Positions 1 to 64,000 of a stretch of 64,000 bases of DNA are shown here, piece after piece. Origin of the DNA: Struthio camelus (lineage: Eukaryota). Positions within the stretch are counted from its first letter, which is position 1; each line of letters starts with the position of its first letter. The stretch is from positions 981,853 through 1,045,852 of the forward strand of contig NC_090973.1 of assembly GCF_040807025.1 (NCBI RefSeq), read 5' to 3'. The position numbers and the translations under genes were made by a program. The notes beneath the pieces are model-generated. The model saw only the letters and a program-made list of their open reading frames with translations. It searched no databases and had not been told where the DNA came from.

Positions 1-1000
1 CTCTCCCCTTCCCCCCCAAACCCGGACGCCTGGGTCCCTCTCCCCTTCCCCCCCAACCCGGACGCCTGGGTCCCTCTCCCCTTCCCCCCCCAACCCGGAC
101 GCCTGGGTCCCTCTCCCCTTCCCCCCCCAACCCGGACGCCTGGGTCCCTCTCCCCTTCCCCCCCAACCCGGACGCCTGGGTCCCTCTCCCCTTCCCCCCC
201 CAACCCGGACGCCTGGGTCCCTCTCCCCGCCCCCCCCCAAACCCGGACGCCTGGGTCCCTCTCCCCGCCCCCCCCCAAACCCGGACGCCTGGGTCCCTCT
301 CCCCTTCCCCCCCAACCCGGACGCCTGGGTCCCTCTCCCCTTCCCCCCCCAACCCGGACGCCTGGGTCCCTCTCCCCTTCCCCCCCCAACCCGGACGCCT
401 GGGTCCCTCTCCCCTTCCCCCCCAACCCGGACGCCTGGGTCCCTCTCCCCGCCCCCCCCCAAACCCGGACGCCTGGGTCCCTCTCCCCGCCCCCCCCCAA
501 ACCCGGACGCCTGGGTCCCTCTCCCCGCCCCCCCCCAAACCCGGACGCCTGGGTCCCTCTCCCCGCCCCCCCCCAAACCCGGACGCCTGGGTCCCTCTCC
601 CCTTCCCCCCCCAAACCCGGACGCCTGGGTCCCTCTCCCCTTCCCCCCCCAAACCCGGACGCCTGGGTCCCTCTCCCCTTCCCCCCCCAAACCCGGACGC
701 CTGGGTCCCTCTCCCCTTCCCCCCCCAAACCCGGACGCCTGGGTCCCTCTCCCCCCCCCCAAACCCGGACGCCTGGGTCCCTCTCCCCTTCCCCCCCCAA
801 CCCGGACGCCTGGGTCCCTCTTCCCTTCCCCCCCCTAACCCGGACGCCTGGGTCCCTTTAACCCCTCCCCGGACCCCATGGGCAGGGGAGTGTGGGGCGT
901 TTCCCCGGACGCCTGGGCCCGTGGGGTGATGCGGGGTGTGATTCCCCGGACGCCTGGGCCCCGTGCCCGGACGCCGGGGTCCCCGCTGAGCCCCCCCCCC
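1..1000. repeat. ~40-bp tandem minisatellite (~21 clean copies to 845, degenerate to ~1000), unit ctctccccttcccccccaacccggacgcctgggtccct
   Basis: Direct tandem copies with C-run length variation. It abuts the ALDOA ATG-exon acceptor. Its core is the reverse complement of the GGGACCCAGGCGTCCGGG family seen at 10555-13130 and 17940-18330. Confidence 0.95.
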
Positions 1001-1023
1001 CTTTCCCCGCAGCCGCCGCCACC

Positions 1024-1135
1024 ATGCCGCACCAGTACCCGGCGCTGACGCCCGAGCAGAAGAAGGAGCTCGCCGACATCGCCCTGCGCATCGTCGCCCC
1101 CGGCAAGGGCATCCTCGCCGCCGATGAGTCCACCG
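1024..1135 (+). CDS. ALDOA: Fructose-bisphosphate aldolase A, coding exon 1 (start codon)
   Basis: Translates [37 protein letters not shown](G), near-identical to vertebrate ALDOA N-terminus. Kozak gccgccaccATGc. AG acceptor at 1011-1012 implies an upstream 5'UTR exon. GT donor at 1136. Confidence 0.92.
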
Positions 1136-1900
1136 GTGCGGCGCTGGGAGCACTGGGAGGGGAGCGGGGGGCACTGGGAGGGGATTGGGGGGCACCAGGT
1201 GGCGCTGGGAGGCACTGGGAGGGGACTGGGGGGTTCCCAGGTGGCACTGGGGGGCACTAGGGTGAGATCAGGGGCACTGGGGAGCACTGGGAGAAGATTG
1301 GGGGGCACTAGGTGGTGCTGGGAGGGGACTGGGAGGTGCTGGGAGGGGACTGGGGGCTCTCAGGTGGCACTGGGGGGCACTAGGGTGAGATCAGGGGCAC
1401 TAGGGAGCACTGGGAGAAGATTAGGGGGCACTAGGTGGTGCTGGGAGGGGACTGGGAGGCACTGGGAGGGGACTGGGGGCTCTCAGGTGGCACTGGGGGG
1501 CACTAGGGTGAGATCAGGGGCACTGGGGAGCACTGGGAAAAGAGCAGGGAGGCTGTGGGAGTGAATTGAGGGGCACTGGGTGACACTGGAAAGGGATTGG
1601 GGGGCACTAGGTGACACTGGGAGAGGAGTTGGGGCATTGGGAGGGGATCGGGAGGCAGTGGGTGACACTGGGGGAGGGACTGGGAGCACTGGGAGGAGAT
1701 CGGGGCACTGGGAGGGATCGGGAGGCAGTGGGTGATGCTGGGAGGGAATGGGGTGACATTAGGTGATACTGGGGAGGACTGGGAGGTCTTGGGAGGGGAT
1801 TGGGGGCACTGGGTGGGACTGGAAGTTGCTGGTGGAAGACTAGGAGGTTACTGGGGAGAACTACAAAAGCATTAGGAGGCACTGGGTGACGCTGGGAGGG
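1136..1900. repeat. ALDOA intron 1 G-rich minisatellite (ggcactgggagggga; ~122-bp higher-order unit x3 at 1244-1610)
   Basis: The first units, caccaggtggcgctgggagg at 1193-1213, copy the donor region caccggtgcggcgctgggag at 1130-1150. Confidence 0.9.
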
Positions 1901-2900
1901 CACTGGGTGACCCCAGGTGAGACCAGGAGGAGCCCAGGTGGCCCCAGGTGAGTCTGGGAGCACTGGGAGCCCCACAACCCCTGGCATCCCTGGTGCAACG
2001 GGAGCGTGGGTGCCACCAGGGTGCCCATGGGTGACCGCAGGTGACGCTGGGTGACCCCAGGGTGCCACTGGGGGTTACAGGGTGACCCCAGGTGAGACTG
2101 GGAGGCCCTGGGAGCACTGGGAGCCCCACAACCCCTGGCAACCCTGGTGCAACGGGAGCGTGGGTGCCACCAGGGTGCCCATGGGTGACTGCAGGTGACG
2201 CTGGGTGACCCCAGGGTGCCACTGGGGGTTACAGGGTGGCCCCAGGTGAAATCAGGAGGCCCTGGGAGCCCCACAACCCCTGGCAACCCTGGTGCAACAG
2301 GAGCGTGGGTGCCACCAGGGTGCCCATGGGTGACTACAGGCGACAGTGGGAGAGCCCAGGTGCCACTGGGGGTTTCTAGGTGGCCGCAGGTGGCCACCAG
2401 GTGGCCCCAGGTGAGACCGGGAGGCCCTGAGAGCGCTGGGAGCCCCACAACCCCTGGCAACCCTGGTGCAACGGGAGCGTGGGTGCCACCAGGGTGCCCA
2501 TGGGTGACTGCAGGTGACGCTGGGTGACCCCAGGGTGCCACTGGGGGTTACAGGGTGGCCCCAGGTGAAATCAGGAGGCCCTGGGAGCCCCACAACCCCT
2601 GGCAACCCTGGTGCAACAGGAGCGTGGGTGCCACCAGGGTGCCCATGGGTGACTGCAGGCGACAGTGGGAGAGCCCAGGTGCCACTGGGGGTTTCTAGGT
2701 GGCCGCAGGTGGCCACCAGATGGCCCCAGGTGAGACCGGGAGGCCCTGAGAGCGCTGGGAGCCCCACAACCCCTGGCAACCCTGGTGCAACGGGAGCGTG
2801 GGTGCCACCAGGGTGCCCATGGGTGACTGCAGGTGACGCTGGGTGACCCCAGGGTGCTACTGGGGGTTTCTAGGTGGCCCCAGGTGGCCACCAGGTGGCC
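1900..2900. repeat. 319-bp higher-order tandem repeat x3 (~160-bp subunit) in ALDOA intron 1
   Basis: The track shows identical 110-aa ORFs at 2195 and 2514, offset by 319 bp. A CTCF-like core CCACCAGGGTGCC recurs about 6 times. Confidence 0.9.
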
Positions 2901-3015
2901 CCAGGTGAGACCGGGAGGCCTTGGGAGCACCGGGAGCCCCGCAAAGCCCAGCCGCCTGGGGTGGCGTGGGTGCCGCGGGCGGCCCCGGCGGGTGACGCGG
3001 GCGGCCCCGGCGCAG

Positions 3016-3227
3016 GCAGCATCGCCAAGCGGCTGAGCTCGGTGGGGGCGGAGAACACGGAGGAGAACCGCCGCTGGTACCGCCAGCTGCTCTTCACGGC
3101 CGACCAGCGCGTCGACCCCTGCATCGGCGGCGTCATCCTCTTCCACGAGACCCTCTACCAGAAGGCCGACGACGGGCGCCCCTTCCCCGCCGTCATCCGC
3201 GCCAAGGGCGGCCTCGTCGGCATCAAG
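3016..3227 (+). CDS. ALDOA: ALDOA coding exon 2
   Basis: cag acceptor 3013-3015. Encodes [71 protein letters not shown]. Phase continues exon 1. GT donor 3228. Confidence 0.92.
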
Positions 3228-3239
3228 GTGGGGACGTCG

Positions 3240-4690
3240 GGGGGAGGCGGAGGCGTTGGGGAGATGGGGGGAAGTTGAGGGAACGTTGAGGGACGGTGGT
3301 GGACACAGAGATGTTGAGGGGATGCAGGGACGTTGGGGAGGCGTGGAGATGTTGAGGGAACGTTGGGGCACGGTGGTGGGCGCAGAGAGGTTGAGGGGAC
3401 GCAGGGGCGTTGGGGAGGCGTGGAGATGTTGAGGGAACGTTGGGGCACGGTGGTGGGCGCAGAGACGTTGAGGGGACGCAGGGACGTTGGGGAGATGTGG
3501 AGATGTTGAGGGAACGTTGGGGCACGGTGGTGGACGCAGAGAGGTTGAGGGGACGCAGGGACGTTGGGGAGATGTGGAGCCGTTGAGGGAACGTTGGGGG
3601 ACGGTGGTGGACGCAGAGATGTTGAGGGGACATTGGGGAGGCGTGGAGACGTTGAGGGAACGTTGGGGCACGGTGGTGGGCACAGAAGTTGAGGGGACGC
3701 ATGGACATTGGGGAGGTGTGGAGATGTTGAGGGAGCGTTGGGGGACGGTGGTGGACACACAGGTGTTGAGGGGACGCAGGGACGTTGGGGAGACACGGAG
3801 CCGTTGAGGGAACGTTGGGGGACGGTGGTGGATGCAGAGATGTTGAGGGGACGCAGGGATATTAGGGAGGCGTGGAGATGTTGAAGGAACGTTAGGGGAC
3901 AGTGGTGGACACGGAGAGGTTGAGGGGGACGTAAGGACGTTGGGGAGACGTGGAGCCGTTGGGGGACGGTGGTGGACGCAGAGATGTTGAGGGAACATTG
4001 GGGAGGCGTGGAGACGTTGAGGGAACGTTGGGGCATGGTGGTGGGCACAGAGAGGTTGAGGGGACGCAGGGACGTTGGGGAGGCGTGGAGATGTTGAGGG
4101 AGCGTTGGCGGACGTTGGTGGACACAGAGGTTGAGGGGACGCAGGGACGTTGGGGGGACGTGGAGCCGTTGAGGGAGCGTTGGGGGACGGTGATGTTGAT
4201 GGGATGCAAGGACGTTGGGGAGATGCGGAGACGTCGAGGGGACGTTGGGGGACATGGAGGTGACAGGATGTGCGGATGTTGGACACGGGGACACAAAGGG
4301 GACGCAAGGACGTCGGGGAGATGCAGAGCCGATTAGAGGACGTTGGGGGACACGGAGACGTGGATGCGACGTGGAGACGTTGGGGGGGGGACGTGGAGGG
4401 GACACTGGGGGACGTAGAGATGTGGAGGGGACGTGGGGATGTTGGGAGACAAGGAGACGTTGAGGGGACGTCGGGGGACGTGGAGACATGAAGGGGACGT
4501 AGGGACGATGGGGCACAAGGGGACATTGGGGACGTTGAGGGACACGGGGATGGTGGGGGAACGTAGTCTCAGAGTGGGGACATCGAGGGGACGTTGGGGG
4601 AGACAGGGACGTTGGGGGGATGTGGGGGACGTGGGGACGGGGTGGCCATGGAGCCAGGCCAGCTCCCAGTGACCGTGTCCCCGCGTCCCC
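3240..4690. repeat. ALDOA intron 2 ~80-bp G-rich minisatellite (gttgagggaacgttggggcacggtggtgggcgcagagaggttgaggggacgcagggacgttggggaggcgtggagat)
   Basis: About 18 tandem units. The subsequence ggtggtggacacagaggttgagggg resembles the exon-3 start ggtggacaagggggttgtg. Confidence 0.9.
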
Positions 4691-4701
4691 CCCCCCCCCA
4701 G

Positions 4702-4756
4702 GTGGACAAGGGGGTTGTGCCCCTGGCTGGCACCAATGGCGAGACCACCACCCAGG
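4702..4756 (+). CDS. ALDOA: ALDOA coding exon 3
   Basis: Polypyrimidine tract plus AG at 4700-4701. Encodes VDKGVVPLAGTNGETTTQ(G). gtgagt donor at 4757. Confidence 0.9.
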
Positions 4757-4759
4757 GTG

Positions 4760-6300
4760 AGTGACCGTCCCCGAGGGTGGCCTCATGTCCCTGCAAGGTC
4801 TCCAAGGGTGGCCCCGAGGGTGTCCCCATGTCCCCAAGGGTATTCCTAGGTCCTTAGGAAGTCCCCAAAGATGTCCTCAAGGGCTTCTCGGGTCCCCAAG
4901 GGCGTCCCCAGGTCCCCAAGGGCGTCCCTGAGGGCTTCCCTGTGTCCCCAAAGGGGTCCTCGTGTCCCCAAGAGGTTCTCTAGGGTATTTCGGTGTCCCC
5001 AGGTCCCCAAGGGTGTCCCCAAGGGGGTCCCTGTGTCCCCAAGCGGTGCCCAACATTGTTCCTGTGTCCTCATCGGCATCCCAGTGTCCCTGGCTGTGTC
5101 TGCGTGTCCCCAAGGCTGTCCCCGTGTCCCCGAAGCTGTCCCCAAGTCCTCTCTGCCTTCTCCACCTTCCCAAGGCTGTCCCCGTGTTCCCTATGTCATC
5201 TCTGTCTCTCCAACGCTGTCCCCAAGGCCATCTGTGTCCCCGACGCCATCCCCGTGGCTCTCCCCACGCGTTCCCTGCCACCATCCCCACCTCCTCGCCG
5301 GTGTCCCCAAGGCCGTCCCAGTGTCCCCAAGGCCATTGCCATCACCATCTCCATGCCTCTCCCTGCGCGGTCCCTGCTGGTGTCCCCGAGGCCATCCCCC
5401 AATGCCACCCCATGTCCCCGAGGCCATCTCCACGTCCCTACGGCCATCTCTGCGTCCCCAAACCCATGACTGACCCCATCTCTGTGGTTCAGTCCCCGCT
5501 GGTGTCCCCGAGGCCGTCCCCAAATGCCACCCCATGTCCCCTACGGCCATCTCTGCGTCCCCAAGCCCATGACCAACCGCATCTCCGTGGTTCAGTCCCC
5601 ACTGGTGTCCCCGAGGCCATCCCCCAATGCCACCCCATGTCCCCGAGGCCATCTCCACATCCCTACGGCCATCTCTGCGTCCCCAAGCCCATGACCAACC
5701 CCAACTCCGTGGTTCAGTCCCTGCTGGTGTCCCCGAGGCCATCCCCCAATGCCACCCCATGTCCCCGAGGCCATCTCCCACGTCCCTACGGCCATCTCTG
5801 CGTCCCCAAGCCCATGACCAACCGCATCTCCGTGGTTCAGTCCCCACTGGTGTCCCCGAGGCCGTCCCCAACTGCCACCCCATGTCCCCGAGGCCATCTC
5901 CACATCCCTACGGCCATCTCTGCGTCCCCAAGCCCATGACTGACCCCATCTCCGTGGTTCAGTCCCCACTGGTGTCCCCAAGGCCGTGCCCCAAGGCCAT
6001 CCCCATGTCCCCTACGGCCATCTCTGCGTCCCCAAACCCATGACTGACCCCATCTCCGTGGTTCAGTCCCTGCTGGTGTCCCCAAGGCCGTCCCCAACTG
6101 CCACCCCATGTCCCCGAGGCCATCTCCACATCCCTACGGCCATCTCTGCGTCCCCAAGCCCATAACCAACCCCATCTCCACGGTTCTCCATGGTCCCCGA
6201 GGCCATCTCCACGTCCCTACGGCCATCTCTGCGTCCCCAATGCTGCCCCCCGCCGTCGTCCTCGTGGCCGTGTCCCCCTCCCCCCCCCATCCCCACCCGC
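4760..6300. repeat. ALDOA intron 3 minisatellites: ~20-bp gtccccaagggtgtcccc (4780-5200) then ~120-bp unit containing ccatctctgcgtccccaagcccatgaccaacc (5200-6250)
   Basis: The periodicity shows in the repeated ORF peptides [23 protein letters not shown]. Confidence 0.9.
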
Positions 6301-6327
6301 GTCCCCACGGTGTCCCCGCGCGCCCAG

Positions 6328-6488
6328 GCCTGGACGGGCTGATGGAGCGCTGCGCCCAGTACAAGAAGGACGGGGCCGACTTCGCCAAGTGGCGCTGCGT
6401 GCTCAAGATCTCGGAGCACACGCCCTCGCGCCTCGCCATCATGGAGAACGCCAACGTCCTCGCCCGCTACGCCAGCATCTGCCAGCAG
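6328..6488 (+). CDS. ALDOA: ALDOA coding exon 4
   Basis: cag acceptor 6325-6327. Encodes [55 protein letters not shown] donor 6489. Confidence 0.92.
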
Positions 6489-6489
6489 G

Positions 6490-7335
6490 TCTGTCACCCC
6501 CGCCCCAGACGTGGCGTGGGGTGCCGGCGGGTCCCCGCCTCCTTTTGTCACCTGGGAGGGGTTGGAGAGCTCCCGGCGTCGGTGTGTCACCCCCTCCCGG
6601 GGGTGGCTGGGGACCTCCCGGCTGGGCTGTCGCGCCGGGACGCGATGCGGTGGCGTGTCCCTGCGTTCCCTCTCGTCACCCCGGGGTGGCCGGGGGTCTC
6701 CTGGCCGCGGCGCGGCGCCGGGACGCGACGTCGGTGGTGTCCTTGCGTCGCCTCTTGGCGCTCTGGGATGGCCGGAGATGTCCCGGCGGTGTCGTAGCGC
6801 CGGGATGTGGCCTTGGCGGCCTTCCCGCGTCACCTGCTGCCACCCCGAGGTGGCTGGGGATCTCCTGGCTGCGCTGTGGCACTGGGACGTGGCTTCGGCC
6901 ACGTCCCTGTGCCACCTGCTGCCACCTCGGGGTGGCTGGGGACATGCTGGTTCCACCGTGGTGCTGGGACGTGGTTTTGGTGGCGTTCCTGTGTCACCTC
7001 GGGATGGCTGGGGACTTCCTGGTTGTGTCGTGGTGCCAGGAGATGGCCTTGGCAGTGTCCCTGTGTCGCCTAGTGTCCCCTCCTGTCACCATGGGGTGGC
7101 TGGGGAGCTCCTGGCTGCGCTGTGACACCCAGACGTGGCTTTGGTAGCATCTCTGCGTCACTTGCTGTCACCCCCGGGGTGGCTGGGGGCCTCCTGGTTG
7201 TGCCGTGATGCCGGGACGCGGCCTTGGCGGGGCCCTTGTGTCACCTATTGTCACCCCGAGGGGGCTGGGCACCTCCTGGCTGTGGGTCCGTGTGCCCTTG
7301 TGTCGCCCCAGGGTGGCCGGCTGCCCCCAGGTGTC
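6490..7335. repeat. ALDOA intron 4 ~85-95-bp minisatellite (gtcacc..ggggtggctgggga.ctccyggctg.gctgt..cgccgggacg)
   Basis: About 9 units that start directly at the donor (gtctgtcaccc). Confidence 0.85.
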
Positions 7336-7371
7336 CTCGCACGTCCCCCAACTCGTGCCCTGTCCCCCCAG

Positions 7372-7455
7372 AACGGCATCGTCCCCATCGTGGAGCCCGA
7401 GATCCTCCCTGACGGCGACCACGACCTCAAGCGCTGCCAGTACGTCACGGAGAAG
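7372..7455 (+). CDS. ALDOA: ALDOA coding exon 5
   Basis: AG acceptor 7370-7371. Encodes [30 protein letters not shown] donor 7456. Confidence 0.92.
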
Positions 7456-7540
7456 GTGGGTGTCCCCGCGTTCCCCGCCGCGTCCCCAACCGCCTCCCTG
7501 TCCCCGCCGCGTCCGCAACGTGTCCCCGCCGCGTCCCCAG

Positions 7541-7715
7541 GTGCTGGCGGCCGTCTACAAGGCGCTGAGCGACCACCACGTCTACCTGGAGGGGACCCTG
7601 CTCAAGCCCAACATGGTGACGGCGGGTCACGCCTGTCCCAAGAAGTACAGCCCCGAGGAGATCGCCATGGCCACCGTCACTGCCCTGCGGCGCACCGTGC
7701 CACCCGCCGTCCCCG
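7541..7715 (+). CDS. ALDOA: ALDOA coding exon 6
   Basis: cag acceptor 7538-7540. Encodes [58 protein letters not shown](G). gtgag donor 7716. Confidence 0.92.
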
Positions 7716-7805
7716 GTGAGCCTCGGTGGCACCGGCGTGGCCCTGGGTTGGCCCCATCCCCTACGGCCGCGTCGCGCCGCGGCTGACGTCCCCGTCCCCG
7801 CGCAG

Positions 7806-8005
7806 GCATCACGTTCCTGTCCGGGGGCCAGAGCGAGGAGGAGGCGTCGCTGAACCTCAACGCCATCAACCGGTGCCCGCTGGCGCGGCCCTGGGCCCTG
7901 ACCTTCTCCTACGGGCGGGCGCTGCAGGCCTCGGCCCTGCGCGCCTGGGCCGGCAAGCGCGACAACACCAAGGCCGCCCAGGAGGAGTACGTCAAGCGCG
8001 CCCTG
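7806..8005 (+). CDS. ALDOA: ALDOA coding exon 7
   Basis: cag acceptor 7803-7805. Encodes (G)[66 protein letters not shown]. gtaggt donor 8006. Confidence 0.92.
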
Positions 8006-10330
8006 GTAGGTGGGGGGACGCGGCGGGGACGTGGGGATGGGGGTCGTGGTGGGACGTGGGTTCTGGTGGGACGTGGTGACATGGATTGTGGTGGGACGTG
8101 GGGATGGGTGTCGTGGTGGGAGGTGGAGGCAGGAGGACGGGGTGCTGGTGGGACGTGGTTGACATGAGGATAGCGGCTGTGGTGGGGCATGGGGACAGGG
8201 CTCCTGGTGGGATGTGGTGACATGGGGACAGGGGTGCTGGTGGGACAGGGTGATATGGGGACGGGGGTCATGGTGGGGCGTGGAGACATGAGGACAGGGG
8301 TGCTGGTGGGACATGAGGACATGGAGATGAAGGTCCTGGTGGGATGTGGTGACATGGGGATGGGGGTGCTGGTGGGACGTGGTGATGTGGGGACGGGGAT
8401 CCTGGTGGGACATGGGGACATGGAGGTCCTGGTGGGACGTGGGGACATGGGGACGGGGGTCGTGGTGGGACGTGGGGACATAGAGATGGAGGTCCTGGTG
8501 GAACGTGGTGACATGGGGATGGGGTGCTGGTGGGACGTGGGGACATGGAGATGGAGGTCCTGGTGGGATGTGGGGACATTGGGACGGGGGTCCTGGTGGG
8601 ATGTGGTGACGTGGGACGTGGTGACGTGGGGATGGAGGTCCTGGTGGGACGTGGGGACGGGGGTCCTGGTGGGACGTGGTGACGTGGGGACGGGGGTCGT
8701 GGTGGGACGTGGGGACGGAGGTCCTGGTGGGAGGTGGGGACGGGGGTGCTGGTGGGACGTGGGGACATTGGGACAGGGGTCGTGGTGGGGCATGAGGACA
8801 TGGGGACGGGGGTGCTGGTGGAACGTGAGGACGTGGGTGCTGGTGGGACATGGTGACATGGGGATGTGCGTCGTGGTGGGACGTGAGGACATGGGGATGT
8901 GGATTGTGGTGGGACGTGGGGACGGGGGTGCTGGTGGGACGTGGGGACGGGGGTGCTGGTGGGACGTGGGGACATGGAGATGGAGGTCCTGGTGGGACGT
9001 GGGGACGTGGGGATGGGGGTCGTGGTGGGACGTGGGGACATGGAGATGGAGGTCCTGGTGGGACGTGGTGACGTGGTGACGGGGGTCATGGTGGGACATG
9101 AGGACGTGGAGACGGAGGTCCTGGTGGGACGTGGGGACGGGGGTCGTGGTGGGACATGAGGACGTGGAGATGGAGGTCCTGGTGGGAGGTGGGGACGGGG
9201 GTCATGGTGGGACATGAGGACGTGGAGATGGAGGTCCTGGTGGGAGGTGGGGACGGGGGTCGTGGTGGGACATGAGGACGTGGAGATGGAGGTCCTGGTG
9301 GGAGGTGGGGACGTGGAGATGGAGGTCCTGGTGGGATGTGGGGACGTGGTGACGGGGGTCGTGGTGGGACATGAGGACGTGGAGATGAAGGTCCTGGTGG
9401 GACGTGGGGACGTGGAGATGGAGGTCCTGGTGGGACGTGGTGACGTGGTGATGGGGGTTGTGGTGGGACATGAGAACATGGAGATGGAGGTCCTGGTGGG
9501 AGGTGGTGACGGGGGTCGTGGTGGGACATGAGGACATGGAGATGGAGGTCCTGGTGGGACGTGGGGACGTGGAGATGGAGGTCCTGGTGGGACGTGGTGA
9601 CGGGGGTCATGGTGGGACATGAGGACGTGGAGACGGAGGTCCTGGTGGGACGGGGGGACGGGGGTCGTGGTGGGACATGAGGACGTGGAGATGGAGGTCC
9701 TGGTGGGACGTGGGGACGGGGGTCGTGGTGGGACACGAGGACGTGGAGATGGAGGTCCTGGTGGGACGTGGGGACGGGGGTTGTGGTGGGACGTGGGGGC
9801 ATGGAGATGAAGGTCCTGGTGGGACATAAGGACATGGGGACGTGGGTCGTGGTGGGACATGGGGACATGGGGACGTGGTGACGGGGGTCGTGGTGGGACA
9901 TGAGGACGTGGAGATGAAGGTCCTGGTGGGACATGAGAACATGGGGACGTGGGTCGTGGTGGGACATGGGGATGTGGGTCCTGGTGGGACATGGGGACAT
10001 GGGGACGGGGGTCGTGGTGGGACACGAGGACGTGGAGATGGAGGTCCTGGTGGGACGTGGTGATGTGGTGATGGGGGTTGTGGTGGGACATGAGAACGTG
10101 GAGATGGAGGTCCTGGTGGGACGTGGTGACGTGGTGATGGGGGTTGTGGTGGGACGTGAGGACGTGGAGATGGAGGTCCTGGTGGGACGTGGTGACGTGG
10201 TGATGGGGGTTGTGGTGGGACATGAGAACGTGGAGATGGAGGTCCTGGTGGGACGTGGTGACATGGGGACGGGGGTCCTGGTGGGACGGGGGGACGGGGG
10301 GAGCGCGGGCGTCCGCGGCGTGACGCGCGG
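8006..10330. repeat. ALDOA intron 7 G-rich minisatellite (ggaggtcctggtgggacgtggggacatggagat, 30/60-bp units with higher-order structure)
   Basis: The unit resembles the donor region gccctggtaggtggggggacg. It fills essentially the whole 2.3-kb intron. Confidence 0.9.
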
Positions 10331-10346
10331 CTCCCTGCGCCCGCAG

Positions 10347-10442
10347 GCCAACTCGCTGGCGTGCCAGGGCAAGTACGCGCCCAGCGGGCCGGCGGGGGCC
10401 GCCGCCAGCGAGTCCCTCTTCATCTCCAACCACGCCTACTGA
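10347..10442 (+). CDS. ALDOA: ALDOA terminal coding exon (stop TGA 10440-10442)
   Basis: cag acceptor 10344-10346. Encodes [31 protein letters not shown]. The 8 exons sum to 1095 nt, giving 364 aa as expected for ALDOA. Confidence 0.92.
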
Positions 10443-10505
10443 GGGGCCCCGGCGTCCGGGGCCGCCCCGCCCCCCCCCCGCCGCCGCCGCCTCTCCCGCT
10501 CCGGC

Positions 10506-10511
10506 AATAAA
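10506..10511 (+). promoter_or_regulatory. ALDOA: ALDOA polyadenylation signal AATAAA
   Basis: aataaa lies 64 nt after the stop codon in ccggcaataaacggcatctg. A GC-rich minisatellite starts right after it. Confidence 0.75.
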
Positions 10512-10554
10512 CGGCATCTGCCTCCGCACCCGCGTCTTGGGGGGCCCGGGCGGC

Positions 10555-13130
10555 CGGGGGAGGGGACCCAGGTGTCCGGGGAGGGGCCCAGGTGTCCGGG
10601 GAGGGGCCCAGGTGTCCGGGAGGGGCCCAGGTGTCCCGGAGGGAACCAAGCGTCTGTAATGGGCCCAGGTGTCCGGGGAGCGGCCCAGGCGTCCTGGAGG
10701 GACCCAGGTGTCCAGGAAGGGGCCCAGGCGTCCTGGAGGGACCCAGGTGTCCAGGGAGGGGGCCCAGGAGTCCAGGGAGGGGCCCAGGCATCCGGGGAGG
10801 GACCCAGGTGTCCAGGGAGGGGCCCTGGCGTCCGGGAGGGAACCAAGTGTCTGTAATGGGCCCAGCTGTCCGGGGAGGGACCCAGCTGTCCGGGGAGGGA
10901 CCCAGGCGTCTGAGAGGGGCCCAGGCATCCGGGAAGGGCCCAGGTGTCCTGGAAGGACCCAGGCGTCTGGGGAGGGGGCCCAGGAGTCCAGGGAAGGGCA
11001 GAGATGTCCGGAGAGGGGCCCAGGCGTCCCGGAGGGAACCAAGCGTCTGTAATGGGCCCAGGCATCTGGGAGGGACCCAGGTGTCCGGGGGAGGGGCCCA
11101 GGCGTCTGGGAGGGGCCCAGGCGTCCTGGAGGGACCCAGGTGTCCAGGAAGGGGCCCAGGCGTCCTGGAGGGACCCAGGCGTCCTGGAGGGACCCAGGAG
11201 TCCAGGGAGGGGCCCAGGCATCCGGGGAGGGACCCAGGTGTCCAGGGAGGGGCCCTGGCGTCCCGGAGGGAACCAAGTGTCTGTAATGGGCCCAGGTGTC
11301 CGGGGGGACCCAGGTGTCCGGGGAGGGGCCCAGGTGTCCGGGGAGGGGCCCAGGCGTCTGAGAGGGGCCCAGGCGTCCGGGAAGGGCCCAGGTGTCCGGG
11401 GGAGGGGGCCCAGGCGTCCGGGGACGGGGGCCCAAGCGTCCGGGAAGGACCAGGGCATCCGGGGAGGGCCCAGGTGTCCGGGAGGGCCCAGGCGTCCGGG
11501 GAGGAGGCCCAGGAGTCTGGGAAGGACCAGGGCATCCGGGAAGGGGCCCAGGTGTCCCGGAGGGAAGCAAGCGTCTGTAATGGGCCCAGGTGTCCGGGGA
11601 AGGGGCCCAGGTGTCCGGGGAGGGGCCCAGGTGTCCGGGAGGGGCCCAGGTGTCCGGGAGGGAACCAAGCGTCTGTAATGGGCCCAGGTGTCCGGGGAGC
11701 GGCCCAGGCGTCCTGGAGGGACCCAGGTGTCCAGGAAGGGGCCCAGGCGTCCTGGAGGGACCCAGGTGTCCAGGGAGGGGGCCCAGGAGTCCAGGGAGGG
11801 GCCCAGGCATCCGGGGAGGGACCCAGGCATCCGGGGAGGGGCCCTGGCGTCCCGGAGGGAACCAAGTGTCTGTAATGGGCCCAGGTGTCCGGGGAGGGAC
11901 CCAGCTGTCCGGGGAGGGGCCCAGGGGTCCGGGGAGGGGCCCAGGCATCCGGGGAGGGACCCAGGCGTCTGAGAGGGGCCCAGGCATCCGGGAAGGGCCC
12001 AGGTGTCCTGGAAGGACCCAGGCGTCTGGGGAGGGGGCCCAGGAGTCCGGGGAAGGGCAGAGATGTCCGGAGAGGGGCCCAGGCGTCCCAGAGGGAACCA
12101 AGCGTCTGTAATGGGCCCAGGTGTCCGGGGAGGGACCCAGGTGTCCGGGGAGGGGCCCAGGCGTCTGGGGAAGGGCCCAGGGAAGGGCCGAGGTGTCTGG
12201 GGAGGGACCTAGGTGTCTGGGAGGGGCCCTGGCATCCGGGAGGGACCCAGGCGGCTGGGAGGGCCCAGGCATCCGGGGAGGGGTCCAGGTGTCTGGGAGG
12301 GGCCCAGGCGTCCGGGAGGGGCCCAGGTGTCCGGGCAGGAAGGGGCCCAGGAGTCCAGGAGGGCCCAGGTGTTCGGGAGGGCCTAGGTGTCCAGGAAGGG
12401 GCCCAGGCGTCCGGGGAGGGACCGAGGTGTCTGGGGAGGGCCCAGGCATCCGGGGAGGGGCCCAGGCGTCCGGGAAGGACCCAGGTGTCCTGACAAGGAC
12501 CCAGGAGTCCGGGGAGGGGCCCAGGTGTCCGGGAGGGGCCCAGGCGTCCGGGGGGACCCAGGTGTCCGGGGAGGGACCCAGGCATCTGGGGAGGGACCCA
12601 GGAGTTCGGGAGGGGCCCAGGCATCCGGGAGGGGCCCAGGAGTCCAGGGAAGGACCCAGGCATCTGGGAGGGACCCAGGTGTCTGGGAGGGGCCCAGGTG
12701 TCCAGGAGGGGCCCAGGCGTCCGGGAGGGGCCCAGGCATCCAGGGAGGGGCCCAGGCATCCAGGGAGGGGCCCAGGAGTCCAGGGAAGGACCCAGGTGTC
12801 CGGGAGGGGCCCAGGCATCTGGGAGGGACCCAGGTGTCCGGGAGGGGCCCAGGCATCTGGGAGGGACCCAGGCGTCCGGGGAGGGGCCCAGGCGTCCGGG
12901 GAGGGGCCCAGGAGTCCGGGAGGGGCCCAGGAGTCCGGGGAAGGACCCAGGTGTCCGGGAAGGACCCAGGAGTCCGGGAGGGACCCAGGAGTCCGGGGAA
13001 GGACCCAGGCGTCCGGGGAGGGGCCCAGGCGTCCGGGGAGGGGCCCAGGCGTCCGGGGAGGGGCCCAGGTGTCCTGGAGGGCCCAGGCGCCCTGGGGAAG
13101 GGCCCAGGCGTCCGGGGAGCCCCCGGCGAG
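10555..13130. repeat. Intergenic ~21-bp minisatellite (gggacccaggcgtccggggag / ggggcccaggtgtccgggga), >110 copies, punctuated by gggaaccaagcgtctgtaatgggcccagg
   Basis: Direct tandem array with ~1-kb higher-order similarity (ORFs at 10592 and 11590). It is the same family, in inverted orientation, as the array at 1-1000. Confidence 0.95.
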
Positions 13131-13139
13131 CTCTCCCCG

Positions 13140-13260
13140 CCCACTGGCTCGCGCCCCGTGACGTCACGCCCTGCGGGGCGGCCCTCCCGCACGTCACTTC
13201 CGTCCCGCCGGTGGGCGGGGCCGGGGCCGGAAGTGACGCGCGGCGGCGGCGGCGGCCGGG
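13140..13260 (+). promoter_or_regulatory. PPP4C: CpG-island core-promoter module; candidate PPP4C TSS and non-coding exon 1
   Basis: It contains a perfect palindromic CRE TGACGTCA (13159-13166), a half-CRE ACGTCA, an inverted ETS pair CACTTCCG (13195-13202) and CCGGAAGTGACG (13227-13238), and an Sp1 box GGGCGGGGC (13213-13221). A possible donor GG|GTGCGA lies at 13260. It sits 2.6 kb after the ALDOA polyA signal and 2.9 kb before the PPP4C ATG, and a possible acceptor ggggggcag is at 16092-16094. Confidence 0.45.
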
Positions 13261-13269
13261 TGCGACCCG

Positions 13270-15650
13270 CGGCGGGTTCGGGGGTCGCCGGGGGGGTTCG
13301 GGGGGGGCCGGTTGGGGGCCGGTTGGTTTTTGGGGGCGGCTGGGGGGTTCTAGGGGCGGTGTGGGGGGGTTGGGGGGGTAGTTGGGGTGTTGCGGGGGCG
13401 GTTTGGGGGGGGTTGGGGGCAGGTTGGGGGGTTTTGGGGGTGTTTTGGGGGTGTTTGGGGGCAGTTTGGGGGTTTTGGGGGTGTTTGGGGGCAGTTGGGG
13501 GGTAGTTGGGGTGTTGCGGGGGCGGTTTGGGGGGTTTTGGGTACAGGTGGAGGGGGTTGGGGGCGGTTTGGGGGTGTTTGGGGGCAGGTTGGGGGGTTTC
13601 GGGGGTGTTTGGGGGCAGTTGGGGGTTTGGGGGCAGTTTGGGGGGTAGTTGGGGGTAGTTGGGGTGTTGGGGCAGTTTGAGGGGGTTGGGGGCGGTTTCG
13701 GGGTGTTTGGGGACAGGTTGGGTGTTTTGGGGCAGTTCGGGGGTAGTTGGGGTGTTGGGGCGGTTAGGGGGGTTGTTTGGGGGCAGGTTGGGGGGTTTCG
13801 GGGGTGTTTGGGGGCAGTTTGGGGGTAGTTGGGGTGTTGCGGGGGCGGTTTGGGGGGTTTTGGGTACAGGTGGAGGGGGTTGGGGGCGGTTTGGGGGTGT
13901 TTGGGGGCAGGTTGGGGGGTTTTGGGGGTGTTTGGGGGCAGTTGGGGGGTTTTGGGGGTGTTTGGGTGCAGTTGGGGGTTTGGGGGCAGTTTGGGGGGCA
14001 GCTGGGGGTAGTTGGGGTGTTGTGGGGGCAGTTTGAGGGGGTTGGGGGTGGTTTCGGGGTGTTTGGGGACAGGTTGGGTGTTTTGGGGCAGTTCGGGGGT
14101 AGTTGGGGTGTTGGGGCGGTTTGGGGGGTTGTTTGGGGGCAGGTTGGGGGGTTTTGGGGGTCTTTGGGGGTAGTTGGGGTATTGGGGCAGTTTGAGGGGT
14201 TTTGGGGACAGTTTGAGGGGGTTGGGGGTGTTTGGGGGCAGGTTGGGGGTTTTGGGGGGCAGTTGGGGGTAGTTGGGGTGTTGTGGGGGTAGTTTGAGGG
14301 GGTTGGGAGCGGTTTGGGGACAGTTTGGAGGTTTTGGGGGTCTTTGGGGGCAGTTTGGGGGTAGTTGGGGTGTTGTGGGGGCAGTTTGAGGGGGTTAGGA
14401 GCAGTTTGGGGGTGTTTGGGGACAGGTTGGGGGTTTGGGGGTCTTTTGGGACAGTTTGGGGGCAGTTTGGGTTTTGGGGACAGTTTGAGGGGTTTGGGGG
14501 CAGGTTTGGGGTAGTTGGGGTGTTGTGGGGGCAGTTTGGGGGGTTTGGGGACAGTTTGGGGGGTGTTTGGGGGTGGTTTTGGGGGTCTTTGGGGGCAGTT
14601 GGGGTTTTGGGGCAGTTTGGGGGAGTTTGGGACATTTTGGAGGGTCTTTGGGGGCAGTTTGGGGGGCAGTTTGGGGGTAGATGGGGTGTTGGGACGGTTT
14701 GGGGGGGTTGGGGGTGGTTTTGGGGGTGTTGGAGGGTCTTTGGGGGTAGTTTGGAGGGTTTGGGGGCAGTTTGGGGGTAGTTGGGGTGTTGTGGGGGCAG
14801 TTTGGGGGCTTTGGTGACAGTTTGAGGGGGTGGGAGCAGTTTGGGGGGTGTTTGGGGGCGGTTTTGGGGGTCTTTGGAGGCGGTTGAGGTTTTGGGGCAG
14901 TTTGGGGGTTTTGGGACAGTTTGGGGGGGTTTGGAGGCTGTTGGCGTAGGTGACAGTTTGGGGGCAGTTTGGGGACAGCTGGGGGGATATTTGGGGGCAG
15001 TTTGAGGGATTTTGGGGGCCACTTGCGGTTTGGGGGCAGTTTGGGGCAGTTTGAGGGGTTTCGGGGGGCGGTTTGAGGGGTTTGGGGAGACTTGAAGGGA
15101 TTCAGGGGCTGTTGGGGGAGTTTGGGGGAGCCGGAGGGATTTCGGGGGCAGTTGGGAGGGTTTTGGCTCCGTTGGCGAGGGGGGTGGGCAGGTTTGGGGG
15201 GGACGTTTTGGATTTGGGGGGCAATTGAGGGGATTTAGGGGACAGTTGGGGGGAGTTGGGGGGGCAATGGGGGCCCGTTGGGATGTTTTGCAGAGCGCTG
15301 GCGCGATTTGGGGTCAGGCTGGGGGTTTTTTTTGGGAGCGGTGGGGGGGGGTCACTTTGGGGGTCTTTAGGGGCACTTGGGGATTTTTGGGTCACTTTGG
15401 GGGTCGTCGGGGGGTCGGGGGGGCCGTTGGGGCCTTGGGGGGGGCATTTGGGGGTCGTCGGGGGGTTGGGGGGGCCGTTGGGGCCTTGGGGGGGCATTTG
15501 GGGGTCGTCGGGGGGTTGGGGGGGCCGTTGGGGCCTGGGGGGGCATTTGGGGGGTGCAAGCGGAGTTGGGGGGGTCTGGGGGCAATTGAAGGCAACGGAG
15601 GGGCAGTTCAGGGGGGGCTGGGGGGGGCTTTTGGGGGGGTGGAGGGCAAC
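13270..15650. repeat. G-rich minisatellite ggggg(c)ag(t)ttggggg(g)t(g)tttgggg (~20-bp units; G4T4-like)
   Basis: It fills the putative PPP4C intron 1 and has very high G-quadruplex potential on the + strand. It grades into the CAATTAG field at its 3' end. Confidence 0.95.
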
Positions 15651-15954
15651 TGAGGGGTCCGGGGAGCGATTAGGGGCTCGGGGGGGGTAATTAGGGGCTG
15701 TTGGGGGCACTTGGGGGTGTCGGGGGCAGTTAGGGGCTTGAGGGGGGGCTGTTAGGGGCATTTGGGGGGCAATTGGGGGTGCTGGGGGGCAGTTAGGGCA
15801 TTGGGGGGGCTATTGAGCAGGTAGGGAGTCGGGGGGCAATTAGGGGTGGGGGGCAACGAGGAGGGGGGCTGTGGTGTCCGGGGGGGGCAATTAGGGGTTG
15901 TGGGGGGGGTTAATTAGCCCTGATGGGGGGGGCAATTACCGTCCCCCCCCCAAG

Positions 15955-15975
15955 TGGCCATTTCACGTCACCTGG
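15955..15975 (+). promoter_or_regulatory. PPP4C: CRE-like TCACGTCA plus GGCCATTTC (YY1-like) motif ~130 bp upstream of the PPP4C ATG
   Basis: aagtggccatttcacgtcacctgggattgacgagcc. This is an alternative or proximal promoter element if the ATG exon is the first exon. Confidence 0.3.
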
Positions 15976-16099
15976 GATTGACGAGCCAGCACCGATGGGG
16001 GGGGGACGAGCCTAGCTGCCGTTGGGGAAAAGGGGGCAAAATTAAGTCATGGGGGTAATTAGGGGGGGCTAATTAACAGTTAATTAGGGGGGCAGGGCC

Positions 16100-16197
16100 A
16101 TGGGGGAGCCGAGCGACCTGGACCGGCAGATCGAGCAGCTGCGGCGCTGCGAGCTCATCAAGGAGAGCGAGGTGAAGGCCCTCTGCGCCAAGGCCAG
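16100..16197 (+). CDS. PPP4C: Serine/threonine-protein phosphatase 4 catalytic subunit, coding exon 1 (start codon)
   Basis: Encodes [32 protein letters not shown](R), which I recognise as the PPP4C N-terminus (human [33 protein letters not shown]). gtaccc donor at 16198. Confidence 0.92.
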
Positions 16198-16319
16198 GTA
16201 CCCCGGGGGGGGGGGCAATTAACCCCCGCACGGGGGTAATTAACCCCCACCGGGCTCGTTAGCCCCTCGGCGGGGCAATTAACCCGCCGGCGGGCCGCTG
16301 ACGAAGGGCCGTCCCGCAG

Positions 16320-16371
16320 GGAGATCCTGGTGGAGGAGAGCAACGTGCAGCGGGTGGACTCGCCCGTGACG
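16320..16371 (+). CDS. PPP4C: PPP4C coding exon 2
   Basis: cag acceptor 16317-16319. Encodes (R)EILVEESNVQRVDSPVT. gtgagc donor 16372. Confidence 0.9.
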
Positions 16372-16488
16372 GTGAGCGGGGCGATTAGCGGGGCTAATTA
16401 GGCCTCGGAGGGGGTAATTAGGGCTTGGAGGGGGTAATTAGGGGGCGGATTTGCCCCCCTCACCCCCCCGTTTTGCCCCCCCGCCCAG

Positions 16489-16539
16489 GTGTGCGGCGAC
16501 ATCCATGGGCAGTTTTACGACCTCAAGGAGCTCTTCCGG
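16489..16539 (+). CDS. PPP4C: PPP4C coding exon 3
   Basis: cag acceptor 16486-16488. Encodes [17 protein letters not shown]. gtgagt donor 16540. Confidence 0.9.
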
Positions 16540-16544
16540 GTGAG

Positions 16545-17832
16545 TCGCCCTGCTAATTGCCCCCCGCCCCGACTTAATTACCCCCCAGTAGACCCCCCCA
16601 CGCTTAGTTAGTCCTATCGGTGTTTAATTACCCTTTTTCAGTAGCCGATTATCTCTGATTGTTTGTTATCTGCTTAATTAGTGCCTGATGTGCGATTATC
16701 ACTCCGCTTTTTAACTCTTCTCGCTTAATTACCCCCTTAATTGACCTCCCTTTTTAATTGCACCCCCTTAATTGCCCCCAGTTCAGGCTTGACTGCCCCC
16801 CAACCGCTCATTGCCCCCCCTAATTGCTGCCCTGGTTGCTAATTATTCCCATGGTTGTTAATTGCCCCCCAGGCTATTTGTCCCTGTTGTTGTTTCTTAT
16901 CTTTAGTTGTTCCTGTTAATTATCTTTTCTGGGCTTAATTGCCCCCCCCCACTGCTAATTGCTCTCTGATTATGAGTTATTTATGTGGTCCTCAATTAGC
17001 CCTGGCTCCTAATTGCTCCTTTGCCTCGTTAGTTTGCTAGTTTGAGGCCTAATTGCCCCTAATGGCTGCCTAATTGCCCCTGCTAATTGCCCCACAAGCC
17101 CTAGTTGCCTCTGTAGTTGCCCCTGATTACGTGTTAATTGCTCTTCTCAGTCCCTAATTGCTCCCCTGGGTTTCCCCCACCCACTCCTAATTGCTCTAGA
17201 GCCCCTAATTGCCCCCCCCCATGCCCAACAGCCCCCCCCCAAATTGCCCCCCCAGCCTTGAATTGCCCCTTCAGCACCTTTTTGGCTCCCCTGGAGCTAA
17301 TTATCTCCCTAATTGCCCCATCACTAATTGCCCCTCCCAGCCGCAAATAGCTTCCCCGATTATCTCTCAGTTGCTAATTATCCTCTTAATTGCCTCCCCC
17401 AGCCCCTACTTGCCCCCGCTAGCCCTAATTGCCCCCCCCAACTCCTCCCAGGCCCTAATTACTCCCTTAATTGCCCCCCGGTCCCAAATATCCCCCCGAA
17501 TTGCCCCCGAGCTCCTAGCTGCTCCTTTCAGCCTTTTTTGCCCCCGTAATTGCCCCGTAGCCCTTAATTACTGTCTTAATTACCCCCCCCGGCCCCTAAC
17601 TGCTTCCCTTAGACCTATTTGCTGCTGTAATTGCCCCGTAGCTGCTAATCACCCCCTTAATTACCCCCCCCAGCCCCAGACAGCTTTCCCTAATTATTAA
17701 TTAGGTGTTTTGTTTGCTTGGGGTGGGGGGGGGGGCTTGGTAGCTTCCTTAATTGCTCTGTGGGCCGTAATTACCTGCCTAATTGCTCTGCTCAGTCCCT
17801 AATTGCTTTCCTCCCTAATTACCCCCCCCCCG
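16545..17832. repeat. C-strand (inverted) version of the same motif field: ~50 copies of (c)ctaattgcccc / cttaattacccc in PPP4C intron 3
   Basis: cccctaattgcccc is the reverse complement of ggggcaattagggg. Orientation flips at ~16455-16470, just upstream of exon 3. The region is relatively AT-rich. Confidence 0.85.
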
Positions 17833-17835
17833 CAG

Positions 17836-17937
17836 GTGGGGGGTGACGTCCCCGAGACCAACTACCTGTTCATGGGCGACTTCGTGGACCGGGGCTTCTA
17901 CAGCGTCGAGACCTTCCTGCTGCTCCTCGCCCTCAAG
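17836..17937 (+). CDS. PPP4C: PPP4C coding exon 4
   Basis: cag acceptor 17833-17835. Encodes [34 protein letters not shown] (metallophosphatase GDxVDRG motif). GT donor 17938. Confidence 0.92.
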
Positions 17938-17939
17938 GT

Positions 17940-18330
17940 GGGGCCCAGGCGTCCGGGAGGGATGAGGAGGGACCCAGGTGTCCGGGCCGGGGGGGGGGAC
18001 AGGAGGGTAGGAAAGAGGGGCCCAGGTGTCCGGGAGGAGCCAGGCCCCTTTGTGTGCAAACCAAATGTCTGGTGGGGGGGGGGGAGGGTGTCTGGAGCAA
18101 GAAGGGGCCCAGGCGTCCGGGGAGGGACCCAGGCGTCCTGGTGACATTCAAGCGTCTGGAGTGAGAAGGGATCCAGGCATCCGGGGAGGGGTCCCAGGTG
18201 TCCGGGGTTGGGGGACGGGGACCCAAGTGTCCAGGAGGCTTCCAGGTGCCTGGGACCAGAGGGGACCCAGGCGTCCGGGGCGGGGGGGAAGGACCCAGGC
18301 GTCCGGGAGGACCCAGACGTGCGGGCGCCG
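17940..18330. repeat. Block of the gggacccaggcgtccggg(ga) minisatellite family inside PPP4C intron 4
   Basis: It has the same unit as 10555-13130 and about 12 copies. Confidence 0.85.
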
Positions 18331-18333
18331 CAG

Positions 18334-18507
18334 GTGCGCTACCCCGACCGCATCACGCTGATCCGGGGCAACCACGAGAGCCGGCAGATCACGCAGGTCT
18401 ACGGCTTCTACGACGAGTGCCTGCGCAAGTACGGCTCCGTCACCGTCTGGCGCTACTGCACCGAGATCTTCGACTACCTCAGCCTCTCCGCCATCATCGA
18501 CGGCAAG
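18334..18507 (+). CDS. PPP4C: PPP4C coding exon 5
   Basis: cag acceptor 18331-18333. Encodes [58 protein letters not shown] (GNHE motif). gtgagc donor 18508. Confidence 0.92.
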
Positions 18508-18529
18508 GTGAGCGCCCCCCCGGGGCCTG

Positions 18530-20750
18530 CGGGTAGCCCCGCGGCGCTCCTGCGGGGTGGCTGTGCTGCACACGCTAAGCACACGCTAAGAACATGCATG
18601 TTGTGTCGCACGTTCTGCTCACCCGGGACCTCCCTGTGTCCATCCGTGCTGCCCCAGGGTGCTTGGGTAGCCCCGCGGCGCTCCTGCGGGGTGGCTATGC
18701 CGCACACGCTAAGCACACGCTAAGCACATGGGTGTCGCACGCTGTGCTGTGCTCACCCGGGACCTGCCCGTGTCCCTCCGTGCTGCCCCAGGGTGCTTGG
18801 GTAGCCCCGTGGCGCTCCTGCGGGGTGGCTATGCCGCACACGCTAAGCACACGCTAAGCACATGGGTGTCGCACGCTGTGCTGTGCTCACCTGGGACCTC
18901 CCTGTGTCCCTCCGTGCTGCCCCAGGGTGCTTGGGTAGCCCCGCGGCGCTCCTGCGGGGTGGCTGTGCCGCACACGCTAAGCACACGCTAAGCACATGGG
19001 TGTCGCACGCTGTGCTGTGCTCACCTGGGACCTGCCCGTGTCCATCCGTGCTGCCCCAGGGTGCTTGGGTAGCCCCGCAGCGCTCCTGCGGGGTGGCTGT
19101 GCTGCACATGCTAAGCACACACTAAAAACATGCATGTTGTGTCGCACGTTCTGCTCACCTGGGACCTGCCCATGTCCATCCGTGCTGCCCCAGGGTGCTT
19201 GGGTAGCCCCGCGGCGCTCCTGCGGGGTGGCTGTGCCGCACACGCTAAGCACACACTAAGCACATGGGTGTCGCACACTGTGCTGTGCTCACCCGGGACC
19301 TGCCCGTGTCCATCCGTGCTGCCCCAGGGTGCTTGGGTAGCCCCGCGGCGCTCCTGTGGGGGGGGCTGTGCCGCACACGCTAAGCACACGCTAAAAACAT
19401 GCATGTTGTGTTGCACGTTCTGCTCACCCGGGACCTGCCCGTGTCCCTCCGTGCTGCCCCAGGGTGCTTGGGTAGCCCCGTGGCGCTCCTGCGGGGTGGC
19501 TATGCCGCACACGCTAAGCACACGCTAAGCACATGGGTGTCGCACGCTGTGCTGTGCTCACCCGGGACCTGCCCGTGTCCCTCCGTGCTGCCCCAGGGTG
19601 CTTGGGTAGCACCGCGGCGCTCCTGCGGGGTGGCTGTGCCGCACACGCTAAGCACACGCTAAAAACATGCATGTTGTGTCGCACGTTCTGCTCACCCGGG
19701 ACCTGCCCGTGTCCCTCCGTGCTGCCCCAGGGTGCTTGGGTAGCCCCGTGGCGCTCCTGTGGGGGGGCTGTGCCGCACACGCTAAGCACACGCTAAAAAC
19801 ATGCATGTTGTGTCGCACGTTCTGCTCACCCGGGACCTGCCCGTGTCCCTCCGTGCTGCCCCAGGGTGCTTGGGTAGCCCCGCGGCGCTCCTGCGGGGTG
19901 GCTGTGCCGCACACGCTAAGCACACGCTAAGCACATGGGTGTCGCACGCTGTGCTGTGCTCACCCGGGACCTCCCTGTGTCCATCCGTGCTGCCCCAGGA
20001 TGCTTGGGTAGCCCCGTGGCGCTCCTGCGGGGTGGCTATGCCGCACACGCTAAGCACACGCTAAGCACATGGGTGTCGCACGCTGTGCTGTGCTCACCTG
20101 GGACCTGCCTGTGTCCATCCGTGCTGCCCCAGGGTGCTTGGGTAGCCCCGCGGCGCTCCTGCGGGGTGGCTGTGCCGCACACGCTAAGCACACGCTAAGC
20201 ACATGGGTGTCGCACGCTGTGCTGTGCTCACCTGGGACCTGCCCGTGTCCATCCGTGCTGCCCCAGGGTGCTTGGGTAGCCCCGCAGCGCTCCTGCGGGG
20301 TGGCTGTGCCGCACATGCTAAGCACACGCTAAAAACATGCATGTTGTGTTGCACGTTCTGCTCACCCGGGACCTGCCCGTGTCCCTCCGTGCTGCCCCAG
20401 GGTGCTTGGGTAGCCCCGTGGCGCTCCTGTGGGGTGGCTATGCCGCACACGCTAAGCACACGCTAAGCACATGGGTGTCGCACGCTGTGCTGTGCTCACC
20501 CGGGACCTGCCCGTGTCCATCCGTGCTGCCCCAGGGTGCTTGGGTAGCCCCGTGGCGCTCCTGTGGGGTGGCTATGCCGCACACGCTAAGCACACGCTAA
20601 GCACATGGGTGTCGCACGCTGTGCTGTGCTCACCCGGGACCTGCCCGTGTCCATCCGTGCTGCCCCAGGGTGCTTGGGTAGCCCCGCGGCGCTCCTGCGG
20701 GGGGGCTGTGCCGCACACGCTAAGCACACGCTAAGCACACGCATGTTAGG
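18530..20750. repeat. 134-bp tandem repeat x~16.5 in PPP4C intron 5
   Basis: Identical 87-aa ORFs recur every 134 bp on both strands. The unit ...gcacacgctaagcacatgggtgtcgcacgctgtgctgtgctcacccgggacctg... resembles the acceptor/exon-6 start cacgctaagcacacgcgtgtgccgtgcagATTTTCTGCGTGCACGGGGGCCTG. Confidence 0.95.
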
Positions 20751-21032
20751 CACCTTACTGTGCACCTTGCGTGTCCCTACGCGTGGCCACGTCGTTCTGA
20801 GGTACAGCGTAGGCCCCTCTTCCTTCTTGCAGGCCGAGTGTGCAGCACATACTAAGCACATGCTAAGCACACGCGTGTTGCATGCCCAACTTACACTGCC
20901 GCAGAGCCTAAGGGCTGGGCAGCGGGCCGGGGGCGCCCTGCGGTGACACGGGAAAGCCCGGCGGGGTGGGGGGGAAGGCCGGCGGGGGGCCGGCGGCACG
21001 GCCCACGCTAAGCACACGCGTGTGCCGTGCAG

Positions 21033-21159
21033 ATTTTCTGCGTGCACGGGGGCCTGTCGCCCTCCATCCAGACGCTGGACCAGATCCGCACCATCGACCG
21101 CAAGCAGGAGGTGCCCCACGACGGCCCCATGTGCGACCTGCTCTGGTCCGACCCCGAAG
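21033..21159 (+). CDS. PPP4C: PPP4C coding exon 6
   Basis: cag acceptor 21030-21032. Encodes [42 protein letters not shown](G). gtaggc donor 21160. Confidence 0.92.
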
Positions 21160-21164
21160 GTAGG

Positions 21165-22400
21165 CAGCCCACGCGAGGCGCACGCTAAGCCCACGCGAGG
21201 CGCACGCTAAGCCCACGCGAGGCGCACGCTAAGCCCACGCGAGGCCTGCTGCCGGCTGTGCAGGCGGGTGGTGTCTGTGCGGGGTGCTGACACGTAGCAA
21301 GCGTGTTGGAGGCGCAACGCACTGGGCGGCGTCCCCCCTGCGCGGGGCCGACACGCGTGTGCCACGCGTGTGGCCGACCCCACGGGCTGGCCCACGTCCC
21401 CGCACGGGGCCGACACGCGTGTGCCCGACCCCCCCGGGCCGGCCCGTGTCCCTACGCGGGGCCGACACGCGTGTGCCATGCGTGTGGCCGACCCCATGGG
21501 CTGGCCCACGTCCCCGCGCGGGGCCGACACGCGTGTGCCATGCGTGTGGCCGACCCCACGGGCTGGGCCACGTCCCCCCATGGGGCCGACACACGTGTGC
21601 CATGCGTGTGGCCGACCCCACGGGCTGGCCCACGTCCCCCCATTGGGCCGACACGCGTGTGCCATGCGTGTGGCCGACCCCGTAGGCTGGCCCACGTCCC
21701 CCCATGGGGCTGACACGCGTGTGCCATGCGTGTGGCCGACCCCGTAGGCTGGCCCACGTCCCCCCATGGGGCCGACACGCGTGTGCCATGCGTGTGGCCG
21801 ACCCCGTAGGCTGGGCCACGTCCCCGTGCGGGGCCGACACGCGTGTGCCATGCGTGTGGCCGACCCCGTAGGCTGGGCCACGTCCCCGTGCGGGGCCGAC
21901 ACGCGTGTGCCATGCGTGTGGCCGACCCCGTAGGCTGGCCCACGTCCCCCCATGGGGCCGACACGCGTGTGCCATGCGTGTGGCCGACCCCGTAGGCTGG
22001 GCTACGTCCCCCCATGGGGCCGACACGCGTGTGCCATGCGTGTGGCCGACCCCGTAGGCTGGCCCACGTCCCCCCATGGGGCCGACACGCGTGTGCCATG
22101 CGTGTGGCCGACCCCGTAGGCTGGGCCACGTCCCCGTGCGGGGCCGACACGCGTGTGCCATGCGTGTGGCCGACCCCGTAGGCTGGCCCACGTCCCCCCA
22201 TGGGGCCGACACGCGTGTGCCATGCGTGTGGCCGACCCCGTAGGCTGGCCCACGTCCCCCCATGGGGCCGACACGCGTGTGCCATGCGTGTGGCCGACCC
22301 CGTAGGCTGGGCTACGTCCCCCCATGGGGCCGACACGCGTGTGCCCCGTGCGTGGCTGACCCCCCGTGGCCGACACGCGTGTGTCCCCCCCCCACGCGCG
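21165..22400. repeat. PPP4C intron 6 arrays: 22-bp cccacgcgaggcgcacgctaag x4 (21165-21250) and 62-bp unit gccgacacgcgtgtgccatgcgtgtggccgaccccgtaggctggcccacgtccccccatggg x~17 (21300-22350)
   Basis: The 62-bp unit is homologous to the exon-7 start. Repeat ccacgggctggcccacgtccccgcacggggccgac matches exon ccacgggctggggcgtgtccccgcgcggcgccggc. At peptide level, repeat [13 protein letters not shown] matches exon [13 protein letters not shown]. The unit contains the palindrome ACACGCGTGT. Confidence 0.9.
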
Positions 22401-22404
22401 GCAG

Positions 22405-22594
22405 ACACCACGGGCTGGGGCGTGTCCCCGCGCGGCGCCGGCTACCTCTTCGGCAGCGACGTGGTGGCCCAGTTCAACGCGGCCAACGACATCGACATGA
22501 TCTGCCGGGCCCACCAGCTCGTCATGGAGGGCTACAAGTGGCACTTCGGCGAGACCGTCCTCACCGTCTGGTCCGCCCCCAACTACTGCTACCG
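22405..22594 (+). CDS. PPP4C: PPP4C coding exon 7
   Basis: cag acceptor 22402-22404. Encodes (D)[62 protein letters not shown](R). gtgagg donor 22595. Confidence 0.92.
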
Positions 22595-22599
22595 GTGAG

Positions 22600-25500
22600 G
22601 GGGACGCCCGCGGGGACACGGGGACAAGCGTGGTGCTCTAACACGTCCCCGACGACGGAGAACGTGACCGGGGATGGAGATGGGGGGACGTGACCGAGGA
22701 CGGGATGGGGACGGGGGGGGACATGACCGAGGTTGGGATGGGGATGAGGGGACGTGACCAAGGACGGGATGGGGACATGGGGGGACATGACCGAGGACGG
22801 GATGGGGACATGGGGGGACATGACCGAGGACGGGATGGGGACATGGGGGGACATGACCAAGGACGGGATGGGGACATGGGGAGACTTGAGTGAGGATGGG
22901 GACAGGTGGTGACCGGGGACGGGACGGAGGAGACGTCACCGGGGATGGGGGGAACGTGACCGAGGACGAGGACAGAAGGACGCGACTGGGGGTGGGACGA
23001 GGGGACATGACCGAGGACGGGATGGGGATGAGGGGACGTGACCAAGGACGGGATGGGGACATGGGGGGACATGACCGAGGATGGGATGGGGACATGGGGG
23101 GACATGACCGAGGACGGGATGGGGACGGGGTGACATGACCGAGGACGGGATGGGGACATGGGGAGACTTGAGTGAGGATGGGGGCGGGTGGTGACCGGGG
23201 ACAGGGACGCGGGGATGCGGGTGGTGACCGGGGACGGGACGGAGGGGACGTCACCGGGGATGGGGGGAACGTGACCGAGGACGAGGACAGAAGGACGCGA
23301 CTGGGGGTGGGACGAGGGGACATGACCGAGGACGGGATGGGGATGAGGGGACGTGACCAAGGACGGGATGGGGACATGGGGGGACATGACCGAGGATGGG
23401 ATGGGGACATGGGGGGACATGACCGAGGACGGGATGGGGACGGGGTGACATGACCGAGGACGGGATGGGGACATGGGGAGACTTGAGTGAGGATGGGGGC
23501 GGGTGGTGACCGGGGACAGGGACGCGGGGATGCGGGTGGTGACCGGGGACGGGACGGAGGGGACGTCACCGGGGATGGGGGGAACATGACCGAGGACGAG
23601 GACAGAAGGACACGACTGGGGATGGGACGAGGGAACATGACCGAGGACGGGATGGGGATGAGGGGACATGACCGAGGACGGGATGGGGACATGGGGGGAC
23701 ATGACCGAGGACGGGATGGGGACATGGGGAGACTTGAGTGAGGATGGGGGCGGGTGGTGACCGGGGACAGGGACGCGGGGATGCGGGTGGTGACCGGGGA
23801 CGGGACGGAGGGGACGTCACCGGGGATGGGGGGAACATGACCGAGGACGAGGACAGAAGGACACGACTGGGGGTGGGACGAGGGGACATGACCGAGGACG
23901 GGATGGGGACGAGGGGACGTGACCAAGGACGGGATGGGGACATGGGGGGACATGACCGAGGACGGGATGGGGACATGGGGAGACTTGAGTGAGGATGGGG
24001 GCGGGTGGTGACCGGGGACGGGACGGAGGGGACGTCACCGGGGATGGGGGGAACGTGACCGAGGACGAGGACAGAAGGACGCGACTGGGGATGGGGACAT
24101 GGGGGGACGTGACCGAGGACGGGATGGGGATGAGGGGACATGACCGAGGACGGGATGGGGACATGGGGGGACATGACCGAGGATGGGATGGGGACATGGG
24201 GGGACATGACCAAGGACGGGATGGGGACATGGGGGGACGTGACCGAGGACGGGATGGGGATGAGGGGACATGACCGAGGACGGGATGGGGATGAGGGGAC
24301 GTGACCAAGGACGGGATGGGGACATGGGGGGACATGACCAAGGACGGGATGGGGACATGGGGGGACATGACCGAGGACGGGATGGGGACGGGGTGACATG
24401 ACCGAGGATGGGATGGGGACATGGGGAGACTTGAGTGAGGATGGGGACAGGTGGTGACCGGGGACGGGACGGAGGAGACGTCACCGGGGATGGGGGGAAC
24501 GTGACCGAGGACGAGGACAGAAGGACGCGACTGGGGGTGGGACGAGGGGACATGACCGAGGACGGGAAGGGGATGAGGGGACATGACCAAGGACGGGATG
24601 GGGACATGGGGGGACATGACCGAGGACGGGATGGGGATGAGGGGACATGACCGAGAACGGGATGGGGACGGGGGGGGAGTTGACTGAGGATGGGGGCGGG
24701 TGGTGACCGGGGACGGGACGGAGGAGACGTCACCGGGGATGGGGGGAACGTGACCGAGGACGAGGACAGAAGGACGCGACTGGGGGTGGGACGAGGTGAC
24801 ATGACCGAGGACGGGATGGGGATGAGGGGACGTGACCAAGGACGGGATGGGGACATGGGGGGACGTGACCAAGGACGGGATGGGGACATGGGGAGACTTG
24901 AGTGAGGATGGGGACAGGTGGTGACCGGGGACGGGACGGAGGAGACGTCACCGGGGATGGGGGGAACGTGACCGAGGACGAGGACAGAAGGACGCGACTG
25001 GGGATGGGACGAGGGGACATGACCAAGGACGGGATGGGGACATGGGGGGACATGACCGAGGACGGGATGGGGACGGGGTGACATGACCGAGGACGGGATG
25101 GGGACATGGGGAGACTTGAGTGAGGATGGGGGCGGGTGGTGACCGGGGACAGGGACGCGGGGATGCGGGTGGTGACCGGGGACGGGACGGAGGGGACGTC
25201 ACCGGGGATGGGGGGAACATGACCGAGGACGAGGACAGAAGGACGCGACTGGGGGTGGGACGAGGGGGAACGTGACTAAGGATGGGGACGGGGGGACGTG
25301 ACTGGGGACGGGAGGAGGTGACCGGGGACAGGACGGAGGGGACATGACTGGGGACGGGGAGAGGGGGAGGTGACCAGGGATGGGGACGGAGGACACATGA
25401 CCGGGGATGGGGACAAGGGGGACATGACCAAGGGCGAGGATGAGGGAGCGTGACCGGGGACAGGAGGAGGCGACCAGGGATGGGACAGAGGGGACATGAC

Positions 25501-26010
25501 CGAGGACGGGGACAGCGGGACGCGACTGGGGACAGGAGGACATGGCTAGGGACAGGTCGAGGGGGACATGACCGAGGACGGGGACAGCGGGACGCGACTG
25601 GGGACAGGGACGGAGGAGATGTGACCGAGGACGAGGAGAATGAGGACAAGGGGAACGTGACCGAGGACGGGAACAGGGGGAACGTGACCGGGGACGAGGT
25701 GACATGACCAGGGATGGGGTGAACATGAGCAGGGCCGAGGTGACATGACCGAGGACGGGGGGAACGTGACCGGGTATGGGTGAACATGATCAGGGCCGAG
25801 GTGACGTGACCGAGGACGGGGGGAACGTGACCGGGGATGGGTGAACATGTCCAGGGCCGAGGTGACATGATCAGGGCCGAGGTGACATGACCGAGGACGG
25901 GGGGAACGTGACCAGGGACGAGGTGACATGACCAGGGCCGAGGTGACGTGACCGAGGACGGGGGGAACGTGACCAGGGATGGGTGAACATGATGAGGGAC
26001 GAGGTGACAT
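22600..26010. repeat. PPP4C intron 7 ~31-bp G-rich minisatellite (gacatgaccgaggacgggatggggacatgggggg) with 250-315-bp higher-order units
   Basis: It has about 100 units, and the ORF track shows RDGDMGGHD periodic peptides. It fills the 3.5-kb intron. Confidence 0.95.
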
Positions 26011-26112
26011 GACCGAGGCCGGGCAGTCACGGCCGGTAACCGAGGTGAAGGGACACGCGTGTGGGGGCTCCGAGACGTCCGCAGGCGTCGGGTGACGTCC
26101 CCGTCCCCGCAG

Positions 26113-26242
26113 GTGTGGCAACGTGGCGGCCATCTTGGAGCTGGACGAGCACCTGCAGAAGGAGTTCATCATCTTCGAGGCGGCGCCGCAGGAGACCCGC
26201 GGCATCCCCTCCAAGAAGCCCGTGGCCGACTACTTCCTGTGA
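26113..26242 (+). CDS. PPP4C: PPP4C terminal coding exon (stop TGA 26240-26242)
   Basis: cag acceptor 26110-26112. Encodes (R)[42 protein letters not shown]. The 8 exons sum to 924 nt, giving 307 aa as expected for PPP4C. Confidence 0.92.
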
Positions 26243-26389
26243 GCCCCCCGCCCGCACACGCGTGACCTGGCGGCGCCTCGGCCTGTGCCCTCCCGGGGAC
26301 GCGGCTGAGCCCTCCCGGGGACACGGGGACGCGGCTGGGTTCTCCTGAGGGTACGGGGACGCCCGTGGCCCGTCCCGTGTCCTGTCCCG

Positions 26390-27200
26390 GCGCACGCGTG
26401 GCCCGTCCCGGGGGCCACGCGTCCCGTCCCGTGTCGTCCCGGGGGCCACGTGTGTCCTGTCCCAGGGGCCACGTCATTCCAGGGGACACGCGTGTTGCGT
26501 AGTGTATCATCCTGGGGCAGGCGGGTCCCATCCCGTGTCATTCCCGGGGACACGCGTGTCCCATCCTGTATCGTCCTGGCACACGCATGTCCTGTCCCGG
26601 GGGACACGTGTCCCGTCCCGTGTCGTCCTGCGGGACACACGTGTCATGTGTCGTCCTGGGGCACGTGTGTCTTGTCTCAGGGGACGTGCGTGTCCCGTCC
26701 CGTGTCATTCCGGGGGACACGCGTGTCCCGACCCGGGGGACACGCGTCCCGTCCCGGAGGACACGCGTGTCGCGTCGTGTGTCATCCTGGGGCACGTGTG
26801 TCCCATCGCGGGGGACATGTGTGTCCCATCTTGTGTCATTCCGGGGGACACGCGGCGTCCCAGGGGACATGCACGTCCTGTCCCAGGCAGGTCCTGTCCT
26901 GTGTCGTCCTAGGGGACACGCGTGTCCCATCCCGCGTCCCTGGGGTCAAGGGTTTCCCTTTCCCTGTGTCCCCTTGGGGCGCCCGTGACCCCTGGGGACG
27001 CCTGTGACCCCCACCCGTGTCCCCTCCCAGATCCCCGGCCCCTGGGGACCCCTGTGACCCCCCCCCAGGGACACGCGTGTCCCCTCCCCTGGCCCCTGGG
27101 GACACCTGTGACCCCCCAGGGACATGCGTGTCCCCTCCTATGAGCCCTGGGGACCCCTTTGACCCCCAGGGACACGCGTGTCCCCTCCCATGACGCCAGG
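26390..27200. repeat. Array of the 16-bp perfect palindrome GGGACACGCGTGTCCC (>=6 exact, ~10 variant copies) in the PPP4C 3' region
   Basis: Exact copies are at ~26546, 26712, 26905, 27068 and 27168. Variants have CACGTG E-box or ACGCGT cores, with 30-60-bp spacing. It would form hairpins if transcribed as 3'UTR. Confidence 0.85.
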
Positions 27201-27356
27201 GGACACCCGTGAGCCCCCCCTTCCCCCCCCGTGTGCGTTTTGGGGTGAAACCGGGGGTTTTGGGGTTATATATTTTTTTTTCTGGACGTTCTTTCTGCTC
27301 CTTTTAGATAAAAAAAAGAGAAAAAAAAGAGAAAAAAGGTAAAAATGCAAAATTGT

Positions 27357-27362
27357 AATAAA
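27357..27362 (+). promoter_or_regulatory. PPP4C: Candidate PPP4C polyadenylation signal (AATAAA) in an A-rich tract
   Basis: This is the first AATAAA downstream of the PPP4C stop (~1.1 kb), inside an unusual A-rich block at 27296-27400 (ataaaaaaaagagaaaaaaaagagaaaaaagg...aattgtaataaaaacagg). The intervening 3' region is the palindromic array at 26390-27200. Confidence 0.35.
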
Positions 27363-27419
27363 AACAGGAAAAAAAGCAAAAAAAAAAAAGGAGTTGGTGA
27401 TCCCATCCCCCCCCCGCGG

Positions 27420-27615
27420 TGTTTGGGTGGCCGTGACCCCGCCCCCAGCCCTTCAGGCCCCGCCCCTGGCCCTTCAGGCCCCGCCCCTTTCCCCAAGCCC
27501 CGCCCCTGGGGCCTGCTCCCCCCCCCCTTAGGCCTGTCCTCCCCCTCGGGCCCCGCCCCCAGCTCCTTGGCCCCGCCCCGTGCTTCCCCCATTGGTGGGC
27601 GGCGGGAACCAATGG
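27420..27615. promoter_or_regulatory. Seven Sp1 GC boxes (CCCCGCCCC) followed by an inverted CCAAT pair (ATTGG 27591-27595, CCAAT 27609-27613)
   Basis: This is a classic TATA-less promoter composition immediately downstream of the putative PPP4C 3' end. The target transcript is unknown. Confidence 0.4.
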
Positions 27616-27699
27616 GAAGGCGAGGGGGCTGGTGGTGGCTGTGGCCCCGCCCACCGCCGTGGCCCTCGAGGGGCGGGGGGGGGCTGTAGAGGGGCTGGG

Positions 27700-28625
27700 G
27701 AGGGGGCGCCTATAGGGGGCGCCCAGGGGCTCTAGGGGGTTGGAGGAGGCGTGTGGGGGAGGGGCTATAGGGGATCTATAGGGGTTCCGGGGGGGGGGAT
27801 GTATGGGGGGTCCCGGGGGTCACGGGGGGGGGAAACGGGGTGTGTAGGGGCTCTACGGGGGCTATAGGGAGATATAGGGGGCTATATAGGAAGTTATGGG
27901 GGGGCATAGGGGCCATAGATGGGTAAACGGAGGAAAAAAGTGTGCTTTATGGCCCTATAGGAGGCATAGAAGATATAGGAGAGGCTATATAGGAGCTATA
28001 TAGCGTGGCCGTGGAGACTTGGGGCTCGTAAGAACTGTGTAGGGTCTATAAGAGATTATGGAAAGTCTATAGAAACTGCTGGGGGTTACGGGGCCTATAG
28101 AGGGTGGTAGAAGCCTATAGGGGGTCTGTAGGAGAGCAGACTGTATAGCGGGGGTAGGAGAGCGCTAGGGGGTTAGAGCCGATCTGTAGGGGCTGATGGA
28201 GGGGGGGCTGTAAAGGGATATATAGGGGCTGTAGGGTGGCCTGCAGGGCATGTAGGGGGGTTACGGGAACGCATATAGCATTGTCAGGAGCCTATAGGGA
28301 AGCGATTGAGGTCCTATAGGAGTTATTGAGCTCCTCTAGGAGTTATTGGGAGCCTATAGGGGGGTTATGGAATGGCGGGGGGGGGCTGCAGGGGGTTATA
28401 GAGCCCCTATGGGCGTTATAGGGGGTCCGTAGGGGGTCGCTATGGGGGTCCATAGGGGGTTGTATAGAGCCCCAGGACCACACGGGGGCAGCAGGAGGGA
28501 TTGGGGGTTAATAGGGGCCACAGGATGTATGGTTGCTAGGGCTGGTTGCTAGGGCACAGTTGCTCTGGTGGCTGGTTGCTAGGGGGCTGGTTGCTAGGGG
28601 CCGTTGCTAGGGGCTGTTGCTAAGG
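27700..28625. repeat. Degenerate ctataggg(g)/ctatatagga minisatellite, ending in ggttgctagggg x6 (28530-28620)
   Basis: It has about 40 copies of a TATAGG-containing unit. It is relatively AT-rich for this window. Confidence 0.8.
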
Positions 28626-28648
28626 CGCCGCGTGCTAGCCGGGCGGTC

Positions 28649-28692
28649 CCTTTAAGGGCACCCCCCCTCCCGCCCTCACCCAAGATGGCGGC
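28649..28692 (+). promoter_or_regulatory. TATA-like TTTAAGG (28651-28657) 30 bp upstream of a YY1/initiator-like cAAGATGGCGGCGGC (28682-28692), with ATTGG boxes at ~28795 and ~28840
   Basis: This spacing is typical of a TSS. The ATG at 28685 opens a 100-codon low-complexity ORF (MAAAASAAPPPALRRGG...) that contains the CCAAT boxes, so I treat it as regulatory rather than coding. Confidence 0.3.
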
Positions 28693-28899
28693 GGCGGCTT
28701 CGGCGGCCCCGCCTCCTGCCCTTCGCCGCGGCGGCGCCCGCCTCCCCCTGCCCTTCCTCCGCCCCCCGCCCCCCCCCCAGCAAGCCGCGCGCCCATTGGC
28801 CCGCGCCGGCGGCGGCCGGCAGCAAGGCGCGCGCCCATTGGCGGGGCCGCAGCGGGAGGTGGGAGGCGGGGGCGGGGGGCCAGTTGTGGGCCTGGGGGG

Positions 28900-30050
28900 C
28901 GGTTGAGGGGGCTGGGGGCGGCCATGGGGGTAGTTGTGGGGCGGTGGGGGCAAATGTGAGGCAGTGGGGGCAATTTGGGGGCAGTTGTGGGGCTGGGGGG
29001 GCAGTTGAGGGGGCAGTTGAGGGGGCTGGGGGATGATTGGGGGCAGTTGGAGCAGTTGTGGGGCAGTGGGGGCAGTTGAGGGGGCAGTTGAGGGGGCAGT
29101 TGTGGGGCTGGGGGATGATTGGGGCAGTTGGGGCAGTGGGGGCAGTTGAGGGGGCAGTTGTGGGGCTGGGGGATGGTTGGGGCAGTTGTGGGGCAGTGGG
29201 GGCAGTTGAGGGGGCATTTGTGGGGCTGGGGGATGATTGGGGGCAGTTGTGGGGCAGTGGGGGCAGTTGAGGGGGCATTTGTGGGGCTGGGGGATGATTG
29301 GGGGCAGTTGTGGGGCAGTGGGGGCAGTTGAGGGGGCAGTTGTGGGGCTGGGGGATAATTAGGGGGAAGTTGAGGCAGTTGTGGGGCAGTGGAGGCAGTT
29401 GAGGGGGCAGTTGTGCTGGGGGATGATTAGGGGGCAGTTGCAGTTGTGGGGCTGGGGGGCAGTTGAGGGGACAGTTGTGGGGCTGGGGGATGATTGGGAG
29501 CAGTTGGGGCAGTTGTGGGGCTGGGGAGGCAGTTGAGGGGGCAGTTGGGCTGGAGAATGACTAAGGGGCCGTTGTGGGGCTGGGGGGCAGTTGAGGGGGT
29601 AGTTGTGGGGCTGAGGGATGATTGGAGGAATTGGGGCAGTTGTGGGGCTGGGGGGCAGTTGGGGTGGGGGGCAGAAGTGGGGGCAGCGATGGGGCTGGGG
29701 CGGTAGTTGGGAGGCAGGTGCGGGGCCGTTGTGGGGCTGGGGAGCAGGTGTGGGGCAGTTGGGCTGGGGGATGATTGGGGGCAGTTGTGGGGCTGGGGGG
29801 CAGTTGGTGTGGAGGGGCAGAGGTGGGGGCAGCGGTGGGCCTGGGGCGGCAGTTGGGGGGCAGGTATGGGGCAGTAGGAGCAATTGGGGGCAGTTAAAGG
29901 GGGCAGATGTGGGGGCAGTTGGGAGTGGGGGCAGTTGGGGGCGGGGGTGGGAGAGGGGAGCTGGGGGCAGTTGTTGGGGGGCAGTTGGGCTGCAGGTACA
30001 TTGGGGGGGTATTTTGGGGTCGGGGGGCTGTAGGAGTCTAGGAGGGCCCA
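28900..30050. repeat. G-rich minisatellite ggggcagttgagggggcagttgtggggctgggggatgattgg (~60-bp unit)
   Basis: It belongs to the same ggggcagtt(g)gggg family as 13270-15650. Confidence 0.9.
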
Positions 30051-30065
30051 TTAGGGGCTTGGGAG

Positions 30066-31200
30066 GTGGTGTCAGCTGGAGCCTCCCATGAGCCTCTTGG
30101 TCTTACAAGGCTGACGTCAACCAGAGCCTCCCATGAGCCTCTGGGGCTTGTGTCAGCCAGAGCCTCCCATGAGCCTCTAGGGCTGACAGGGCTGATGTCA
30201 ACTGGAACCTCCCATGAGCCTCTCGGGTTGATGTCAACCAGAGCTTCCCACCAGCCTCTGGGGCCCGTGTCAAGCGGAGCCTCCCATGAGTCCCTGGGGC
30301 TGATGGGGCTGACATCAACCAGAGCCTGCCATGAGCGTCCGGGGCTAGTGTCAGCCAGAGCTTCCCATGAGTCTCTGGGGCTGGTGTCAACCAGAGCCTC
30401 CCATGAGCCTCTCGGGTTGATGTCAACCAGAGCCTCCCACCAGCCTCTGGGGCCCGTGTCAAGCGGAGCCTCCCATGAGTCCCTGGGGCTGATGGGGCTG
30501 ACATCAACCAGAGCCTGCCATGAGCGTCCGGGGCTAGTGTCAGCCAGAGCTTCCCATGAGTCTCTGGGGCTGGTGTCAACCAGAGCCTCCCATGAGCCTC
30601 TGGGGCTGATGTCAACCAGACCCTCCCGTGAGCCTCTGGGGCTGGTGTCAATCGGAGCCTCCCTTGAACCTCTGGGGCTGGTGTCAATCGGAGCCTCCCA
30701 TGGGCCTCTGGGGTCAGAGTCAACCAGAGCCTCCTATGAGCCTCTGGGGCTAGTGTCAACCGGAGCCTCCCATGAACCTCTGGGGCTGGTGTCAACCAGA
30801 GCCTCCCATGAGCCTCTGGGGCTGGTGTCAACCGGAACCTCCCATGAGCCTCTGGGGTCAGAGTCTCCCAAAACCTCCCGTGAGCCTCTGGGGCTGGTGG
30901 GGCTGACATCAACCTGTGCCTCCCATGAGCCTCTGGGGCTGGTGTCAACCGGAACCTCCCATGAGCCTCTGGGGCTGGTGTCAACTGGAACCTCCCATGA
31001 GCCTCTGGGGTCAGAGTCTCCCAAAACCCCCATGAGCCTCTGGGGCTGGTGGGGCTGACATCAACCTGTGCCTCCCATGAGCCTCTGGGGCTAGTGTCAA
31101 CTGGAGCCTCCCATGAGCCTCCAGGGCTGGTGTCAACTGGAGCCTCCCATGAGCCTCTGAGGCTGGTGTCAACCGGAGCTTCCCATGAGCCTCTGGGGTC
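30066..31200. repeat. 36/45-bp tandem repeat gtgtcaaccagagcctcccatgagcctctggggctg
   Basis: The track ORF 30066..31058 shows (ASHEPLGLVSTR)n periodicity, with about 28 units. Confidence 0.95.
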
Positions 31201-31210
31201 AGCCGGGGTC

Positions 31211-31228
31211 CCAGTAAAGCTTTACTGG
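31211..31228. promoter_or_regulatory. Perfect 18-bp palindrome CCAGTAAAGCTTTACTGG containing the AGTAAA variant polyA hexamer on both strands
   Basis: It lies at the junction between the 36/45-bp tandem array and the downstream CpG island. It could be a 3'-end signal or terminator-like hairpin for a transcript from the 27.6-28.7 kb promoters. Confidence 0.25.
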
Positions 31229-31289
31229 ATGACTTGCTGCCTGAGCCGTGATGTCACTGGGGGGGCGATGAGGTCACTGGCGGGGCTGT

Positions 31290-32357
31290 GATGACACGGG
31301 TTCCTGCGGCACCTATGGGAGCCATGGTGGGGGAGGGAGGGGCTTTAGGACCCGGGGCGGGGAGGCCGTTGGGGGCGGGACTACAACTCCCAGCGCGCTC
31401 CGCGCCCGGGCCTCCACTTCCCATGAGGGCTCTCCGCTCGGGAAGTCTCGCGAGACTACCGCGGCCCTTCCCCGCAGCTCTCGCGAGACCTGGGCGAGGG
31501 GGCGGGGCCCGGCGCCACGCGCCTCCCGCCGCCATCTTCCTTCCCTCCCCCTCTCCCCTCCCCACGCCGTTCCCGCGCGGGAGCGCCCGCTCCCGGCATA
31601 CCCCGCGGCGCCCCCCCCGGCTCCTCTCTGCTCTCGCGAGACTTCCCCCCTCCTCCCCCAACACCACCCCGCAAACCTCGCGAGGCTTCGCGCTCACGCC
31701 GCCACCACACCCCCCCGCGCGTTTTCCTCCATCTTCTCGCGAGACTTCCCCCCCTTCGCCGCGCCTCCATTTCCCATCCCCCTCCGCGCCGCACTCTCGC
31801 GAGACTTCCGCCCCCCCACAGGCTACGAGGTCGCCACCCCCTCTCCTCTCGCGAGACTTCCTCTCCCCCCTCCCCTCGGGTGCTCCCCCCCCCCCCGCTT
31901 TCTTTTCTCGCGAGAGCCGCCGGGCCGCGCCGGGCCGCCGCCATTTTGTTGCTCGCCCTGGCGCCGCGGACTCCATTTCCCGTGAGCCCCTCTCGGCGGC
32001 GGGGCCTGGCGCGGGGGGGGGGGCGGCGGCGGCGGGAGCGGGAGGAGGAGGAGGAGGCGGCGGCGGCCGCTCGGAGGCGGCGGGAGGAAGGGGAAGGGGA
32101 GGAAGTGGTGGTGGTGGTGGTGGTGGGCGGCGGGGGAGTGAAGCGAGGTAGCGGCGTCCGCCATTTTGCCGCGGCGGTAGTTGGTGGTGGCGGGGGAGGG
32201 GGGGCGGGCGCGGATGGCGGCGGATCGGCCCGGGCTGAGGCGGCGGCGGCGGCGGCGGTAGGCGGGAGCGGGCAGGCGCCTCCCCTCTCCCCCGCCTCCC
32301 CCCCCCCCCCGTCTCCCGCCTTCGCCGCCCCCCCCCTCCCCTCCCGCCCAGGTAAGA
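31290..32357 (+). promoter_or_regulatory. SRCAP: CpG-island promoter, candidate SRCAP promoter and non-coding exon 1
   Basis: It carries a ZNF143/THAP11-like ACTACAACTCCCAGC (31380-31394). There are seven perfect TCTCGCGAGA copies starting at 31446, 31479, 31632, 31735, 31795, 31847 and 31906, plus a variant at 31676. YY1-like GCCGCCATCTT (31528-31538), GCCGCCATTTTG (31937-31948) and CCGCCATTTTG (32158-32168) are present. A consensus 5' splice site CAG|GTAAGA (GT at 32352-32353) overlaps AAGATGGCGGCG, and a 3.4-kb repeat-filled intron then leads to the acceptor at 35751. Confidence 0.5.
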
Positions 32358-32559
32358 TGGCGGCGCGGACGCGGCCCCGCGCGCTCTTCCCCCCCCCCCC
32401 TCCTCCTCCTCCTCCTCCCGCCCGCGGGAAACGGCGGGAAACGGCCGCGCGCCGCCCCCTCCCCCCACCCCCCTGCCGGCGGCCGGTAACGGCAGCGGCC
32501 GCGCGCGTGAGGCGCCTCCTTCCCTTCCCCCCCCCCCCCCGTCCACACACACACTCCCG

Positions 32560-35500
32560 GGTTACGGGACCGGTGTGGGGCGGGGGGGGGGGGACCGGTG
32601 TGGGGAGCTCCGGTGTGGGGTGAGAGGGGGGGGGACCGGTGTGGGGTGAGGGGGGCCCCGGTGTGGGGAGCTCCGGTGTGGGTTGGGGGGGGGGGACCGG
32701 TGTGAGGTGAAGGGGGCCCCGGTGTGGGGAGCTCCGGTGTGGGGTGAGGGGGGGGGACCGGTGTGGGGTGAGGGAGGCCCCGGTGTGGGGAGCTCCAGTG
32801 TGGGGTGAAGGGGGCCCCGGTGTGGGGAGCTCTGGTGTGGGGCAGCTAGGAGCTCTGGTGTGGGGTGAGGGGAGCCTAGGTGTGGGGAGCCCCGGTGTGG
32901 GGCAGCTAGGAGCCCCGGTGTGGGGTGAGGGGGGCCCCGGTGTGGGGAGCTCTGGTGTGGGGCAGCTAGGAGCTCCGGTGTGGGGTGAGGGAGGCCCAGG
33001 TGTGGGGTGAGGGAGGCCCCGGTGTGGGGAGCCCCGGTGTGGGGCAGTTAGGAGCTCTGGTGTGGGGTGAGGGAGGCCCCGGTGTGGGGAGCCCCGGTGT
33101 GGGGCAGCTATGAGCCCCGGTGTGGGGTGAAGGGGGCCCAGGTGTGGGGGAGCTCCGGTGTGGGGTGAGGGAGGCCCCGGTGTGGGGAGCCCTGGTGTGG
33201 GGTGAAGGGGGCCCAGGTGTGGGGGAGCTCCGGTGTGGGGTGAGGGAGGCCCCGGTGTGGGGAGCCCTGGTGTGGGGTGAAGGGGGCCCAGGTGTGGGGG
33301 AGCTCCGGTGTGGGGCAGCTAGGAGCCCCGGTGTGGGGTGAGGGGGGCCCAGGTGTGGGGAGCTCTGGTGTGGGGCAGCTAGGAGCTCCGGTGTGGGGTG
33401 AGGGGGGCCTAGGTGTGGGGAGCTCTGGTGTGGGGCAGCTAGGAGCCCCGGTGTGGGGTGAGGGGGGCCCCGGTGTGGGGAGCTCTGGTGTGGGGCAGCT
33501 AGGAGCTCTGGTGTGGGGTGAGGGGGGCCCCGGTGTGGGGAGCTCTGGTGTGGGGCAGCTAGGAGCCCCGGTGTGGGGTGAGAGGGGGGCCCCGGTGTGG
33601 GGAGCCCCGGTGTGGGGCAGCTAGGAGCCCCGGTGTGGGGTGAGGGGGGCCCCGGTGTGGGGAGCTCTGGTGTGGGGCAGCTAGGAGCCCCGGTGTGGGG
33701 TGAGAGGGGGGCCCCGGTGTGGGGAGCCCCGGTGTGGGGTGAGGGGGGCTCCGGTGTGGGGTGAAGGGGGCCCCGGTGTGGGGAGCTCTGGTGTGGGGCA
33801 GCTAGGAGCTCCGGTGTGGGGTGAGGGGGGCCCCGGTGTGGGGAGCTCTGGTGTGGGGCAGCTAGGAGCCCCGGTGTGGGGTGAGAGGGGGGCCCCGGTG
33901 TGGGGAGCCCCGGTGTGGGGTGAGGGGGGCTCCGGTGTGGGGTGAAGGGGGCCCCGGTGTGGGGAGCTCTGGTGTGGGGCAGCTAGGAGCCCCGGTGTGG
34001 GGTGAGGGAGGCCTAGGTGTGGGGTGGGAGGGGGGCCTAGGTGTGGGGAGCTCCGGTGTGGGGTGGGGGGGGGGGGGCTGCGGTGTGGGGAGCCCCGGTA
34101 TGGGGCAGCTAGGAGCTCCGGTGTGGGGCAAAGGGGGCCCCAGTGTGGGGTGAGGGGGGCCCCGGTGTGGGGGATCTCCGGTGTGGGGCAGCTAGGAGCC
34201 CCGGTGTGGGGCAAAGGGGGCCCCGGTGAGGGGAGGTCAGTGAGGGGAGCCCCGGTGTAGGGTGAGGGGAGCCTCAATGTGGGGAACCGCAATGTGGGGT
34301 AGCCAGGAGCCCCGGTGTGGGGCAAAGGGGGCTCTGGTGTGGGGTGAGGGGGTGCTCGGTGAGGGGAGCCCCAGTGTGCAGTGAGGGGGGTCCCAGTACG
34401 GGGCAGCCAGGTGCCCCAGTGAGGGGCCCTGGTGGGGGGCGAGGGGGTCCCCAGTGAGGGGGTCCCAGTATGGGGCAGCCAGGTGCCCCAGTGAGGGGTC
34501 CTGGTGTGGGGTGAGGGGGTCCCCGGTGAGGGGGTCCCAGTATGGGGCAGCCAGGAGCCCCAGTGAGGGGTCCTGGTGTGGGGTGAGGGGCTCCCTGGTG
34601 AGGGGGTCCCAGTATGGGGCAGCCAGGAGCCCCAGTGAGGGGTCCTAGTGGGGGGTGAGGGGGCCTGAGTGTGGGGTGAGGGGCTCCCTGGTGAGGGGGT
34701 CCCAGTATGGGGCAGCCAGGCGCCCCAGTGAGGGGCCCTGGTGTGGGGTGAGGGGGCCTGGGTGTGGGGTGAGGGGCTCCCCGGTGAGGGGGTCCCAGTA
34801 TGGGGCAGCCAGGAGCCCCAGTGAGGGGCCCTGGTGTGGGGTGAGGGGGTCCCCGGTGAGGGGGTCCCAGTATGGGGCAGCCAGGCGCCCCAGTGAGGGG
34901 TCCTGGTGTGGGGTGAGGGGCTCCCTGGTGAGGGGGTCCCAGTATGGGGCAGCCAGGCGCCCCAGTGAGGGGTCCTGGTGTGGGGTGAGGGGCTCCCCGG
35001 TGAGGGGGTCCCAGTATGGGGCAGCCAGGAGCCCCAGTGAGGGGCCCTGGTGTGGGGTGAGGGGGTCCCAGTGTGGGGTGAGGGGCTCCCCGGTGAGGGG
35101 GTCCCAGTATGGGGCAGCCAGGCGCCCCAGTGAGGGGTCCTGGTGTGGGGTGAGGGGGTGCTCAATGAGAGGAGCCCCGATGTGGGGCGAGGGGCCCCAG
35201 TACCGGGGGCAGGGGAGCCTGGGGAGGACAGAGGGGGGTCAAGGTGCCCCCACGGAGGGGTCTGGGCCAGGGTCTCAGTGGGGCTTTGGGGTGTCCCCAG
35301 TGTGGGGGTCAGGGGGGCTCAGGGTGCTCCCAATGTGGCTGGGGGGGGGGGCTCAGTGTGGGGGCCGGGGGGACCCAGCATGTGGGTCAAGGAGGGCTCA
35401 GGGTGCCCCCAATGTGGCTGAGGGGGGGGTCCTAGGGTGGGGCTCAGGGTGCCCCCAGCGTGGGGGTCAAGGAGGGCTCAGGGTGCCCCCAGTGTAGGGG

Positions 35501-35600
35501 TCAGGGGGTCCCAGCGTGGAGCTCAGGGTGCCGCCAGCGTGGGGGTCAGGGGGGTCCTTGGGGGGGGCTGCGGGTGCCCTCAGCATGGGGGCAATTTGGG
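32560..35600. repeat. G-rich minisatellites in putative SRCAP intron 1: ~60-bp ccggtgtggggtgaggggggccccggtgtggggagctctggtgtggggcagctaggag (32560-34400) and ~80-bp ggtcccagtatggggcagccaggagccccagtgaggggtcctggtgtggggtgaggggctccc (34400-35180)
   Basis: Regular tandem periodicity, and ORFs with (PHTGTPSPGS)n-type peptides on the minus strand. Confidence 0.95.
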
Positions 35601-35751
35601 GTTGGGGGGGGCACCGGGTCAGAGGGCACCGCGAGGTCAAAGGTGGCACCTGGGAGCTGTTGTGGCAGTGTTTGGGGGGGGGGGGGGGGCGGGCGCCGGC
35701 AGCACCCACGGGTGCCCCCCACCCACCCCCCTCCCCCTCGTCTCCCCACAG

Positions 35752-35825
35752 CTGCGCCCCTCGCCGCCCCACCGGCACCGTGGAAGTGGAGTGCGAGGAA
35801 GACGAGGAGGGCCCAGCGCACGCAG
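35752..35825 (+). CDS. SRCAP: Tentative SRCAP 5' coding exon (no ATG)
   Basis: Strong polypyrimidine tract plus cacag acceptor (AG 35750-35751) and caggtgggg donor (GT 35826). It is followed by a tidy 101-bp intron. It reads (C)APRRPTGTVEVECEEDEEGPAHA(G) in phase with the next exon. It has no counterpart in the human N-terminus, so it is lineage-specific or 5'UTR. Confidence 0.35.
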
Positions 35826-35926
35826 GTGGGGCGGCGGGGAGGGTGCTGGGCGGCGGGAGGAGGGGGTGCCGAGCACCCAAGGGTGCTGAGCCCCCCCCCC
35901 ATGTCCCCCCCCCCCTCCTTCTGCAG

Positions 35927-36378
35927 GCAGTTCGGCGACCGGCGGCCCAGAGCGCAGGCTGGGCCGCCAGGGCACCCAGGAGCTGGACGGCTCGTCCCGG
36001 CGGCCGCCTGAGCAGGATGAGGCCGCCTCGCAGCACGCCCTGGGGCAGCCCGCGGCGCCCCGCGCCCAGCCGGCGCCGCCGCCGGCCCCCCCCGCCGCCG
36101 CCCCCCCCCTGCCGCCGCGCCCCGAGGTGACGGCCGCCCCCCCGGGCGGCGGGGGCGGCGCGTTGCGCCCCTCGCCCTCTCCCCCGCCGCCCCCACCCCC
36201 CAGCGCCCCCGGCAGCGAGCCCGTGTCGCCCGCCTCGGCCGGCTCGCCCGCTTCCGGCGCCGCCGCCGGCGGCTCGCCCCCCGCCAACGCCCGCCTCGAC
36301 GCCGCCGCCGCCGCCCCCCCGGACCCCCCCAGCCTCTGGGACAAGACCCACGCCGAGATCGCCGAGCAGGCCAAGCAC
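35927..36378 (+). CDS. SRCAP: SRCAP N-terminal coding exon ending ...SLWDKTHAEIAEQAKH
   Basis: ttctgcag acceptor 35921-35926. The frame reads ...SEPVSPASAGSPASGAAAGGSPP...DPPSLWDKTHAEIAEQAKH, matching human SRCAP ...SNPVSPASSSSPASSGAGGISPQ...KSHAEIAEQAKH. gtgagt donor 36379. There is no in-frame ATG in this exon. Confidence 0.8.
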
Positions 36379-39300
36379 GTGAGTGCAGGCGGGGAGGTGT
36401 TTTGGGGCAAATTGGGGTGGTTTTGGGGCCCGCTTGAGAATCAAACCCGTGCTGAGATCGCTGAGCACGTGTGTGTGGGGTCAGAGCAGTGTTTTGGGGT
36501 GGTTTTGGGTCCCTCTTGAGAATCAAACCCACGCTGAGGTCTCTCAGCACGTGTGTGTGGGGTCAGAGCAGTGTTTTGGGGCGAATCAGGGTGGTTTTGG
36601 GTCCCTCTCGACAATTGGAACCCACGCCAAGATCGCCGAGGAGGCCAAGGCCGTGAGTGCAGGCGGGGAGGCGTTTTGGGGTGAATCGGGGCGGTTTTGG
36701 GTCCCGTTTGAGAATCAAAACCCACGCCAAGATCGCTGAGGAGGCCAAGGATGTGAGTGTAGGTGGGGAGGTGTTTTGGGGCAATTTGAGGCGGTTTTGG
36801 GGCCCGCTTGAGAATCAAACCCGTGCTGAGATCGCTGAGCACGTGTGTGTGGGGTCAGAGCAGTGTTTTGGGGTGATTTGGGGTGGTTTTGGGGCCCGCT
36901 TGAGAATCAAATCCGTGCTGAGGTCTCTCAGCACGTGTGTGTGGGGTCAGAGAAGTGTTTTGGGGCGAATCAGGGTGGTTTTGGGTCCCTCTCGACAATT
37001 GTAACCCACGCCGAGATCGCCGAGCAGGCCAAGCACGTGAGTGCAGGTGGGGAGGTGTTTTGGGGCAAATTGGGGTGGTTTTGGGGCCCGCTTGAGAATC
37101 AAACCCGTGCTGAGATCGCTGAGCACGTGTGTGTGGGGTCAGAGCAGTGTTTTGGGGTGATTTGGGGTGGTTTTGGGTCCCTCTTGAGAATCAAACCCAC
37201 GCTGAGGTCTCTCAGCACGTGTGTGTGGGGTCAGAGCAGTGTTTTGGGGCGAATCAGGGTGGTTTTGGGTCCCTCTCGACAATTGGAACCCACGCCAAGA
37301 TCGCCGAGGAGGCCAAGGCCGTGAGTGCAGGCGGGGAGGCGTTTTGGGGTGAATCGGGGCGGTTTTGGGTCCCGTTTGAGAATCAAAACCCACGCCAAGA
37401 TCGCTGAGGAGGCCAAGGATGTGAGTGTAGGTGGGGAGGTGTTTTGGGGCAATTTGAGGCGGTTTTGGGGCCCACTTGAGAATCAAACCCGTGCTGAGAT
37501 CGCTGAGCACGTGTGTGTGGGGTCAGAGCAGTGTTTTGGGGTGATTTGGGGTGGTTTTGGGTCCCTCTCGATAAGTGGAACCCACGCCGAGATCGCCGAG
37601 GAGGCCAAGGACGTGAGTGCAGGTGGGGAGGCGTTTTGGGGCGATTCGGGGCGGTTTTGGGTCCCGCTTGAGAATCAAAACCCACGCCGAGATCGCCGAG
37701 GAGGCCAAGGATGTGAGTGTAGGCGGGGAGGTGTTTTGGGGCAATTTGAGGCGGTTTTGGGTCCCGCTTGAGAATCAAACCTATGCTGAGATCTCTGAGC
37801 CCGTGCGTGTGGGGACGCAGAAGTGTTTTGGGGCGATTTGGGGCGGTTTTGGGTCCCTCTCGATAGTTGGAACCCACGCCGAGATCGCCGAGGAGGCCAA
37901 GGACGTGAGTGCAGGTGGGGAGGCGTTTTGGGGCGATTCGGGGCGGTTTTGGGTCCTGCTTGAGAATCAAACCTATGCTGAGATCTCTGAGCCCGTGCGT
38001 GTGGGGTCAGAGCAGTGCTTTGGGGCGAATCGGGGCGGTTTTGGCTTTCTCTTGAGAATCAAAACCCACGCCAAGATCGCTGAGGAGGCCAAGGACGTGA
38101 GTGCAGGCAGGGAGGCGTTTTGGGGCAATTTGGGGCGGTTTTGGGTCCCACTGGAGGATTAAACCTGTGCTGGCATCACTGAGCCCATGTGTGTGGGGAC
38201 GGAGAAGCGTTTTAGGGTGCTTTGGGGCGGTTTTGGGTCCCACTCGAGAATCAAACCCGTGCTGAGGTTGCTGAGCACGTGTGTGTGGGGTCAGAGCAGT
38301 GTTTTGGGGTGATTTGGGGTGGTTTTGGGTCCCTCTCAAGAACCAAAACCCGTGCTGAGATCGCCGAGGAGGCCAAGGACGTGAGTGCAGGCGGGGAGGA
38401 GTTTTGGGGCAATTTGAGGCGGTTTTGGGTCCCACTCGATGCTCAAACCCACGCTGAGATCCCTGAGCATATGCGTGTGGGGACGCAGAAGTGTTTTGGG
38501 GCGAATCGGGGCGGTTTCGGGTCCCTCTCGATAATTGGAACCCTCGCCGAGCAGGCCGAGGACGAGAGTGCGGGCAGGGAGGCGTTTTGGGGCGAATCGG
38601 GGCGGTTTCAGGTCCCTCTTGATAATTGAAGCCCGTGCTGAGATGGCCGAGCATGTGTGTGTGGGCTCAGAGCAGTGTTTTGGGGCGAATTGGGGCGGTT
38701 TTGGGTCCTTCTTGATGATCAGAACCCGCTCAGGTATCGCCGAGCAGGCCAAGCACATGAGCGCAGGCAGGGAGGTGTTTTGGGGTGAATCGGGGCGGTT
38801 TTGGGTCCCTCTCAATAATTGAATCACGTGCTGAGATCGCTGAGCACAAGCACGTGGGGTCGGAGAAGTGTTTTGGGGCGATTTGGGGTGGTTTTGGGTT
38901 CCTCTCCAGAATCAAAACCCATGCCGGGATCGCCGAGCAAGCCGAGCGCACGCGTCTGGGGTCAGAGCAGTGTTTTGGGGTGAATCAGGGTGATTTTGGG
39001 TCCCTCTCGATAATTGAAGCCCGTGCCGAGATTGGTGAGCCCCTGCGTGTGGGGTCAGAGCAGTGTTTTGGGGCGAATCGGGGTGGTTTTGGGTTTCTCT
39101 TGGGAATCAAAGCCTGCGCTGAGATCGCTGAGGAGGCCAAGGACGTGAGTGCAGGCGGGGAGGCGATTTGGGGTGAATCAGGACAGTTTTGGGTCCCTCT
39201 CGAGAACCCAAACTCACACCAAGATTGGTGAGCCCGTGCGTGTGGGCTCAGAGCAGTGTTTTGGGGCGAATCGGGGCAGTTTTGGGTCGCTCTCGAGAAC

Positions 39301-40300
39301 CCAAACTCCTGCCAAGATCGCTGAGCCTGTGCGTGTGGGGTCAGAGCAGTGTTTTGGGGCGAATCGGGGTGGTTTTGGGTTTCTCTTGAGAATCAAAACG
39401 TGCGCCGAGATCGCTGAGGAGGCCAAGGACGTGAGTGCAGGCGGGGAGGTGTTTTGGGGTGATTTGAGGTGGTTTTGGGTCCCTCTCGATGATCCAAACC
39501 CGCGCCGAGGTCACTGAGCAGACCAAGCATGAGTGCTGATGGGGAGGTGATTTGGGGTGATTTGGGACGATTTTGGGTCCTTCTTAAGAATCAAAACCCA
39601 CGCTGAGATCTCTGAGCCCGTGCGTGTGGGGTCAGAGCAGTGTTTTGGGGCGAATTGGGGTGGTTTTGGGTTTCTCTTGAGAATCAAAACGTGCGCGGAG
39701 ATCCCTGAGGAGTCCAAGCATGTGAGCGCAGGTGGGGAGATGTTTTGGGGTGAATCGGGGTGGTTTTGGGTTTCTCTCAAGAACCAAAACCCACACCAAG
39801 ATTGCTGAGGAGGCCAAGCGTGTGGATGCAGGCAGGGAGGCGTTTTGGGGCAAATTGAGGCAGTTTTTGGTCCCTCTCGAGAACCCAAACTCCCACCAAG
39901 GTCGCCGAGCCCGTGCGTGTGGGGTCAGAGCAGTGTTTTGGGGCGAATCGGGGCGGTTTTGGGTTTCTCTTGGGAATCAAAAACCCGCGTGGACATCGTT
40001 GAGGAGGCCAAGGATGTGAGTGCAGGCGGGGAGGCGATTTGGGGCGAATCAGGACAGTTTTGGGCCCCTCTCGAGAACCCAAACTCACACCAAGATCGCT
40101 GAGCCCGTGCGTGTGGGCTCAGAGCAGTGTTTTGGGGCGAATCGGGGTGGTTTTGGGTTTCTCTTGGGAATCAAAGCCTGCGCTGAGATCGCTGAGGAGG
40201 CCAAGGACGTGAGTGCAGGCAGGGAGGTGTTTTGGGGTGAATCGAGGTGGTTTTGGGTCCCTCTCGAGAACCCAAACTCCCGCCAAGGTCGCCGAGCCCG
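36379..40300. repeat. ~140-bp tandem repeat (x~28) derived from the SRCAP exon-B 3' end plus splice donor
   Basis: Each unit carries a copy of acccacgccgagatcgccgagcaggccaagcacGTGAGTGCAGGcggggagg. An exact 44-nt copy including the GT donor lies at 37004-37047. Diverged copies are at 36610-36665, 36728-36770, 37298, 37386, 37575, 37690, 37880, 38075, 38350 and others. Repeat ORFs encode THAKIAEEAKD, versus real THAEIAEQAKH. Confidence 0.9.
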
Positions 40301-41002
40301 TGCGTGTGGGCTCAGGGCAGTGTTCTGGGGCGAATCGGGGCGGTTTCGGGTCTGCCGCGGAGCCCGGCGACCGCCGAGGGCAGCCCGAAGCGTGGCGACG
40401 CCGGGAGGCGTCTCGCGGCGCTTCGGCCCTTCTCCCCTTGCGGCCGGAGCCGAGCTCCCCGGCGGGGGGGGAGGGGGGGGGACGTGCAGCTTTTGGGGTG
40501 AATCGAGGTGGTTTTGGGTCCCTCTTGATAATCGGGCCGCGTTGAGATCGCTGAGCCCGTGCGTGTGGGGTCAGAGCAGTGTTTTGGGGTGATTCGAGGT
40601 GGTTTTGGGTCCCTCTCGAGAACCAAAACCTGTGCTGAGATCGCCGAGGAGGCCAAGGACGTGAGTGCAGGCGGGGAGGTGATTTGGGGCGAATCGAGGT
40701 GGTTTTGGGTCCCTCTCGAGAACTCAAACTCACACCAAGATTGGTGAGCCCGTGCGTGTGGGCTCAGGGCAGTGTTCTGGGGCGAATCGGGGCGGTTTCG
40801 GGTCCGCCGCGGAGCCCGGCGACCGCCGAGGGCAGCCCGAAGCGTGGCGACGCCGGGAGGCGTCTCGCGGCGCTTCGGCCCTTCTCCCCTTGCGGCCGGA
40901 GCCGAGCTCCCCGGGCGGGCGGGCGAGCGGGCGACGGGGCCGGTTTTGGGGGCGAAGCCGGGCGGTTTCGGGCCCGCCGCGACGCCTCGCCTGGCCGGGC
41001 AG

Positions 41003-41188
41003 GAGGCGCAGGTGGAGCACCGCGTGGCCGAGATGAAGAAGGAGGGCTTCTGGTCGCTCAAGCGGTTGGCCAAGGTGCCCGAGCCGGCGCGCCCCAAGGT
41101 GCACTGGGACTACCTGTGCGAGGAGATGCAGTGGCTGGCCGCCGACTTCGCCCAGGAGCGCCGCTGGAAGCGCGGCGTCGCCCGCAAG
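41003..41188 (+). CDS. SRCAP: SRCAP exon (HSA domain part 1)
   Basis: AG acceptor 41001-41002. Encodes EAQVEHRVAEMKKEGFWSLKRLAKVPEPARPKVHWDYLCEEMQWLAADFAQERRWKRGVARK, versus human EAEIETRIAELRKEGFWSLKRLPKVPEPPRPKGHWDYLCEEMQWLSADFAQKKRWKRGVARK. GT donor 41189. Confidence 0.88.
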
Positions 41189-41199
41189 GTGTGTGTGGG

Positions 41200-44100
41200 G
41201 GGGCGCCTTTGGGTGCCGCCGGGGTGCTGGGGGACCGGGTGTGAGTGCTGGAGGGTGTCAGGAGGGAGATTGGGGGTGTTGGAGGGCGCGTTTGGGTGCT
41301 GGAGGGGCAGGTTTGGGTGCTGGGGGGTGTGAGGAGGGTGAATGGGGGTGTTGGAGGGGCAGGTTTGGGTGCTGGGGGGTGTCAGGAGGGAGATTGGGGG
41401 TGTTGGAGGGCGCGTTTGGGTGCTGGAGGGGCAGGTTTGGGTGCTGGGGGTTGTCAGGAGGGAGATTGGGGGTGTCAGGAGGGGGAGTTTGGGTGCTGGG
41501 GGACTGAGTCTGGGTGCTGAGAGGTGTCAGGAGGGAGATTGGGGGTGTTGGAGGGTGCGTTTGGGTGCTGGAGGGGCAGGTTTGGGTGCTGGGGGGTGTG
41601 AGGAGGGTGAATGGGGGTGTTGGAGGGCGCGTTTGGGTGCTGGAGGGGCAGGTTTGGGTGCTGGAGGGTGTCAGGAGGGGGAGTTTGGGTGCTGGGGGAC
41701 TGAGTCTGGGTGCTGAGAGGTGTCAGGAGGGAGATTGGGGGTGTTGGAGGGCGCGTTTGGGTGCTGGAGGGGCAGGTTTGGGTGCTGGGGGGTTGTCAGG
41801 AGGGTGAATGGGGGTGTTGGAGGGGCAGGTTTGGGTGCTGGGGGGTGTGAGGAGGGTGAATGGGGGTGTTGGAGGGTGCATTTGGGTGCTGGGGAGGCCA
41901 GGTGTGGGTGCTGGGGGGTGTCAGGAGGGTGAGTTTGGGTGCCGGGGGGTGGGTTTGGGTGCTGGGGGGTGTCAGGAGGGGGAGTTTGGGGGGTGTGAGG
42001 AGGGTGAATGGGGGTGTTGGCGCGTTTGGGTGCTGGGGGGTGTCAGGAGGGTGAGTTTGGGTGCTGGAGGGGCAGGTTTGGGTGCTGGAGGGTGTGAGGA
42101 GGGTGAATGGGGGTGTTGGAGGGCACGTTTGGGTGCTGGAGGGGCAGGTTTGGGTGCTGGGGGGTGTCAGGAGGGGGAGTTTGGGTGCTGGGGGACTGAG
42201 TCTGGGTGCTGAGAGGTGTCAGGAGGGAGATTGGGGGTGTTGGAGGGCGCGTTTGGGTGCTGGGGGGGCAGGTTTGGGTGCTGGGGGGTGTGAGGAGGGT
42301 GAATGGGGGTGTTGGAGGGCACGTTTGGGTGCTGGGGGGCAGGTTTGGGTGCTGGAGGGTGTGAGGAGGGTGAATGGGGGTGTTGGAGGGCACGTTTGGG
42401 TGCTGGAGGGGCAGGTTTGGGTGCTGGGGGGTGTCAGGAGGGGGAGTTTGGGTGCTGGGGGACTGAGTCTGGGTGCTGAGAGGTGTCAGGAGGGAGATTG
42501 GGGGTGTTGGAGGGCGCGTTTGGGTGCTGGGGGGGCAGGTTTGGGTGCTGGGGGGTGTGAGGAGGGTGAATGGGGGTGTTGGAGGGCACGTTTGGGTGCT
42601 GGAGGGGCAGGTTTGGGTGCTGGAGGGTGTGAGGAGGGTGAATGGGGGTGTTGGAGGGCACGTTTGGGTGCTGGAGGGGCAGGTTTGGGTGCTGGGGGGT
42701 GTCAGGAGGGGGAGTTTGGGTGCTGGGGGACTGAGTCTGGGTGCTGAGAGGTGTCAGGAGGGAGATTGGGGGTGTTGGAGGGCGCGTTTGGGTGCTGGGG
42801 GGGCAGGTTTGGGTGCTGGGGGGTGTGAGGAGGGTGAATGGGGGTGTTGGAGGGCACGTTTGGGTGCTGGGGGGCAGGTTTGGGTGCTGGGGGGTGTCAG
42901 GAGGGGGAGTTTGGGTGCTGGGGGACTGAGTCTGGGTGCTGAGAGGTGTCAGGAGGGAGATTGGGGGTGTTGGAGGGTGCGTTTGGGTGCTGGAGGGGCA
43001 GGTTTGGGTGCTGGGGGGTGTCAGGAGGGCGAGTCTGGGTGCTGGGGGACTGAGTCTGGGTGCTGAGAGGTGTCAGGAGGGAGATTGGGGGTGTTGGAGG
43101 GTGTGTTTGGGTGCTGGAGGGGCAGGTTTGGGTGCTGGGGGGTGTGAGGAGGGTGAATGGGGGTGTTGGAGGGTGCATTTGGGTGCTGGGGAGGCCAGGT
43201 GTGGGTGCTGGGGGGTGTCAGGAGGGTGAGTTTGGGTGCCGGGGGGTGGGTTTGGGTGCTGGGGGGTGTCAGGAGGGGGAGTTTGGGGGGTGTGAGGAGG
43301 GTGAATGGGGGTGTTGGCGCGTTTGGGTGCTGGGGGGTGTCAGGAGGGTGAGTTTGGGTGCTGGAGGGGCAGGTTTGGGTGCTGGAGGGTGTGAGGAGGG
43401 TGAATGGGGGTGTTGGAGGGCACGTTTGGGTGCTGGAGGGGCAGGTTTGGGTGCTGGGGGGTGTCAGGAGGGGGAGTTTGGGTGCTGGGGGACTGAGTCT
43501 GGGTGCTGAGAGGTGTCAGGAGGGAGATTGGGGGTGTTGGAGGGCGCGTTTGGGTGCTGGGGGGGCAGGTTTGGGTGCTGGGGGGTGTGAGGAGGGTGAA
43601 TGGGGGTGTTGGAGGGCACGTTTGGGTGCTGGGGGGCAGGTTTGGGTGCTGGGGGGTGTCAGGAGGGGGAGTTTGGGTGCTGGGGGACTGAGTCTGGGTG
43701 CTGAGAGGTGTCAGGAGGGAGATTGGGGGTGTTGGAGGGTGCGTTTGGGTGCTGGAGGGGCAGGTTTGGGTGCTGGGGGGTGTCAGGAGGGCGAGTCTGG
43801 GTGCTGGGGGACTGAGTCTGGGTGCTGAGAGGTGTCAGGAGGGAGATTGGGGGTGTTGGAGGGTGCGTTTGGGTGCTGGAGGGGCAGGTTTGGGTGCTGG
43901 GGGGTGTGAGGAGGGTGAATGGGGGTGTTGGAGGGCGCGTTTGGGTGCTGGGGAGGCCAGGTGTGGGTGCTGGGAGATGTCAGGAGGGTGAGTTTGGGTG
44001 CCGGGGGGTGGGTTTGGGTGCTGGGGGGTGTCAGAGGGCGCGTTTGGGTGCTGGGGAGGCCAGATTGGGGTGCCGGGGGGGCAGGTTTGGGTGCTGAGGG

Positions 44101-44230
44101 GTGTCAGGAGGGCGCGTGGGGGTGTCAGAGGGCAAGTTTGGATGCTGTGGGGGGGGGCTAGATTTGGGTGCTGGGGGGGGGGGGCAAACGTGGGTGCCAA
44201 GTGGGGGCACCAAACTGGGGTGCTAGGCGG
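41200..44230. repeat. G-rich ~60-bp minisatellite (ggtgctggaggggcaggtttgggtgctggggggtgtgaggagggtgaatgggggtgttggagggcgcgtttgg) with ~650-bp higher-order units in the SRCAP intron
   Basis: Repeated track ORFs (LEGQVWVLGGVRR... ) recur at 42061, 42473, 43060 and 43358. Confidence 0.95.
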
Positions 44231-44361
44231 TGCTGAGGGGCGCCGGCAGGGGGAGAGGGGCGGCAGCGGGTGCCGGGGAGCGGCAGCGGGCGCTTGGGGG
44301 GGGTGCCCCCCACCCATAGGTGCCCCCCACCCATGGGTGCCCCCCCCCCCCGGGCCGGCAG

Positions 44362-44502
44362 GTGGTGCGCATGGTGCTGCGGCACCACGAGGAGCAGCGG
44401 CAGCGCGAGGAGCGGGCCAAGCGGGAGGAGCAGGCCAAGCTGCGCCGCGTCGCCGCCTCCATCGCCCGCGAGGTCAAGCACTTCTGGAGCAACGTGGAGA
44501 AG
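44362..44502 (+). CDS. SRCAP: SRCAP exon (HSA domain part 2)
   Basis: AG acceptor 44360-44361. Encodes VVRMVLRHHEEQRQREERAKREEQAKLRRVAASIAREVKHFWSNVEK. GT donor 44503. Confidence 0.88.
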
Positions 44503-44504
44503 GT

Positions 44505-47250
44505 GCCGGGGCTACCGCCCCCCCCCCGGGTGGCTACCGACACCCCTGGGTGGCTACCGACCCCCCCCCCGGTGGCTACCGACCCCCCCCCGGGCCCCCT
44601 GACACGCTGCCTCGCTCCGCTTGGCGTCTCTGTCCCGTCACCCCCCTTCATGGCTCTGCTGACCCCCCCTCGTGTGGCTACTGACCCCCCCTCATGTGGC
44701 TACTGACCCCCCCTCATGTGGCTACTGACTCCCGTGGGTGGCTACTGACTCCCGTGGGTGGCTACTGGCCCCCCCACGCGGCTACGGGCGCCCCTGACAC
44801 GCTGCGTCGCTCCGCTTGGCGTCTCTGCTGCGTCGCCACCTTTCATGGCTCTGCTGACGCCCCCCCATGTGGCTACTGACTCCCATAGGTGGCTACTGAC
44901 TCCCATAGGTGGCTACTGACTCCCATAGGTGGCTACCGACCCCCCCCCCGGCCCCCTGACACGCTGCCTCGCTCCGCTTGGCGTCTCTGTCCCGTCACCC
45001 CCCTTCATGGCTCTGCTGACCCCCCCTCATGTGGCTACTGACCCCCCCTCATGTGGCTACTGACCCCCCCCTCATGTGGCTACTGACCCCCCCCTCATGT
45101 GGCTACTGACTCCCGTGGGTGGCTACTGACTCCCGTGGGTGGCTACTGGCCCCCCCACGCGGCTACGGGCGCCCCCGACACGCTGCGTCGCTCCGCTTGG
45201 CGTCTCTGCTGCGTCGCCACCTTTCATGGCTCTGCTGACGCCCCCCCCAGGTGGCTACTGACTCCCCCAGGTGGCTACTGACTCCCCCAGGTGGCTACTG
45301 CCCCCCCCCCCGGCCCCCCCGACACGCTCCGTCGCTCTGCTTGGTGTCTCTGCCACGTCGCCACCCTTCATGGCTCTGCTGGCCCTGGGCGGCTACCAAA
45401 CCCTCCCTGGGTGGCTACTGAACCCCCCCATGCGGCTACAGGCCCCCGGTTGTGCTCTGTTGCTCTGCATAGCCCTGGGCTACCAAATAACAACCCCCCC
45501 CCCCCCAGGTGGCCACTGGGTCGTGTCTGACAAGCCCTGGGCTACCAACCTCGCTAGGTGGCTAGCAAACGCCCCAGGTGGCTACCAACCTCCCTAGGTG
45601 GCCACCATCCCATGTCCTGCTAGTGCTGGGCTACCAGACCTTTTTCAGTGGCCATGTGGCATGTCTCACTAGCCCTGGGCTGGCTACCGACCCTTGTTGG
45701 TGGCCCCCCACCCCATGTCCCACTAGCCCTGGGCTACCAAACCACTTTGAGCAGCCACGTGGCATGTCCCACTAGCCCTGGGTGGCTACCAACCCCCCCC
45801 CCAGGTGGCCATCACCCTGTGTTGACCAGCCGTGGGCTACTAGACCTCTCAGCGGCCACATGGCGTGTCTTGCTAGCCCCAGGTGGCTACCAAACATCCC
45901 AGGCGGCTACCAGCCCCCCTTTAGGTGGCCCCCACCCCATGTCCCGCTAGCCCCCGGCTACCAAACCTCTCTCAGTGGCTGTGTCTCGCCAACCCTGGGT
46001 GTCCGTGACCCCTCCTGGGTGGCTAACACCCGACCGGGTGGCTACCAAACACCCCCTAGGTGGCCACCATCCCCTCCCAGTGGCTCCCAAGTCCCCCTAG
46101 GTGGCCACCATCCCCTCCCAGTGGCTCCCAAGTCCCCCTAGGTGGCCACCAACCTGCTCCAAGTGGCTCCCAGCCCCTCCCCGGTGGCCACCGACCCCCC
46201 TCCGTGGGCAACCAGCTCCCTCCAAGTGACAACTGACCTCCCCAAGTGGCCACCAACCCCCCTCCTAGGTGGCTCCCAATCCCCCCAAGTGGCCACGAAC
46301 CCCCCCCAAGTGGCCACCATCCCCCCTCCAAGTGGCTCCAGCCCCTGCCAGGTGGCTACCCACCCCCCAAGTAGCCCCCAACCCCCCCCAAGTGGCCACC
46401 ATCCCCCCCTCCAAGTGGCTCCAGCCCCTGCCAGGTGGCTACCAACTCCCCCGAGGTGGCTACCCCCCCCCCAAATGGCTCCCAACCCCCTCTAGGTGGC
46501 TACCAACTCCCCCCAGATGACTCCCAACCCCCTCTAGGTGGCTACCAACCCCCTCGAGATGGCTACCATGCCCCCTCTAAGTGGCTCCAGCCCCTGCCAG
46601 GTGGCTCCCAACCCCCTCTAGGTGGCTACCCCCCCCCAAATGGCTCCCAACCCCCTCTAGGTGGCTACCAACTCCCCCCAGATGACTCCCAACCCCCTCT
46701 GGTGGCTACCAACCCCCTCGAGATGGCTACCATGCCCCCTCTAAGTGGCTCCAGCCCCTGCCAGGTGGCTCCCAACCCCCTCTAGGTGGCTACCCCCCCC
46801 CCAAATGGCTCCCAACCCCCTCTAGGTGGCTACCAACTCCCCCCAGATGACTCCCAACCCCCTCTAGGTGGCTACCAACCCCCTCGAGATGGCTACCATG
46901 CCCCCTCTAAGTGGCTCCAGCCCCTGCCAGGTGGCTCCCAACCCCCTCTAGGTGGCTACCAACTCCCCCCAGATGGCTCCCAACCCCCCGTAGCGGCCAC
47001 CAACCCCTCTGAGGTGGCTACCATGCCCCCTCCAAGTGGCTCCCAACCTCCACCAGGTGGCTACCATCCCCTCCAAGCGACAGCCAACCCCCCAAGTGGC
47101 TCCCAGCCCCTCCCCAAGTGGCTACCCACCCCCTAAATTGGCTCCCAAGCCCCTCCAAGTGGCCACCAATCCCCTCCAGGTGGCTCCCATCCCCACCCCG
47201 ATGCCTCCGTCTGGGGGCCGGGGGAGGCTGGGGGCCGGCGGGGGGGGGGC
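44505..47250. repeat. C-rich minisatellites in the SRCAP intron: ~20-30 bp gtggctactgacycccc(gtgggt) (44505-45300) then ~40-bp ccccaagtggctcccaaccccctctaggtggctaccaac with ~351-bp higher-order units (45300-47230)
   Basis: Near-identical ORFs at 46435 and 46786 are offset by 351 bp. Confidence 0.9.
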
Positions 47251-47285
47251 CGGCACTAGCCCGTCACCCCCCCCCCCCCCGGCAG

Positions 47286-47454
47286 GTGGTGCAGTTCAAG
47301 CAGCAGTCGCGGCTGGAGGAGCAGCGGAAGAAGGCGCTCGACCTGCAGCTCGACTTCATCGTGGGCCAGACCGAGAAGTACTCGGACCTGCTGAGCCGCA
47401 GCCTCAACGCCCCCCGCGCCCCCCCCGGGCGGCCCCCCCGGCCCGACGACGAAG
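47286..47454 (+). CDS. SRCAP: SRCAP exon
   Basis: cag acceptor 47283-47285. Encodes VVQFKQQSRLEEQRKKALDLQLDFIVGQTEKYSDLLSRSLNAPRAPPGRPPRPDDE(G). GT donor 47455. Confidence 0.85.
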
Positions 47455-47639
47455 GTGGGGGCGCCCGAGGGGGCCGGCGGGGGGGGCGTATGGGGTCCTC
47501 TGGGGGTGATACGAGGTGCTCCGGGGGGGGTATAGGGGAGTTACGGGGGGTGAGGGAGCTTCTCTGGCCCTGGGGGTGGGGGGGGAGTGTCACGGGGGGG
47601 ATATAGGGTGCTAGGGAGCTCTTATGTCCCCGGCAGGGG

Positions 47640-48480
47640 GGCACCAGGTTGGGGCCTCAGGGGCACCCATGGGTGCTGGAGGGGAGCTGGGGGGCACCAC
47701 GGGGGTGATGCAGGGGTGCTATGGGGAGCTGGGACCACCCCCGTGTGCTGGGGGGGCCACCTAGGACCCTGCCACAGCCCCCCAAGAGGCCACCCAAGGG
47801 TGCTGGCCCCCCTCCCACCCCAAAAGGGCCACCCAAGGGTGTGGGGGGCCACCTAAGACCCTGCCACAGTCCCCCAAGAGGCCACCCAAGGGTGCTGGTC
47901 CTCCTCTCACCCCAAAGAGGCCACCCAAGGGTGTGGGGGGCCACCTAAGACCCTGCCACAGTCCCCCAAGAGACCATCCAAGGGTGCTGGCCCCCCTCCC
48001 ACCCCGAAAGGGCCACCCAAGGTTGTGGGGGGCTACCTAGGACCCTGCCACAGCCCCCCAAGAGACCATCCAAGGGTGCTGGCCCCCCTCCCACCCCGAA
48101 AGGGCCACCCAAGGTTGTGGGGGGCCACCTAGGACCCTACCATAGCCCCCCAAGACATCACCCAAGGGTGCTGGTCCTCCTCTCACCCCAAAGAGGCCAC
48201 CCAAGGGTGTGGGGGGCCACCTAAGACCCTGCCACCGTCCCCCAAGGGTGCTGGTCCTCCTCTCACCCCAAAGAGGCCACCCAAGGGTGTGGAGGCCACC
48301 TAGGACCCCCCCCCCCCAGGTAGCACTCCAGATTTCAGGTTCCCCCCACCCCAAAGGGGCCACCCAAGGGTGTGGAGGGGCCACCTAGGCCCCACTCCAT
48401 CTAGGTGCCACCCATGGGTGCTGCCCCACCCCCTCCAAGAGGCCACCCAAGGGTGTTGGGCGCCCCCCCCCCCCCCGTCC
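47640..48480. repeat. ~120-bp tandem repeat ccacctaagaccctgccacagtcccccaagaggccacccaagggtgctggtcctcctctcaccccaaagaggccacccaagggtgtgggggg
   Basis: About 6 units, carrying a CCACCCA(A/T)GGGTG motif. Confidence 0.9.
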
Positions 48481-48547
48481 TGGCCCCGCTCGCCCCTCCT
48501 TAGCCCGGGGGGCGGCAGGGGCACCCACGGGCGCCGCCACCCCGCAG

Positions 48548-48723
48548 ACGGGGACTTCCAGCCGCACGAGGAGTCGGACGACGAGGCCACCATCGAGGCG
48601 GAGGAGCGGCAGGAGGGCAACGACCGCGAGAGCCGCCGCCGCGAGCTCGAGCTGCTCAAGCGCGAGGGGCAGCTGCCCCTCGAGGAGCTGCTGCCCCCCC
48701 AGCTGCTGGCCCGACCCCCCCAG
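48548..48723 (+). CDS. SRCAP: SRCAP exon
   Basis: cag acceptor 48545-48547. Encodes (D)GDFQPHEESDDEATIEAEERQEGNDRESRRRELELLKREGQLPLEELLPPQLLARPPQ, versus human DGDFQPQEDEEEDDEETIEVEEQQEGNDAEAQRREIELLRREGELPLEELL. gtaggg donor 48724. Confidence 0.85.
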
Positions 48724-48820
48724 GTAGGGCCCGTCGTGGTCCCCGCCGCCACCCGCGGGTGCCCCCCCTGCCCCCGACCCGCGGGCGCTCCCCCTCACCC
48801 GCCCCCGCGCTCGCCCGCAG

Positions 48821-48917
48821 CCGCCCGCCCGCTCGCCGCCGCCGCCCCCGCGCCGCCCCCGCCGGCCCTGGACGCCCCGGCAGCGCCGCCACGGCTTCGC
48901 CGCCCGCCGCCGCCACG
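48821..48917 (+). CDS. SRCAP: Tentative small SRCAP exon required for reading-frame continuity
   Basis: cgcccgcag acceptor (48818-48820) and gtgagtg donor (48918). At 97 nt it is the only arrangement I found that joins the phase-0 end of the previous exon to the phase-1 start of the exon at 51258. It encodes a P/R-rich peptide, PPARSPPPPPRRPRRPWTPRQRRHGFAARRRH, which is not conserved with human. Confidence 0.3.
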
Positions 48918-48919
48918 GT

Positions 48920-51245
48920 GAGTGCCGCCCCGCGTCACCCGCCCGGGGTCACCCCCTCTGCCCGGTGTCACCCGCCTGCTCCGTGTCCTCCCGCTCCCGG
49001 TTTCACCCGGCTGCTCCGTGTCTTCCTTCTCCTGGTTTCACCCTCCTGCTCCGCGTTCTCCCCCCGGCGTTGCCGCCCAGCGCTGCGTCCCCCTGGCGTC
49101 ACCCGTGTGGCGTCGCTCTGCTGCTCTGTGTCACCCTTTTGTGGTGTCACCCGCCTGCTCCGTGTCCTCCTGCTCCGCGTTCTCCCCCCGGCGTTGCCAC
49201 CCAGCGCTGCGTCCCCCCGGCGTCACCTGTGTGGCGTCGCTCTGCTGCTCGGTGTCACCCTTGTGCGGTGTCACCCTTTTGTGGTGTCACCCGCCTGCTC
49301 CATGTCCTCCTCCTCCGTGTTCTCCCCCCGGCGTTGCCACCCAGCGCTGCGTCCCCCCGGCGTCACCCGTGTGGCATCACTCTGCTGCTCGGTGTCACCC
49401 TTGTGCGGTGTCACCCTTTTGTGGTGTCACCCGCCTGCTCCGTGTCCTCCTGCTCCGTGTTCTCCCCCCAGCGTTGCCACCCAGCGCTGCGTCCCCCTGG
49501 CGTCACCCGTGTGGCATCGCTCTGCTGCTCGGTGTCACCCTTTTGTGGTGTCACCCGCCTGCTCCATGTCCTCCTGCTCCCGGTTTCACCCTCCTGCTCC
49601 GTGTTCTCCCCCCGGCGTTGCCACCCAGCGCTGCCTACCCTGGTGTCACCCCTGTGGCGTTGCTCTGCTGTTCTGTGTCACCCTCTTGCGGTGTCACCCG
49701 CCCGGTGTCACCCATCCACTGTGTGTCCTCCTCCTCCTGGTTTCACCCTCCTGCTCCATGTTCTCCCCCCGGCGTCGCTACCCAGTGCTGCGTCCCCCTG
49801 GCGTCACCCTGCTGCTCTGTGCCACCCTTGTGCGATGTCACCTGCCCGGTGTCACCTGCCCACTCTGTGTTCTCCCCCTCACCTCAGTTTCACCCTCCTG
49901 CTCCCCCTAGTGTTGCTGCCCAGCTCTGTATCCCCTGCCCTGGTGTCACCACCTTGGTGTCACCCCACCGTTCCATGTCACCTGCCTGGTGTCACCCGCC
50001 CACTCTATGTTGTCCCCATTTAGCGTGACCTTCGTGCTCCGTGTCTTCCCGCCGCGTCACGTTTGTGCTGCGGGTTTTTATGGTGTCAGTCGCGTAGCGT
50101 TGGGCTACTGCTCCTTGTCACCGTTTTGTGGTGTTACTTGCCTGATGTCACCCACTCAGCTGGTGTCGCCCACCCACTTTGTGTGCTCCACCCCCCAGCG
50201 TCGCCCTCCTGCTCCGTGTTTCCTCCGGTGTCACTGTCCTGCTCTGTATCCCTGCGTTGTCACCCCTACAGCGCTGCTCCTTGTCACCCTTGGACGGTGT
50301 CACCTGCCTGGGGTCACCCGCTCACTCTGTGTCCTCCCCATGGTGTCACCCGCCCTCTCCACATTCCCCCCCCCCCCCCCGGTGTTGCTGCCAGGTTCTG
50401 TATCCCTCTACTGACATCGCCACCCTGCTGTCACCCCACTGCTCCTTGTCAGCTTTTCGCAGTGTAACTTGCCCAGCATCACCTGCCCACCTGGTGTCAC
50501 CCGGCTGCATGGTGTCTTCTCCTCCCTGGTGTTATCCTCCTGCTCTGTGTGTCCTCCTGGTGTTGCTGCTCACCTCTGTATCTCCCTACCGACATCACCA
50601 CCACCCTGGTGTCACCCAGCTGTTGCTTGTCACCCTTTCGTGGTGTCGGCTCCCTGCTTCGTGTCTCCCCTGGTGTCACCTATCTGCTCTGTTCTCTCTC
50701 TACCAGTGTCGCCCACCTGGTGTCACCCCCCTCCCCATCGGGTGTCACTTGCCCAGCTGTCTTTCCCCTGGTGTCACCTACTCGGCTCTGTGTTTTTTCC
50801 CCAGTGTCACCCACCTGGTCTCACACGTCCGCTCCGCGTCCTCCCCCCGGTGCCACCTCCCCTTTTGTGTCACCCCCTTACATGCTGTCACCCACCTGCT
50901 TTGTGTCCTGCCCCCACAGTGTCACCTCTCTGTCCTGTGTCCTCCCCCCACGGCATCACCCCCGTCAGCTCCGTATCCCACAGTTGGTGTCACCATCCTG
51001 ATGTCACCCCCTCTGCAAGTGTCACCCGCCTCCTCCGTGTCACCCCAGCTCCGGGCTACACCCCCCCCCTCCAGCGTCACCCACCCACTCCACGTCCCCC
51101 ACAGCCACCCAGCGTCACCACCCCGGTGTCACCCCCCCCCCGCCCTGCAACACCTCCCCAGCGTCACCCTAGCTCCGTGTCACCCCTCCCCGGTGTCACC
51201 TCGGCTCTGTGTCACTCCTTCCGGTCCGCGTGTCCCCCCTCCCCC
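48920..51245. repeat. C-rich ~60/120-bp minisatellite (tgtcacccgcctgctccgtgtcctcctgctccgtgttctccccccggcgttgccacccagcgctgcgtccccc)
   Basis: The track shows long repetitive ORFs (48759..49910 and others). It fills a SRCAP intron. Confidence 0.9.
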
Positions 51246-51257
51246 CGCCCCCCGCAG

Positions 51258-51347
51258 CCGAGGACGAGGAGGAGACCATCGCCGCCCAGGAGCGCCTCGA
51301 GGGCGACGTGGACCACAAGAAGGAGCTCGACGACCTGGCCCGCGAAG
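51258..51347 (+). CDS. SRCAP: SRCAP exon
   Basis: cag acceptor 51255-51257. Encodes (A)EDEEETIAAQERLEGDVDHKKELDDLARE(G), versus human EDEEDTIAAEEQLEGEVDHAMELSELAREG. gtaggg donor 51348. Confidence 0.85.
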
Positions 51348-51615
51348 GTAGGGGCGGCGTCCCCCACGGCCCCCCGCGCGGCCCCCTGCCGCCACGCGCG
51401 GCCCCGAGCACTCCAACAGGTCCCCGCCCCCCCACCCAGCCGTGGGCCGGGATTTGGTAGCTGGTGCTCAGAGCAGCGGCTCCGGCGCAACCCGCGGCCG
51501 GGCTGCCCCGTGCCCGCCGCGCCACATACCCGGAGCGACACGGGTGGGCGGGCGGCGCGGGCGGGTGGGCGGGCGCGGGGCGGCCCCCGTGACGGCCCAT
51601 GTGGGCCCGGCGCAG

Positions 51616-51765
51616 GGGCGCTACCCATGGAGGAGCTGCTGGAGAAGTACGCGGGCGCCTTCGCCGACTCGGGCAGCTCCGAGGCCCCTTCCGAGCCCGG
51701 CTCCGGTTCCGGTTCCGGCTCCTCCGCCTACGACTCCCCCGAGGACGCCAGCAGCACCCGCTCGG
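51616..51765 (+). CDS. SRCAP: SRCAP exon
   Basis: cag acceptor 51613-51615. Encodes (G)ALPMEELLEKYAGAFADSGSSEAPSEPGSGSGSGSSAYDSPEDASSTRS(G), versus human ELSMEELLQQYAGAYAPGSGSSEDE. gtatgt donor 51766. Confidence 0.8.
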
Positions 51766-51779
51766 GTATGTCGGGGGGG

Positions 51780-52800
51780 GCCACCGAGGGGTGTCGGGAG
51801 CACTCGTGGGTGTTCGAGCTGCCAGAGGGTGTTGGGGATACCCATGGGTGCTGGGGTTGATCGAGGGCGCTAGAGCCACCCACGGGTGCTGGGGCCACCC
51901 ATGAGTGCTAGAGCTGCTGACGGCTGCTGGAGCCACCTCCAGGTGTCGGGGCCACCACTGGGTGCTAGAGCTGCCAAGGGGTGTTGGCAGCACCTGTGGG
52001 TGTTAGAGCCATCATTGGGTGCTGGGGCCACCCATGGGTGCTGGGGCCACCCTCAGGTGTTGGGGCCACCCATGGTTGCTAGAGCTGCCAAGGAGTGTCA
52101 CGGGCACCCATGGGTGTTAGAGCCATCATTCATGCTAGAGCCACCGACGGGTGCTGGGGCCACCCATGAGTGCTAGAGCTACTGATGGGTGCTGGGGCCA
52201 CCCCTGGGTGCTAGAGCTGCCAAGAGGTGTTGGGGGCACCCGTGGGTGTTAGAGGCATCATTGGGTGCTGGGGCCACCCATGGGTGCTGGGGTCAGTCAA
52301 GGGTGCTAGATCCACCAATGGGTGCTGGTGCCACCCTCAGGTGTCAGGGCCACCCCTGGGTGTTAGAGCTACCAAGGGGCGTCGGGGTCACTCACGGGTG
52401 TTAGAGCCACCCATGGGGGTTAGAGCCTTCCCTCGATGCTGGGGCCACCACCATGGGTGCTAGAGCCACCCGTTGATATCAGAACCACCTGTGGGTGCTA
52501 GCGGCACCACTACGGGGGCTACAGCCGCCCCCAAGCGTCAGGGCCGCCAATGGGTGTTGGCTTCACCCGTGGGTGCTGCAGCTCCCCTTAGATGCTGGGA
52601 CCACCCACGGGTGCTAGTGCCACTGCTGTGGGTGCCAGAGTCACCCACTGGTGTCAGGGCTACCCACGAGCGCTAGAGCCGCCTGCGGGTGTCAGGGTCC
52701 TCCACAGATGGTAGAGCCACCCCTGGGTGTCAGGGTCACCCGTCGGTGCTGGTGTCACCCCCGGGGTGCTGGAGCCCCCTCCATGGGTGCCTGGGCCACC
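51780..52800. repeat. ~21/63-bp minisatellite gccacccatgggtgctagagc / ccacccatgggtgctggggccaccc built on the palindrome CACCCATGGGTG
   Basis: More than 30 copies. The track ORFs show (LGPPMGARAAKGCWGHPWV)n. Confidence 0.9.
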
Positions 52801-52852
52801 CTGGGGTGCCGGCCCCGCTCACGGCACCCCCCCACCCCGGACGACCCCGCAG

Positions 52853-53181
52853 ACTCGCCGGCGGCCGAGAGCGAGGAGGACGAGGAGGAGGAGGAGGAGG
52901 ACGATGACGAGGACGAGGAGGAGGAGGAGGAGGACGACGAGGAGGACGAGGAGGTCGAGGAAGACGAGGAGGAGGAGGACGAAGAAGGGGCGGCGGCGGC
53001 CGGCGCCGAGGAGGAGGACCGCGGGGAGGACTGCGGCGTGGCCTACCTGCTGCAGGGCGACGAGGAGCGGGCGGGCGCCCCGCCGGCCGCCCCGGCCCCG
53101 GCCCCCAAGGCCGAGATCACCGACATCGCCGCCGCCGCCGAGAGCCTCCAACCCAAGGGCTACACCCTGGCCACCACCCAG
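52853..53181 (+). CDS. SRCAP: SRCAP exon (acidic stretch plus conserved [25 protein letters not shown])
   Basis: AG acceptor 52851-52852. Encodes a D/E-rich run, then [49 protein letters not shown], versus human FGVEYLLARDEEQ...[27 protein letters not shown] donor 53182. Confidence 0.88.
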
Positions 53182-53257
53182 GTGGGCCCCGAACCCGCCC
53201 CCTCCCCCCTTCCCCGGCACCCGCCCCACCTCCGCGCTGACGCCCCCCCCCCCGCAG

Positions 53258-53435
53258 GTGAAGACGCCCATCCCGCACCTCCTGCGCGGCACCCTGCGCG
53301 AGTACCAGCACATCGGCCTCGACTGGCTCGTCACCATGTACGAGAAGAAGCTCAACGGCATCTTGGCCGACGAGATGGGCCTGGGCAAGACCATCCAGAC
53401 CATCTCCCTGCTGGCCCACCTGGCCTGCGAGAAGG
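53258..53435 (+). CDS. SRCAP: SRCAP exon (SNF2 ATPase, Walker A GLGKT)
   Basis: cag acceptor 53255-53257. Encodes [59 protein letters not shown](G). gtgag donor 53436. Confidence 0.9.
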
Positions 53436-53439
53436 GTGA

Positions 53440-54480
53440 GGGGGCTGCCGGGGGCCGCCCGAGTGCCTCCCGGCCCCTTGGGGGGGGGGACTGGGGGGGG
53501 TTGGGTGTTGGTGACGGTGTGCAGGCACCTCGAGAGCTGCTCGTGGTGTTGGTGGGAGGTGCCGCGGGGTGTGGGGTGGTGTTGAGCGTGTGTGAGTGGC
53601 TCGGGGGCTGTTCGTGGTGGTGGTGGGAGGTGCCAGGGGGTTGTGGGTATTGGGGATGGTGTGCAGGCACCTTGGGGGCTGCTCAGGGTGTTGTTGGGAG
53701 GTGCTGGGGGGGTTGGGTGTTGTTGAGCATGTGCTGGCACCTTGGGGGCTGCTCAGGGTGTTGTTGGGAGGTGCTGGGGGGGTTGGGTGTTGTTGAGCAT
53801 GTGCTGGCACCTTGGGGGCTGCTCAGGGTGTTGTTGGGAGGTGCTAGGGGGTTGTGAGTGTTGTTGGTTGTGCGTGGGCACCTCGGGGGCTGCTCGTGGT
53901 GTTGTTGGGAGGTGCTGGGAGGTTGTGGGTGTTGTTGGTTGTGTGTGGACACCTTGGGCTGCTTGTGGCATTGTTGGGAGGTGCCGGAGGGTTGTGGGTG
54001 TTGGTTGTGTGTGGACACCTCAGGGGCTGCTCGTGGCGTTGTTGGGAGGTGCCGGAGGGTTGTGGGTGTTGTTGGTTGTGTGTGGACACCACAGGGGCTG
54101 CTCGTGGCGTTGTTGGGAGGTGCTGGGAGGTTGTGGGTGTTGTTGGTTGTGTGTGGACACCTCAGGGGCTGCTCGTGGCGTTGTTGGGAGGTGCTGGGAG
54201 GTTGTGGGTGTTGTTGGTTGTGTGTGGACACCTCAGGGGCTGCTCGTGGCGTTGCTGGGAGGGGCCGGAGGGTTGTGGGTGTTGTTGGTTGTGTGTGGAC
54301 ACCACAGGGGCTGCTCGTGGCGTTGTTGGGAGGTGCTGGGAGGTTGTGGGTGTTGTTGGCTGTGTGCAGGCGGCTCGCGGTGTTGTTAGGAGGTGCCAGG
54401 AGGTTGTGAGCGTTGGCGGTTGCGCGCGGGCGCCTCGAGAGCTGCTCGGCCGTTTCACCCCGCGGCTCCTGGGTGCTCCG
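53440..54480. repeat. G/T-rich ~60-bp minisatellite (ggctgctcgtggcgttgttgggaggtgctgggaggttgtgggtgttgttggttgtgtgtggacacctcag)
   Basis: About 16 units in the SRCAP intron between the GLGKT and SWGPHLII exons. Confidence 0.9.
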
Positions 54481-54540
54481 AGGGTACCCGGGACCCCCCC
54501 CGCCCCCGTCCCGGGGCTGACGCCCGCCGCCCCCCCGCAG

Positions 54541-54677
54541 GCAGCTGGGGCCCCCACCTCATCATCGTACCCACCAGCGTCATGCTCAACTGGGAGATGG
54601 AGCTCAAGCGCTGGTGCCCCAGCTTCAAGATCCTCACCTACTACGGGGCGCAGAAGGAGCGCAAGCTCAAGCGGCAG
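54541..54677 (+). CDS. SRCAP: SRCAP exon (SNF2 ATPase)
   Basis: cag acceptor 54538-54540. Encodes (G)[45 protein letters not shown]. gtgagg donor 54678. Confidence 0.9.
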
Positions 54678-54776
54678 GTGAGGGCGGCGGCGGGCCGGGT
54701 CGGGAGGCGGCGGGGTGCAGCCCCGACCCCCCTCACCCCGACCCGGCTCTGTGCCCCCCTGCCCCCCCCCCCGCAG

Positions 54777-54946
54777 GGCTGGACCAAGCCCAACGCCTTC
54801 CACGTGTGCATCACCTCCTACAAGCTGGTGCTGCAGGACCACCAGGCCTTCCGGCGCAAGAACTGGAAGTACCTCATCCTCGACGAGGCCCAGAACATCA
54901 AGAACTTCAAGTCGCAGCGCTGGCAGTCGCTGCTCAACTTCAACAG
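54777..54946 (+). CDS. SRCAP: SRCAP exon (SNF2 ATPase, DEAQ box)
   Basis: cag acceptor 54774-54776. Encodes [56 protein letters not shown](S). GT donor 54947. Confidence 0.9.
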
Positions 54947-55053
54947 GTGGCGGCGGCCGCCCGCGCCGGGCGCCCCCCCCCCCTCCCCGCCGTTGTCACC
55001 CGCGGGCCCTCACCGCCCTTTCTTTTGTCCTTCTTCCCGGCGGCGGGGGGCAG

Positions 55054-55246
55054 CCAGCGGCGCCTGTTGCTGACGGGGACGCCGCTGCAGAACAGCCTCA
55101 TGGAGCTGTGGTCGCTCATGCACTTCCTGATGCCCCACGTCTTCCAGTCGCACCGCGAGTTCAAGGAGTGGTTCTCCAACCCCCTCACCGGCATGATCGA
55201 GGGTAGCCAGGAGTACAACGAGAGCCTCGTCAAGCGGCTCCACAAG
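55054..55246 (+). CDS. SRCAP: SRCAP exon (SNF2 ATPase)
   Basis: cag acceptor 55051-55053. Encodes (S)[66 protein letters not shown] donor 55247. Confidence 0.9.
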
Positions 55247-55249
55247 GTG

Positions 55250-57000
55250 GGTGGGGTGGGGGGGAGCGACTGCCCCGGAATTGGGGTGTAGCTCTGTGGG
55301 GGTCGCCGCAAGATCGAGGTGTAGCTGCGTGGAGTCAGCCTGGTTCAGGGGTGTAGCTGCATGGGGGTCACCGTGAGATCAGGGTGTAGCTGCCTCGGGT
55401 CAGCCTGGCTGAGGGGCGTAGCTGCTTGGGGTCACCGTGAGATCAGGGTGTAGCTGCCTCGGGTCAGCCCGGCTGAGGGGTGTAGCTGCGTGGGGGCCAC
55501 CATGAGATCAGGGTGTAGCTGCGTGAGGTCAGCCCGGCTGAGGGGTGTAGCTGCGTGGGGGCCACCATGAGATCGGGCTGTAGCTGCATGGAGTCAGCCC
55601 GGCTGAGGGTTGTAGCTGCTTGGGGTCACCGTGAGATCAGGGTGTAGCTGGCTCGGGTCAGCCCTGCTGAGGGGTGTAGCTGCGTGGGGGTCACCATGAG
55701 ATCAGGGTGTAGCTGCGTGGAGTCAGCCCAGCTAAGGGTTGTAGCTGCCTGTGGTCACCGTGAGATCAGGGTGTAGCTGCCTGGGGTCAGCCCTGCTGAG
55801 GGGTGTAGCTGCGTGGGGGTCACCGTGAGATCAGGGTGTAGCTGCGTGGAGTCAGCCTGGCTGAGGGTTGTAGCTGCTTGGGGTCACCGTGAGATCAGGG
55901 TGTAGCTGCCTGGGGTTAGCCCGGCTGAGGGGTGTAGCTGTGTGGGGGTCACCATGAGATCAGGGTGTAGCTGCGTGGAGTCAGCCCGGCTGAGGGTTGT
56001 AGCTGCTTGGGGTCACCGTGAGATCAGGGTGTAGCTGCCTGGGGTTAGCCCGGCTGAGGGGTGTAGCTGTGTGGGGGTCACCATGAGATCAGGGTGTAGC
56101 TGCGTGGAGTCAGCCCGGCTGAGGGTTGTAGCTGCTCGGGGTCACTGCGAGATTGGGCTGTAGCTACATGGGGTGACTGAGATCAGGGTGTAGTTCCCTG
56201 GGGTCACCCTGACTCTGGGGTGTAGCTGCCTGAGGTCACCCCAGTTTTGGGGTGCAGCTGCCTGGGGGTACCCCAGATATCAGGGTACCACTGCGTAGGG
56301 GCACCCCAAATTTTTGGGTGTAGCTGCCTGGGGTGACCCCGTTGTTGGGGTGCAGCTCCCTTGGGAGATCCTAGTTTTGGGGTGCAGCTGTGAGGTCACC
56401 GTGGATTTCAGGGTGCCACTGCCTGAGGGTACCCCAAATTTTTGGGTGCCGCTGCCTGGAGGAACCCCAGATATCAGGGTGCCACTGCCTGAGGGTACCC
56501 CAAATTTTTGGGTGCTGCTGCCTGGAGGAACCCCAGATATCAGGGTGCCACTGCCTAGAGGTACCCCAAATTTTTGGGTGCCACTGCCTGGAGGAACCCC
56601 AGATATCAGGGTGCCACTGCCTGAGGGTACCCCAAATTTTTGGGTGCCGCTGCCTGGAGGAACCCCAGATATCAGGGTGCCACTGCCTGAGGGTACCCCA
56701 AATTTTTGGGTGCTGCTGCCTGGAGGAACCCCATATATCAGGGTGCCACTGCCTAGAGGTACCCCAAATTTTTGGGTGCCACTGCCTGGAAGTATCCTAA
56801 ATTTCAGGGTGCAGCTCCCTGGGGGTTCCCCAAACTTTTGGGTGCCGCAGCCTGGGGGTATCCCAGACTTCAGGGTGCAGCTCCCTGGGGTTCTACCCCA
56901 AATATTTGGGTGCCGCTGCCTGGGGCTACCTCCCGTTTTTGGGTGCAGCTCCCTGGGGTTCTCCCCCCACCCCTTTACCTTCCGGGGTGCCGTTCCGTGG
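55250..57000. repeat. Two minisatellites: ~63/126-bp gggtgtagctgcgtgggggtcaccatgagatcagggtgtagctgcgtggagtcagcccggctgag (55250-56300) and ~60/120-bp gggtgccactgcctgagggtaccccaaatttttgggtgccgctgcctggaggaaccccagatatca (56300-57000)
   Basis: Regular periodicity in the SRCAP intron between exons 55054-55246 and 57039-57175. Confidence 0.9.
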
Positions 57001-57038
57001 GGGGCACCTCCATATTTGACCCCCCCCCCCCCCCGCAG

Positions 57039-57175
57039 GTGCTGCGCCCCTTCCTGCTGCGCCGGGTGAAGGTGGACGTGGAGAAGCAGATGCCCAAGAA
57101 GTACGAGCACGTCATCAAGTGCCGCCTGTCCAAGCGGCAGCGCTACCTCTACGACGACTTCATGGGCCAGGCCAG
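57039..57175 (+). CDS. SRCAP: SRCAP exon (SNF2 ATPase)
   Basis: cag acceptor 57036-57038. Encodes [45 protein letters not shown](S). gtgag donor 57176. Confidence 0.9.
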
Positions 57176-57309
57176 GTGAGCGGGCCGGGGACGCCGGGGT
57201 CCCCTCCGCCGTCCCCCGTCACGCCCCCTCCCTCCCTCCCCCTTCCCCCCCCCGCCTCCTCCCCCCCAGTCTCCTCAGCCTGTCACCCGTCCCCCGCCAC
57301 CCCCCGCAG

Positions 57310-57496
57310 CACCAAGGCCACCCTGGCCACGGGCCACTTCATGAGCGTCATCAACGTGCTGATGCAGCTGCGCAAGGTGTGCAACCACCCCAACCTCTTC
57401 GACCCGCGGCCCATCCACTCGCCCTTCATCACCGAGGGCATCTGCTTCGTCACCGCCTCGCTCGTCCTGCGCGCCCTCGACCCCGACCCCTTCAAG
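57310..57496 (+). CDS. SRCAP: SRCAP exon (SNF2 ATPase)
   Basis: cag acceptor 57307-57309. Encodes (S)TKATLATGHFMSVINVLMQLRKVCNHPNLFDPRPIHSPFITEGICFVTASLVLRALDPDPFK. gtgacg donor 57497. Confidence 0.9.
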
Positions 57497-57499
57497 GTG

Positions 57500-60414
<2,915 letters not shown>

Positions 60415-60439
60415 TCACAGGGGGTGGTGGGTCCCCATG

Positions 60440-60870
60440 GGGGGGGTGCCAGGGTGTTTCAGGGGGGGTGGGGGCCGGGTGCTCACCCATGGGTGCTCCC
60501 CCCTCCCCCCAGGATGCTGCAGCCCCCGCCCCGGAGGGTATTTCGGGGGGGTGGGGGCTAGGTGCTCACCCATGGGTGCTCCCCCCCCCCAGAATGCTGC
60601 AGCCCCCCCCCGGAGGGTATTTCGGGGGGTGGGGGCCGGGTGCTCACCCATGGGTGCTTCCCCCCCCCCAGGATGCTGCAGCCCCCCCCCCCGGGGGGGG
60701 TGTTTCGGGGGGTTGGGGTGGGGGCTGGCTGCTCACCCATGGGTGCTCCCCCCTCCCCCACAGGATGCTGCAGCCCCCCCCCCCGGGGGGGTGTTTCGGG
60801 GGGTTGGGGTGGGGGCTGGCTGCTCACCCATGGGTGCTCCCCCCTCCCCCACAGGATGCTGCAGGCCCCC
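60440..60870. repeat. ~85-bp tandem repeat x5 that duplicates the SRCAP exon-P acceptor and exon start
   Basis: The unit is gtgctcacccatgggtgctcccccctcccccacagGATGCTGCAGCCCCC... Copies of cag|GATGCTGCAG lie at ~60511, 60592 (cagaATGCTGCAG), 60681 and 60763, and the real acceptor is at 60852-60854. Confidence 0.9.
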
Positions 60871-61108
60871 CCCAAGGCGGAGGGCCGGGTGCTGGTGCCG
60901 CCGGGGCCCCGGCCCCCCCCCGCGCCGCCCCCCGCCGCCACCGCCGCCCCCCCGCCGCCGCCGCTGCCCCCCGCCGGCCCCCCCGGCGCCCCCCTGGCCC
61001 TGGGGCTGGGGCTGGGCCTGGCCCTGGCCGCCCCCCCCCGGCCCCCGCCCCCACCGCCGCCACCGCCCACCCTCCTGCCCCCCCTCGGCCCCGCCGCCCC
61101 CGCCCACG
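60855..61108 (+). CDS. SRCAP: SRCAP exon (proline-rich)
   Basis: cacag acceptor 60852-60854. Encodes (R)MLQAPPKAEGRVLVPPGPRPPPAPPPAATAAPPPPPLPPAGPPGAPLALGLGLGLALAAPPRPPPPPPPPPTLLPPLGPAAPAH, versus human RMLQPVPKQEGRTVVVVNNPRAPLGPV.... gtgagg donor 61109. Confidence 0.8.
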
Positions 61109-61109
61109 G

Positions 61110-61800
61110 TGAGGGGGCGGGGCCGGGAGGGAGGGGGGCGGGGCCGGAGGGGGGCGGGCGTGGGGGTTTGAGAGGGGTGGGAGGGGGCGGGGCTTGGGTG
61201 CAGGGGGCGGGACCGGATGGAGGGGCGGGGCTGTGAGGGAGGGGGCGGGGCTGTACTATGGGGATTACTAGGAGGGGCGGGGCTTGTGCGCAGGGGGGGC
61301 GGGGCTGGGCTGTGAGAGGGATGGGTGGGGAGGGGGCGGGGCTTGGCTATAAGGATTACTAGGAGGGGGCGGGGCTTGTGCACAGGTGGCGGGGCTGGGG
61401 TGGAGGGGCGGGGCCGGGCTGTGGCCGGTAATAGGGGGCGGGGCTTGTGCGCAGGGGTGGGGTGGGGGCGGGGCTGGACTGGGAGGGGTGGAGGGAGGGG
61501 CTGGAGCTGAGGGTGGGGCTTGACTGGGAGATAAAAGGGGGTGGGGCTTGGCTGGGTGGCAGGGGGTAATGGAGGAGGTGGGGCTTGGCTGGGGGCGGGG
61601 CTTGCTGCGGGGGAGGGGCGGGGCTGGGGGCCTGGGTGGGTTTGGAGGGGGTGGGAGGGGGCGGGATTTGGCTGGGGGCGGGGCTGAGCAGCCGGGGTAA
61701 ATAAGGGGGTGGTATTCGAGATGGGCGGGGCTTGGCTGGGCAATAGGGCTACTGGGGGTATTGGAGGGGCGTGGCTTGGGGCATCTGGGGGCGGGGCCTA
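61110..61800. promoter_or_regulatory. SRCAP: Intronic array of ~25 consensus Sp1/KLF GC boxes (GGGGCGGGGC) with TATA-like CTATAAGG / GATAAAAGG / GTAAATAAGG insertions
   Basis: The unit GGGGGCGGGGCTTG(G/T)... recurs every 25-60 bp between SRCAP exons 60855-61108 and 61830-62087. It is a candidate internal promoter or enhancer, or a pure minisatellite. Confidence 0.35.
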
Positions 61801-61829
61801 ACCCCCCCCCCCCAAAATCCTTCCCTCAG

Positions 61830-62087
61830 TGCTGCCGCCGCTGGCTGGAGCCGCCCTGGGAGCCGCCCGGCCGCCGGCGCCGCCCCCCGTCGCTGCCGCC
61901 GCCGCCGCCCCCCTGAAAGCGGGGCCGGGTCCCGTGGGGCTGGGCCGGCCCCCGGGCGCCCCCCAAGCATCCCCGGCGCCCCCCAAGCCCGGCCCGGGGG
62001 CCCCCGCGCCCCTGCCCGCCTACGCCTTCCCCGGCGCCGGCCCCCAGCGCCTGCTGCTCTCGCCCGACATGCAGGCCCGCCTGCCCT
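61830..62087 (+). CDS. SRCAP: SRCAP exon ending ...QRLLLSPDMQARLP
   Basis: ttccctcag acceptor 61827-61829. Encodes (V)LPPLAGAALGAARPPAPPPVAAAAAAPLKAGPGPVGLGRPPGAPQASPAPPKPGPGAPAPLPAYAFPGAGPQRLLLSPDMQARLP, versus human ...QRLILSPDMQARLP. gtgagt donor 62088. The gene continues beyond the window. Confidence 0.85.
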
Positions 62088-64000
62088 GTGAGTGTCACCC
62101 CGTCACCTGCTCGTGCTGTCACCCCCCGGCCCTGTCACCCCCCATCGCTGAGTGCGCCACCTGCTGGCAGCGTCCCCTCCCCACTAACGGTGTCCGCTGG
62201 GGGCCCTGTCGCACCCTAACGTTGTCACCCGCTCACGGTGTCACCCGCTGGCAGCGTCACCCCCCATCGGTGTCCCCCGCTGAGTGCGCCACCTGCTGGC
62301 AGCGTCCCCTCCCCACTAATGGTGTCCGCTGGGGGCCCTGTTGCACCCTAACGTTGTCACCCGCTCACGGTGTCACCCGCTGGCAGCGTCACCCCCCATC
62401 GGTGTCCCCCGCTGAGTGCGCCACCTGCTGGCAGCGTCCCCTCCCCACTAACGGTGTCCGCTAGGGGCCCTGTCGCACCCTAACGTTGTCACCCGCTCAC
62501 GGTGTCACCCGCTGGCAGCGTCACCCCCCATCGGTGTTCCCCGCTGAGTGCGCCACCTGCTGGCAGCGTCCCCTCCCCACTAACGGTGTCCGCTGGGGGC
62601 CCTGTCGCACCCTAACGTTGTCACCCGCTCACGGTGTCACCCGCTGGCAGCGTCACCCCCCATCGGTGTTCCCCGCTGAGTGCGCCACCTGCTGGCAGCG
62701 TCCCCTCCCCACTAACGGTGTCCGCTGGGGGCCCTGTCGCACCCTAATGTTGTCACCCGCTCATGGTGTCACCCGCTGGCTGCGTCACCCCCCCATCGGT
62801 GTCCCCCGCTGAGTGCGCCACCTGCTGGCAGCGTCCCCTCCCCACTAACGGTGTCCGCTGGGGGCCCTGTCGCACCCTAACGTTGTCACCCGCTCACGGT
62901 GTCACCCGCTGGCAGCGTCACCCCCCCATCGGTGTCCCCCGCTGAGTGCGCCACCTGCTGGTGGCATCCTCTCCTCGCTAATGGTGACTGCTGGTGGTGC
63001 TGTCACACCCTAACGTTGTCACCTGCTCATGGTGTCACCTGCTCGCGGTGTCACCACCTATTGGCATCCCCCCTATTGGTGTTCCCCGCTGACTATGCCA
63101 CCTGCTGACGGTCTTCTCCCTGCTAATGGTGTCAGCGGCTGACAGTGTCACACCCTAACGCTGTCACCCGCTGACAGTTTCCCCTGCTGACAGTTGCCCC
63201 CCCCATCAGTGACCCCCGCTGACCATACCACCTGCTAACAGTGTCAACTGGTGGCAGTGTTGCGCCCTAACATTGTCACCCGCTGGCAGTGTCCCCCTGC
63301 CATCGGTGACCCCCGCTGACGGTGTCCTCTCCCTGCTAACGGTGTCAGCTGGTGGTGGTGTCACCCGCTCATGGTGTCACCCGCTTGCGATGTCACCCCC
63401 TGTTGGTGTCCCCTGCTGACCGCATTCACCCACTGACGGTGTTCTCTCTCCCCTAACGGTGTCAGTGGGTTGCAGTGTTGCCCCCTAATGTTGTTGGCTG
63501 CTAGTGGTGTTGCTTGCTCGTGGTGTCACCGTCCCCTAATGGTGTCAGCGGGTGGCAGTGTCGTCCCCTAATGTTGTTGTCTGCTGGCAGTGTCACTTGC
63601 TCATGGTGTCACCCCGTAATAGCGTTCCTCCCTTACCAGCGTCCCCCGCTAACACCGTCACCCCCTAACAGCGTCCCCCGCTGACGGTGTCCCCTCCTAA
63701 CGGCGTCCCCCCTTACCGGCATCCCCCGCTAACACCGTCACCCCCTAACAGCGTCCCCCGCTGACGGTGTCCCCTCCTAACGGCGTCCCCCCTTACCGGC
63801 ATCCCCCGCTAACACCGTCACCCCCTAACAGCGTCCCCCGCTGACGGTGTCCCCTCCTAACGGCGTCCCCCCTTACCGGCATCCCCCGCTAACACCGTCA
63901 CCCTCCAACAGCGTCCCCTGCCGACAGCACGCCCCACTGATGGTGTCCCCCCCTAACCATGTCCCCCGTTACCAGCGTCCTCCATTAACACCGTCACCTC
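62088..64000. repeat. C-rich ~132-134-bp tandem repeat (gctgagtgcgccacctgctggcagcgtcccctccccactaacggtgtccgctgggggccctgtcgcaccctaacgttgtcacccgctcacggtgtcacccgctggcagcgtcaccccccatcggtgtcccccg) x~7, then diverged units and a ~60-bp array (63600-64000)
   Basis: It starts immediately at the gtgagtgtcacc donor. The track ORFs show 44-aa periodicity. Confidence 0.9.

Follow-up and report, generated by a model that had tools for sequence, protein, structure and literature searches.

One minisatellite core in opposite orientations around the coding exons of ostrich ALDOA and in PPP4C intron 4, an arrangement shared among palaeognaths

Introduction

The repeats analysed here resemble most closely those of the genes on bird dot chromosomes. 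PMC12954441 reports "sequence stuttering" in genes on these chromosomes, assigns ALDOA to chicken dot chromosome 38 and presents the variation found in chicken as recent and intraspecific. A preprint (bioRxiv 10.1101/2025.10.17.683159) reports that tandem repeats account for >70% of dot-chromosome introns, that these repeats are mostly minisatellites in multiples of 10-11 bp, and that in zebra finch the dot-chromosome repeat content is driven mainly by one minisatellite, located in euchromatic introns and intergenic sequence. The mentions of inverted repeats examined in context in that preprint concern short non-B motifs, with arms ≤30 bp and a spacer ≤10 bp. Among the terms searched in PMC12954441 and bioRxiv 10.1101/2025.10.17.683159, array orientation and the sharing of arrays between species were not found as topics.

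In the hypervariable Jeffreys-type minisatellites of mammals, dispersed arrays that differ in unit length and spacer have a short G-rich core (10-18 bases) in common. The int22h repeats at F8, which extend over kilobases at >95% identity, mediate inversions, and homologous recombination between repeats needs hundreds of base pairs of near-identity. G-rich pause sites of the MAZ type are established between close tandem genes. Here we describe three minisatellite clusters of the ALDOA-PPP4C locus of Struthio camelus in a stretch of 64,000 nucleotides, hereafter the window, and compare them with these systems.

Results

The ALDOA coding region, delimited by tblastn and a search for GT-AG junctions, comprises 8 exons encoding 364 amino acids (Table 1), and the encoded protein matches Struthio camelus XP_068779399.1 exactly. 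The PPP4C coding region is likewise split into 8 exons, and its protein is also identical to the Struthio camelus entry; the exon structures and the identical proteins uphold both gene calls of the first-pass annotation. The ALDOA-PPP4C synteny block is found in a window dominated by repeats: TRF arrays cover 72% of it, 50-95% of most ALDOA and PPP4C introns, and 90% of the intergenic stretch. GC content across the window is 0.56-0.78, and G-rich arrays occur everywhere in it, with 234 plus-strand G4 motifs in total. The sequences that carry the locus are small (ostrich, 4.79 Mb; emu, 3.31 Mb; kiwi, 0.64 Mb), and we infer that the ostrich carrier belongs to the dot-type microchromosome class. 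The six other bird loci examined are all packed with arrays at the same positions. A second mirrored pair of arrays, unrelated to those described below and belonging to a GGGGNYAATTA family, surrounds PPP4C exons 1-3 in the window, in emu and in swan. Exon-derived repeats were also observed at the locus, in emu and wrentit.

Table 1. Coordinates of genes, arrays and core clusters at the ostrich locus (window positions) and at the other palaeognath loci (positions in each locus)
Feature	Coordinates	Strand	Basis or detail
Array 1	1..857	-	TRF: period 38, 23.1 copies, 96% matches
Degenerate tail of array 1	858..1012	-	core copies 904-921, 945-962, 966-983
AG acceptor	1011-1012		
ALDOA coding region	1024..10442	+	tblastn + GT-AG junction search
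ALDOA coding exons 1-4	1024-1135, 3016-3227, 4702-4756, 6328-6488	+	tblastn + GT-AG
ALDOA coding exons 5-8	7372-7455, 7541-7715, 7806-8005, 10347-10442	+	tblastn + GT-AG
ALDOA stop codon (TGA)	10440-10442		
Intergenic stretch	10443-16099		
Single core variant in ALDOA 3'UTR	10443..10460	+	directly after stop codon
ALDOA poly(A) signal (AATAAA)	10507-10512		
Array 2	10541..13119	+	TRF: period 19-20 bp (39-bp higher order), ~132 copies, 76% matches
GC-rich, CpG-rich unique stretch bounding array 2	13120..13328	+	CpG observed/expected 1.03
PPP4C, 8 coding exons	16100-26242		
Block 3, PPP4C intron 4	17938..18333 (396 bp)	+	core copies at 17940-18307
Emu (L004), core clusters	9256-9970	-	
Emu (L004), core clusters	22551-23918, 27360-28116	+	
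Rhea (L005), core clusters	5955-6779	-	
Rhea (L005), core clusters	17532-18704, 23345-23370	+	
Kiwi (L006), core clusters	7770-8851, 11853-12741	+	

When ≤2 mismatches were allowed, the core GGGRCCCAGGCGTCCGGG gave 109 matches in the window against 0.07 expected from shuffles, a count reached in 0 of 100 shuffles. Orientation is strict: between 21 and 983 only minus-strand copies occur (26 of 26), and at 10443-13116 and 17940-18307 only plus-strand copies (83 of 83). This agrees with the earlier proposal that ALDOA is bracketed by oppositely oriented arrays of one motif and that a third block, in direct orientation, occupies PPP4C intron 4, where in ostrich it is a degenerate cluster. TRF and the 18-mer scan reproduced the proposed coordinates with refinements. 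The bracketing applies to the coding part of ALDOA but not to the whole gene, because array 1 appears to lie inside the transcription unit. Similarly, the array units had been described as reverse complements of each other, which is correct for a shared core of 18-25 bp but not for the complete units, whose lengths differ (38 vs 19-20 bp).

Array 1, which is cut at its 5' side by the start of the window, is built from the unit CTCTCCCCTTCCCCCCCCAAACCCGGACGCCTGGGTCC, in which a C-rich spacer, CTCTCCCCTTCCCCCCCCAAA, is followed by the core, CCCGGACGCCTGGGTCC, on the minus strand. It contains 23 exact minus-strand matches to the 18-mer and 23 canonical G4 motifs on the minus strand, with 0 on the plus strand, and its core CpGs are 100% intact. 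Its degenerate tail grades into a polypyrimidine tract with an AG acceptor (ccccgcag followed by CCGCCGCCACCATG), suggesting that array 1 and the tail occupy the 3' end of the intron that precedes ALDOA coding exon 1. In emu, rhea and swan a similar tract with a cag acceptor immediately precedes the ATG, and in emu the last core copy adjoins the acceptor.

Array 2 has the unit GGGGCCCAGGCGTCCGGGGA, with the core on the plus strand, and begins ~30 bp past the ALDOA poly(A) signal, reaching as far as the presumed promoter region of PPP4C; 74 plus-strand core matches (≤2 mismatches) were located between 10563 and 13116. Its variation is concentrated at two CpGs (position 11, C57/T48/A15; position 12, G101/A20), and its CpG observed/expected ratio is 0.37. 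Long-loop G4 motifs number 39 on the plus strand and 0 on the minus strand, and the sense strand has 70 GGGAGGG sites. Upstream of this array, a single core variant, GGGGCCCCGGCGTCCGGG, opens the ALDOA 3'UTR; the 18-mer also directly follows the stop codon in emu and kiwi, and in rhea, which has two copies, and was not found there in swan, parrot or wrentit. The unique stretch that bounds array 2 on its other side aligns to emu and rhea and carries TGACGTCA and CCGGAAGTG motifs; judging from its position and these motifs, it is presumed to be the PPP4C promoter and first non-coding exon.

Block 3 makes up almost the entire PPP4C intron 4 in ostrich, and is degenerate and irregularly spaced, with 9 core copies at ≤2 mismatches and 11 at ≤4. 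The orthologous intron, between exons 4 and 5, is 800 bp long with a 33-bp unit in emu and 938 bp long with 31- and 52-bp units in kiwi, the only two species in which this site is a regular array; in rhea it is 109 bp long and has 2 core copies. Copy number at this site varies between species from 2 to >30.

For the comparison across birds we used ~64 kb of the ostrich locus, ~30 kb each of emu, rhea and kiwi, and the loci of swan, parrot and wrentit. The core clusters of emu and rhea show one minus-strand and two plus-strand sites, and the kiwi locus retrieved, which covers the downstream two sites, has both on the plus strand (Table 1). The positions of the clusters relative to the exons were checked and are the same in the palaeognaths. 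Core clusters were not found at the swan, parrot and wrentit loci, where other minisatellites occupy those sites; downstream of the ALDOA stop, parrot and swan too have G-rich arrays with ~20-bp units. The comparison shows that the core GGGRCCCAGGCGTCCGGG already occupied three sites before ostrich, emu, rhea and kiwi diverged: in inverted orientation, the 3' end of the intron that precedes ALDOA coding exon 1, and in direct orientation, the spacer just downstream of the ALDOA poly(A) site and PPP4C intron 4. Because the same motif, sites and orientations are present in emu and rhea, and at two sites in kiwi, the arrangement predates the palaeognath radiation, and it has stayed un-inverted.

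Since then the arrays have undergone expansion, contraction and re-homogenisation independently of one another, with the core kept and the spacer and period changed. Cores are kept at ≥90% consensus in 10-11 arrays of four species while spacers and periods differ (19-21 bp in the downstream array, 34-53 bp in the upstream array and 25-52 bp in the PPP4C intron), and the spacer and period specific to an array are common to the species at one site, not to the arrays. The core (14-mer CCCAGGCGTCCGGG) is the most abundant conserved array 14-mer at the locus; however, its conservation is not special, because other arrays at the locus also keep 14-mers shared among palaeognaths. In all species examined the CpGs of the upstream array have been retained and many of those of the downstream array have been lost to TpG or CpA, CpG1 being intact in 94-100% of array 1 copies vs 17-76% in array 2 across all species. 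This decay suggests that the downstream array is germline-methylated and drifting neutrally, and the context of the upstream array is probably that of an unmethylated CpG island.

Between arrays 1 and 2 we obtained 2581 short inverted HSPs vs 15 in same-strand orientation. Exact inverted matches reached at most 20 bp and the best inverted HSP was 41 bp at 92%; a length of 1 kb was reached only by very permissive gapped alignment, with 64% identity and 35-45 gap openings. Long continuous arms of high identity (hundreds of bp at ~90-95% or more) are thus not present, and the reverse-complement comparison recommended by the first-pass annotation revealed only 18-41-bp patches and no continuous kilobase homology. 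Single-strand folds of the units were no more stable than those of shuffled sequence. At each of the seven bird loci (ostrich, emu, rhea, kiwi, swan, parrot and wrentit) ALDOA and PPP4C keep one order and share a strand, and an inversion of the segment was looked for in these loci and not found. The mirrored layout with ALDOA in one orientation relative to PPP4C in emu and rhea, together with the two downstream sites of kiwi, implies that no inversion has become fixed since the ancestor of the palaeognaths.

The remaining ~45 kb of the window and the emu, rhea and kiwi flanks contained no further core clusters, only isolated 2-mismatch hits. No Rfam match was found in 1-20000, and in the sequence read directly there were no termini, target-site duplications, or coding or RNA-gene-derived parts.

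Discussion

We consider it probable that the three orthologous minisatellite arrays at the ostrich ALDOA-PPP4C locus, one local family as far as ~64 kb of ostrich and ~30 kb each of emu, rhea and kiwi extend, are products of stuttering. As in the published description (PMC12954441), which names ALDOA, the locus is GC-rich, gene-dense and presumably microchromosomal. Introns and spacers are filled with imperfect arrays of units of tens of bases, the arrays appear, within the loci surveyed, to be of local origin and are G4-prone, their periods lie near multiples of 10-11 bp (19-21, 31-34, 43-44, 52-53), and exon-derived repeats accompany them in emu and wrentit. The arrays may have grown by replication slippage, unequal exchange or gene conversion, and the two extra sites, one of them inverted, could have been seeded long ago by a local ectopic event such as template switching or ectopic conversion. 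The ectopic conversion invoked in the first-pass annotation is plausible only as such an ancient seeding; ongoing homogenisation between arrays is argued against by the spacer and period of each array, which are common to species and not to arrays. Two features depart from the published cases. The chicken variation is presented as recent and intraspecific in PMC12954441, whereas here the sites are common to four palaeognath genera, and the arrays are old even where copy numbers change; in addition, one core is found at three sites in two orientations. As products of stuttering, these arrays are an ancient and stable instance of the process on bird dot chromosomes.

A short core in otherwise different units was also found here, as in Jeffreys-type minisatellites. 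However, the ostrich core is unrelated to 33.6/33.15 and is confined, as far as seen, to one 18-kb stretch. To our knowledge birds lack PRDM9, so the link proposed for mammals between minisatellites and recombination hotspots does not transfer directly.

It is unlikely that the arrays are functional cis-elements, with array 2 serving as a Pol II pause, terminator or insulator and the core as a binding or structure site. Array 2 does resemble G-rich pause and termination elements (MAZ, R-loop, G4) in its place between the ALDOA poly(A) signal, which it directly follows, and the PPP4C promoter and in its G-rich sense strand, where the junctions GGGAGGG or GGGGAGGGG would be G4-prone on the non-template strand; the G-rich arrays after the ALDOA stop in parrot and swan would fit the same role. 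The upstream inverted array might act near the 5' end, and the complementary arrays, by pairing in nascent RNA or chromatin, could link the gene ends. The consensus of the core, kept while spacers change, and its rank among the conserved 14-mers leave some room for selection, but other arrays of the locus keep shared palaeognath 14-mers as well. Moreover, the CpG decay of array 2 is typical of neutral, methylated DNA, and the abundance of plus-strand G4 motifs throughout the window weakens the evidence from position. The wide range of copy number in PPP4C intron 4, the neognaths (swan, parrot, wrentit) that do without the core, and the fact that no known motif was matched by any test also argue against a function.

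The first-pass annotation had seen in the arrays kilobase-scale inverted repeats that could mediate inversion or hairpin formation. Like the int22h repeats at F8, they are related sequences (~1 kb and 2.6 kb) in opposite orientation around a gene segment, with thousands of short inverted matches between them; unlike int22h, they share only 18-41-bp patches, at ~64% gapped identity. We regard it as very unlikely that they drive inversion of ALDOA or a large hairpin or cruciform, since the matches fall short of the hundreds of base pairs of near-identity that repeat recombination would need, the units fold no more stably than shuffled sequence, the seven birds agree in gene order and orientation, and an inversion would part the ALDOA coding exons from their 5' end. 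The short homology and periods (38 vs 19-20 bp) that are out of register further disfavour a reading as long inverted repeats able to flip ALDOA. The mirrored orientation has no demonstrated role; with homology of 20-41 bp and arms 9.6 kb apart, it is probably unable to drive inversion or foldback.

A transposable element or genome-wide satellite that landed three times is a highly improbable source of the core. The mobile origin suggested earlier would suit one core in two orientations at three sites within 18 kb, and also the dominance of one minisatellite reported for zebra finch dot chromosomes (bioRxiv 10.1101/2025.10.17.683159), but no clusters exist beyond the three sites in the window or the related flanks, neither terminal repeats nor coding capacity is evident in the sequence read, no Rfam family matches, and the sites are orthologous in four genera, which would reduce any insertion to one set of ancient events. 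Mis-joined or mis-oriented arrays are hardly credible, even in a GC-rich, repeat-rich region of a kind that is hard to sequence and assemble and with an array 1 that is unusually homogeneous, because the same arrays, positions and orientations recur in independent emu, rhea and kiwi assemblies, and intact ALDOA and PPP4C reading frames with GT-AG introns surround the arrays.

Within stuttering as the preferred reading, we put forward tentatively, and with the balance against it, that the core might propagate itself or be under selection as a cis-element, for instance as a hotspot of conversion or recombination or as a protein or G4 site, and have been held at three sites around ALDOA since the palaeognath ancestor, and that mirror arrays may be a regular product of stuttering, for example through replication strand-switching. 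The latter is suggested by the GGGGNYAATTA pair, mirrored around PPP4C exons 1-3 in the window, emu and swan. If true, this would offer a way into the mechanism by which dot-chromosome repeats expand.

A single core lies on opposite strands around ALDOA

Gene models for ALDOA and PPP4C were obtained by tblastn with the human proteins as queries, followed by a search for GT-AG junctions; the two predicted proteins match Struthio camelus entries exactly, carried on a 4.79-Mb sequence, so that the window is ostrich. Direct reading of 1-1500 revealed a very regular array upstream of ALDOA (array 1), whose unit contains cccggacgcctgggtccc. The 18-mer GGGACCCAGGCGTCCGGG (the core; shorter 14-mer form, CCCAGGCGTCCGGG) showed 109 matches with at most 2 mismatches, against 0.07 expected from dinucleotide-preserving shuffles. 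All 26 copies at 21-983 lie on the minus strand, and all 83 copies at 10443-13116 and 17940-18307 on the plus strand. This complete strand separation confirms the first-pass annotation, according to which one family sharing an 18-mer flanks ALDOA on opposite strands; the direct-orientation block that it placed in intron 4 of PPP4C is likewise present, as plus-strand copies in a degenerate cluster. In a 14-mer dot-matrix of the entire 64 kb, array 1 against the later arrays was the sole long-range inverted relation at that stringency, and array 2 against the 18-kb block the sole direct relation between separate arrays.

Because a polypyrimidine tract and an AG end array 1 just 11 bases upstream of the ALDOA ATG, this array probably occupies the 3' end of the intron preceding the first coding exon. 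A lone core variant, GGGGCCCCGGCGTCCGGG, opens the ALDOA 3'UTR immediately after the stop codon. Array 2 starts about 30 bp past the AATAAA and ends at a CpG-rich unique stretch that, given its CRE and ETS-like motifs, is presumably the PPP4C promoter.

Coordinates of genes, core arrays and other repeats in the ostrich window and in the loci of other birds
Feature	Locus	Position	Strand	Details
Array 1	ostrich	1-857	core minus	TRF: period 38, 23.1 copies (a lower bound, the window starting within the array), 96% matches
ALDOA	ostrich	1024-10442	plus	eight coding exons, intact
AATAAA of ALDOA	ostrich	10507-10512		
Array 2	ostrich	10541-13119	core plus	TRF: period 19-20 (39-bp higher order), ~132 copies, 76% matches, consensus GGGGCCCAGGCGTCCGGGGA
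CpG-rich unique stretch	ostrich	13120-13328		
PPP4C	ostrich	16100-26242	plus	eight coding exons, intact
PPP4C exon 3	ostrich	16489-16539		
Block 3, PPP4C intron 4	ostrich	17938-18333		degenerate cluster, no regular array
Short 18-bp repeat	ostrich	18290-18325		TRF
PPP4C intron 5 array	ostrich	18531-20739		134-bp higher-order array, 16.5 copies, 90% matches, built on GCACACGCTAA
GGGG(N)YAATTA family	ostrich	15683-16431	plus	
GGGG(N)YAATTA family	ostrich	16554-17816	minus	
GGGG(N)YAATTA family	emu (L004)	25478-25822	plus	TRF
GGGG(N)YAATTA family	emu (L004)	26405-27068	minus	TRF
GGGG(N)YAATTA family	black swan (L003)	13015-13756	plus	TRF
GGGG(N)YAATTA family	black swan (L003)	14402-14932	minus	TRF
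GGGG(N)YAATTA family	rhea (L005)	22893-23023		C-rich intron-3-type copies only
PPP4C 5' intron array	ostrich	13329-15166		unit TTTGGGGGCAG
PPP4C 5' intron array	black swan (L003)	11214-12735		unit GGGGCGGCTGT
PPP4C 5' intron array	parrot (L001)	15195-15568		unit CTATGGGGGT
PPP4C 5' intron array	wrentit (L002)	24775-28275		unit TCATTTTGGG
ALDOA exon-1 repeats	emu (L004)	10196-11364		seven further copies following the real exon
ALDOA exon-1 repeats	wrentit (L002)	10045-11124		exon part within a 361-bp tandem unit
ALDOA 3'UTR repeats	ostrich	10443-10540		
ALDOA 3'UTR repeats	black swan (L003)	8491-8560		three tandem GTGACGTCACCGGGA units, a CRE palindrome in each
ALDOA 3'UTR repeats	emu (L004)	22551-22660		
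CAGATTTGGGG...AAAAAGG array	emu (L004)	8500-9210		
CAGATTTGGGG...AAAAAGG array	rhea (L005)	5000-5873		
CAGATTTGGGG...AAAAAGG array	parrot (L001)	1987-3992		
CAGATTTGGGG...AAAAAGG array	wrentit (L002)	2603-4370		looser likeness

The mirrored arrays share short patches

All that arrays 1 and 2 have in common is the core, in an extended form of about 25 bases (GGGGAG(A)GGGACCCAGGCGTCCGGG); a C-rich spacer of 20 bases completes the unit of array 1 and is missing from array 2. The idea that this spacer is a diverged second core copy (38 = 2 x 19) found no support, since by eye only about 8 of its 20 positions match. Comparison of 1-1010 with 10443-13130 yielded 2581 inverted short alignment pieces (HSPs) versus 15 on the same strand; among the inverted matches, the best HSP covers 41 bp at 92% and the longest exact run measures 20 bp. 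Only very permissive scoring gave an alignment of 1 kb (64% identity, 35-45 gap openings), and when the core and two-unit stretches were folded as single-strand DNA, their stability did not exceed that of shuffles (z -0.7 to +0.9). Arrays 1 and 2 consist of short patches complementary to each other, out of register and separated by 9.6 kb, and for these reasons their earlier description as "kilobase-scale inverted repeats" is misleading. Nor are they a plausible substrate for hairpin formation or for inversion of ALDOA, as had been proposed: inversion would need longer homology, the arrangement has stayed stable throughout palaeognath history, and no ALDOA inversion was found among the seven bird loci (ostrich and six others).

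The core recurs at the same sites in other palaeognaths

The orthologous loci of parrot, wrentit, black swan, emu, rhea and kiwi were located by ALDOA protein search and subsequent look-ups; that of kiwi begins within ALDOA and covers only the two downstream sites. Emu and rhea have the core at all three ostrich sites in matching orientations: directly before the first ALDOA coding exon it is on the minus strand, and both the copies that start at the first base past the ALDOA stop codon and those between PPP4C exons 4 and 5 are on the plus strand. Kiwi has it at both sites within its locus. In the three neognaths, parrot, wrentit and black swan, a search allowing up to 3 mismatches gave no core copy except one stray match. 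The units are array-specific and common to the species at each site. The downstream period is 19-20 bp in emu as in ostrich, 21 bp in rhea (with 62/83-bp higher order) and 19/39 bp in kiwi; the upstream arrays, all with poly-C spacers, have periods of 34/43/53 bp in emu and 49 bp in rhea, next to the 38 bp of ostrich; and PPP4C intron 4 holds arrays of 33/44 bp in emu and 31/52 bp in kiwi, and two copies in rhea. The ostrich is the sister lineage of the other palaeognaths, from which it split tens of millions of years ago. Since the three sites and the mirrored layout are found in emu and rhea, and two of the sites in kiwi, these sites and this layout are older than that split.

Over the whole ostrich locus, including its arrays, collinear alignment at 64-75% identity was obtained with emu and, for the most part, with rhea; the neognaths align to hardly any of its non-exonic sequence. 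In a top-3 k-mer test, the core 14-mer was the most abundant conserved k-mer among the arrays. A fairer test of the best shared k-mer revealed 14-mers in common with emu, rhea or kiwi in five further introns (ALDOA introns 1, 2 and 7; PPP4C introns 1 and 5). The core is thus not uniquely conserved, and its conservation was rejected as evidence of special constraint; array motifs are conserved in the palaeognath locus generally and not in the core alone, and we do not take this as evidence of function. The main rival explanation, in which the core is a functional or terminator element, would suit the first test and fares poorly in the second, and we consider it improbable. Of the transcription-factor motifs compared with the core, AP-2, ZIC, HINFP, EGR and HRE, none gave a convincing match, and the single literature match to a core 13-mer was unrelated (a human eNOS promoter paper).

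CpG decay and G4 motifs

Variation in ostrich array 2 is centred on the core's two CpGs (position 11, C57/T48/A15; position 12, G101/A20; position 15, C102/T19; position 16, G85/A18/T12), most non-CpG positions being at least 94% invariant. Among upstream copies, 94-100% have an intact CpG1 across species, versus 17-76% of downstream copies, and the CpG observed/expected ratio is 0.61 in array 1 versus 0.37 in array 2. This pattern suggests that the promoter-proximal array 1 may be unmethylated, and that the intergenic array 2 would be methylated and decaying neutrally. On the template strand, array 1 has 23 canonical G4 motifs; the sense strand of array 2 contains 70 GGGAGGG sites and 39 G4 motifs of the long-loop type. 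Enrichment of G4s on the coding strand of dot-chromosome introns has been described (bioRxiv 10.1101/2025.10.17.683159). The window as a whole has 234 G4 motifs on the plus strand versus 84 on the minus strand. Its GC skew flips sign across 1-64000 in blocks that track the arrays: from -0.48 at 0-1 kb it turns positive between 1 and 5 kb and negative between 5 and 8 kb, and is +0.65 between 8 and 10 kb; it reaches +0.82 at 14-15 kb, and at 42-44 kb it is +0.76.

Other arrays of the locus

A second mirrored minisatellite pair was observed: plus-strand copies of GGGG(N)YAATTA lie in the PPP4C 5' intron and small introns 1-2, and intron 3 contains TAATTR(N)CCCC, their reverse complement, with the switch in orientation around exon 3. 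Emu and swan show the same polarity. G-rich arrays with units of about 10-11 bp occupy the PPP4C 5' intron in ostrich, swan, parrot and wrentit, every bird examined for them; their sequence differs between birds, and their period and strand bias are conserved. The 14-mers of the PPP4C intron 5 array occur also in emu, rhea and kiwi.

In emu and wrentit, about 27 codons from the 3' part of ALDOA coding exon 1 are repeated, as in the "exon stuttering" described for chicken (PMC12954441); ostrich showed none of these copies. Stuttering is also seen in the ALDOA 3'UTR: after the stop codon rhea has two core copies, and emu and kiwi have short repeats of GACACG(T/C) type. Upstream of the array 1 site, emu, rhea, parrot and, more loosely, wrentit have a CAGATTTGGGG...AAAAAGG array, whose ostrich counterpart falls outside the window; its presence in palaeognaths and neognaths implies that some dot-chromosome motifs seem older than the split between them.

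Discussion

Arrays detected by TRF make up 72% of the window, 50-95% of most introns and 90% of the ALDOA-PPP4C spacer, and the six other bird loci are packed to the same degree. ALDOA is a dot-chromosome gene (chicken chromosome 38), and the "sequence stuttering" of such genes, argued to be of local origin with recent dynamics, has been described (PMC12954441). Of dot-chromosome introns, more than 70% are reported to be tandem repeats, chiefly minisatellites in multiples of 10-11 bp (bioRxiv 10.1101/2025.10.17.683159). The ostrich arrays, which fill introns and spacer alike, are an instance of this class.

They probably represent an old local minisatellite family kept up by array turnover. 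Spread by ectopic conversion, suggested in the first-pass annotation, survives in part: ancient ectopic seeding is plausible, but the arrays have evolved separately since the ostrich split without homogenising one another, with units that are array-specific across species. Ongoing concerted evolution among the three arrays, considered for an ostrich A variant at core position 4, was rejected because other species' arrays hold both A and G variants, which ancestral polymorphism explains. The mobile origin also suggested there has no evidence, an Rfam scan of 1-20000 giving no match.

What is new from the ostrich locus is a single core at three sites in two orientations, arrays at least as old as crown Palaeognathae, and a CpG state that differs between the upstream and downstream arrays. 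These arrays provide a dated example of the newly described stuttering: in ostrich, emu, rhea and kiwi alike, site, orientation and core have been retained while the arrays changed in period, spacer and copy number, and neognaths have other motifs at the equivalent positions. Their age tempers the view of stuttering as solely evolutionarily recent. Neighbouring arrays of one family may contrast sharply in CpG decay, the promoter-proximal one intact and the intergenic one decayed, and the mirrored core arrays, together with the second mirrored pair, are test cases for the origin of arrays.

Follow-up and report, generated by a model that had tools for sequence, protein, structure and literature searches.

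Why is so much of a bird locus with intact genes made of tandem arrays, and do the arrays inside its introns descend from the splice junctions that they adjoin? We addressed this question in a 64,000-nt window (the whole stretch of DNA analyzed) that holds ALDOA, PPP4C and the 5′ half of SRCAP, all on the + strand. A sequence-only reading had proposed that introns of all three genes begin or end with arrays copied from their own junction flanks, and every string that it quoted was found where it had been placed. The phenomenon is real, partly in the form first described; it is already known and its mechanism is not new, sequence stuttering and exon stuttering having been reported on a genome-wide scale for the dot chromosomes of chicken (Hron et al. 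2026, Genome Biol Evol 18:evag038, PMC12954441; bioRxiv 2025.09.16.676548).

Tandem arrays fill introns and intergenic DNA

Gene models were rebuilt, and every intron is GT-AG. The spliced ALDOA exons translate without interruption into a 364-aa aldolase A with up to 95% identity to bird ALDOA (94% over the full length). PPP4C exons were placed by tblastn and splice-junction optimization, using a human PPP4C query, and the SRCAP model omits one exon between 48724 and 51257, where the intron is only partly assessed. Arrays detected by TRF make up 71% of the window, in intergenic DNA as well as in introns, and over 80% of most long introns; unexpanded introns measure 76–134 nt. Higher-order repeats are layered (21 to 123 nt, 154 to 319 nt, ~100 to ~660 nt), and many introns carry a second array that contacts neither junction. 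The array at the start of the window belongs to the same family as that between ALDOA and PPP4C, in opposite orientation, and the GGRCCCAGGYGTCCGGG family of PPP4C intron 4 has 140 intergenic copies elsewhere in the window (Table 1).

Table 1 Coding regions and repeat arrays of the window
Feature	Positions	Strand	Description and evidence
Intergenic 38-nt array	1..985	−	23 copies at 1-857 plus degenerate copies; TRF; 26 minus-strand copies by mismatch scan
ALDOA coding region	1024..10442	+	8 exons: 1024-1135, 3016-3227, 4702-4756, 6328-6488, 7372-7455, 7541-7715, 7806-8005, 10347-10442
ALDOA intron 1	1136..3015	+	Array A ~1144-1900: 21-nt units (GGCACTGGGAGGGGACTG) in 123-nt higher-order repeat; TRF
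ALDOA intron 1, array B	1937-2907	+	154/319-nt units; TRF
ALDOA intron 2	3228..4701	+	G-rich 77/221-nt array at 3254-4636, GGGGAC core; TRF
ALDOA intron 3	4757..6327	+	C-rich arrays 4805-6308, GTCCCCAAGG units, 103/122/245-nt higher-order repeats; TRF
ALDOA intron 4	6489..7371	+	Loose 72-82-nt units with TGTCACC, donor to ~7071; TRF rows 6596-7071
ALDOA intron 7	8006..10346	+	G-rich 25/33/58-nt array at 8025-10302 (GGGGTCCTGGTGGGACGTGGGGAC); TRF
Intergenic 19/20/39-nt array GGGGCCCAGGCGTCCGGGGA	10541..13119	+	~130 copies between ALDOA and PPP4C; TRF; 114 plus-strand copies by mismatch scan
PPP4C coding region	16100..26242	+	8 exons: 16100-16197, 16320-16371, 16489-16539, 17836-17937, 18334-18507, 21033-21159, 22405-22594, 26113-26242
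PPP4C intron 4	17938..18333	+	~10 interspersed copies of a dispersed family, from donor +2; sequence and mismatch scan, coverage profile
PPP4C intron 5	18508..21032	+	Array ~18531-20742 plus acceptor-proximal units reaching -10; core CACGCTAAGC
SRCAP intron 1 donor exon stuttering	36346..40709	+	~20 copies of ~93-nt unit within ~660-nt higher-order repeat
SRCAP intron 15 acceptor exon stuttering	60465..60872	+	4 upstream copies plus real junction at 60855; unit ~80-92 nt
SRCAP intron 17, cut by window end	62088..64000	+	C-rich TGTCACC array from donor +4 (1 HSP) to +14 (3 HSPs)

Long reads from a region this GC-rich and repetitive might have been mis-assembled into the arrays or their exon copies, and gaps make up 55% of the corresponding short-read contig from Apteryx rowi, to which the window's exons are 97–99.5% identical. 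Such an artefact is nevertheless extremely improbable: the copies are diverged (75–99% identity) and ordered into higher-order repeats, unlike collapsed or duplicated reads, the gene models are all intact, and the same architecture is present in four independent gap-free assemblies of other birds. Hron et al. (PMC12954441) moreover confirmed the chicken structures with raw nanopore reads.

Arrays approach splice junctions from the intron side

Requiring at least three BLAST HSPs to call repeat coverage, we found that 12 of 22 long introns have repeats starting +2 to +26 from the donor; in one more, SRCAP intron 1, they start within the exon. Repeats approach the acceptor to 27 nt or less in only 6 of 21, and donor and acceptor flanks differ at P = 0.03, donors being favored. 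Arrays do extend to the junctions, as proposed. When the 30-nt flanks of 43 junctions were ranked against their own intron and against other introns, the own intron was the best match for 19 of the intron-side flanks (mean rank 5.4 versus 11.5 expected, z = −6.3), but exon-side flanks as a class showed no own-intron enrichment (z about 0). Abundant 7-mers spanning junctions were not commoner in own introns (11/102) than in other introns (113/1416). Repeated 30-nt windows amounted to 41% next to donors and 29% next to acceptors, compared to 88% at random interior positions (P = 2.5 × 10−8 and 1.8 × 10−10, respectively), the opposite, within this window, of the junction enrichment that the sequence-only reading had anticipated.

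We then asked what exon sequence contributes by adding 12 exon nt to each junction query and comparing the score gain with a null. The gain exceeded the null at only 2 of the 43 junctions, the SRCAP intron 1 donor and the SRCAP intron 15 acceptor, and no exon piece was detectable in any ALDOA or PPP4C array of the window. When the published screen for exon stuttering was applied (blastn-short; minimum 20 nt and 42.1 bits), a single case in the window passed, SRCAP exon 1 into intron 1; by this screen ALDOA and PPP4C lack exon stuttering here, unlike in the report of Hron et al. (PMC12954441).

In ALDOA intron 1, whose units were said to copy the donor, both quoted strings exist (caccggtgcggcgctgggag across the donor at 1131-1150, caccaggtggcgctgggagg at 1193-1212), but the second occurs only once and so does not represent units; repeat coverage runs from donor +8 with none inside the exon, and the exon-part gain of 0.5 lies under the null mean. 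For ALDOA intron 7, ggaggtcctggtgggacgtgggga occurs seven times and its core GTCCTGGTGGGAC 21 times, every copy within this intron, where coverage runs from +19 to 45 nt before the acceptor; with a gain of 4 (P about 0.1), the junction CCTG/GT (slash, exon edge) resembles the array unit only marginally. ALDOA intron 4 does have an array from its donor gtctgtcacc at 6489, with two HSPs starting at +2 and the own intron ranking first for the intron-side flank, but the exon contributes nothing (gain 1.5). Similarly, the array of SRCAP intron 17 (TGTCACC, 25 occurrences) lies close to the donor gtgagtgtcacc as described, with an exon gain of 2.5 that is not significant. The PPP4C intron 5 core looks like a branch point and equals the intron-side motif CAYGCTAAGC; at the exon 6 acceptor, which its unit was said to resemble, the exon adds nothing at all (gain 0). 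In ALDOA intron 2, coverage is weak from +2, strong from +26 and ends 65 nt upstream of the acceptor, and the suggested likeness of its unit to the start of exon 3 is not significant (exon-part gain 4 at the acceptor). Even ALDOA intron 5, only 85 nt long, has a TRF coverage of 0.86, with acceptor-like GTCCCC repeats.

Exon sequence is copied at two SRCAP junctions

The junction-spanning units at these two SRCAP junctions are real. At intron 1, the exon ends at 36378 (…THAEIAEQAKH), and the source comprises its final 33 nt together with the donor GTGAGT at 36379. GT is retained in 17 of 19 aligned copies, and the copy at 37004 is identical to the real junction over the 33 exon nt and GTGAGT (92/93 overall). 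The higher-order repeat has the authentic junction as its first unit, and its blocks 36346-36999 and 37004-37675 share 92% identity over 672 nt. All full copies have one common left breakpoint at −33, which argues for one founding duplication rather than repeated nucleation.

At intron 15, the unit contains CTCAC (branch site) and the polypyrimidine tract, and continues through AG into exon 16, of which it holds the first 10 nt (GATGCTGCAG). Every copy includes the 10 exon nt (18 nt if the following C-run is counted) and keeps the polypyrimidine tract and AG. None of 29 null flanks and none of 200 shuffles reached the exon-part gain of 10 out of 12.

Array motifs recur in distant birds

Array copy number and unit sequence vary widely among bird species, and orthologous introns range from 81–90 nt up to 1.1–2.4 kb; intron-specific motifs and their strand polarity are conserved between distant birds. 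ACTGG is enriched in ALDOA intron 1 only, in four of four birds, and equals the exon 1/donor junction CCACTG/GT; the Cygnus intron starts with the same 21-nt unit as that of the window. The window, Cygnus and Chamaea share an enrichment of GTCCCC in ALDOA intron 3, and acceptor-like GTCCCC repeats occupy the 81-nt Cygnus intron 5 as they do ours. In PPP4C intron 5, GCTAA[GC] is enriched in the window as well as in Cygnus and Neopsephotus, while PPP4C intron 4 of Cygnus measures 86 nt and lacks the window's array. In several introns the array core is itself a bird-conserved junction-proximal motif: for ALDOA, ACTG/G (intron 1 donor), GTGGGGAC (intron 2 donor) and GTGTCCCCAG (acceptors of introns 3 and 5), and for PPP4C, CAYGCTAAGC upstream of exon 6. 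These matches partially support the proposed shared ancestry of arrays and junction flanks. In Melozone, Chamaea and Neopsephotus, the same genes have exon copies at other junctions, with ~52 nt of ALDOA exon 1 plus donor copied five times in Chamaea; together with the chicken data (PMC12954441), this upholds the view of a locus-wide phenomenon general in GC-rich avian genes.

Conservation of this kind could mean that the arrays are kept because they are useful, their likeness to junction flanks being selected rather than incidental. G-triplets in GC-rich introns are known to act as intronic splicing enhancers, so donor-adjacent G-runs might do likewise, and decoy donors, acceptors and branch sites might recruit U1/U2 for long GC-rich introns; the intact GTGAGT in 17 of 19 SRCAP intron 1 copies and the splice signals preserved at intron 15 would suit such a role. 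We consider this very unlikely, as copy number and unit sequence differ so much between species and identical array types lie in intergenic DNA. Some orthologous introns are unexpanded, which indicates that arrays are dispensable, and the extensive length polymorphism that Hron et al. (PMC12954441) report within chicken argues for neutrality.

Origin of the arrays

The model that follows from the sequence-only reading has the arrays nucleate at exon edges, by slippage or unequal exchange possibly driven by R-loops or G4 on the non-template strand, and thus derive primarily from junctions. The concentration of array starts within 26 nt of donors, the two junction-spanning SRCAP arrays, the conserved flank motifs among array cores, and the ACTGG units and Chamaea exon 1 copies are all consistent with this, as is the excess of long introns that are G-rich (13) over C-rich (5) on the coding strand. 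Such an origin is still unlikely: junction flanks are repeated less often than intron interiors, exon-side flanks and junction-spanning 7-mers lack own-intron enrichment, large arrays are intergenic or contact neither junction, the PPP4C intron 4 array at donor +2 is a dispersed family, and the full SRCAP intron 1 copies all have the same left breakpoint. Nor is G4 or R-loop formation supported as a general driver: SRCAP intron 1, the largest exon-copying array, is nearly devoid of the G4 motif (0.4 per kb), five long introns are C-rich on the coding strand, three (including ALDOA intron 4 and SRCAP intron 17) lack the motif on both strands, and a further two lack it on the coding strand.

Avian dot-chromosome sequence stuttering, combined with splice-site sparing by selection and occasional exon-straddling duplication, probably accounts for the locus. 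Local tandem duplication and unequal exchange, or slippage, under high recombination would have turned nearly all non-exonic DNA into imperfect arrays with units of 10–320 nt, often of higher order, while purifying selection would have kept exons and core splice signals intact. Such selection would be why arrays keep a few bases away from the donor and, in most cases, at least several tens of bases away from the acceptor, a distance that would spare the branch point and polypyrimidine tract. We infer that such genes probably once had very short introns, like the unexpanded ones of 76–134 nt here, leaving mostly splice-signal flank as raw material for amplification, which would explain why many arrays consist of donor-like, acceptor-like and branch-point-like motifs. 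Occasionally a founding duplication may straddle the exon boundary and survive, since correct mRNA can still be made from the first, authentic donor or the last, authentic acceptor; the exon fragment and its splice site would then be amplified along with the array. The exon stuttering at SRCAP introns 1 and 15 would represent such cases.

The locus resembles the chicken loci of Hron et al. (PMC12954441), whose Fig. S5 lists PPP4C and ALDOA on chr38, in that a minority of introns carry a copied lateral exon part with its splice site, the copied sequence comes from the exon border, GC content is high and the chicken list includes ALDOA and PPP4C themselves. It is not the chicken locus itself and differs in gene spans, in one array family that is not restricted to a single intron, and in the core motifs found here to be conserved between distant birds. 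Other systems offer partial parallels. The giant introns of Drosophila Y-linked fertility genes (Fingerhut and Yamashita 2022, as cited by Hron et al.) likewise consist mostly of tandem repeats between intact exons, but these are megabase simple satellites common to several genes rather than local intron-specific units, and that account, as far as cited, describes no exon-edge copies. An extremely GC-rich gerbil cluster (Hargreaves et al. 2017) shares the GC-biased, recombination-associated runaway composition and repetitive introns, and Hron et al. mention the same intron pattern there (data not shown, PMC12954441); it belongs to a mammalian lineage and, so far as these sources go, no junction-level analysis of it has been published.

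GC-rich vertebrate minisatellites (VNTRs) grow and shrink at recombination hotspots, through unequal exchange or gene conversion. They share with our arrays 10–100-nt units, GC-richness, imperfect repeats with higher-order organization and a link to high recombination. Unlike minisatellites, the arrays of the window occupy nearly all long introns and the intergenic DNA of a whole locus, and adjoin splice sites, sometimes with exon fragments and functional-looking splice sites.

Exon-stuttering sites shift among birds, falling at different junctions of the same genes. Hron et al. (PMC12954441) suggest recent, independent expansions, with which, if these are all there is, the conserved intron-specific motifs fit less easily. 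Such motifs could instead mean that arrays are continually re-seeded from constrained junction flanks, an explanation closer to the original junction-copying idea, and the predominance of G-rich over C-rich long introns leaves room for a transcription-linked bias.

Tandem arrays surround intact coding exons

Sequence stuttering was described on chicken dot chromosomes by Hron et al. (2026, Genome Biol Evol, PMC12954441; preprint September 2025) as introns made up of imperfect local tandem blocks. In a subset of introns, the same authors found exon stuttering, in which the lateral part of an exon is copied, with its splice donor or acceptor, through the adjacent intron. The copied source lay at most 1 nt from the exon border in >90% of cases, and their screen identified 236 such introns in chicken, 190 of them on dot chromosomes. 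Both PPP4C (chr38:1990507-2022945) and ALDOA (chr38:2050188-2105567) are listed in Fig. S5 of that paper, and the gene content of chicken chr38 is matched by the window. The phenomenon was therefore already in print in 2026, ALDOA and PPP4C being among the genes listed, and the present finding is an independent rediscovery.

The window shows several traits of sequence stuttering. Its coding exons are intact, with GT-AG borders at all introns of ALDOA, PPP4C and the placed SRCAP exons, and the ALDOA product reaches up to 95% identity to bird ALDOA proteins in a protein comparison. Heavy tandem-repeat cover is present as well: TRF arrays account for 71% of the window, and in most long introns for >80% of the length, and the islands left unmasked are mostly exons. 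These arrays are imperfect blocks in loose tandem, with periods of 10-319 nt, matches of 56-97% and higher-order repeats, and they also fill intergenic DNA. The sequence-only reading was right to recognize a real, locus-wide feature. In the published description, intron length also varies extensively among individuals of one species; between bird species, orthologous introns differ in length by up to ~27-fold.

Coordinates of genes, arrays and exon copies in the window and in other bird loci
Feature	Position	Strand	Description
ALDOA	1024-10442	+	Eight coding exons; spliced product an uninterrupted 364-aa aldolase A
PPP4C	16100-26242	+	Eight coding exons; reading frame uninterrupted
SRCAP, 5' part	~36.2 kb to window end	+	17 exons placed, in frame
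Intergenic arrays	1-857, 10541-13119, 13329-15163		Called by TRF
GGRCCCAGGYGTCCGGG family, upstream of ALDOA	1-985	-	26 inverted copies
GGRCCCAGGYGTCCGGG family, between ALDOA and PPP4C	10541-13119	+	114 copies
GGRCCCAGGYGTCCGGG family, PPP4C intron 4	17938-18333		~10 copies filling the intron, array from +2 of the donor
SRCAP intron 1 higher-order block	36346-36999, repeated at 37004-37675		92% over 672 nt
Melozone crissalis, SRCAP exons 9 and 12	8503-10990 and 18186-19967 of its locus (L002)		Exon 9, last ~60 nt, 14 copies; exon 12, last 77 nt, 10 copies; with donors, GT kept in most
Chamaea fasciata, ALDOA			Exon 1, last ~52 nt plus donor, 5 near-identical copies; exon 6 end, one copy
Neopsephotus bourkii, PPP4C			Exon 7 end, one copy

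SRCAP exons were mapped from filtered tblastn matches of a human SRCAP sequence and of bird fragments of at most 670 aa; with the low-complexity filter off, proline-rich matches dominated the result. Before the exon at 51258, the frame demands either one more exon or another donor for the exon ending at 48723. No exon was placed between 48724 and 51257, where no acidic reading frame matched human residues ~350-425. Part of this interval (49700-51058) is C-rich yet carries no tandem-repeat flag. We also considered an extra gene at 26.3-36 kb, where nothing but low-complexity GC-rich reading frames was found, and scans with Rfam and for tRNAs gave no matches. Downstream of PPP4C, an AT-rich island of A/T homopolymers at 27270-27400 (…TTATATATTTTTTTTTCTGG…AAAAAAAAGAGAAAAAAAAGAG…) lies in surroundings of ~70% GC.

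Exon sequence enters the arrays at two SRCAP junctions

The sequence-only reading had held that intron arrays in all three genes are copied from their own splice-junction flanks. We applied the screen of Hron et al. with blastn-short, accepting exon matches in the adjacent intron from 20 nt and 42.1 bits upward that start from the exon border and stand in direct tandem; when every intron was shuffled 20 times, the highest score was 40.1 bits. Across the whole window, qualifying matches came only from the SRCAP exon ending at 36378, all of them in adjacent intron 1 (7 matches, up to 65.9 bits, exon positions 147-179 of 179), which places this exon among cases of exon stuttering. Exons of ALDOA and PPP4C had zero qualifying matches in any intron and thus show no exon stuttering here by this screen, nor does repeat coverage cross any junction into them in the per-base profile; PPP4C exon 7 gave one isolated internal HSP that is not contiguous with the junction.

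With a junction-spanning query, SRCAP intron 1 resolves into ~20 copies of a unit comprising the last 33 exon nt (…THAEIAEQAKH), GTGAGT and ~60 intron nt, and the GT is kept in 17 of 19 aligned copies. Against the real junction, the copy at 37004 has 92 identities in 93 positions, and the lone mismatch falls in intron sequence; its 33 exon nt and GTGAGT are unchanged and form a decoy donor at 37037. The left breakpoint 36346 is common to all full copies, and since the block that begins there recurs downstream, the true exon end is itself the first unit of a ~660-nt higher-order repeat. These features suggest that a single founding duplication spanned the junction and was then amplified. An origin of the exon copies by reverse transcription is ruled out because they run straight on into intron sequence.

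At SRCAP intron 15, four copies of an 80-92-nt unit lie upstream of the real junction, each with a CTCAC branch-like site, a polypyrimidine tract, AG, GATGCTGCAG (the start of exon 16) and then a C-run. Decoy acceptors thus lie at ~60513, ~60593, ~60672 and ~60763. The exon part spans only 10-18 nt, under the 20-nt cut-off of the screen. This junction-spanning unit is nevertheless unambiguous, with HSPs of 64-92 nt at 85-99% identity and an exon gain (defined below) of 10 out of 12 that no null flank or shuffle reached.

Elsewhere, arrays adjoin junctions and resemble their intron-side flanks

Per-base coverage enters an exon at these two junctions only, by 33 nt at the SRCAP intron 1 donor and by 14-38 nt into exon 16 at the intron 15 acceptor. 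Among the 22 long introns, 12 have repeats that begin between +2 and +26 of the donor, and in one more (SRCAP intron 1) they begin within the exon; on the acceptor side, only 6 of 21 introns have repeats that reach to within 27 nt. Every junction flank was scored against the interiors of all 22 long introns. Intron-side 30-nt flanks favored their own intron (mean rank 5.4 vs 11.5 expected, z = −6.3), which ranked first for 19 of the 43; most arrays are intron-specific. Exon-side flanks of 12, 20 or 30 nt matched their own intron no better than the others (z between −0.2 and +0.6).

We further measured exon gain, the increase in score when 12 exon nt are added to a 30-nt intron query. Gain exceeded the null only at the SRCAP intron 1 donor and intron 15 acceptor (11 and 10). 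At the remaining junctions cited in the sequence-only reading it was 0.5 for the ALDOA intron 1 donor (under the null mean), 4 for the ALDOA intron 7 donor (P about 0.1), 4 for the ALDOA intron 2 acceptor, 1.5 for the ALDOA intron 4 donor and 2.5 for the SRCAP intron 17 donor (none of these three significant), and 0 for the PPP4C intron 5 acceptor. Likewise, when short junction seeds were tested as exact 7-mers across four species, there was no overall enrichment (own 11/102 vs null 113/1416).

Copying from junctions thus stands in part. The strings quoted in its favor do occur where they were placed, although caccaggtggcgctgggagg, offered as a set of repeated units, occurs only once. As the coverage profile and the intron-side preference indicate, arrays adjoin junctions and the flanks are array-like, and exon-derived units are present at two SRCAP junctions; no exon sequence was demonstrable in the ALDOA and PPP4C arrays of the window.

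Junction flanks are depleted of repeats

The sequence-only reading attributed the arrays to slippage or unequal exchange nucleated at exon edges, possibly driven by R-loops or G4 structures. Within their own intron, 88% of random interior 30-nt windows were repeated vs 41% of donor-adjacent and 29% of acceptor-adjacent windows (Mann-Whitney P = 2.5 × 10−8 and 1.8 × 10−10, respectively). Junction flanks are therefore depleted rather than enriched. A lack of enrichment over random intron positions had been named beforehand as telling against nucleation at exon edges, which our data do not support. The intergenic arrays and the dispersed GGRCCCAGGYGTCCGGG family found at the PPP4C intron 4 donor also count against it. 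This family, shared between PPP4C intron 4 and two intergenic arrays, departs from the published locality of clusters, which lie between exons and differ from intron to intron: some arrays of the window are not strictly local to one intron, and GGGGAC/GTCCCC cores recur in 9 of 22 long introns.

Published candidate mechanisms are G4 structures or replication stress, or meiotic gene conversion (PMC12954441). A drive by G4 or R-loops finds no support here: SRCAP intron 1 has 0.4 canonical G4 motifs per kb, and neither strand of ALDOA intron 4 or of SRCAP intron 17 has any. The coding strand is G-rich in 13 long introns and C-rich in 5.

The best account of the data is selection-bounded local amplification, in which tandem growth would be limited by selection on exons and splice signals and a founding duplication would now and then straddle a junction. 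Repetition was greater in donor than in acceptor flanks (P = 0.03), an asymmetry that fits the size of the spared signals, a few donor bases vs the 20-60 nt of a branch point and polypyrimidine tract.

Exon stuttering recurs at other junctions in other birds

We compared gap-free loci of five bird species. Exon copies were found in Melozone, Chamaea and Neopsephotus (table), and none were detected in the Cygnus atratus locus; SRCAP exons 9 and 12, stuttered in Melozone, are clean in the window. As the copied junctions differ between birds, exon stuttering is recurrent and lineage-specific within the same genes, the ALDOA exon 1 donor included. The public Melozone SRCAP-like protein model (P0004) translates some of the copies and contains a stuttered 21-aa peptide three times; automated annotation is thus contaminated by exon stuttering.

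In the short-read Apteryx rowi contig PTFB01001897.1, SRCAP exons are 97-99.5% identical to those at 52.5-59.8 kb of the window, and 55% of the contig is N, exactly at array positions. This made it unusable for array comparison and shows that short-read assemblies lose such introns. The exon identity suggests a kiwi-like palaeognath as the probable source of the window, which is not the chicken locus.

Intron-specific motifs are shared between distant birds

Between the window and the swan (Cygnus), 7 of 9 orthologous introns were mutual best 8-mer matches (median cosine 0.104 vs 0.013). In ALDOA intron 1, each of the four birds compared has 20-57 copies of ACTGG per kb, and the motif is near zero in the remaining ALDOA introns, except intron 7 of Chamaea; at the donor end of ALDOA intron 1, a 21-nt unit, GGCACTGGGAGGG(G)ACTGGG, is common to the window and swan. 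Other introns are marked in several species by GGGGAC (ALDOA introns 2 and 7), GTCCCC (ALDOA introns 3 and 5) or GCTAA[GC] (PPP4C intron 5), and orthologous introns of the window, Chamaea, Neopsephotus and Cygnus share the strand polarity of their array motifs. Counting either orientation, 9 of the window's 22 long introns carry GGGGAC/GTCCCC at a density of at least 8 per kb and 7 carry GGTGAC/GTCACC as abundantly, which hints at a common proto-motif underlying arrays that are otherwise unrelated.

Array cores equal junction-proximal sequences kept between species, namely CCACTG/GT, AAG/GTGGGGAC, GTGTCCCCAG/G and CAYGCTAAGCACACGCGTGT…CAG/ (slash, junction). The first is the ALDOA exon 1/donor junction in Cygnus and Chamaea; the window exon reads CCACCG. 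These matches lend qualified support to a common ancestry of arrays and junction flanks. Introns that have not expanded in these genes measure only 76-134 nt, short enough for the splice-signal flank to supply nearly all material for local amplification, and we infer that an origin in short introns is the reason for the kinship. Introns of 81-85 nt consisting almost wholly of GTCCCC(A/G) acceptor-like repeats (ALDOA intron 5 at window 7456-7540; 5301-5381 in the Cygnus locus) look like incipient arrays in minimal introns.

Significance

Arrays of this kind help explain long-'missing' bird genes. Inside essential genes they generate perfect decoy splice sites by the dozen, and their stuttered copies mislead gene annotation, as in the Melozone model. 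To the published description, we add a clean negative for nucleation at exon edges and evidence that exon stuttering shifts between junctions of one gene across bird lineages.

A further, modest novelty is that intron-specific repeat motifs are deeply conserved in distant birds, which tempers the published picture of clusters as differing in structure and sequence and expanding independently. We tentatively raise the rather unlikely possibility that the arrays are not only recent, independent, species-specific expansions, and that the core motif and strand polarity of each intron's repeat family have lasted through most of avian evolution, either by persistence or by repeated re-seeding from the constrained splice-signal flank. 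The retention of ACTGG in ALDOA intron 1 arrays of four birds, even with CCACCG in the window exon, and the 21-nt unit common to window and swan would fit this reading. If so, the arrays would be long-lived fossils of junction sequences, evolving in concert.

Follow-up and report, generated by a model that had tools for sequence, protein, structure and literature searches.

The dense field of TAATTA and TAATTG cores at the 5′ end of PPP4C in Struthio camelus is real, and it is one degenerate minisatellite family, with a unit of ~20 bp, that fills the 5′-UTR intron and introns 1–3 of the gene. Very probably, it is a further, ordinary case of a class already described: the introns of avian dot-chromosome genes that are filled with repeats (“stuttering”). 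An initial annotation had offered two readings of the field, a decayed inverted minisatellite or a dense homeobox-type binding platform. The first is borne out by reverse-complementary consensus units, by the spacing of the cores, and by 203 imperfect inverted pairs between the G-rich and C-rich halves. The second finds no support: the core is not preferentially conserved, it is lost in the penguin arrays, and passerine intron 3 has been replaced.

The repeat family and its place in PPP4C

In the whole 64-kb stretch of DNA that was analysed (the window), where GC content runs from 0.56 to 0.78 and tandem repeats make up 72% of the sequence, AATT occurs 101 times. Sixty-two of these copies lie within 15650–17832, for which local dinucleotide-preserving shuffles gave 9.9 ± 2.7 (maximum 19). 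YAATTR occurs 72 times window-wide against an expectation of 10.2 ± 2.7, a count reached in 0 of 100 shuffles. Within 15650–17832 there are 58 exact YAATTR sites, together with 23 one-mismatch relatives that adjoin a G or C run; thus, the more than 70 copies first claimed hold under this relaxed definition. The description of the core as the only AT-containing motif class is approximately right in this interval, where AATT, TAAT, ATTA and TTAA make up 181 of the 236 W-only 4-mers, but it fails window-wide, since 39 AATT copies lie elsewhere, with clusters at 36–40 kb and around 56 kb.

The gene is indeed PPP4C: by tblastn and spliced translation, eight coding exons join to encode a 307-aa protein identical to the ostrich and kiwi PPP4C entries. 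A promoter island with CRE, ETS and Sp1 motifs lies 2.9 kb upstream. Its CCGGAAGTGACG element is invariant across three palaeognaths, a penguin, two passerines, alligator and snake, and GGTGCGA follows in the window, in the two other palaeognath loci (L001 and L002) and in alligator. From the position of this conserved promoter, the field is taken to lie entirely within introns, occupying the 5′-UTR intron and introns 1–3. A non-coding exon probably precedes the ATG exon, so that coding exons 1–3 would be exons 2–4 of the gene. The features, in window coordinates, are these:

13140–13259, + strand: promoter island of PPP4C with its putative first, non-coding exon, containing TGACGTCA, CTTCCG, GGGCGGGG and CCGGAAGTGACGCG; predicted exon end
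13260–13261, + strand: putative donor GT of non-coding exon 1
13329–15163, + strand: GGGGCAGTTT / 20-bp G-strand minisatellite of the distal 5′-UTR intron (TRF period 10/20/21, ~91 copies, 64% matches)
15164–15649, + strand: transitional G-strand sub-arrays with CATTTG, CACTTG and CCGTTG cores; 50-bp higher-order unit at 15370–15553
15650–15948, + strand: G-orientation CAATTA/TAATTA/CAATTG units (GGGGGGCAATTAGGGGCTGTT; TRF periods 21/20/61)
15949–16035, + strand: short non-repeat island in the 5′-UTR intron (GGCCATTTC...), with counterparts in L001 and L002
16036–16095, + strand: four AATT cores, of which three are TAATTA, before the ATG exon, 14–55 nt from the putative acceptor AG (16094–16095)
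16100–16197, + strand: coding exon 1 (tblastn, spliced translation)
16198–16319, + strand: intron 1; three near-palindromic hybrids GGGG-[CT]AATTA-ACCCC, period ~20, also in L001 and L002
16320–16371, + strand: coding exon 2 (tblastn, spliced translation)
16372–16488, + strand: intron 2, with G-orientation units GGGGGTAATTAGGGCTCGGA at 16390–16443 (2.7 copies, 91% matches)
16451–16488, + strand: C-rich pyrimidine tract closing intron 2, the “flip” immediately before exon 3
16489–16539, + strand: coding exon 3 (tblastn, spliced translation)
16540–17835, + strand: intron 3; C-orientation units (CAGCCCCTAATTGCCCCCC) with 46 AATT cores in all
17836–17937, + strand: coding exon 4 (tblastn, spliced translation)

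The units on the G side and in intron 3 are one 19- to 21-bp unit (GGGGGCAATTAGGGGCTG) on opposite strands. The TRF consensus sequences, GGGGGGCAATTAGGGGCTGTT on the G side and TAATTGCCCCCCCCAGCCCC in intron 3, are reverse complements over the full unit, spacer included, and the spacing between cores has modes at 12 and 19–21 bp, both in the window and in L001 and L002. TRF finds arrays of period 19–21 at 15661–15810, 16212–16294, 16390–16443, 16820–16869 and 17387–17440; at scores of at least 50, it covers only 25% of the interval 15650–17832. Thus, the array is decayed, and the case for its tandem nature draws partly on unit scans and spacing. In the C-orientation units of intron 3, decay is mostly C>T, and the terminal unit extends into the acceptor of exon 4.

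The strand pattern first described, G-strand ahead of and within introns 1 and 2 and C-strand throughout intron 3, stands in most of the field. Upstream of the ATG and in intron 2 the units read GGGG-[CT]AATTA-GGGG, and in intron 3 they read CC[CT]TAATT[GA]CCCC, the reverse complement. The pattern does not extend to intron 1, whose hybrid units have their G run to the left and their C run to the right (GGGGCAATTAACCCCC), and it is broken by a C-run patch at 15940–15950 and by a G-run patch at 17712–17732 within intron 3. The flip does fall just 5′ of exon 3, at the pyrimidine tract of 16451–16488. The proposed grading out of the GGGGCAGTTT array is also roughly right: G-run-anchored cores pass from CAGTTT/TAGTTG (13.3–15.3 kb) through CATTTG/CACTTG (15.3–15.7 kb) to CAATTA/CAATTG/CAGTTA (15.7–16.1 kb). 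The minisatellite at 13329–15163, with its CAGTTT/TAGTTG cores, is the parent family of the TAATTA/TAATTG field.

The locus in other birds and reptiles

The layout of the field is the same in L001 and L002. Intron 3 has turned over quickly: among the three palaeognaths it is only 64–72% identical, with whole-unit indels and lengths of 1296, 1291 and 865 nt; third codon positions are 94–95% identical. The distance from promoter to ATG varies across species from 0.96 to 2.9 kb, and the span of PPP4C in passerines from 2.4 to 33 kb. The penguin keeps the arrays and the flip with other cores, CAGTTA on the G side and CTAACTG/CTAAGTG in intron 3, so one variant occupies both orientations within a lineage. 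These CAGTTA/CTAACTG cores belong to the arrays of its 5′-UTR intron and intron 3, and its intron 2 has other G-run units. Passerine intron 3 holds different repeats instead, (GAGTGACCCCT)n and (CTCACCTGTCY)n. Snake PPP4C has no field, only short, unique introns, and shows a clear acceptor that precedes its ATG by 11 nt; in alligator, where the assembly has a gap at the locus, the assembled parts contain no field.

Two positions are more constant. TAATTA stands at the start of intron 1, where it coincides with a splice signal, in all birds sampled (15 bird loci read); in Neoaves this intron begins G|GTAATTA and continues with TAATTA units. By the acceptor of the ATG exon, multiple TAATTA copies, again coincident with a splice signal, occur in nearly all of the 15 loci, most having two to four within 60 nt 5′ of the ATG, and only variants (GATTA/TTAAT) are found before the ATG in Sula (L017). 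The loci read cover more than 100 My of bird phylogeny. The persistence of TAATTA at these two sites is greater than pure neutral turnover would lead one to expect and could reflect selection, on splice signals (the reading favored here) or on something else. The initial annotation had named as adverse outcomes the absence of the field from orthologous loci and the alignment of its units as simple slippage products lacking TAATT conservation. In fact the palaeognaths carry the field, but the units do behave as whole-unit slippage products, and across birds TAATT is specifically conserved only beside the two splice sites.

Class membership and competing explanations

Zebra finch dot-chromosome introns are >70% tandem repeat, with units that are typically multiples of 10–11 bp; dot-chromosome introns carry G4 motifs on the coding strand, and in bird dot chromosomes such motifs, often unmethylated, are enriched both there and at 5′ ends (bioRxiv 10.1101/2025.10.17.683159). 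The copying of splice-site-adjacent sequence through introns has been called “sequence stuttering”, and chicken PPP4C (chr38) has a panel in the supplement of that study (PMC12954441, 2026). Dot-chromosome placement of PPP4C is taken here from this chicken orthologue and from the GC content of 0.56–0.78.

It is instructive to set the field beside both descriptions. As in sequence stuttering, imperfect tandem expansions, here in period 19–21 arrays with spacing modes of 12 and 19–21 bp, occupy the introns of a GC-rich gene of the dot chromosomes, lying between the conserved promoter with putative exon 1 (13140–13259) and coding exon 4. Intron length varies as well, here as between-species differences only. 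The arrays also abut or include splice-site sequence. In Neoaves, the first TAATTA of intron 1 belongs to its donor, G|GTAATTA; in the window, as in L001 and L002, the final unit of intron 3 makes up the acceptor region of exon 4. Descent may have run in either direction, from splice site to unit or the reverse. However, the field is old and decayed (25% TRF coverage at scores of at least 50), it is one family in both orientations across three exons, and its unit and orientation are common to three palaeognaths and, with the core changed, to the penguin, whereas PMC12954441 stresses independent recent expansions. With the dot-chromosome minisatellites of bioRxiv 10.1101/2025.10.17.683159, it shares units of 10/12/20/21 bp, coding-strand G runs of at least 4 in the 5′ introns, and a tandem-repeat content of 72% in the window against >70% in zebra finch introns. 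Unlike them, it has a C-rich coding strand in intron 3 and an AT-only core (TAATT).

A homotypic cluster of homeodomain sites that would serve PPP4C as an enhancer platform, whether intronic or promoter-proximal, is barely credible. It would explain why 58 exact YAATTR sites, far beyond chance, crowd into 2.2 kb and why most bird loci read have TAATTA near the ATG and in intron 1, and a high density of the canonical TAAT core is what enhancer clusters of this kind have. But tandem copying accounts for the multiplicity, and the copies, in contrast to such clusters, are tandem units with fixed G- or C-run flanks and ~20-bp phasing. Per-position matches within units revealed no core-specific constraint, AATT being no better conserved than the G and C runs and less so on the G side. 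With symmetric unit detection, match rates in intron 3 were 0.87–0.98 at AATT positions and 0.73–1.00 in the 3′ C run; on the G side, the 5′ G run matched at 0.85–1.00 and two core A positions at 0.61–0.72 and 0.46–0.58. The core is retained in two palaeognaths only 5–6% diverged at third codon positions but not in the penguin, whose 5′-UTR-intron and intron-3 arrays, built on CAGTTA/CTAACTG, have no TAAT core; unrelated repeats occupy passerine intron 3, and the field is missing from snake and from the assembled parts of alligator. Moreover, the conserved promoter is the CRE/ETS/Sp1 island 2.9 kb upstream, and PPP4C is a broadly expressed housekeeping phosphatase. On these comparisons, the field probably lacks homeodomain function. 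A role in GC skew is less remote, although still distinctly unlikely. Over the ~3 kb that follow the TSS, a G-rich non-template strand would favor R-loops or G-quadruplexes and keep the 5′ end open and unmethylated, the TAATT cores serving as mere G4 loop sequence. Immediately beyond the conserved promoter, over 13–16 kb, the skew is +0.58 to +0.82; it is negative in intron 3, and the often unmethylated G4 motifs of dot-chromosome 5′ ends and intron coding strands (bioRxiv 10.1101/2025.10.17.683159) fit such a role. Yet many other arrays in the window have strong G skew regardless of gene 5′ ends, and skew covers the G runs but neither the TAATT core nor intron 3.

The inverted halves raise the matter of structure. 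By pairing in the pre-mRNA or as a DNA cruciform, they might loop out exon 3 or exons 1–3, an arrangement that would favor exon skipping, back-splicing (circRNA) or fragility. Intronic complementary sequences that drive back-splicing, such as inverted Alu pairs, likewise place reverse-complementary repeats on either side of exons. In keeping with this, 203 inverted pairs span the halves, G units of intron 2 pair with C units of intron 3 around exon 3 in the minimum-free-energy RNA fold, and the opposite orientation of the flanks is preserved in three palaeognaths and the penguin. The stability of that fold is nevertheless no greater than that of dinucleotide shuffles: for 16372–16660 (intron 2–exon 3–intron 3), it is −115.4 against −107.1 ± 5.3 kcal/mol (z −1.56), and 12 of 200 shuffles did as well. 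The best arms, at 27–47 nt, are short and imperfect (70–89% complementary) beside inverted Alu pairs, and any G-rich and C-rich pair would behave alike. Skipping of the 51-nt exon 3 would delete the conserved GDIHG motif of PPP-family phosphatases. A structural element is very unlikely, and the earlier description of the locus as hairpin-prone around exon 3 holds only weakly. Finally, there is next to no chance that the field is an assembly or sequencing artefact of a hard GC-rich region. PacBio coverage is reduced in such regions, and misassembly is frequent there (bioRxiv 10.1101/2025.10.17.683159), and assembly gaps fall exactly at this locus in alligator and Sula; but the independent assemblies of L001 and L002 agree on unit, layout and orientation, and exons and splice sites are intact.

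Proposed origin and the link to splice signals

The minisatellite family has a unit made up of a G run, CA[A/G]TT[A/G], a second G run and a CTG spacer. The TAATTA/TAATTG cores are probably copies by descent from a single unit variant: one G-to-A change separates CAATTA from the neighbouring CAGTTA, and slippage, unequal exchange or gene conversion may have spread the CAATTA variant, so that its copies are probably not independently maintained protein-binding sites. The reverse-complement array of intron 3 probably stems from an ancient inverted duplication or a template switch, and its orientation may be tolerated or constrained by splicing. The TAATTA core is palindromic, and some units are hybrids that join a G run, TAATTA and a C run.

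In RNA, the C-orientation unit reads CUAAU, UGCCCCCC and CAG, that is, a branch-point-like motif, a pyrimidine tract and an AG, and the AATT cores at 16036–16095 are branch-point-like YTAAY motifs. A more speculative scheme, which we consider unlikely, takes the TAATTA copies common to birds to be splice signals that were amplified, and the palaeognath field to be the outcome of their spread as modules. The signals would be the intron-1 donor G|GTAATTA and the branch-point-like YTAAT with pyrimidine tract that precedes the ATG exon as well as exon 4. Selection on the splicing of repeat-filled introns would fix orientation, allowing G-run units after donors and CUAAU-pyrimidine-CAG units before acceptors, and within a lineage both strands would retain one core variant through gene conversion between inverted arrays (CAATTA in palaeognaths, CAGTTA in the penguin).

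The final intron-3 unit is the real exon-4 acceptor region. In introns other than intron 3, the turn to C-rich sequence comes only just before the acceptor. The exception is intron 4, which is G-rich right up to its acceptor, counter to a general splice-signal reading.

Gene model and motif field at the 5′ end of PPP4C

The window covers a vertebrate locus of very high GC content, in which PPP4C exons were placed by tblastn with PPP4C and manual splicing. All eight coding exons have GT-AG borders, and the spliced product of 307 aa is identical to the ostrich and kiwi NCBI PPP4C entries, which makes the source palaeognath.

Promoter, coding exons and repeat units of PPP4C (window coordinates)
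13140-13259: unique promoter island with CRE (TGACGTCA), ETS (CTTCCG, CCGGAAGT) and GC-box motifs, and with GGGCGGGG and CCGGAAGTGACGCG
16100-16197: coding exon 1
16320-16371: coding exon 2
16489-16539: coding exon 3
17836-17937: coding exon 4
18334-18507: coding exon 5
21033-21159: coding exon 6
22405-22594: coding exon 7
26113-26241: coding exon 8
5′ of the ATG and intron 2: G-run-flanked units, GGGG-[CT]AATTA-GGGG
Intron 1: hybrid units, GGGG-CAATTA-ACCCC
16540-17835, intron 3: 46 cores in C orientation, CC[CT]TAATT[GA]CCCC

Within the promoter island, the string CCGGAAGTGACG does not vary between birds and snake, and the motif CCGGAAGTGACGCG is unchanged in three palaeognaths, a penguin, two passerines, alligator and snake. 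Among bird loci read, this motif is 0.96-6.6 kb upstream of the ATG, and snake PPP4C has a clear acceptor 11 nt 5′ of its ATG. From these two observations we infer that exon 1 is probably non-coding, ending at ∼13259, and that a 5′UTR intron would run from 13260 to 16095. Under this model, the entire motif field would be intronic and outside the promoter. Two Logan matches (P0006, P0012) were rejected as a source for the bird 5′UTR, since they carry the mammalian-type N-terminus MAEISDL and C-terminal fusions. A by-product is a model of the palaeognath PPP4C gene that includes the conserved promoter and a putative 5′UTR intron.

The field of TAATTA/TAATTG cores (YAATTR) around exons 1-3 is real. 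The interval 15650-17832 holds 62 AATT tetramers (the window has 101 in all), against 9.9±2.7 expected from local dinucleotide shuffles, and the whole window has 72 YAATTR where 10.2±2.7 are expected. The interval contains 58 exact YAATTR and 23 one-mismatch relatives adjoining G/C runs. The orientation pattern described in the initial annotation was borne out, with GGGG-flanked units 5′ of the ATG and in intron 2 and CCCC-flanked units in intron 3. So was the gradation from the GGGGCAGTTT array, along which cores pass from CAGTTT/TAGTTG via CATTTG/CACTTG to CAATTG/CAGTTA/CAATTA. A G-run patch, ggggtgggggggggggc, sits at 17712-17732 within the otherwise C-oriented intron 3 and is missing at the aligned positions of two other palaeognath loci (L001, L002).

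Repeat structure and age of the field

Tandem Repeats Finder (TRF) detects arrays of period 19-21 across the whole interval, and in the window, L001 and L002 alike, neighboring cores lie most often 12 or 19-21 bp apart. The G-side consensus GGGGGGCAATTAGGGGCTGTT and the intron-3 consensus TAATTGCCCCCCCCAGCCCC are reverse complements along their entire length, CTG/CAG spacer included. Thus, intron 3 carries the inverted form of the G-side minisatellite. Tandem repeats make up 72% of the 64-kb window (TRF), and the motif field is its most decayed array, with TRF coverage of just 25% at score 50 or above. Together, these observations support the proposal that the field is a decayed inverted minisatellite.

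Other arrays lie nearby. A further G-strand array of the GGGGCAGTTG family, at 29080-29799, lies ∼3 kb past the PPP4C stop codon, so the parent unit type is not limited to the 5′ end of the gene. A (GGGGCCCAGGCGTCCGGGA)n family occurs 5′ of the promoter in the window (10541-13119), L001 (from 11853), L002 (from 11444) and a penguin, L015 (from 7240), and recurs in intron 4 from the donor on (window 17938-18333) in all four. The intron 5 array (18531-20739; a 134-bp unit, 16.5 copies, 90% matches) is young and homogeneous, unlike the decayed TAATT field.

Orthologous loci were obtained from look-ups of the identical protein and cluster relatives. L001 and L002 have the same three-part layout, with 63 and 49 AATT from exon 1 to exon 4. 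We considered and rejected this conservation as a sign of function: palaeognath third codon positions are 94-95% identical, so that neutral sequence would persist, whereas intron-3 arrays are 64-72% identical, with whole-unit indels. The arrays therefore evolve far faster than synonymous sites, and the shared layout of the three palaeognaths means little. In the penguin, the 5′UTR intron holds a G-strand array with CAGTTA cores, intron 2 is G-rich, and intron 3 is C-strand with CTAACTG/CTAAGTG cores. This layout places the array and its flip before the palaeognath–neognath split, and these cores indicate that TAATT is not characteristic of either. A single repeat family, oriented in the same way around exons 1-3, is thus older than that split, despite fast sequence turnover. 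Within each lineage one core variant occupies both orientations, which suggests that the inverted arrays exchange sequence.

Snake PPP4C introns are short and unique, and the motif was not found in the assembled segments of an alligator locus (L013), which is gapped over the 5′ introns. L013, L014 and Sula (L017) have such gaps and give partial information only. The gaps at L013 5196-5613 and 5845-5929 and at L017 3846-5362 and 6413-6949 coincide exactly with the PPP4C 5′UTR intron and introns 1-3, which suggests hard-to-sequence repeats there too.

Homeobox-type and hairpin readings

The same field had alternatively been read as a homeobox-type binding platform. Constraint was assessed on units detected with mismatches allowed symmetrically, to avoid favoring any position. 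Agreement with the consensus in intron 3 is 0.87-0.98 at the AATT positions and 0.73-1.00 along the 3′ C-run. Units on the G side preserve their 5′ G-run (0.85-1.00) better than core A3 (0.61-0.72) and A6 (0.46-0.58), and the penguin cores in the 5′UTR intron and intron 3 are not TAATT. A binding platform is therefore not supported. The commonest change in window intron 3 is C>T (48 of 105), and the AT core's apparent persistence in decayed units would be the expected outcome of a GC-to-AT mutation bias. Special hairpin-proneness around exon 3, which had been attached to the minisatellite reading, fared no better. There are 203 inverted pairs, and in the RNA fold of intron 2, exon 3 and the start of intron 3 the G units pair with C units. 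However, the arms are short and imperfect (≤47 nt, 70-89% complementary), and the fold of this segment is not better than shuffles (−115.4 vs −107.1±5.3 kcal/mol, z −1.56). What stands is a decayed inverted minisatellite, and a caution follows for similar loci: nearly all non-coding DNA in bird dot-chromosome genes is tandem repeat, and a high density of transcription-factor cores can simply be the unit of a minisatellite.

Splice signals and intronic stuttering

All but one of the 12 Neoaves loci read start intron 1 with G|GTAATTA and continue in TAATTA units of 10-11 bp period. The exception, L005, starts GTAACGAG and continues in CCCCTAATGAG units; palaeognath intron 1 consists of GGGGCAATTAACCCCC units. 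Most birds read have two to four TAATTA ≤60 nt 5′ of the ATG, with only GATTA/TTAAT variants in Sula. The persistent TAATTA positions coincide with the intron-1 donor and the branch-point window of the ATG-exon acceptor, and YTAAY matches the vertebrate branch-point consensus, yUnAy. The last intron-3 unit is the actual acceptor region: CCCTAATTACCCCCCCCCCGCAG|G in the window, TCTCTAATTGCCCCCGCAG|G in L001 and CCCAATTGCCCCCCAG|G in L002. C-richness of acceptor-adjacent arrays fails as a general rule, since intron 4 stays G-rich as far as its acceptor.

Intronic instability in dot-chromosome genes has been named "sequence stuttering," in which donor- or acceptor-adjacent sequence is copied through introns; chicken PPP4C (chr38:1990507-2022945) has its own supplement panel (PMC12954441, 2026). 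Given this copying and the TAATTA at splice signals, we propose that the persistent copies may be splice-signal-linked seeds. According to a 2026 preprint (bioRxiv 10.1101/2025.10.17.683159), tandem repeats account for >70% of dot-chromosome intron sequence in zebra finch, chiefly as minisatellites whose unit lengths are multiples of 10-11 bp, and in birds generally G4 motifs are over-represented on the intron coding strand. The motif field fits this known class of intronic repeats. Its added interest is modest: the orientation pattern is old, core variants agree between the two strands, and repeats coincide with splice signals. Repeats that start or end exactly at splice signals bear on how repeat-filled introns stay spliceable.

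In passerines, intron 3 has been replaced by (GAGTGACCCCT)n from the donor and (CTCACCTGTCY)n up to the acceptor. Both arrays look seeded by sequence close to the splice sites.

Passerine intron-3 arrays (donor GTGAGTGACC, acceptor CTCACCTGTCCCCAG|GTGGG)
L008, 14450-15232
L011, 10600-10975

Partial exon copies also occur. In six passerine loci (L003-L007, L010), exon 5 recurs within PPP4C introns as 7-14 partial copies in tandem (aa 101-124, ∼165-bp period); the 5′ portion of exon 6 and pieces of exon 7 are likewise partially copied in tandem (for example, L003 21135-23602, 26047-31150 and 37440-40097). These tandem copies are exon stuttering. In the ostrich window, 36342-40352 holds units of ∼100/192 bp in tandem (∼40 and ∼21 copies), each with a mini-exon-like piece between an acceptor and a GTGAGT donor (...ctctcgAG|AATCAAAACCCACGCCGAGATCGCTGAGGAGGCCAAGGAT|GTGAGT, reading frame KTHAEIAEEAKD); this array may be exon stuttering in a neighboring gene. 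Among passerines, the PPP4C span is 2.4-2.7 kb in L011 (10001-12701; chromosome-level assembly) and L012 (10001-12435; older scaffold-level assembly), 11 kb in L008 and L009, and 23-33 kb in L003-L007 (L003, 10001-43035), a >10-fold difference within one order.

Follow-up and report, generated by a model that had tools for sequence, protein, structure and literature searches.

Gene content and repeat context of the locus

The window, by which we mean the whole stretch of 64,000 nucleotides analysed here, contains ALDOA, PPP4C and an SNF2-family gene in this order; one orthologous record is 638 kb long. ALDOA is complete (1024–10442) and lies upstream of PPP4C, and fragments of the SNF2-family gene lie downstream. 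According to the tblastn search and the spliced model, PPP4C is located on the plus strand and has eight coding exons (16100–16197, 16320–16371, 16489–16539, 17836–17937, 18334–18507, 21033–21159, 22405–22594 and 26113–26242), with an open reading frame of 307 aa and GT–AG at every intron. An identical full-length protein is annotated as PPP4C in both Struthio camelus and Apteryx mantelli. The best named database matches are PP4 catalytic subunits at 98–99% identity, and the nearest solved structures are those of PP2A-C.

All the features described below are on the plus strand. Coding exon 6 (21033–21159) encodes IFCVHGG...WSDPE in the spliced model and ends in phase 1. Intron 6 (21160–22404) has a length of 1,245 bp and a GC content of 75%. 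Coding exon 7 (22405–22594) encodes the segment ending in NYCYR. The authentic AG acceptor of this exon is placed at 22403–22404 by the spliced model, and the C9 run at 22385–22393 is its polypyrimidine tract. The GC content of the window is 68%. According to TRF, tandem repeats cover 72% of the whole window and 88, 88 and 94% of PPP4C introns 5, 6 and 7, respectively, and the cover of the exons is 0%. At the 5' side of intron 6, TRF also detects a separate perfect array of 22 bp × 3.6 (AGCCCACGCGAGGCGCACGCTA, 21166–21245). It starts 6 nt past the exon-6 donor and is purely intronic. An origin of this array from exon 6 found no support, as the comparison of the exon-6 donor side with intron 6 gave z = 1.2.

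Anatomy of the 62-bp array

TRF calls an array at 21344–22363 with a period of 62 bp, 16.6 copies and 91% matches. The preliminary description of this DNA, which reported a 62-bp array of about 17 copies in PPP4C intron 6, is borne out in this respect. When the motif GACACGCGTGTG is taken as anchor, the array is resolved into 15 units of 62 bp, a shorter one of 52 bp and a truncated one of 40 bp. The last anchor, at 22372, leads into the closing stretch of intron 6 and from there into exon 7.

The 5'-most element is a partial unit (ctgggcggcgtcccccctgcgcggggcc, 21322–21349), which aligns to exon nt 11–37 with a local alignment score of 25. According to the anchoring and the junction scan described below, it is followed by five edge units of 62, 52, 62, 62 and 62 bp (21350–21649). 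Edge units 1, 3, 4 and 5 are the most exon-like in the array (31–34 identities in 43 positions of the junction), and CCACGGGCTGG is kept in units 1, 4 and 5. The second edge unit (52 bp) is degenerate, with 29/48 identities to the junction. The eleven interior units (21650–22331) are homogenised and fall into the variants A, B and C. Five copies of A are identical, with a further copy of 61/62 identity at 21650; three copies of B and two copies of C are identical. These groups of identical units are compatible with recent amplification. The interior units show 28–32/43 identities to the junction (~66–74%), and the derived GTAGGC is present in each of them. A truncated and degenerate unit of 40 nt (22332–22371) comes next. 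The terminal, progenitor-side unit copy at 22372–22442 consists of the last 33 nt of intron 6 and nt 1–38 of exon 7, as seen in the alignments including that by MAFFT.

In these alignments the C9 run of the real acceptor is an insertion absent from the repeat units. At the acceptor-aligned position, the gcag|ac of the real site is replaced by gccg|ac in all the 62-bp units, and AG is present at this position in none of the units of the window array. On the exon side the homology stops at GCCGGC|TACC, to which GCCGAC|ACGCG corresponds in the units. The short direct repeat GCCGAC/GCCGGC marks the unit boundary. The array contains 11 AG dinucleotides, compared with ~39 expected from base composition; this depletion was rejected as independent evidence, because one unit is counted many times.

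Homology with the acceptor junction of exon 7

Unit 1 is aligned in register with 22372–22442 at 53 of 65 positions, and the gaps are limited to an insertion of 8 nt and a deletion of 2 nt. The alignment runs throughout the 33 nt of intron and exon nt 1–38, which indicates that the junction, and not an exon fragment, was duplicated. The last copy in the array is the real intron 6/exon 7 junction itself. The preliminary description had placed the homology in the first 35 nt of exon 7. The homology itself stands; its extent does not. The exon starts at 22405, so that the quoted exon string (22408–22442) corresponds to exon nt 4–38, and a limit of 35 nt is too narrow for a match of the whole unit with 22372–22442. 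The 35-mer quoted for the repeat (ccacgggctggcccacgtccccgcacggggccgac) is present at 21380–21414, but it belongs to unit 1, the most exon-like unit, and is not the consensus. By direct count, unit 1 has 28/35 identities to the exon string, and the interior consensus has 23/35.

Local alignment of the junction (22372–22445) against the array gives a score of 51, which becomes 46 without the GACACGCGTGTG motif and 37 with the exon only. Dinucleotide shuffles of the junction gave means of 19–23 with standard deviations of 3–4 (19 ± 3 for the exon-only score of 37, and 22 ± 4 for the junction scores of 46–51). In each of the three versions all 2000 shuffles stayed below the observed score, and the identity is better than that of the shuffled controls named in the preliminary description. 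As a null of real sequence, ~17,900 pieces taken from both strands of the window were aligned in the same manner, and none reached the observed score. The nearest rival pieces score 43 and 36, through the GACACGCGTGT motif or a run of poly-C/GGGCCGGC.

An ungapped 43-mer scan was also performed, in which the exon-like part of each unit was compared with 125,512 positions outside the array on both strands. The best position for every unit variant is 22400, that is, the acceptor junction, on the same strand. Unit 1 shows 34/43 identities there, compared with a null mean of 13.3, a standard deviation of 3.2 and a maximum of 28. The expected number of positions with at least 34/43 identities in the whole window is ~0.005, as extrapolated from the tail. 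The junction match falls at the position expected for one further unit of the array. The GACACGCGTGTG motif was rejected as specific evidence, as it recurs at 26600–26900 and intron 5 also carries it at its 3' end.

As an internal control, exons were compared with the adjacent introns at all 14 boundaries of PPP4C and 10 boundaries of ALDOA. The exon-7 acceptor gave z = 5.6 and is the sole significant boundary of the 24. None of the other 23 boundaries (13 of PPP4C and 10 of ALDOA) resembles its adjacent intron, with z ≤ 1.8 in all cases. The preliminary description had counted the array as a second independent case in this window, and this count is not corroborated by the other boundaries of these two genes. 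It had also drawn a parallel between a repeat-encoded peptide and the exon-7 protein. The peptide is indeed encoded by two units of variant C (21960 and 22270), but its likeness to the protein is not significant alone (tblastn, E = 0.6–5.7). The period of 62 bp is no multiple of 3, and in-frame stops are present in the array.

These comparisons bear on the explanation by chance or composition, according to which an unrelated GC-rich minisatellite shares common motifs (GTCCCC, CACG and GGCC) with the exon start. Such motifs are abundant, and the rival sites of the window obtain their scores of 36–43 in this way. The array also stays below a published BLAST criterion, described later, and the peptide adds no significant similarity. 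On the other hand, the junction is the best position for every unit variant, exceeds the window maximum by 6 matches and lies in register; no shuffle and no real piece of the window reaches its score, and the 23 other boundaries stay at z ≤ 1.8. Moreover, unmistakable copies of the same junction are present in intron 6 of other bird lineages. The explanation by chance is already largely refuted, and we regard it as extremely improbable. The shuffles, the window null, the control with 23 boundaries and the orthologs agree that the array derives from the adjacent boundary on the acceptor side, as had been proposed.

Intron 6 in other species

Two palaeognath loci were compared, L001 (GCA_036417845.1) and L002 (GCA_036370855.1), of which the exons are 94–100% identical to those of the window. 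Intron 6 is filled with arrays in both, with a period of ~155 bp in L001 and of 50/181 bp in L002. The first unit of L001 shows 36/48 identities to its own junction and reads CCG at the acceptor; the later units of L001 retain CAG. The similarity between the window and L001 units is weak (z = 3.6 for the full unit and 1.8 for the exon-like part). In L002, the similarity of the units to the exon of the same locus is not significant (z = 1.4), and no copy scores 30 or more. Unit 1 of the window aligned to one of the L002 units gives a score of 51, compared with a shuffle maximum of 38, and CCCACGTCC is common to the window and L002 units where the exon has GGCGTGTCC. According to the MAFFT alignment, the homology is lost at the same exon position in the window, L001 and L002 units, and ACGCGTG resumes there. 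L002 supports a shared history only through the likeness to the window units and this common breakpoint. The derived change ACACC to ACCCC is shared among the palaeognath units, and the change CAG to CCG is found in the window and in the first L001 unit.

In three passerine loci, pseudo-junctions are observed in intron 6, namely four in L005, three in L006 and 17 in L007, with 40–48/48 identities. Each of these copies carries the full pyrimidine tract, CAG and exon nt 1–45. They end at TTACCTGT of the exon, which matches the intron's own TCACCTGT repeat. As this breakpoint differs from that of the palaeognaths, the passerine duplication should be an independent event.

Three further passerine loci have repeats in intron 6 and no junction copies. 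In the tit loci L011 and L012, intron 6 is 147–156 bp long, with no array and no copies. Intron 6 of L017 is non-repetitive and has a length of 220 bp, and that of the rattlesnake has a length of 997 bp; neither contains copies. We take the copy-free introns of the tits, L017 and the snake as the ancestral state. The comparison among sauropsids suggested in the preliminary description thus shows related arrays in two palaeognaths and junction copies of another breakpoint in three passerine loci, with no copies in the tits, the snake and L017. The archelosaur locus L016 has no junction copies in intron 6. Its intron 6 ends in ...ctgacacacgcgtgttccccccccag, which suggests that the intron ending of GACACGCGTGT plus poly-C may be old.

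Relation to exon stuttering and to minisatellites

"Sequence stuttering" was described in chicken by Hron et al. (2026, Genome Biol Evol evag038, PMC12954441), and it is termed "exon stuttering" when the repeated block includes a lateral part of an exon and its splice site. In chicken it was found in 115 genes and in 236 introns, of which 190 are located on dot chromosomes. The copied exon part measures 36 bp in the median and begins at most 1 nt from the border in more than 90% of the copies; there are 1–44 copies, with a median span of 1,751 bp (PMC12954441). Chicken PPP4C (chr38, dot chromosome 38) and ALDOA are in the list of Supplementary Figure 5 (PMC12954441). Replication stress/G4-linked repair or meiotic gene conversion are the candidate mechanisms. 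The emphasis is on recent, species-specific and polymorphic expansions, and birds other than chicken are mentioned briefly (PMC12954441).

In the window, as in exon stuttering, the border part of an exon is copied in tandem into the neighbouring intron together with its splice site and adjoining intron, and the exon is left intact. The copies are direct and in tandem: ~17 units, spanning ~1.1 kb, carry a copy of exon-7 nt 1–38, so that the exon part of 38 nt (median 36 in chicken) starts at the exon border. The block spans this border from 22372 to exon nt 38 and includes the splice site, of which the AG is mutated. The host intron is repeat-rich (88%) and the exons are intact (0%). The window array is exon stuttering and no new kind of element, and the gene is already listed for chicken. 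Unlike the published chicken cases, the window is palaeognath, the copies are old with ~66–80% identity, and the acceptor AG is lost. The related arrays in two more palaeognaths suggest persistence across speciation, in contrast to the recent expansions of the published account.

The published screen searches the exon against the proximal intron by blastn-short, with at least 20 nt and a bit score of at least 42.1 (PMC12954441). The best match of exon 7 with intron 6 in the window has 17 nt and 26.3 bits, and no match passes the screen over all the PPP4C exons of the window. The passerine loci L005, L006 and L007 pass it with 4, 3 and 17 matches, respectively. The window array escapes the screen because its copies are decayed, which concerns the detection threshold and not the definition.

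A known case on the donor side is the human F7 IVS7 minisatellite, of which the first unit spans the exon-7 donor; its pseudo-sites are sequence-identical and potentially functional, and the authentic site is normally used (PMC1557585). As in the window, the unit at one end coincides with the real junction, and the others are intronic pseudo-junctions. The F7 array, however, is on the donor side with identical pseudo-sites, whereas the window array is on the acceptor side, its AG is gone and the C9 tract is absent. Identical splice sites of the F7 type are absent in the window and present in passerine L005–L007, and the passerine PPP4C copies are the closer acceptor-side analogue of F7 IVS7.

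In classical GC-rich minisatellites, a unique flanking sequence is multiplied when slippage occurs between short direct repeats. The window array resembles them in its units of tens of base pairs, its GC-richness, and its degenerate edges with a homogenised interior. Short direct repeats at the unit boundary are also found, GCCGAC/GCCGGC in the window and ACCTGT in the passerines. Unlike in classical minisatellites, a splice acceptor and coding sequence are part of the progenitor, and in the genomic surroundings almost all the long introns are filled with such arrays.

Origin of the array

The array very probably represents exon stuttering in a decayed state, which arose as a by-product of unstable local tandem duplication in a repeat-saturated avian gene and not as a functional element. 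The homology, its register, the gradient of identity, the lost AG and the distribution among species are observed directly, and the molecular mechanism of duplication, the single origin and the lack of function are inferred. We propose the following course. In a palaeognath ancestor, a tandem duplication of ~60–70 bp would have extended from the 3' part of intron 6 into the first ~38–40 nt of exon 7, with breakpoints at the short direct repeat, GCCGAC in the intron and GCCGGC in the exon. Replication slippage, template switching or unequal exchange would be expected from such breakpoint microhomology. The downstream copy, continuous with exon 7, would have been the working acceptor, and the upstream copy would have become an intronic pseudo-junction. 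The array may then have grown by amplification of diverged interior units, through unequal exchange or slippage, and not by re-copying of the exon. With the loss of AG from the copied acceptor (CAG to CCG) and with units devoid of the poly-C tract, no competing splice sites would be formed.

The order of the units is consistent with this course. The 5' edge is the most exon-like and the interior is homogenised, in keeping with a single capture and later amplification of the already diverged interior units. Re-copying of the exon is disfavoured, because the exon-proximal units would then be the most exon-like.

We read the arrays of the three palaeognaths as one old capture followed by lineage-specific remodelling, for which the support from L001 is weak. 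The common breakpoint, together with a small number of common derived bases, is the main ground for a single origin. Alternatively, the junction may be a hotspot of recurrent stuttering that was captured separately in each palaeognath lineage. Hron et al. inferred independent expansion in related species (PMC12954441), the unit lengths differ (62, ~155 and 50/181 bp), the window and L001 units are weakly similar, and the passerines show that the junction can be captured apart, at another breakpoint. Against separate captures, the window, L001 and L002 units share the exon breakpoint followed by ACGCGTG, and derived bases are shared as well (ACCCC, CCG in the window and the first L001 unit, and CCCACGTCC in the window and L002). 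Furthermore, a divergence of 20–34% from a strongly conserved exon implies age. We consider separate captures within the palaeognaths unlikely.

An array in a GC-rich region may also be made or inflated by mis-assembly of long reads. Hron et al. cautioned that part of the local variation may be technical (PMC12954441), and L001 contains a run of 200 N, which is located outside intron 6. However, intron 6 contains arrays across independent assemblies, of the window and of several bird species, and the window array consists of structured variants and degenerate edge units rather than a set of perfect copies. An artefact as the source of the array is highly improbable. The copy number could still be wrong; the existence of the array is not in doubt.

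The array is valuable as a dated and well-resolved example of how exon stuttering starts and ages. The junction copy is recognisable despite heavy divergence, with fossil-like edges, a homogenised interior and a lost acceptor. The evidence of age, the recurrence at one junction, the breakpoint microhomology and the loss of the copied AG go beyond the literature. The comparison among birds suggests that the same junction can be captured repeatedly, that the breakpoints lie at microhomology, and that threshold screens undercount old events. In a broader reading, which is plausible and which we hold only tentatively, the exon-7 acceptor is a recurrent hotspot captured at least twice independently, in palaeognaths and in passerines, and one of the arrays predates the divergence of the three palaeognaths. 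If so, exon stuttering would be ancient and long-lived in birds generally, and much of it would be invisible to BLAST. Recent, chicken-centred instability alone would then be a poor fit. The old copies without AG and the 17 intact pseudo-acceptors of a passerine would record decoys that were tolerated and later erased.

Splicing and possible function

A different possibility is that the array is functional, its units serving as splicing decoys or as a regulatory element (non-B DNA or RNA) that tunes intron-6 removal or expression. The potentially functional pseudo-sites of F7 IVS7 indicate that duplicated splice sites can matter (PMC1557585), the passerine copies retain the full tract, CAG and 45 exon nt, and several bird lineages have arrays in intron 6. 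In the window, however, all the units are devoid of AG at the homologous position and of the poly-C tract, so that the pseudo-acceptors appear dead as judged from their sequence. Neither the length nor the sequence of the unit is conserved between species, the tit loci L011 and L012 have an intron 6 of 147–156 bp with no array, and the period of 62 bp is no multiple of 3, with stops in frame. A function of the window array is thus very unlikely, and its units are better regarded as a by-product of duplication. A role in decoy splicing may be possible, above all for the arrays of the passerines. As up to 17 pseudo-acceptors of identical sequence precede the real one in the passerine loci, the choice of 3' splice sites could be studied there in a natural setting, and these acceptor arrays mirror the donor-side model of F7.

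An Rfam scan of 20900–22700 gave no match at E ≤ 1. A special hairpin or cruciform was considered and rejected, as the folding of two units as DNA was no better than that of shuffles on either strand (z = −1.7 and −1.1). Despite this unremarkable folding, a 10-nt palindrome, ACACGCGTGT, can be read directly in the sequence. Arrays of this kind explain annotation noise, such as the spurious mini-genes inside L004, and the difficulty of assembly in these genes.

PPP4C exon edges in passerine introns

At the passerine PPP4C loci L003-L008 and L010, the initial ~23 codons of exon 5 are present 3-14 times upstream of the real exon 5, for example at L003:12638-14849, L004:13325-15420 and L007:6706-8605. 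The copies are spaced by roughly 150-200 bp, and most of them show an amino-acid identity of 83-96%. Exon stuttering, the tandem repetition of an exon edge and its splice site in the adjacent intron, is common to several passerine assemblies at exon 5, and these copies are a strong case of it at a PPP4C junction other than the exon-7 acceptor. In L004, spurious mini-genes were even predicted by the gene caller.

Many copies of the donor end of exon 7 were detected in passerine intron 7 (L007:16613-23479, L003:30218-31585, L005:23812-25707 and L006:23167-24548). They take two forms, containing either the last 83 nt of the exon, or its last ~17 nt together with the intron start, and several copies in L007 are 99-100% identical. 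As the donor end is repeated in intron 7, both edges of exon 7 are stuttered in these species. Such donor copies were not found in intron 7 of the window (z = -1.2 for similarity between exon boundary and adjacent intron).

The PPP4C genes of five passerine assemblies (L003-L007) extend over 23-33 kb, whereas those of the two compact tit loci, L011 (GCA_030490865.1) and L012 (GCA_000331425.1), which encode the same protein, are 2.4-2.7 kb long and have a short intron 6 (about 150 bp). This more than tenfold difference is apparently due to the intronic arrays, and collapsed repeats in short-read assembly may account for part of it.

Repeats around PPP4C in the window

In the interior of the intron-6 array (21650-22331), the unit variants are arranged as A' A B B A C A B A A C. 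This arrangement may reflect a higher-order repeat comprising about 4-5 units; no such repeat of the interior units was reported by TRF. The top non-junction match to this array (score 43-53) is a repeat at 26600-26900, 3' of the PPP4C stop codon (26242). It is rich in the palindromic motif GGGGACACGCGTGTCCC, and shares the core ACACGCGTGT with the 62-bp intron-6 unit.

Three sites in the window carry the motif family CACACGC(T/C)AAG. Two are in intron 5, namely its 134-bp x 16.5 array (18531-20739) and the final 30 nt, cacgctaagcacacgcgtgtgccgtgcag, which directly precede exon 6 (21001-21032); the third is a 22-bp array near the 5' end of intron 6 (21166-21245). It is also present in the 155-bp units of intron 6 in the palaeognath locus L001 (L001:7744-9003). 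The motif lies in intron 5 and at the start of intron 6, and therefore related repeat families flank exon 6. These families may have spread across the exon, or they may have a common ancestor.

Neighboring genes

A complete ALDOA gene (Pfam Glycolytic, E = 2e-184) is located at 1024-10442 on the forward strand. Its eight coding exons encode 364 aa, and all of its introns are bounded by GT-AG. Arrays with periods of 33-320 bp fill the long introns. ALDOA of chicken is listed as an exon-stuttering gene (Hron et al. 2026, PMC12954441), whereas in the window none of the 10 testable ALDOA exon boundaries is similar to the array next to it.

An SNF2-family helicase (Pfam SNF2-rel_dom, E = 2e-10) is represented by ORF fragments at ~54416-57596 on the forward strand; a second fragment reads ...LMQLRKVCNHPNLFDPRPI... 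In the compact loci L011 and L012, an HSA/SNF2 gene is located directly downstream of PPP4C. The fragments match this gene, indicating that the gene order is conserved.

Follow-up and report, generated by a model that had tools for sequence, protein, structure and literature searches.

The closest described systems to the locus analysed here are promoters built on CGCG elements. A CGCG element alone suffices for transcription by RNA polymerase II, and methylation silences it (PMC6192621). In the same study, CGCG elements usually lay 20-70 nt upstream of transcription start sites (TSSs), on either strand, and drove bidirectional transcription. A total of 413 copies was counted across human DNase-accessible islands, more than one copy per promoter was a known tendency, and reporter activity was proportional to copy number for 1, 2 and 4 copies. 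BANP binds the motif, opens CpG islands and positions start sites; THAP11 also opens chromatin, and YY1 sites are found downstream of TSSs (bioRxiv 10.64898/2026.05.04.722487). Most full-length BANP is tetrameric, and oligomerisation makes it selective for unmethylated CGCG (PMC11472053). Use of the motif is conserved in zebrafish, where some genes have multiple motifs (PMC9363121).

We analysed a stretch of Struthio camelus DNA of 64 kb, here called the window, and followed up the interval at 31290-32357. Very probably, the CpG-island promoter of palaeognath SRCAP lies here together with the non-coding exon 1 of the gene, and the promoter has an eight-element CGCG core that carries BANP-type sites.

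The G+C content of the whole window is 68%, so that G+C alone cannot define an island here, and CpG o/e does. As the first-pass annotation had claimed, there is a CpG island, and its boundary is sharp: CpG o/e is 0.75-1.2 over 31251-32500, compared with 0.1-0.3 in the equally GC-rich minisatellites that crowd the window on both sides. The island, predicted to hold the SRCAP promoter and exon 1 on the + strand, aligns with two palaeognath genomes. Judged by CpG o/e as a sequence proxy, the island may be unmethylated. The GC skew is about -0.55 over the CGCG array and about +0.6 from 31950 on, and the flip (31950-32000) falls ∼40-80 nt past the last CGCG element.

PPP4C lies upstream on the same strand with exons at 16100-26239, ending 5 kb before the island, and SRCAP exons lie downstream on the + strand from 35752 to past 62 kb. 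This places the island in the intergenic gap between PPP4C and SRCAP. The PPP4C protein of the window is identical to Struthio camelus and Apteryx mantelli entries. The best PDB match of a 268-residue translation of the SRCAP ATPase exons was 6igm_H ("Helicase SRCAP", E 1.6e-176), and the N-terminal exons matched "helicase SRCAP-like" proteins with an HSA domain. A scan of the whole window with Rfam gave no family at threshold. A small conserved island was also seen at 28.6-28.9 kb. A second block that is conserved and resembles a promoter, with YY1 and two NF-Y boxes, is found 2.7 kb upstream.

The element TCTCGCGAGA is a 10-bp palindrome with a central CGCG, as in the CGCG-element or BANP-motif promoters. 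Exactly seven perfect copies occur in the 64 kb, all within 31446-31915, starting at 31446, 31479, 31632, 31735, 31795, 31847 and 31906. Dinucleotide-preserving shuffles (n=100) gave an expectation of 0.01 per window, and none of the 100 reached seven. The seven perfect copies within 470 bp listed by the first-pass annotation were thus found at the same positions, and the density that it called unusual is unusual against this null. A search with mismatches added one degenerate copy, the eighth, at 31676: CCTCGCGAGG has two mismatches to TCTCGCGAGA and keeps the palindrome. Together the eight elements (E1 to E8) cover 470 bp, with a spacing of 44-60 bp from E3 to E8. E1 (31446-31455) forms with its flanks the sequence GGAAGTCTCGCGAGACTACC, a 19/20 palindrome. 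It is followed by E2 (31479-31488), E3 (31632-31641), the degenerate E4 (31676-31685), and the perfect copies E5 (31735-31744), E6 (31795-31804), E7 (31847-31856) and E8 (31906-31915). E8 is the closest element to SRCAP. CCT/AGG flanks lowered reporter activity (PMC6192621), and E4 of the window is such a variant.

The window was compared with two other palaeognath loci, L009 and L010, which come from other species and were recovered with its PPP4C protein. Their promoters are ∼76-78% identical to that of the window and nearer to each other than to the window. The three-species alignment covers ∼1.05 kb with 83% mean column identity. All eight CGCG positions are orthologous in the three palaeognaths, which gives 24 instances, 22 of them perfect. 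L010 has eight perfect elements. L009 has seven and carries TCACGCGAGA at E2, which is perfect in the window and L010. The window likewise has seven, with CCTCGCGAGG at E4; L009 (26035) and L010 (24818) have perfect copies at this position. E1 and E3 are perfect in all three. Invariant columns number 74 of 80 in the motifs, where there is not a single gap, against 259 of 358 in the array spacers, with gaps in 71 more (Fisher p = 7e-5; 3e-9 with gaps counted). Expressed as identity, motif columns are 92-99% identical, whereas the spacers have diverged by 12-24% with many indels. By these alignments, the array elements are maintained individually by purifying selection.

Could the copies instead be a by-product of the surrounding minisatellite regime, that is, a decayed tandem repeat whose extra copies have no function? 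Minisatellites do pack both flanks of the island. The rough 44-60 bp period of E3-E8, together with a longer word, TCTCGCGAGACTTCC, shared by four of the copies, makes an ancient duplication origin plausible. A recent tandem-repeat origin was tried and rejected. TRF called no array between 31290 and 31915, only short C-rich runs, and global alignments of spacer pairs showed them to be as dissimilar as shuffled controls, so the array is not a young minisatellite. In addition, the eight positions are kept in three species despite the spacer divergence and indels, and the two CpGs in each motif would decay fast if they were unconstrained and methylated. We regard a functionless repeat as extremely unlikely. 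On this comparison, the array is a homotypic site cluster under selection and not a minisatellite. Its one unusual trait is a matter of number, eight sites conserved in three palaeognath genomes; the kind of promoter is already known.

In the kakapo, a neognath (L001), three perfect elements are found at the same place, followed by GCCGCCATTTTG and CATTTCCCGTGAGCCCC boxes. The CGCG count is thus one variant element in rat, three in kakapo and eight in palaeognaths, the kakapo figure being a possible underestimate if the assembly collapsed. Wider vertebrate loci were uninformative: the swallow contig begins within the gene, Ns fill the garter snake locus, and the mackerel and shark contigs have no recognisable promoter within reach.

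We infer from work in mouse, human and zebrafish that BANP would be the binder of these elements. The first-pass annotation described the motif as a BANP target also linked to ZBTB33. The literature agrees, with ZBTB33 as the earlier assignment: ZBTB33 ChIP-seq recovers the motif, and several papers, such as PMC3663758, assign it to Kaiso. Such data leave some room for an SRCAP promoter whose TCTCGCGAGA elements act through ZBTB33/Kaiso or through an avian factor other than BANP. Against this, BANP is linked to the motif by degradation experiments, structures and zebrafish mutants, and we judge another factor unlikely.

Other promoter motifs surround the array of putative BANP sites. Upstream of E1, the sequence ACTACAACTCCCAGC (31380-31394, + strand) occurs once in the window, with zero expected. 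It is a THAP11/ZNF143-type site (an SBS with the ACTACA extension) and has the 5′ part of the THAP11/ZNF143 composite, ACTACA + N2 + TCCCAGC, at 31380. Published work backs this assignment, as it does that of the YY1 boxes described below. The 3′ part of the SBS consensus is ..AATGCATTGCG; after TCCCAGC the window has GCGCGCTCCGCG, which does not match it. The counterparts of this site are ACTACATCTCCCAGC in L009 and L010, and ACTACAACTCCCA in rat. The ZNF143/THAP11-like ACTACAA...TCCCAGC site of the first-pass annotation is therefore present, unique in the window and kept from bird to rat.

The same annotation had also noted YY1-type motifs, and four such boxes were found in the island. The window holds five instances of CCGCCATNTT, for an expectation of 0.23, and the island contains four of them: GCCGCCATCTT at ∼31528, GCCGCCATTTT at ∼31937, CCGCCATTTT at 32158 and AAGATGGCGGC at 32354 (opposite strand). 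Scored as the YY1 core GCCAT with AAGATGGCGGC-type flanks, the island has two 11/11 matches and two CCGCCATTTT boxes. The first box, CCGCCGCCATCTT (31526-31538), reads AAGATGGCGGC on the minus strand and is invariant in the three-species alignment. The second, CCGCCGCCATTTTG (31935-31948, + strand), starts 22 nt past E8, is invariant in palaeognaths and is found in kakapo at L001 10154. The third is the second CCGCCATTTT box (32158-32167, + strand), the likely orthologue of the mammalian GGCGGCCATTTTGG. The fourth, AAGATGGCGGC (32354-32364, + strand), is a full YY1 consensus that overlaps the predicted start of intron 1 and is invariant in palaeognaths.

Several further boxes are conserved. 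A 36-nt block, ACGCCGTTCCCGCGCGGGAGCGCCCGCTCCCGGCAT (31564-31599), is identical in the window, L009 and L010. It contains the palindrome TTCCCGCGCGGGA, which we take to be a putative E2F-like site. The box GGACTCCATTTCCCGTGAGCCCCTCT (31968-31993, + strand) is invariant in palaeognaths and holds a weak GT donor at 31982; its CATTTCCCGTGAGCCCC box is also present in kakapo. A (GGT)7 run lies at 32105-32126 on the + strand, and rat has (GGT)n between its CGCG element and its CCATTTTG box. Within putative exon 1, a short upstream ORF of 15 codons (ATGGCGGCGGATCGG...TAG, 32214-32261, + strand) has a start, CGCGGATGGCGGCGGATCGGC, that is invariant in the three species. The three palaeognaths also show little or no variation in the ACTACA box, in a GC box, in the sequence CGCCGCCATCTTCC, in both CCATTTTG boxes and in three ACTCCATTTCCC-like boxes.

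The predicted exon 1 ends at 32351 with the donor CAG/GTAAGA (32349-32357, + strand), which is invariant in L009 and L010. With a simple donor matrix, the 32352 donor scored 7.1 bits and the next best site between 31900 and 32700 scored 3.9; of the 4674 GT sites that the window has on its + strand, only 3 reach such a score. Across the three palaeognath genomes, the donor and the next 24 bases do not vary, and the final 40 nt of exon 1 vary little or not at all. The acceptor AG is at 35750-35751. Both splice sites are located where the first-pass annotation had placed its consensus donor and its acceptor at 35751, and the donor is the strongest in the island. Predicted intron 1 (32352-35751, + strand) is mostly CpG-poor G-rich minisatellite (about 32566-35600); in L009 this intron is only ∼1.1 kb. 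Exon 2 ("exon A", 35752-35825, + strand) is homologous to a mammalian non-coding exon 2, and its sequence GGCACCGTGGAAGTG is common to the window, rat, two mammalian transcripts, kakapo and L009. Exon 3 ("exon B", 35927-36378, + strand) is homologous to the mammalian ATG exon and ends ...THAEIAEQAKH/GTGAGT.

We compared this structure with the rat Srcap locus (L002) and with two mammalian contigs that lack introns (L003 and L008, assembled from public reads). A MAFFT alignment of window, kakapo and rat was too noisy per column, and landmark order and BLAST pairs were used instead. In rat, the order is ACTACAACTCCCA, TATCGCGAGA, (GGT)n, GGCGGCCATTTTGG, a leader of ∼230 nt, CAG/GTAAGG and AAGATGGCGG. 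These landmarks lie 4 kb upstream of the ATG exon, and AAGATGGCGG is 16 nt into intron 1. The rat element TATCGCGAGA is a common active variant of the CGCG element (PMC6192621). In the window, the order is the ACTACA box, the CGCG elements, (GGT)7, CCGCCATTTTG, ∼190 nt and CAG/GTAAGATGGCGGC. Aligned with rat, L003 and L008 read exon 1 (to CAG/GTAAGG), an exon 2 of 75-80 nt and then the ATG exon. The rat exon 2 is the homologue of window 35752-35825, and the rat ATG exon that of 35927-36378. Because of this homology and the mammalian spliced contigs, the chain from 32351 to 35752 is, at the level of sequence, the avian counterpart of a transcript-supported mammalian structure. The suggestion that the island is likely SRCAP exon 1 agrees with the downstream position of SRCAP, the rat landmark order and these contigs. 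We infer the 32351-35752 junction and the TSS in ostrich from the same comparison. The database matches included no avian transcript with exon 1.

Another reading is that the island is mainly the promoter of some other transcript, a minus-strand ncRNA or an unannotated gene, and that SRCAP starts elsewhere, for example at the 28.6-28.9 kb island. CGCG elements do drive bidirectional transcription (PMC6192621), and 2.7 kb upstream there is the conserved block that has YY1 and two NF-Y boxes. However, the mammalian transcripts, which are spliced, begin in the homologue of this island and run into SRCAP, and the invariant donor faces SRCAP. A search between PPP4C and SRCAP found no minus-strand coding gene. 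Divergent upstream transcription would be an addition to the SRCAP promoter rather than an alternative to it. We consider it very unlikely that SRCAP starts elsewhere.

A different end of exon 1 was weighed as well, namely CCC/GTGAGC at 31981/31982 in the CATTTCCCGTGAGCCCC box, or a GTAACG further downstream. The kakapo RefSeq-type model ends exon 1 at the homologue of 31981/31982, the CATTTCCCGTGAGCCCC box is invariant across birds, and kakapo has no strong downstream donor (no counterpart of CAG/GTAAGA). However, the 31981/31982 site scores ∼0 bits, compared with 7.1 for 32352. The 32352 site, with its AAGATGGCGG neighbour, corresponds to a mammalian donor seen spliced, and it is invariant in palaeognaths. 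The kakapo CDS, moreover, starts inside the CGCG array and looks like an artefact of an ATG search; for this reason we regard the kakapo first-exon model as an artefact. An exon 1 that ends elsewhere is quite unlikely in our view, and 32351 is retained as its predicted end. The few database gene models retrieved for SRCAP are partial or oddly started, as the kakapo CDS start within the array illustrates. The present analysis provides avian SRCAP, which lies in GC-rich DNA laden with repeats, with a 5′ end that is well supported.

Two TSS candidates emerged. Candidate 1 would be just past E8; the YY1 box lies 22 nt on, and the GC skew flips there. Candidate 2, near 32150 and about 200 nt farther on, would lie shortly before the second CCATTTTG box. 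It follows from the 5′ ends of the mammalian transcripts and from BLAST, which pairs rat 6031-6122 with window 32105-32201. The 5′ end of L008 lies just upstream of the CCATTTTG box, which places the mammalian start between the CGCG element and that box. Carried over by homology, the TSS would be at ∼32100-32155 and the array 240-700 bp upstream of it, beyond the typical 20-70 nt.

The coding start of the gene was less simple. There is no in-frame ATG in the exon 1/2/3 chain of this assembly, which shows that the gene model is not yet complete at its 5′ end. An ATG at 35901, in the intron before exon 3, would be in frame if an 11-C run had been mis-sized. This candidate was rejected: kakapo has an ATG at the same out-of-frame offset, which makes an assembly error unlikely. 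SRCAP may have a conserved GUG-initiated N-terminal extension. The window, rat and the two mammalian transcripts share an open frame and a Kozak-like GTG. Against the extension, a 1-nt shift interrupts the frame in L009, whose annotated CDS begins at an ATG farther downstream. SRCAP is absent from the available supplementary lists of PMC9789052.

For the preferred reading, an SRCAP promoter with a BANP-type core, we propose the following as the most likely mechanism. Unmethylated elements would bind the BEN-domain factor BANP, which would evict nucleosomes and activate the CpG-island promoter. The array would most likely recruit several BANP oligomers, so that ∼500 bp, an unusually long stretch, would be held nucleosome-free and unmethylated, and it would thereby keep the island active despite its CpG-depleted minisatellite flanks. 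The upstream ACTACA..TCCCAGC site, of the THAP11/ZNF143/HCFC1 type, and GC boxes with Sp-type factors would add to the opening. The CCGCCATTTTG and AAGATGGCGGC boxes may act as YY1-type sites at or downstream of the start. Transcription would probably begin at about 31920-32155, past E8 but before the second CCATTTTG box. The transcript would then run through the G-rich leader and be spliced from 32351 to 35752.

A more far-reaching idea, which we hold to be improbable, is that the eight-element array is a bird-lineage amplification of a single ancestral BANP site, selected as an array. If this were true, BANP tetramers would bridge elements ∼55 bp apart and form a ∼500-bp nucleosome-free, methylation-resistant platform. 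Such a platform would shield the island of an essential gene from methylated minisatellites that have spread into its two flanks on a GC-rich microchromosome, and each element might act as its own bidirectional initiator. Rat (1), kakapo (3) and palaeognaths (8) would then form a dosage series for BANP site number against CpG-island size and output. The cluster itself documents an extreme and evolutionarily stable homotypic arrangement of BANP-type sites. It offers a natural test of the reporter result that output scales with CGCG copy number, and of the way in which factors that open chromatin set the limits of CpG islands.

Compared with known CGCG-element or BANP promoters, such as those of HNRNPK, DENR and ribosomal-protein genes (Mahpour 2018, PMC6192621; Mikula 2010, PMC2920758), the SRCAP promoter has the identical 10-bp palindrome. 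Like other CGCG-element promoters, it is the TATA-less CpG island of a housekeeping gene, in this case a chromatin gene. An ACTACA..TTCCC motif co-occurs with CGCG elements in such promoters, and the motif is conserved vertebrate-wide; both hold likewise here. The SRCAP promoter differs from the reporters with 1-4 copies (PMC6192621) in having eight elements with a spacing of ∼45-60 bp. Most of its elements are also farther from the likely TSS than the usual 20-70 nt.

The same holds for the other sites, which resemble known systems with some differences. Compared with THAP11/ZNF143/HCFC1 sites ("motif 7", ACTACAATTCCC, PMC6192621), ACTACAACTCCCAGC fits the 5′ two-thirds of the composite. In contrast to the classical SBS, its 3′ part differs, and the three further ACTCCATTTCCC-like boxes have only 10/12 matches. 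YY1 sites are known at or downstream of CpG-island starts. Here there are two full AAGATGGCGGC and two CCGCCATTTT boxes, and the mammalian homologue of one lies within transcript L008. Unlike usual YY1 sites, these are four in number and in both orientations, and one overlaps the exon 1 donor, which is unusual yet conserved.

Finally, compared with rat and mammalian Srcap, the bird locus shares the landmark order, the CCATTTTG box, a leader of ∼200 nt, a CAG/GTAAG donor, AAGATGGCGG and exon 2. Whereas rat Srcap has one CGCG element, the variant TATCGCGAGA, the bird promoter has 7-8 perfect elements and a second CCATTTTG box, in a setting that is much more GC-rich and flanked by repeats.

No in-frame ATG was found in SRCAP exons 1-3 of the window assembly, in which exon 2 spans 35752-35825 and exon 3 35927-36378. 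The codon homologous to the mammalian SRCAP start ATG is a TTG at about 36163. The annotation of another palaeognath genome (L009) starts SRCAP at an ATG at 28264 (MTGSQPLSPAS, human Met24), and that ATG is missing from the window. The first in-frame SRCAP ATG in the window lies in the exon after exon 3, at about 41040, 3′ of the conserved WDKTHAEIAEQAKH.

Exon 2 carries a GTG in a Kozak-like context, gcaccGTGg, which is kept in the window, kakapo, L009 and rat. It is also present in two spliced mammalian SRCAP transcripts with one base different (gcatcGTGg in one of them, L008). Read from this GTG, the frame stays open as far as the mammalian ATG in the window, in rat and in both mammalian transcripts, and within its block GGPERRLGR the differences are confined to third positions. 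In L009 the frame from the GTG is off by 1 nt. SRCAP translation may begin at a non-AUG codon.

The intron after exon 3 is filled by a tandem array of about 39 copies with a period of about 100 bp (36342-40352), whose unit derives from the 3′ end of exon 3 and its splice donor (GAGATCGCCGAGCAGGCCAAGCAC|GTGAGT). The 30-mer spanning exon end and donor is repeated exactly at 37013. Nine further copies are found at 2-3 mismatches, all of them retaining GTGAGT. The array is thus potentially a series of decoy donors.

Intron 1 is also repetitive. It is made up nearly wholly of a G-rich, CpG-poor minisatellite family (32566-35600), whose 15-93-bp units are based on GGTGTGGGG/GGTGAGGGG, and the intron measures 3.4 kb in the window compared with about 1.1 kb in L009. 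On the other side, the SRCAP CpG island is adjoined by a minisatellite of about 29 copies of the 36-bp unit GGCTGGTGTCAACCAGAGCCTCCCATGAGCCTCTGG (30109-31198). Its counterpart in a further palaeognath genome, L010 (23436-24352), is about 80% identical. The core of this unit, CCTCCCATGAGCCTCT, is similar to the promoter box CCACTTCCCATGAGGGCTCT at 31411.

The island holds three conserved boxes that follow the pattern (C/A)CTCCA(C/T)TTCCC(A/G)T.., at 31411-31428, 31762-31779 and 31968-31993; they match the ACTACAATTCCC motif at 10/12. The third is kept in kakapo too, and within it sits the weak donor on which the kakapo gene model relies. The putative 5′ leader contains a short upstream ORF of 15 codons (32214-32261). 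Its start context, CGCGGATGGCGGCGGATCGGC, is identical in the three palaeognaths; its length varies among them.

Past the 3′ end of PPP4C and ahead of the island, a second small CpG-rich block is conserved in the three palaeognaths (28540-28880; L009 24310-24700; L010 22530-22900). It contains 5-7 repeats of GGTTGCTAGGGG, together with CCTTTAAG and AAGATGGCGGCGGCGGCTTC; CAGCAAGNCGCGCGCCCATTGGC, a minus-strand CCAAT box of the NF-Y type, occurs twice. The block looks like a further putative promoter.

PPP4C itself (307 aa; 8 coding exon blocks, 16100-26242) is the immediate 5′ neighbour of SRCAP and is encoded on the same strand. In L009 and L010, an aldolase gene (ALDOA-like), PPP4C and SRCAP are neighbours, and PPP4C and SRCAP are likewise adjacent in kakapo. 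The gap between the two genes is about 5 kb in the palaeognaths and 0.75 kb in kakapo.
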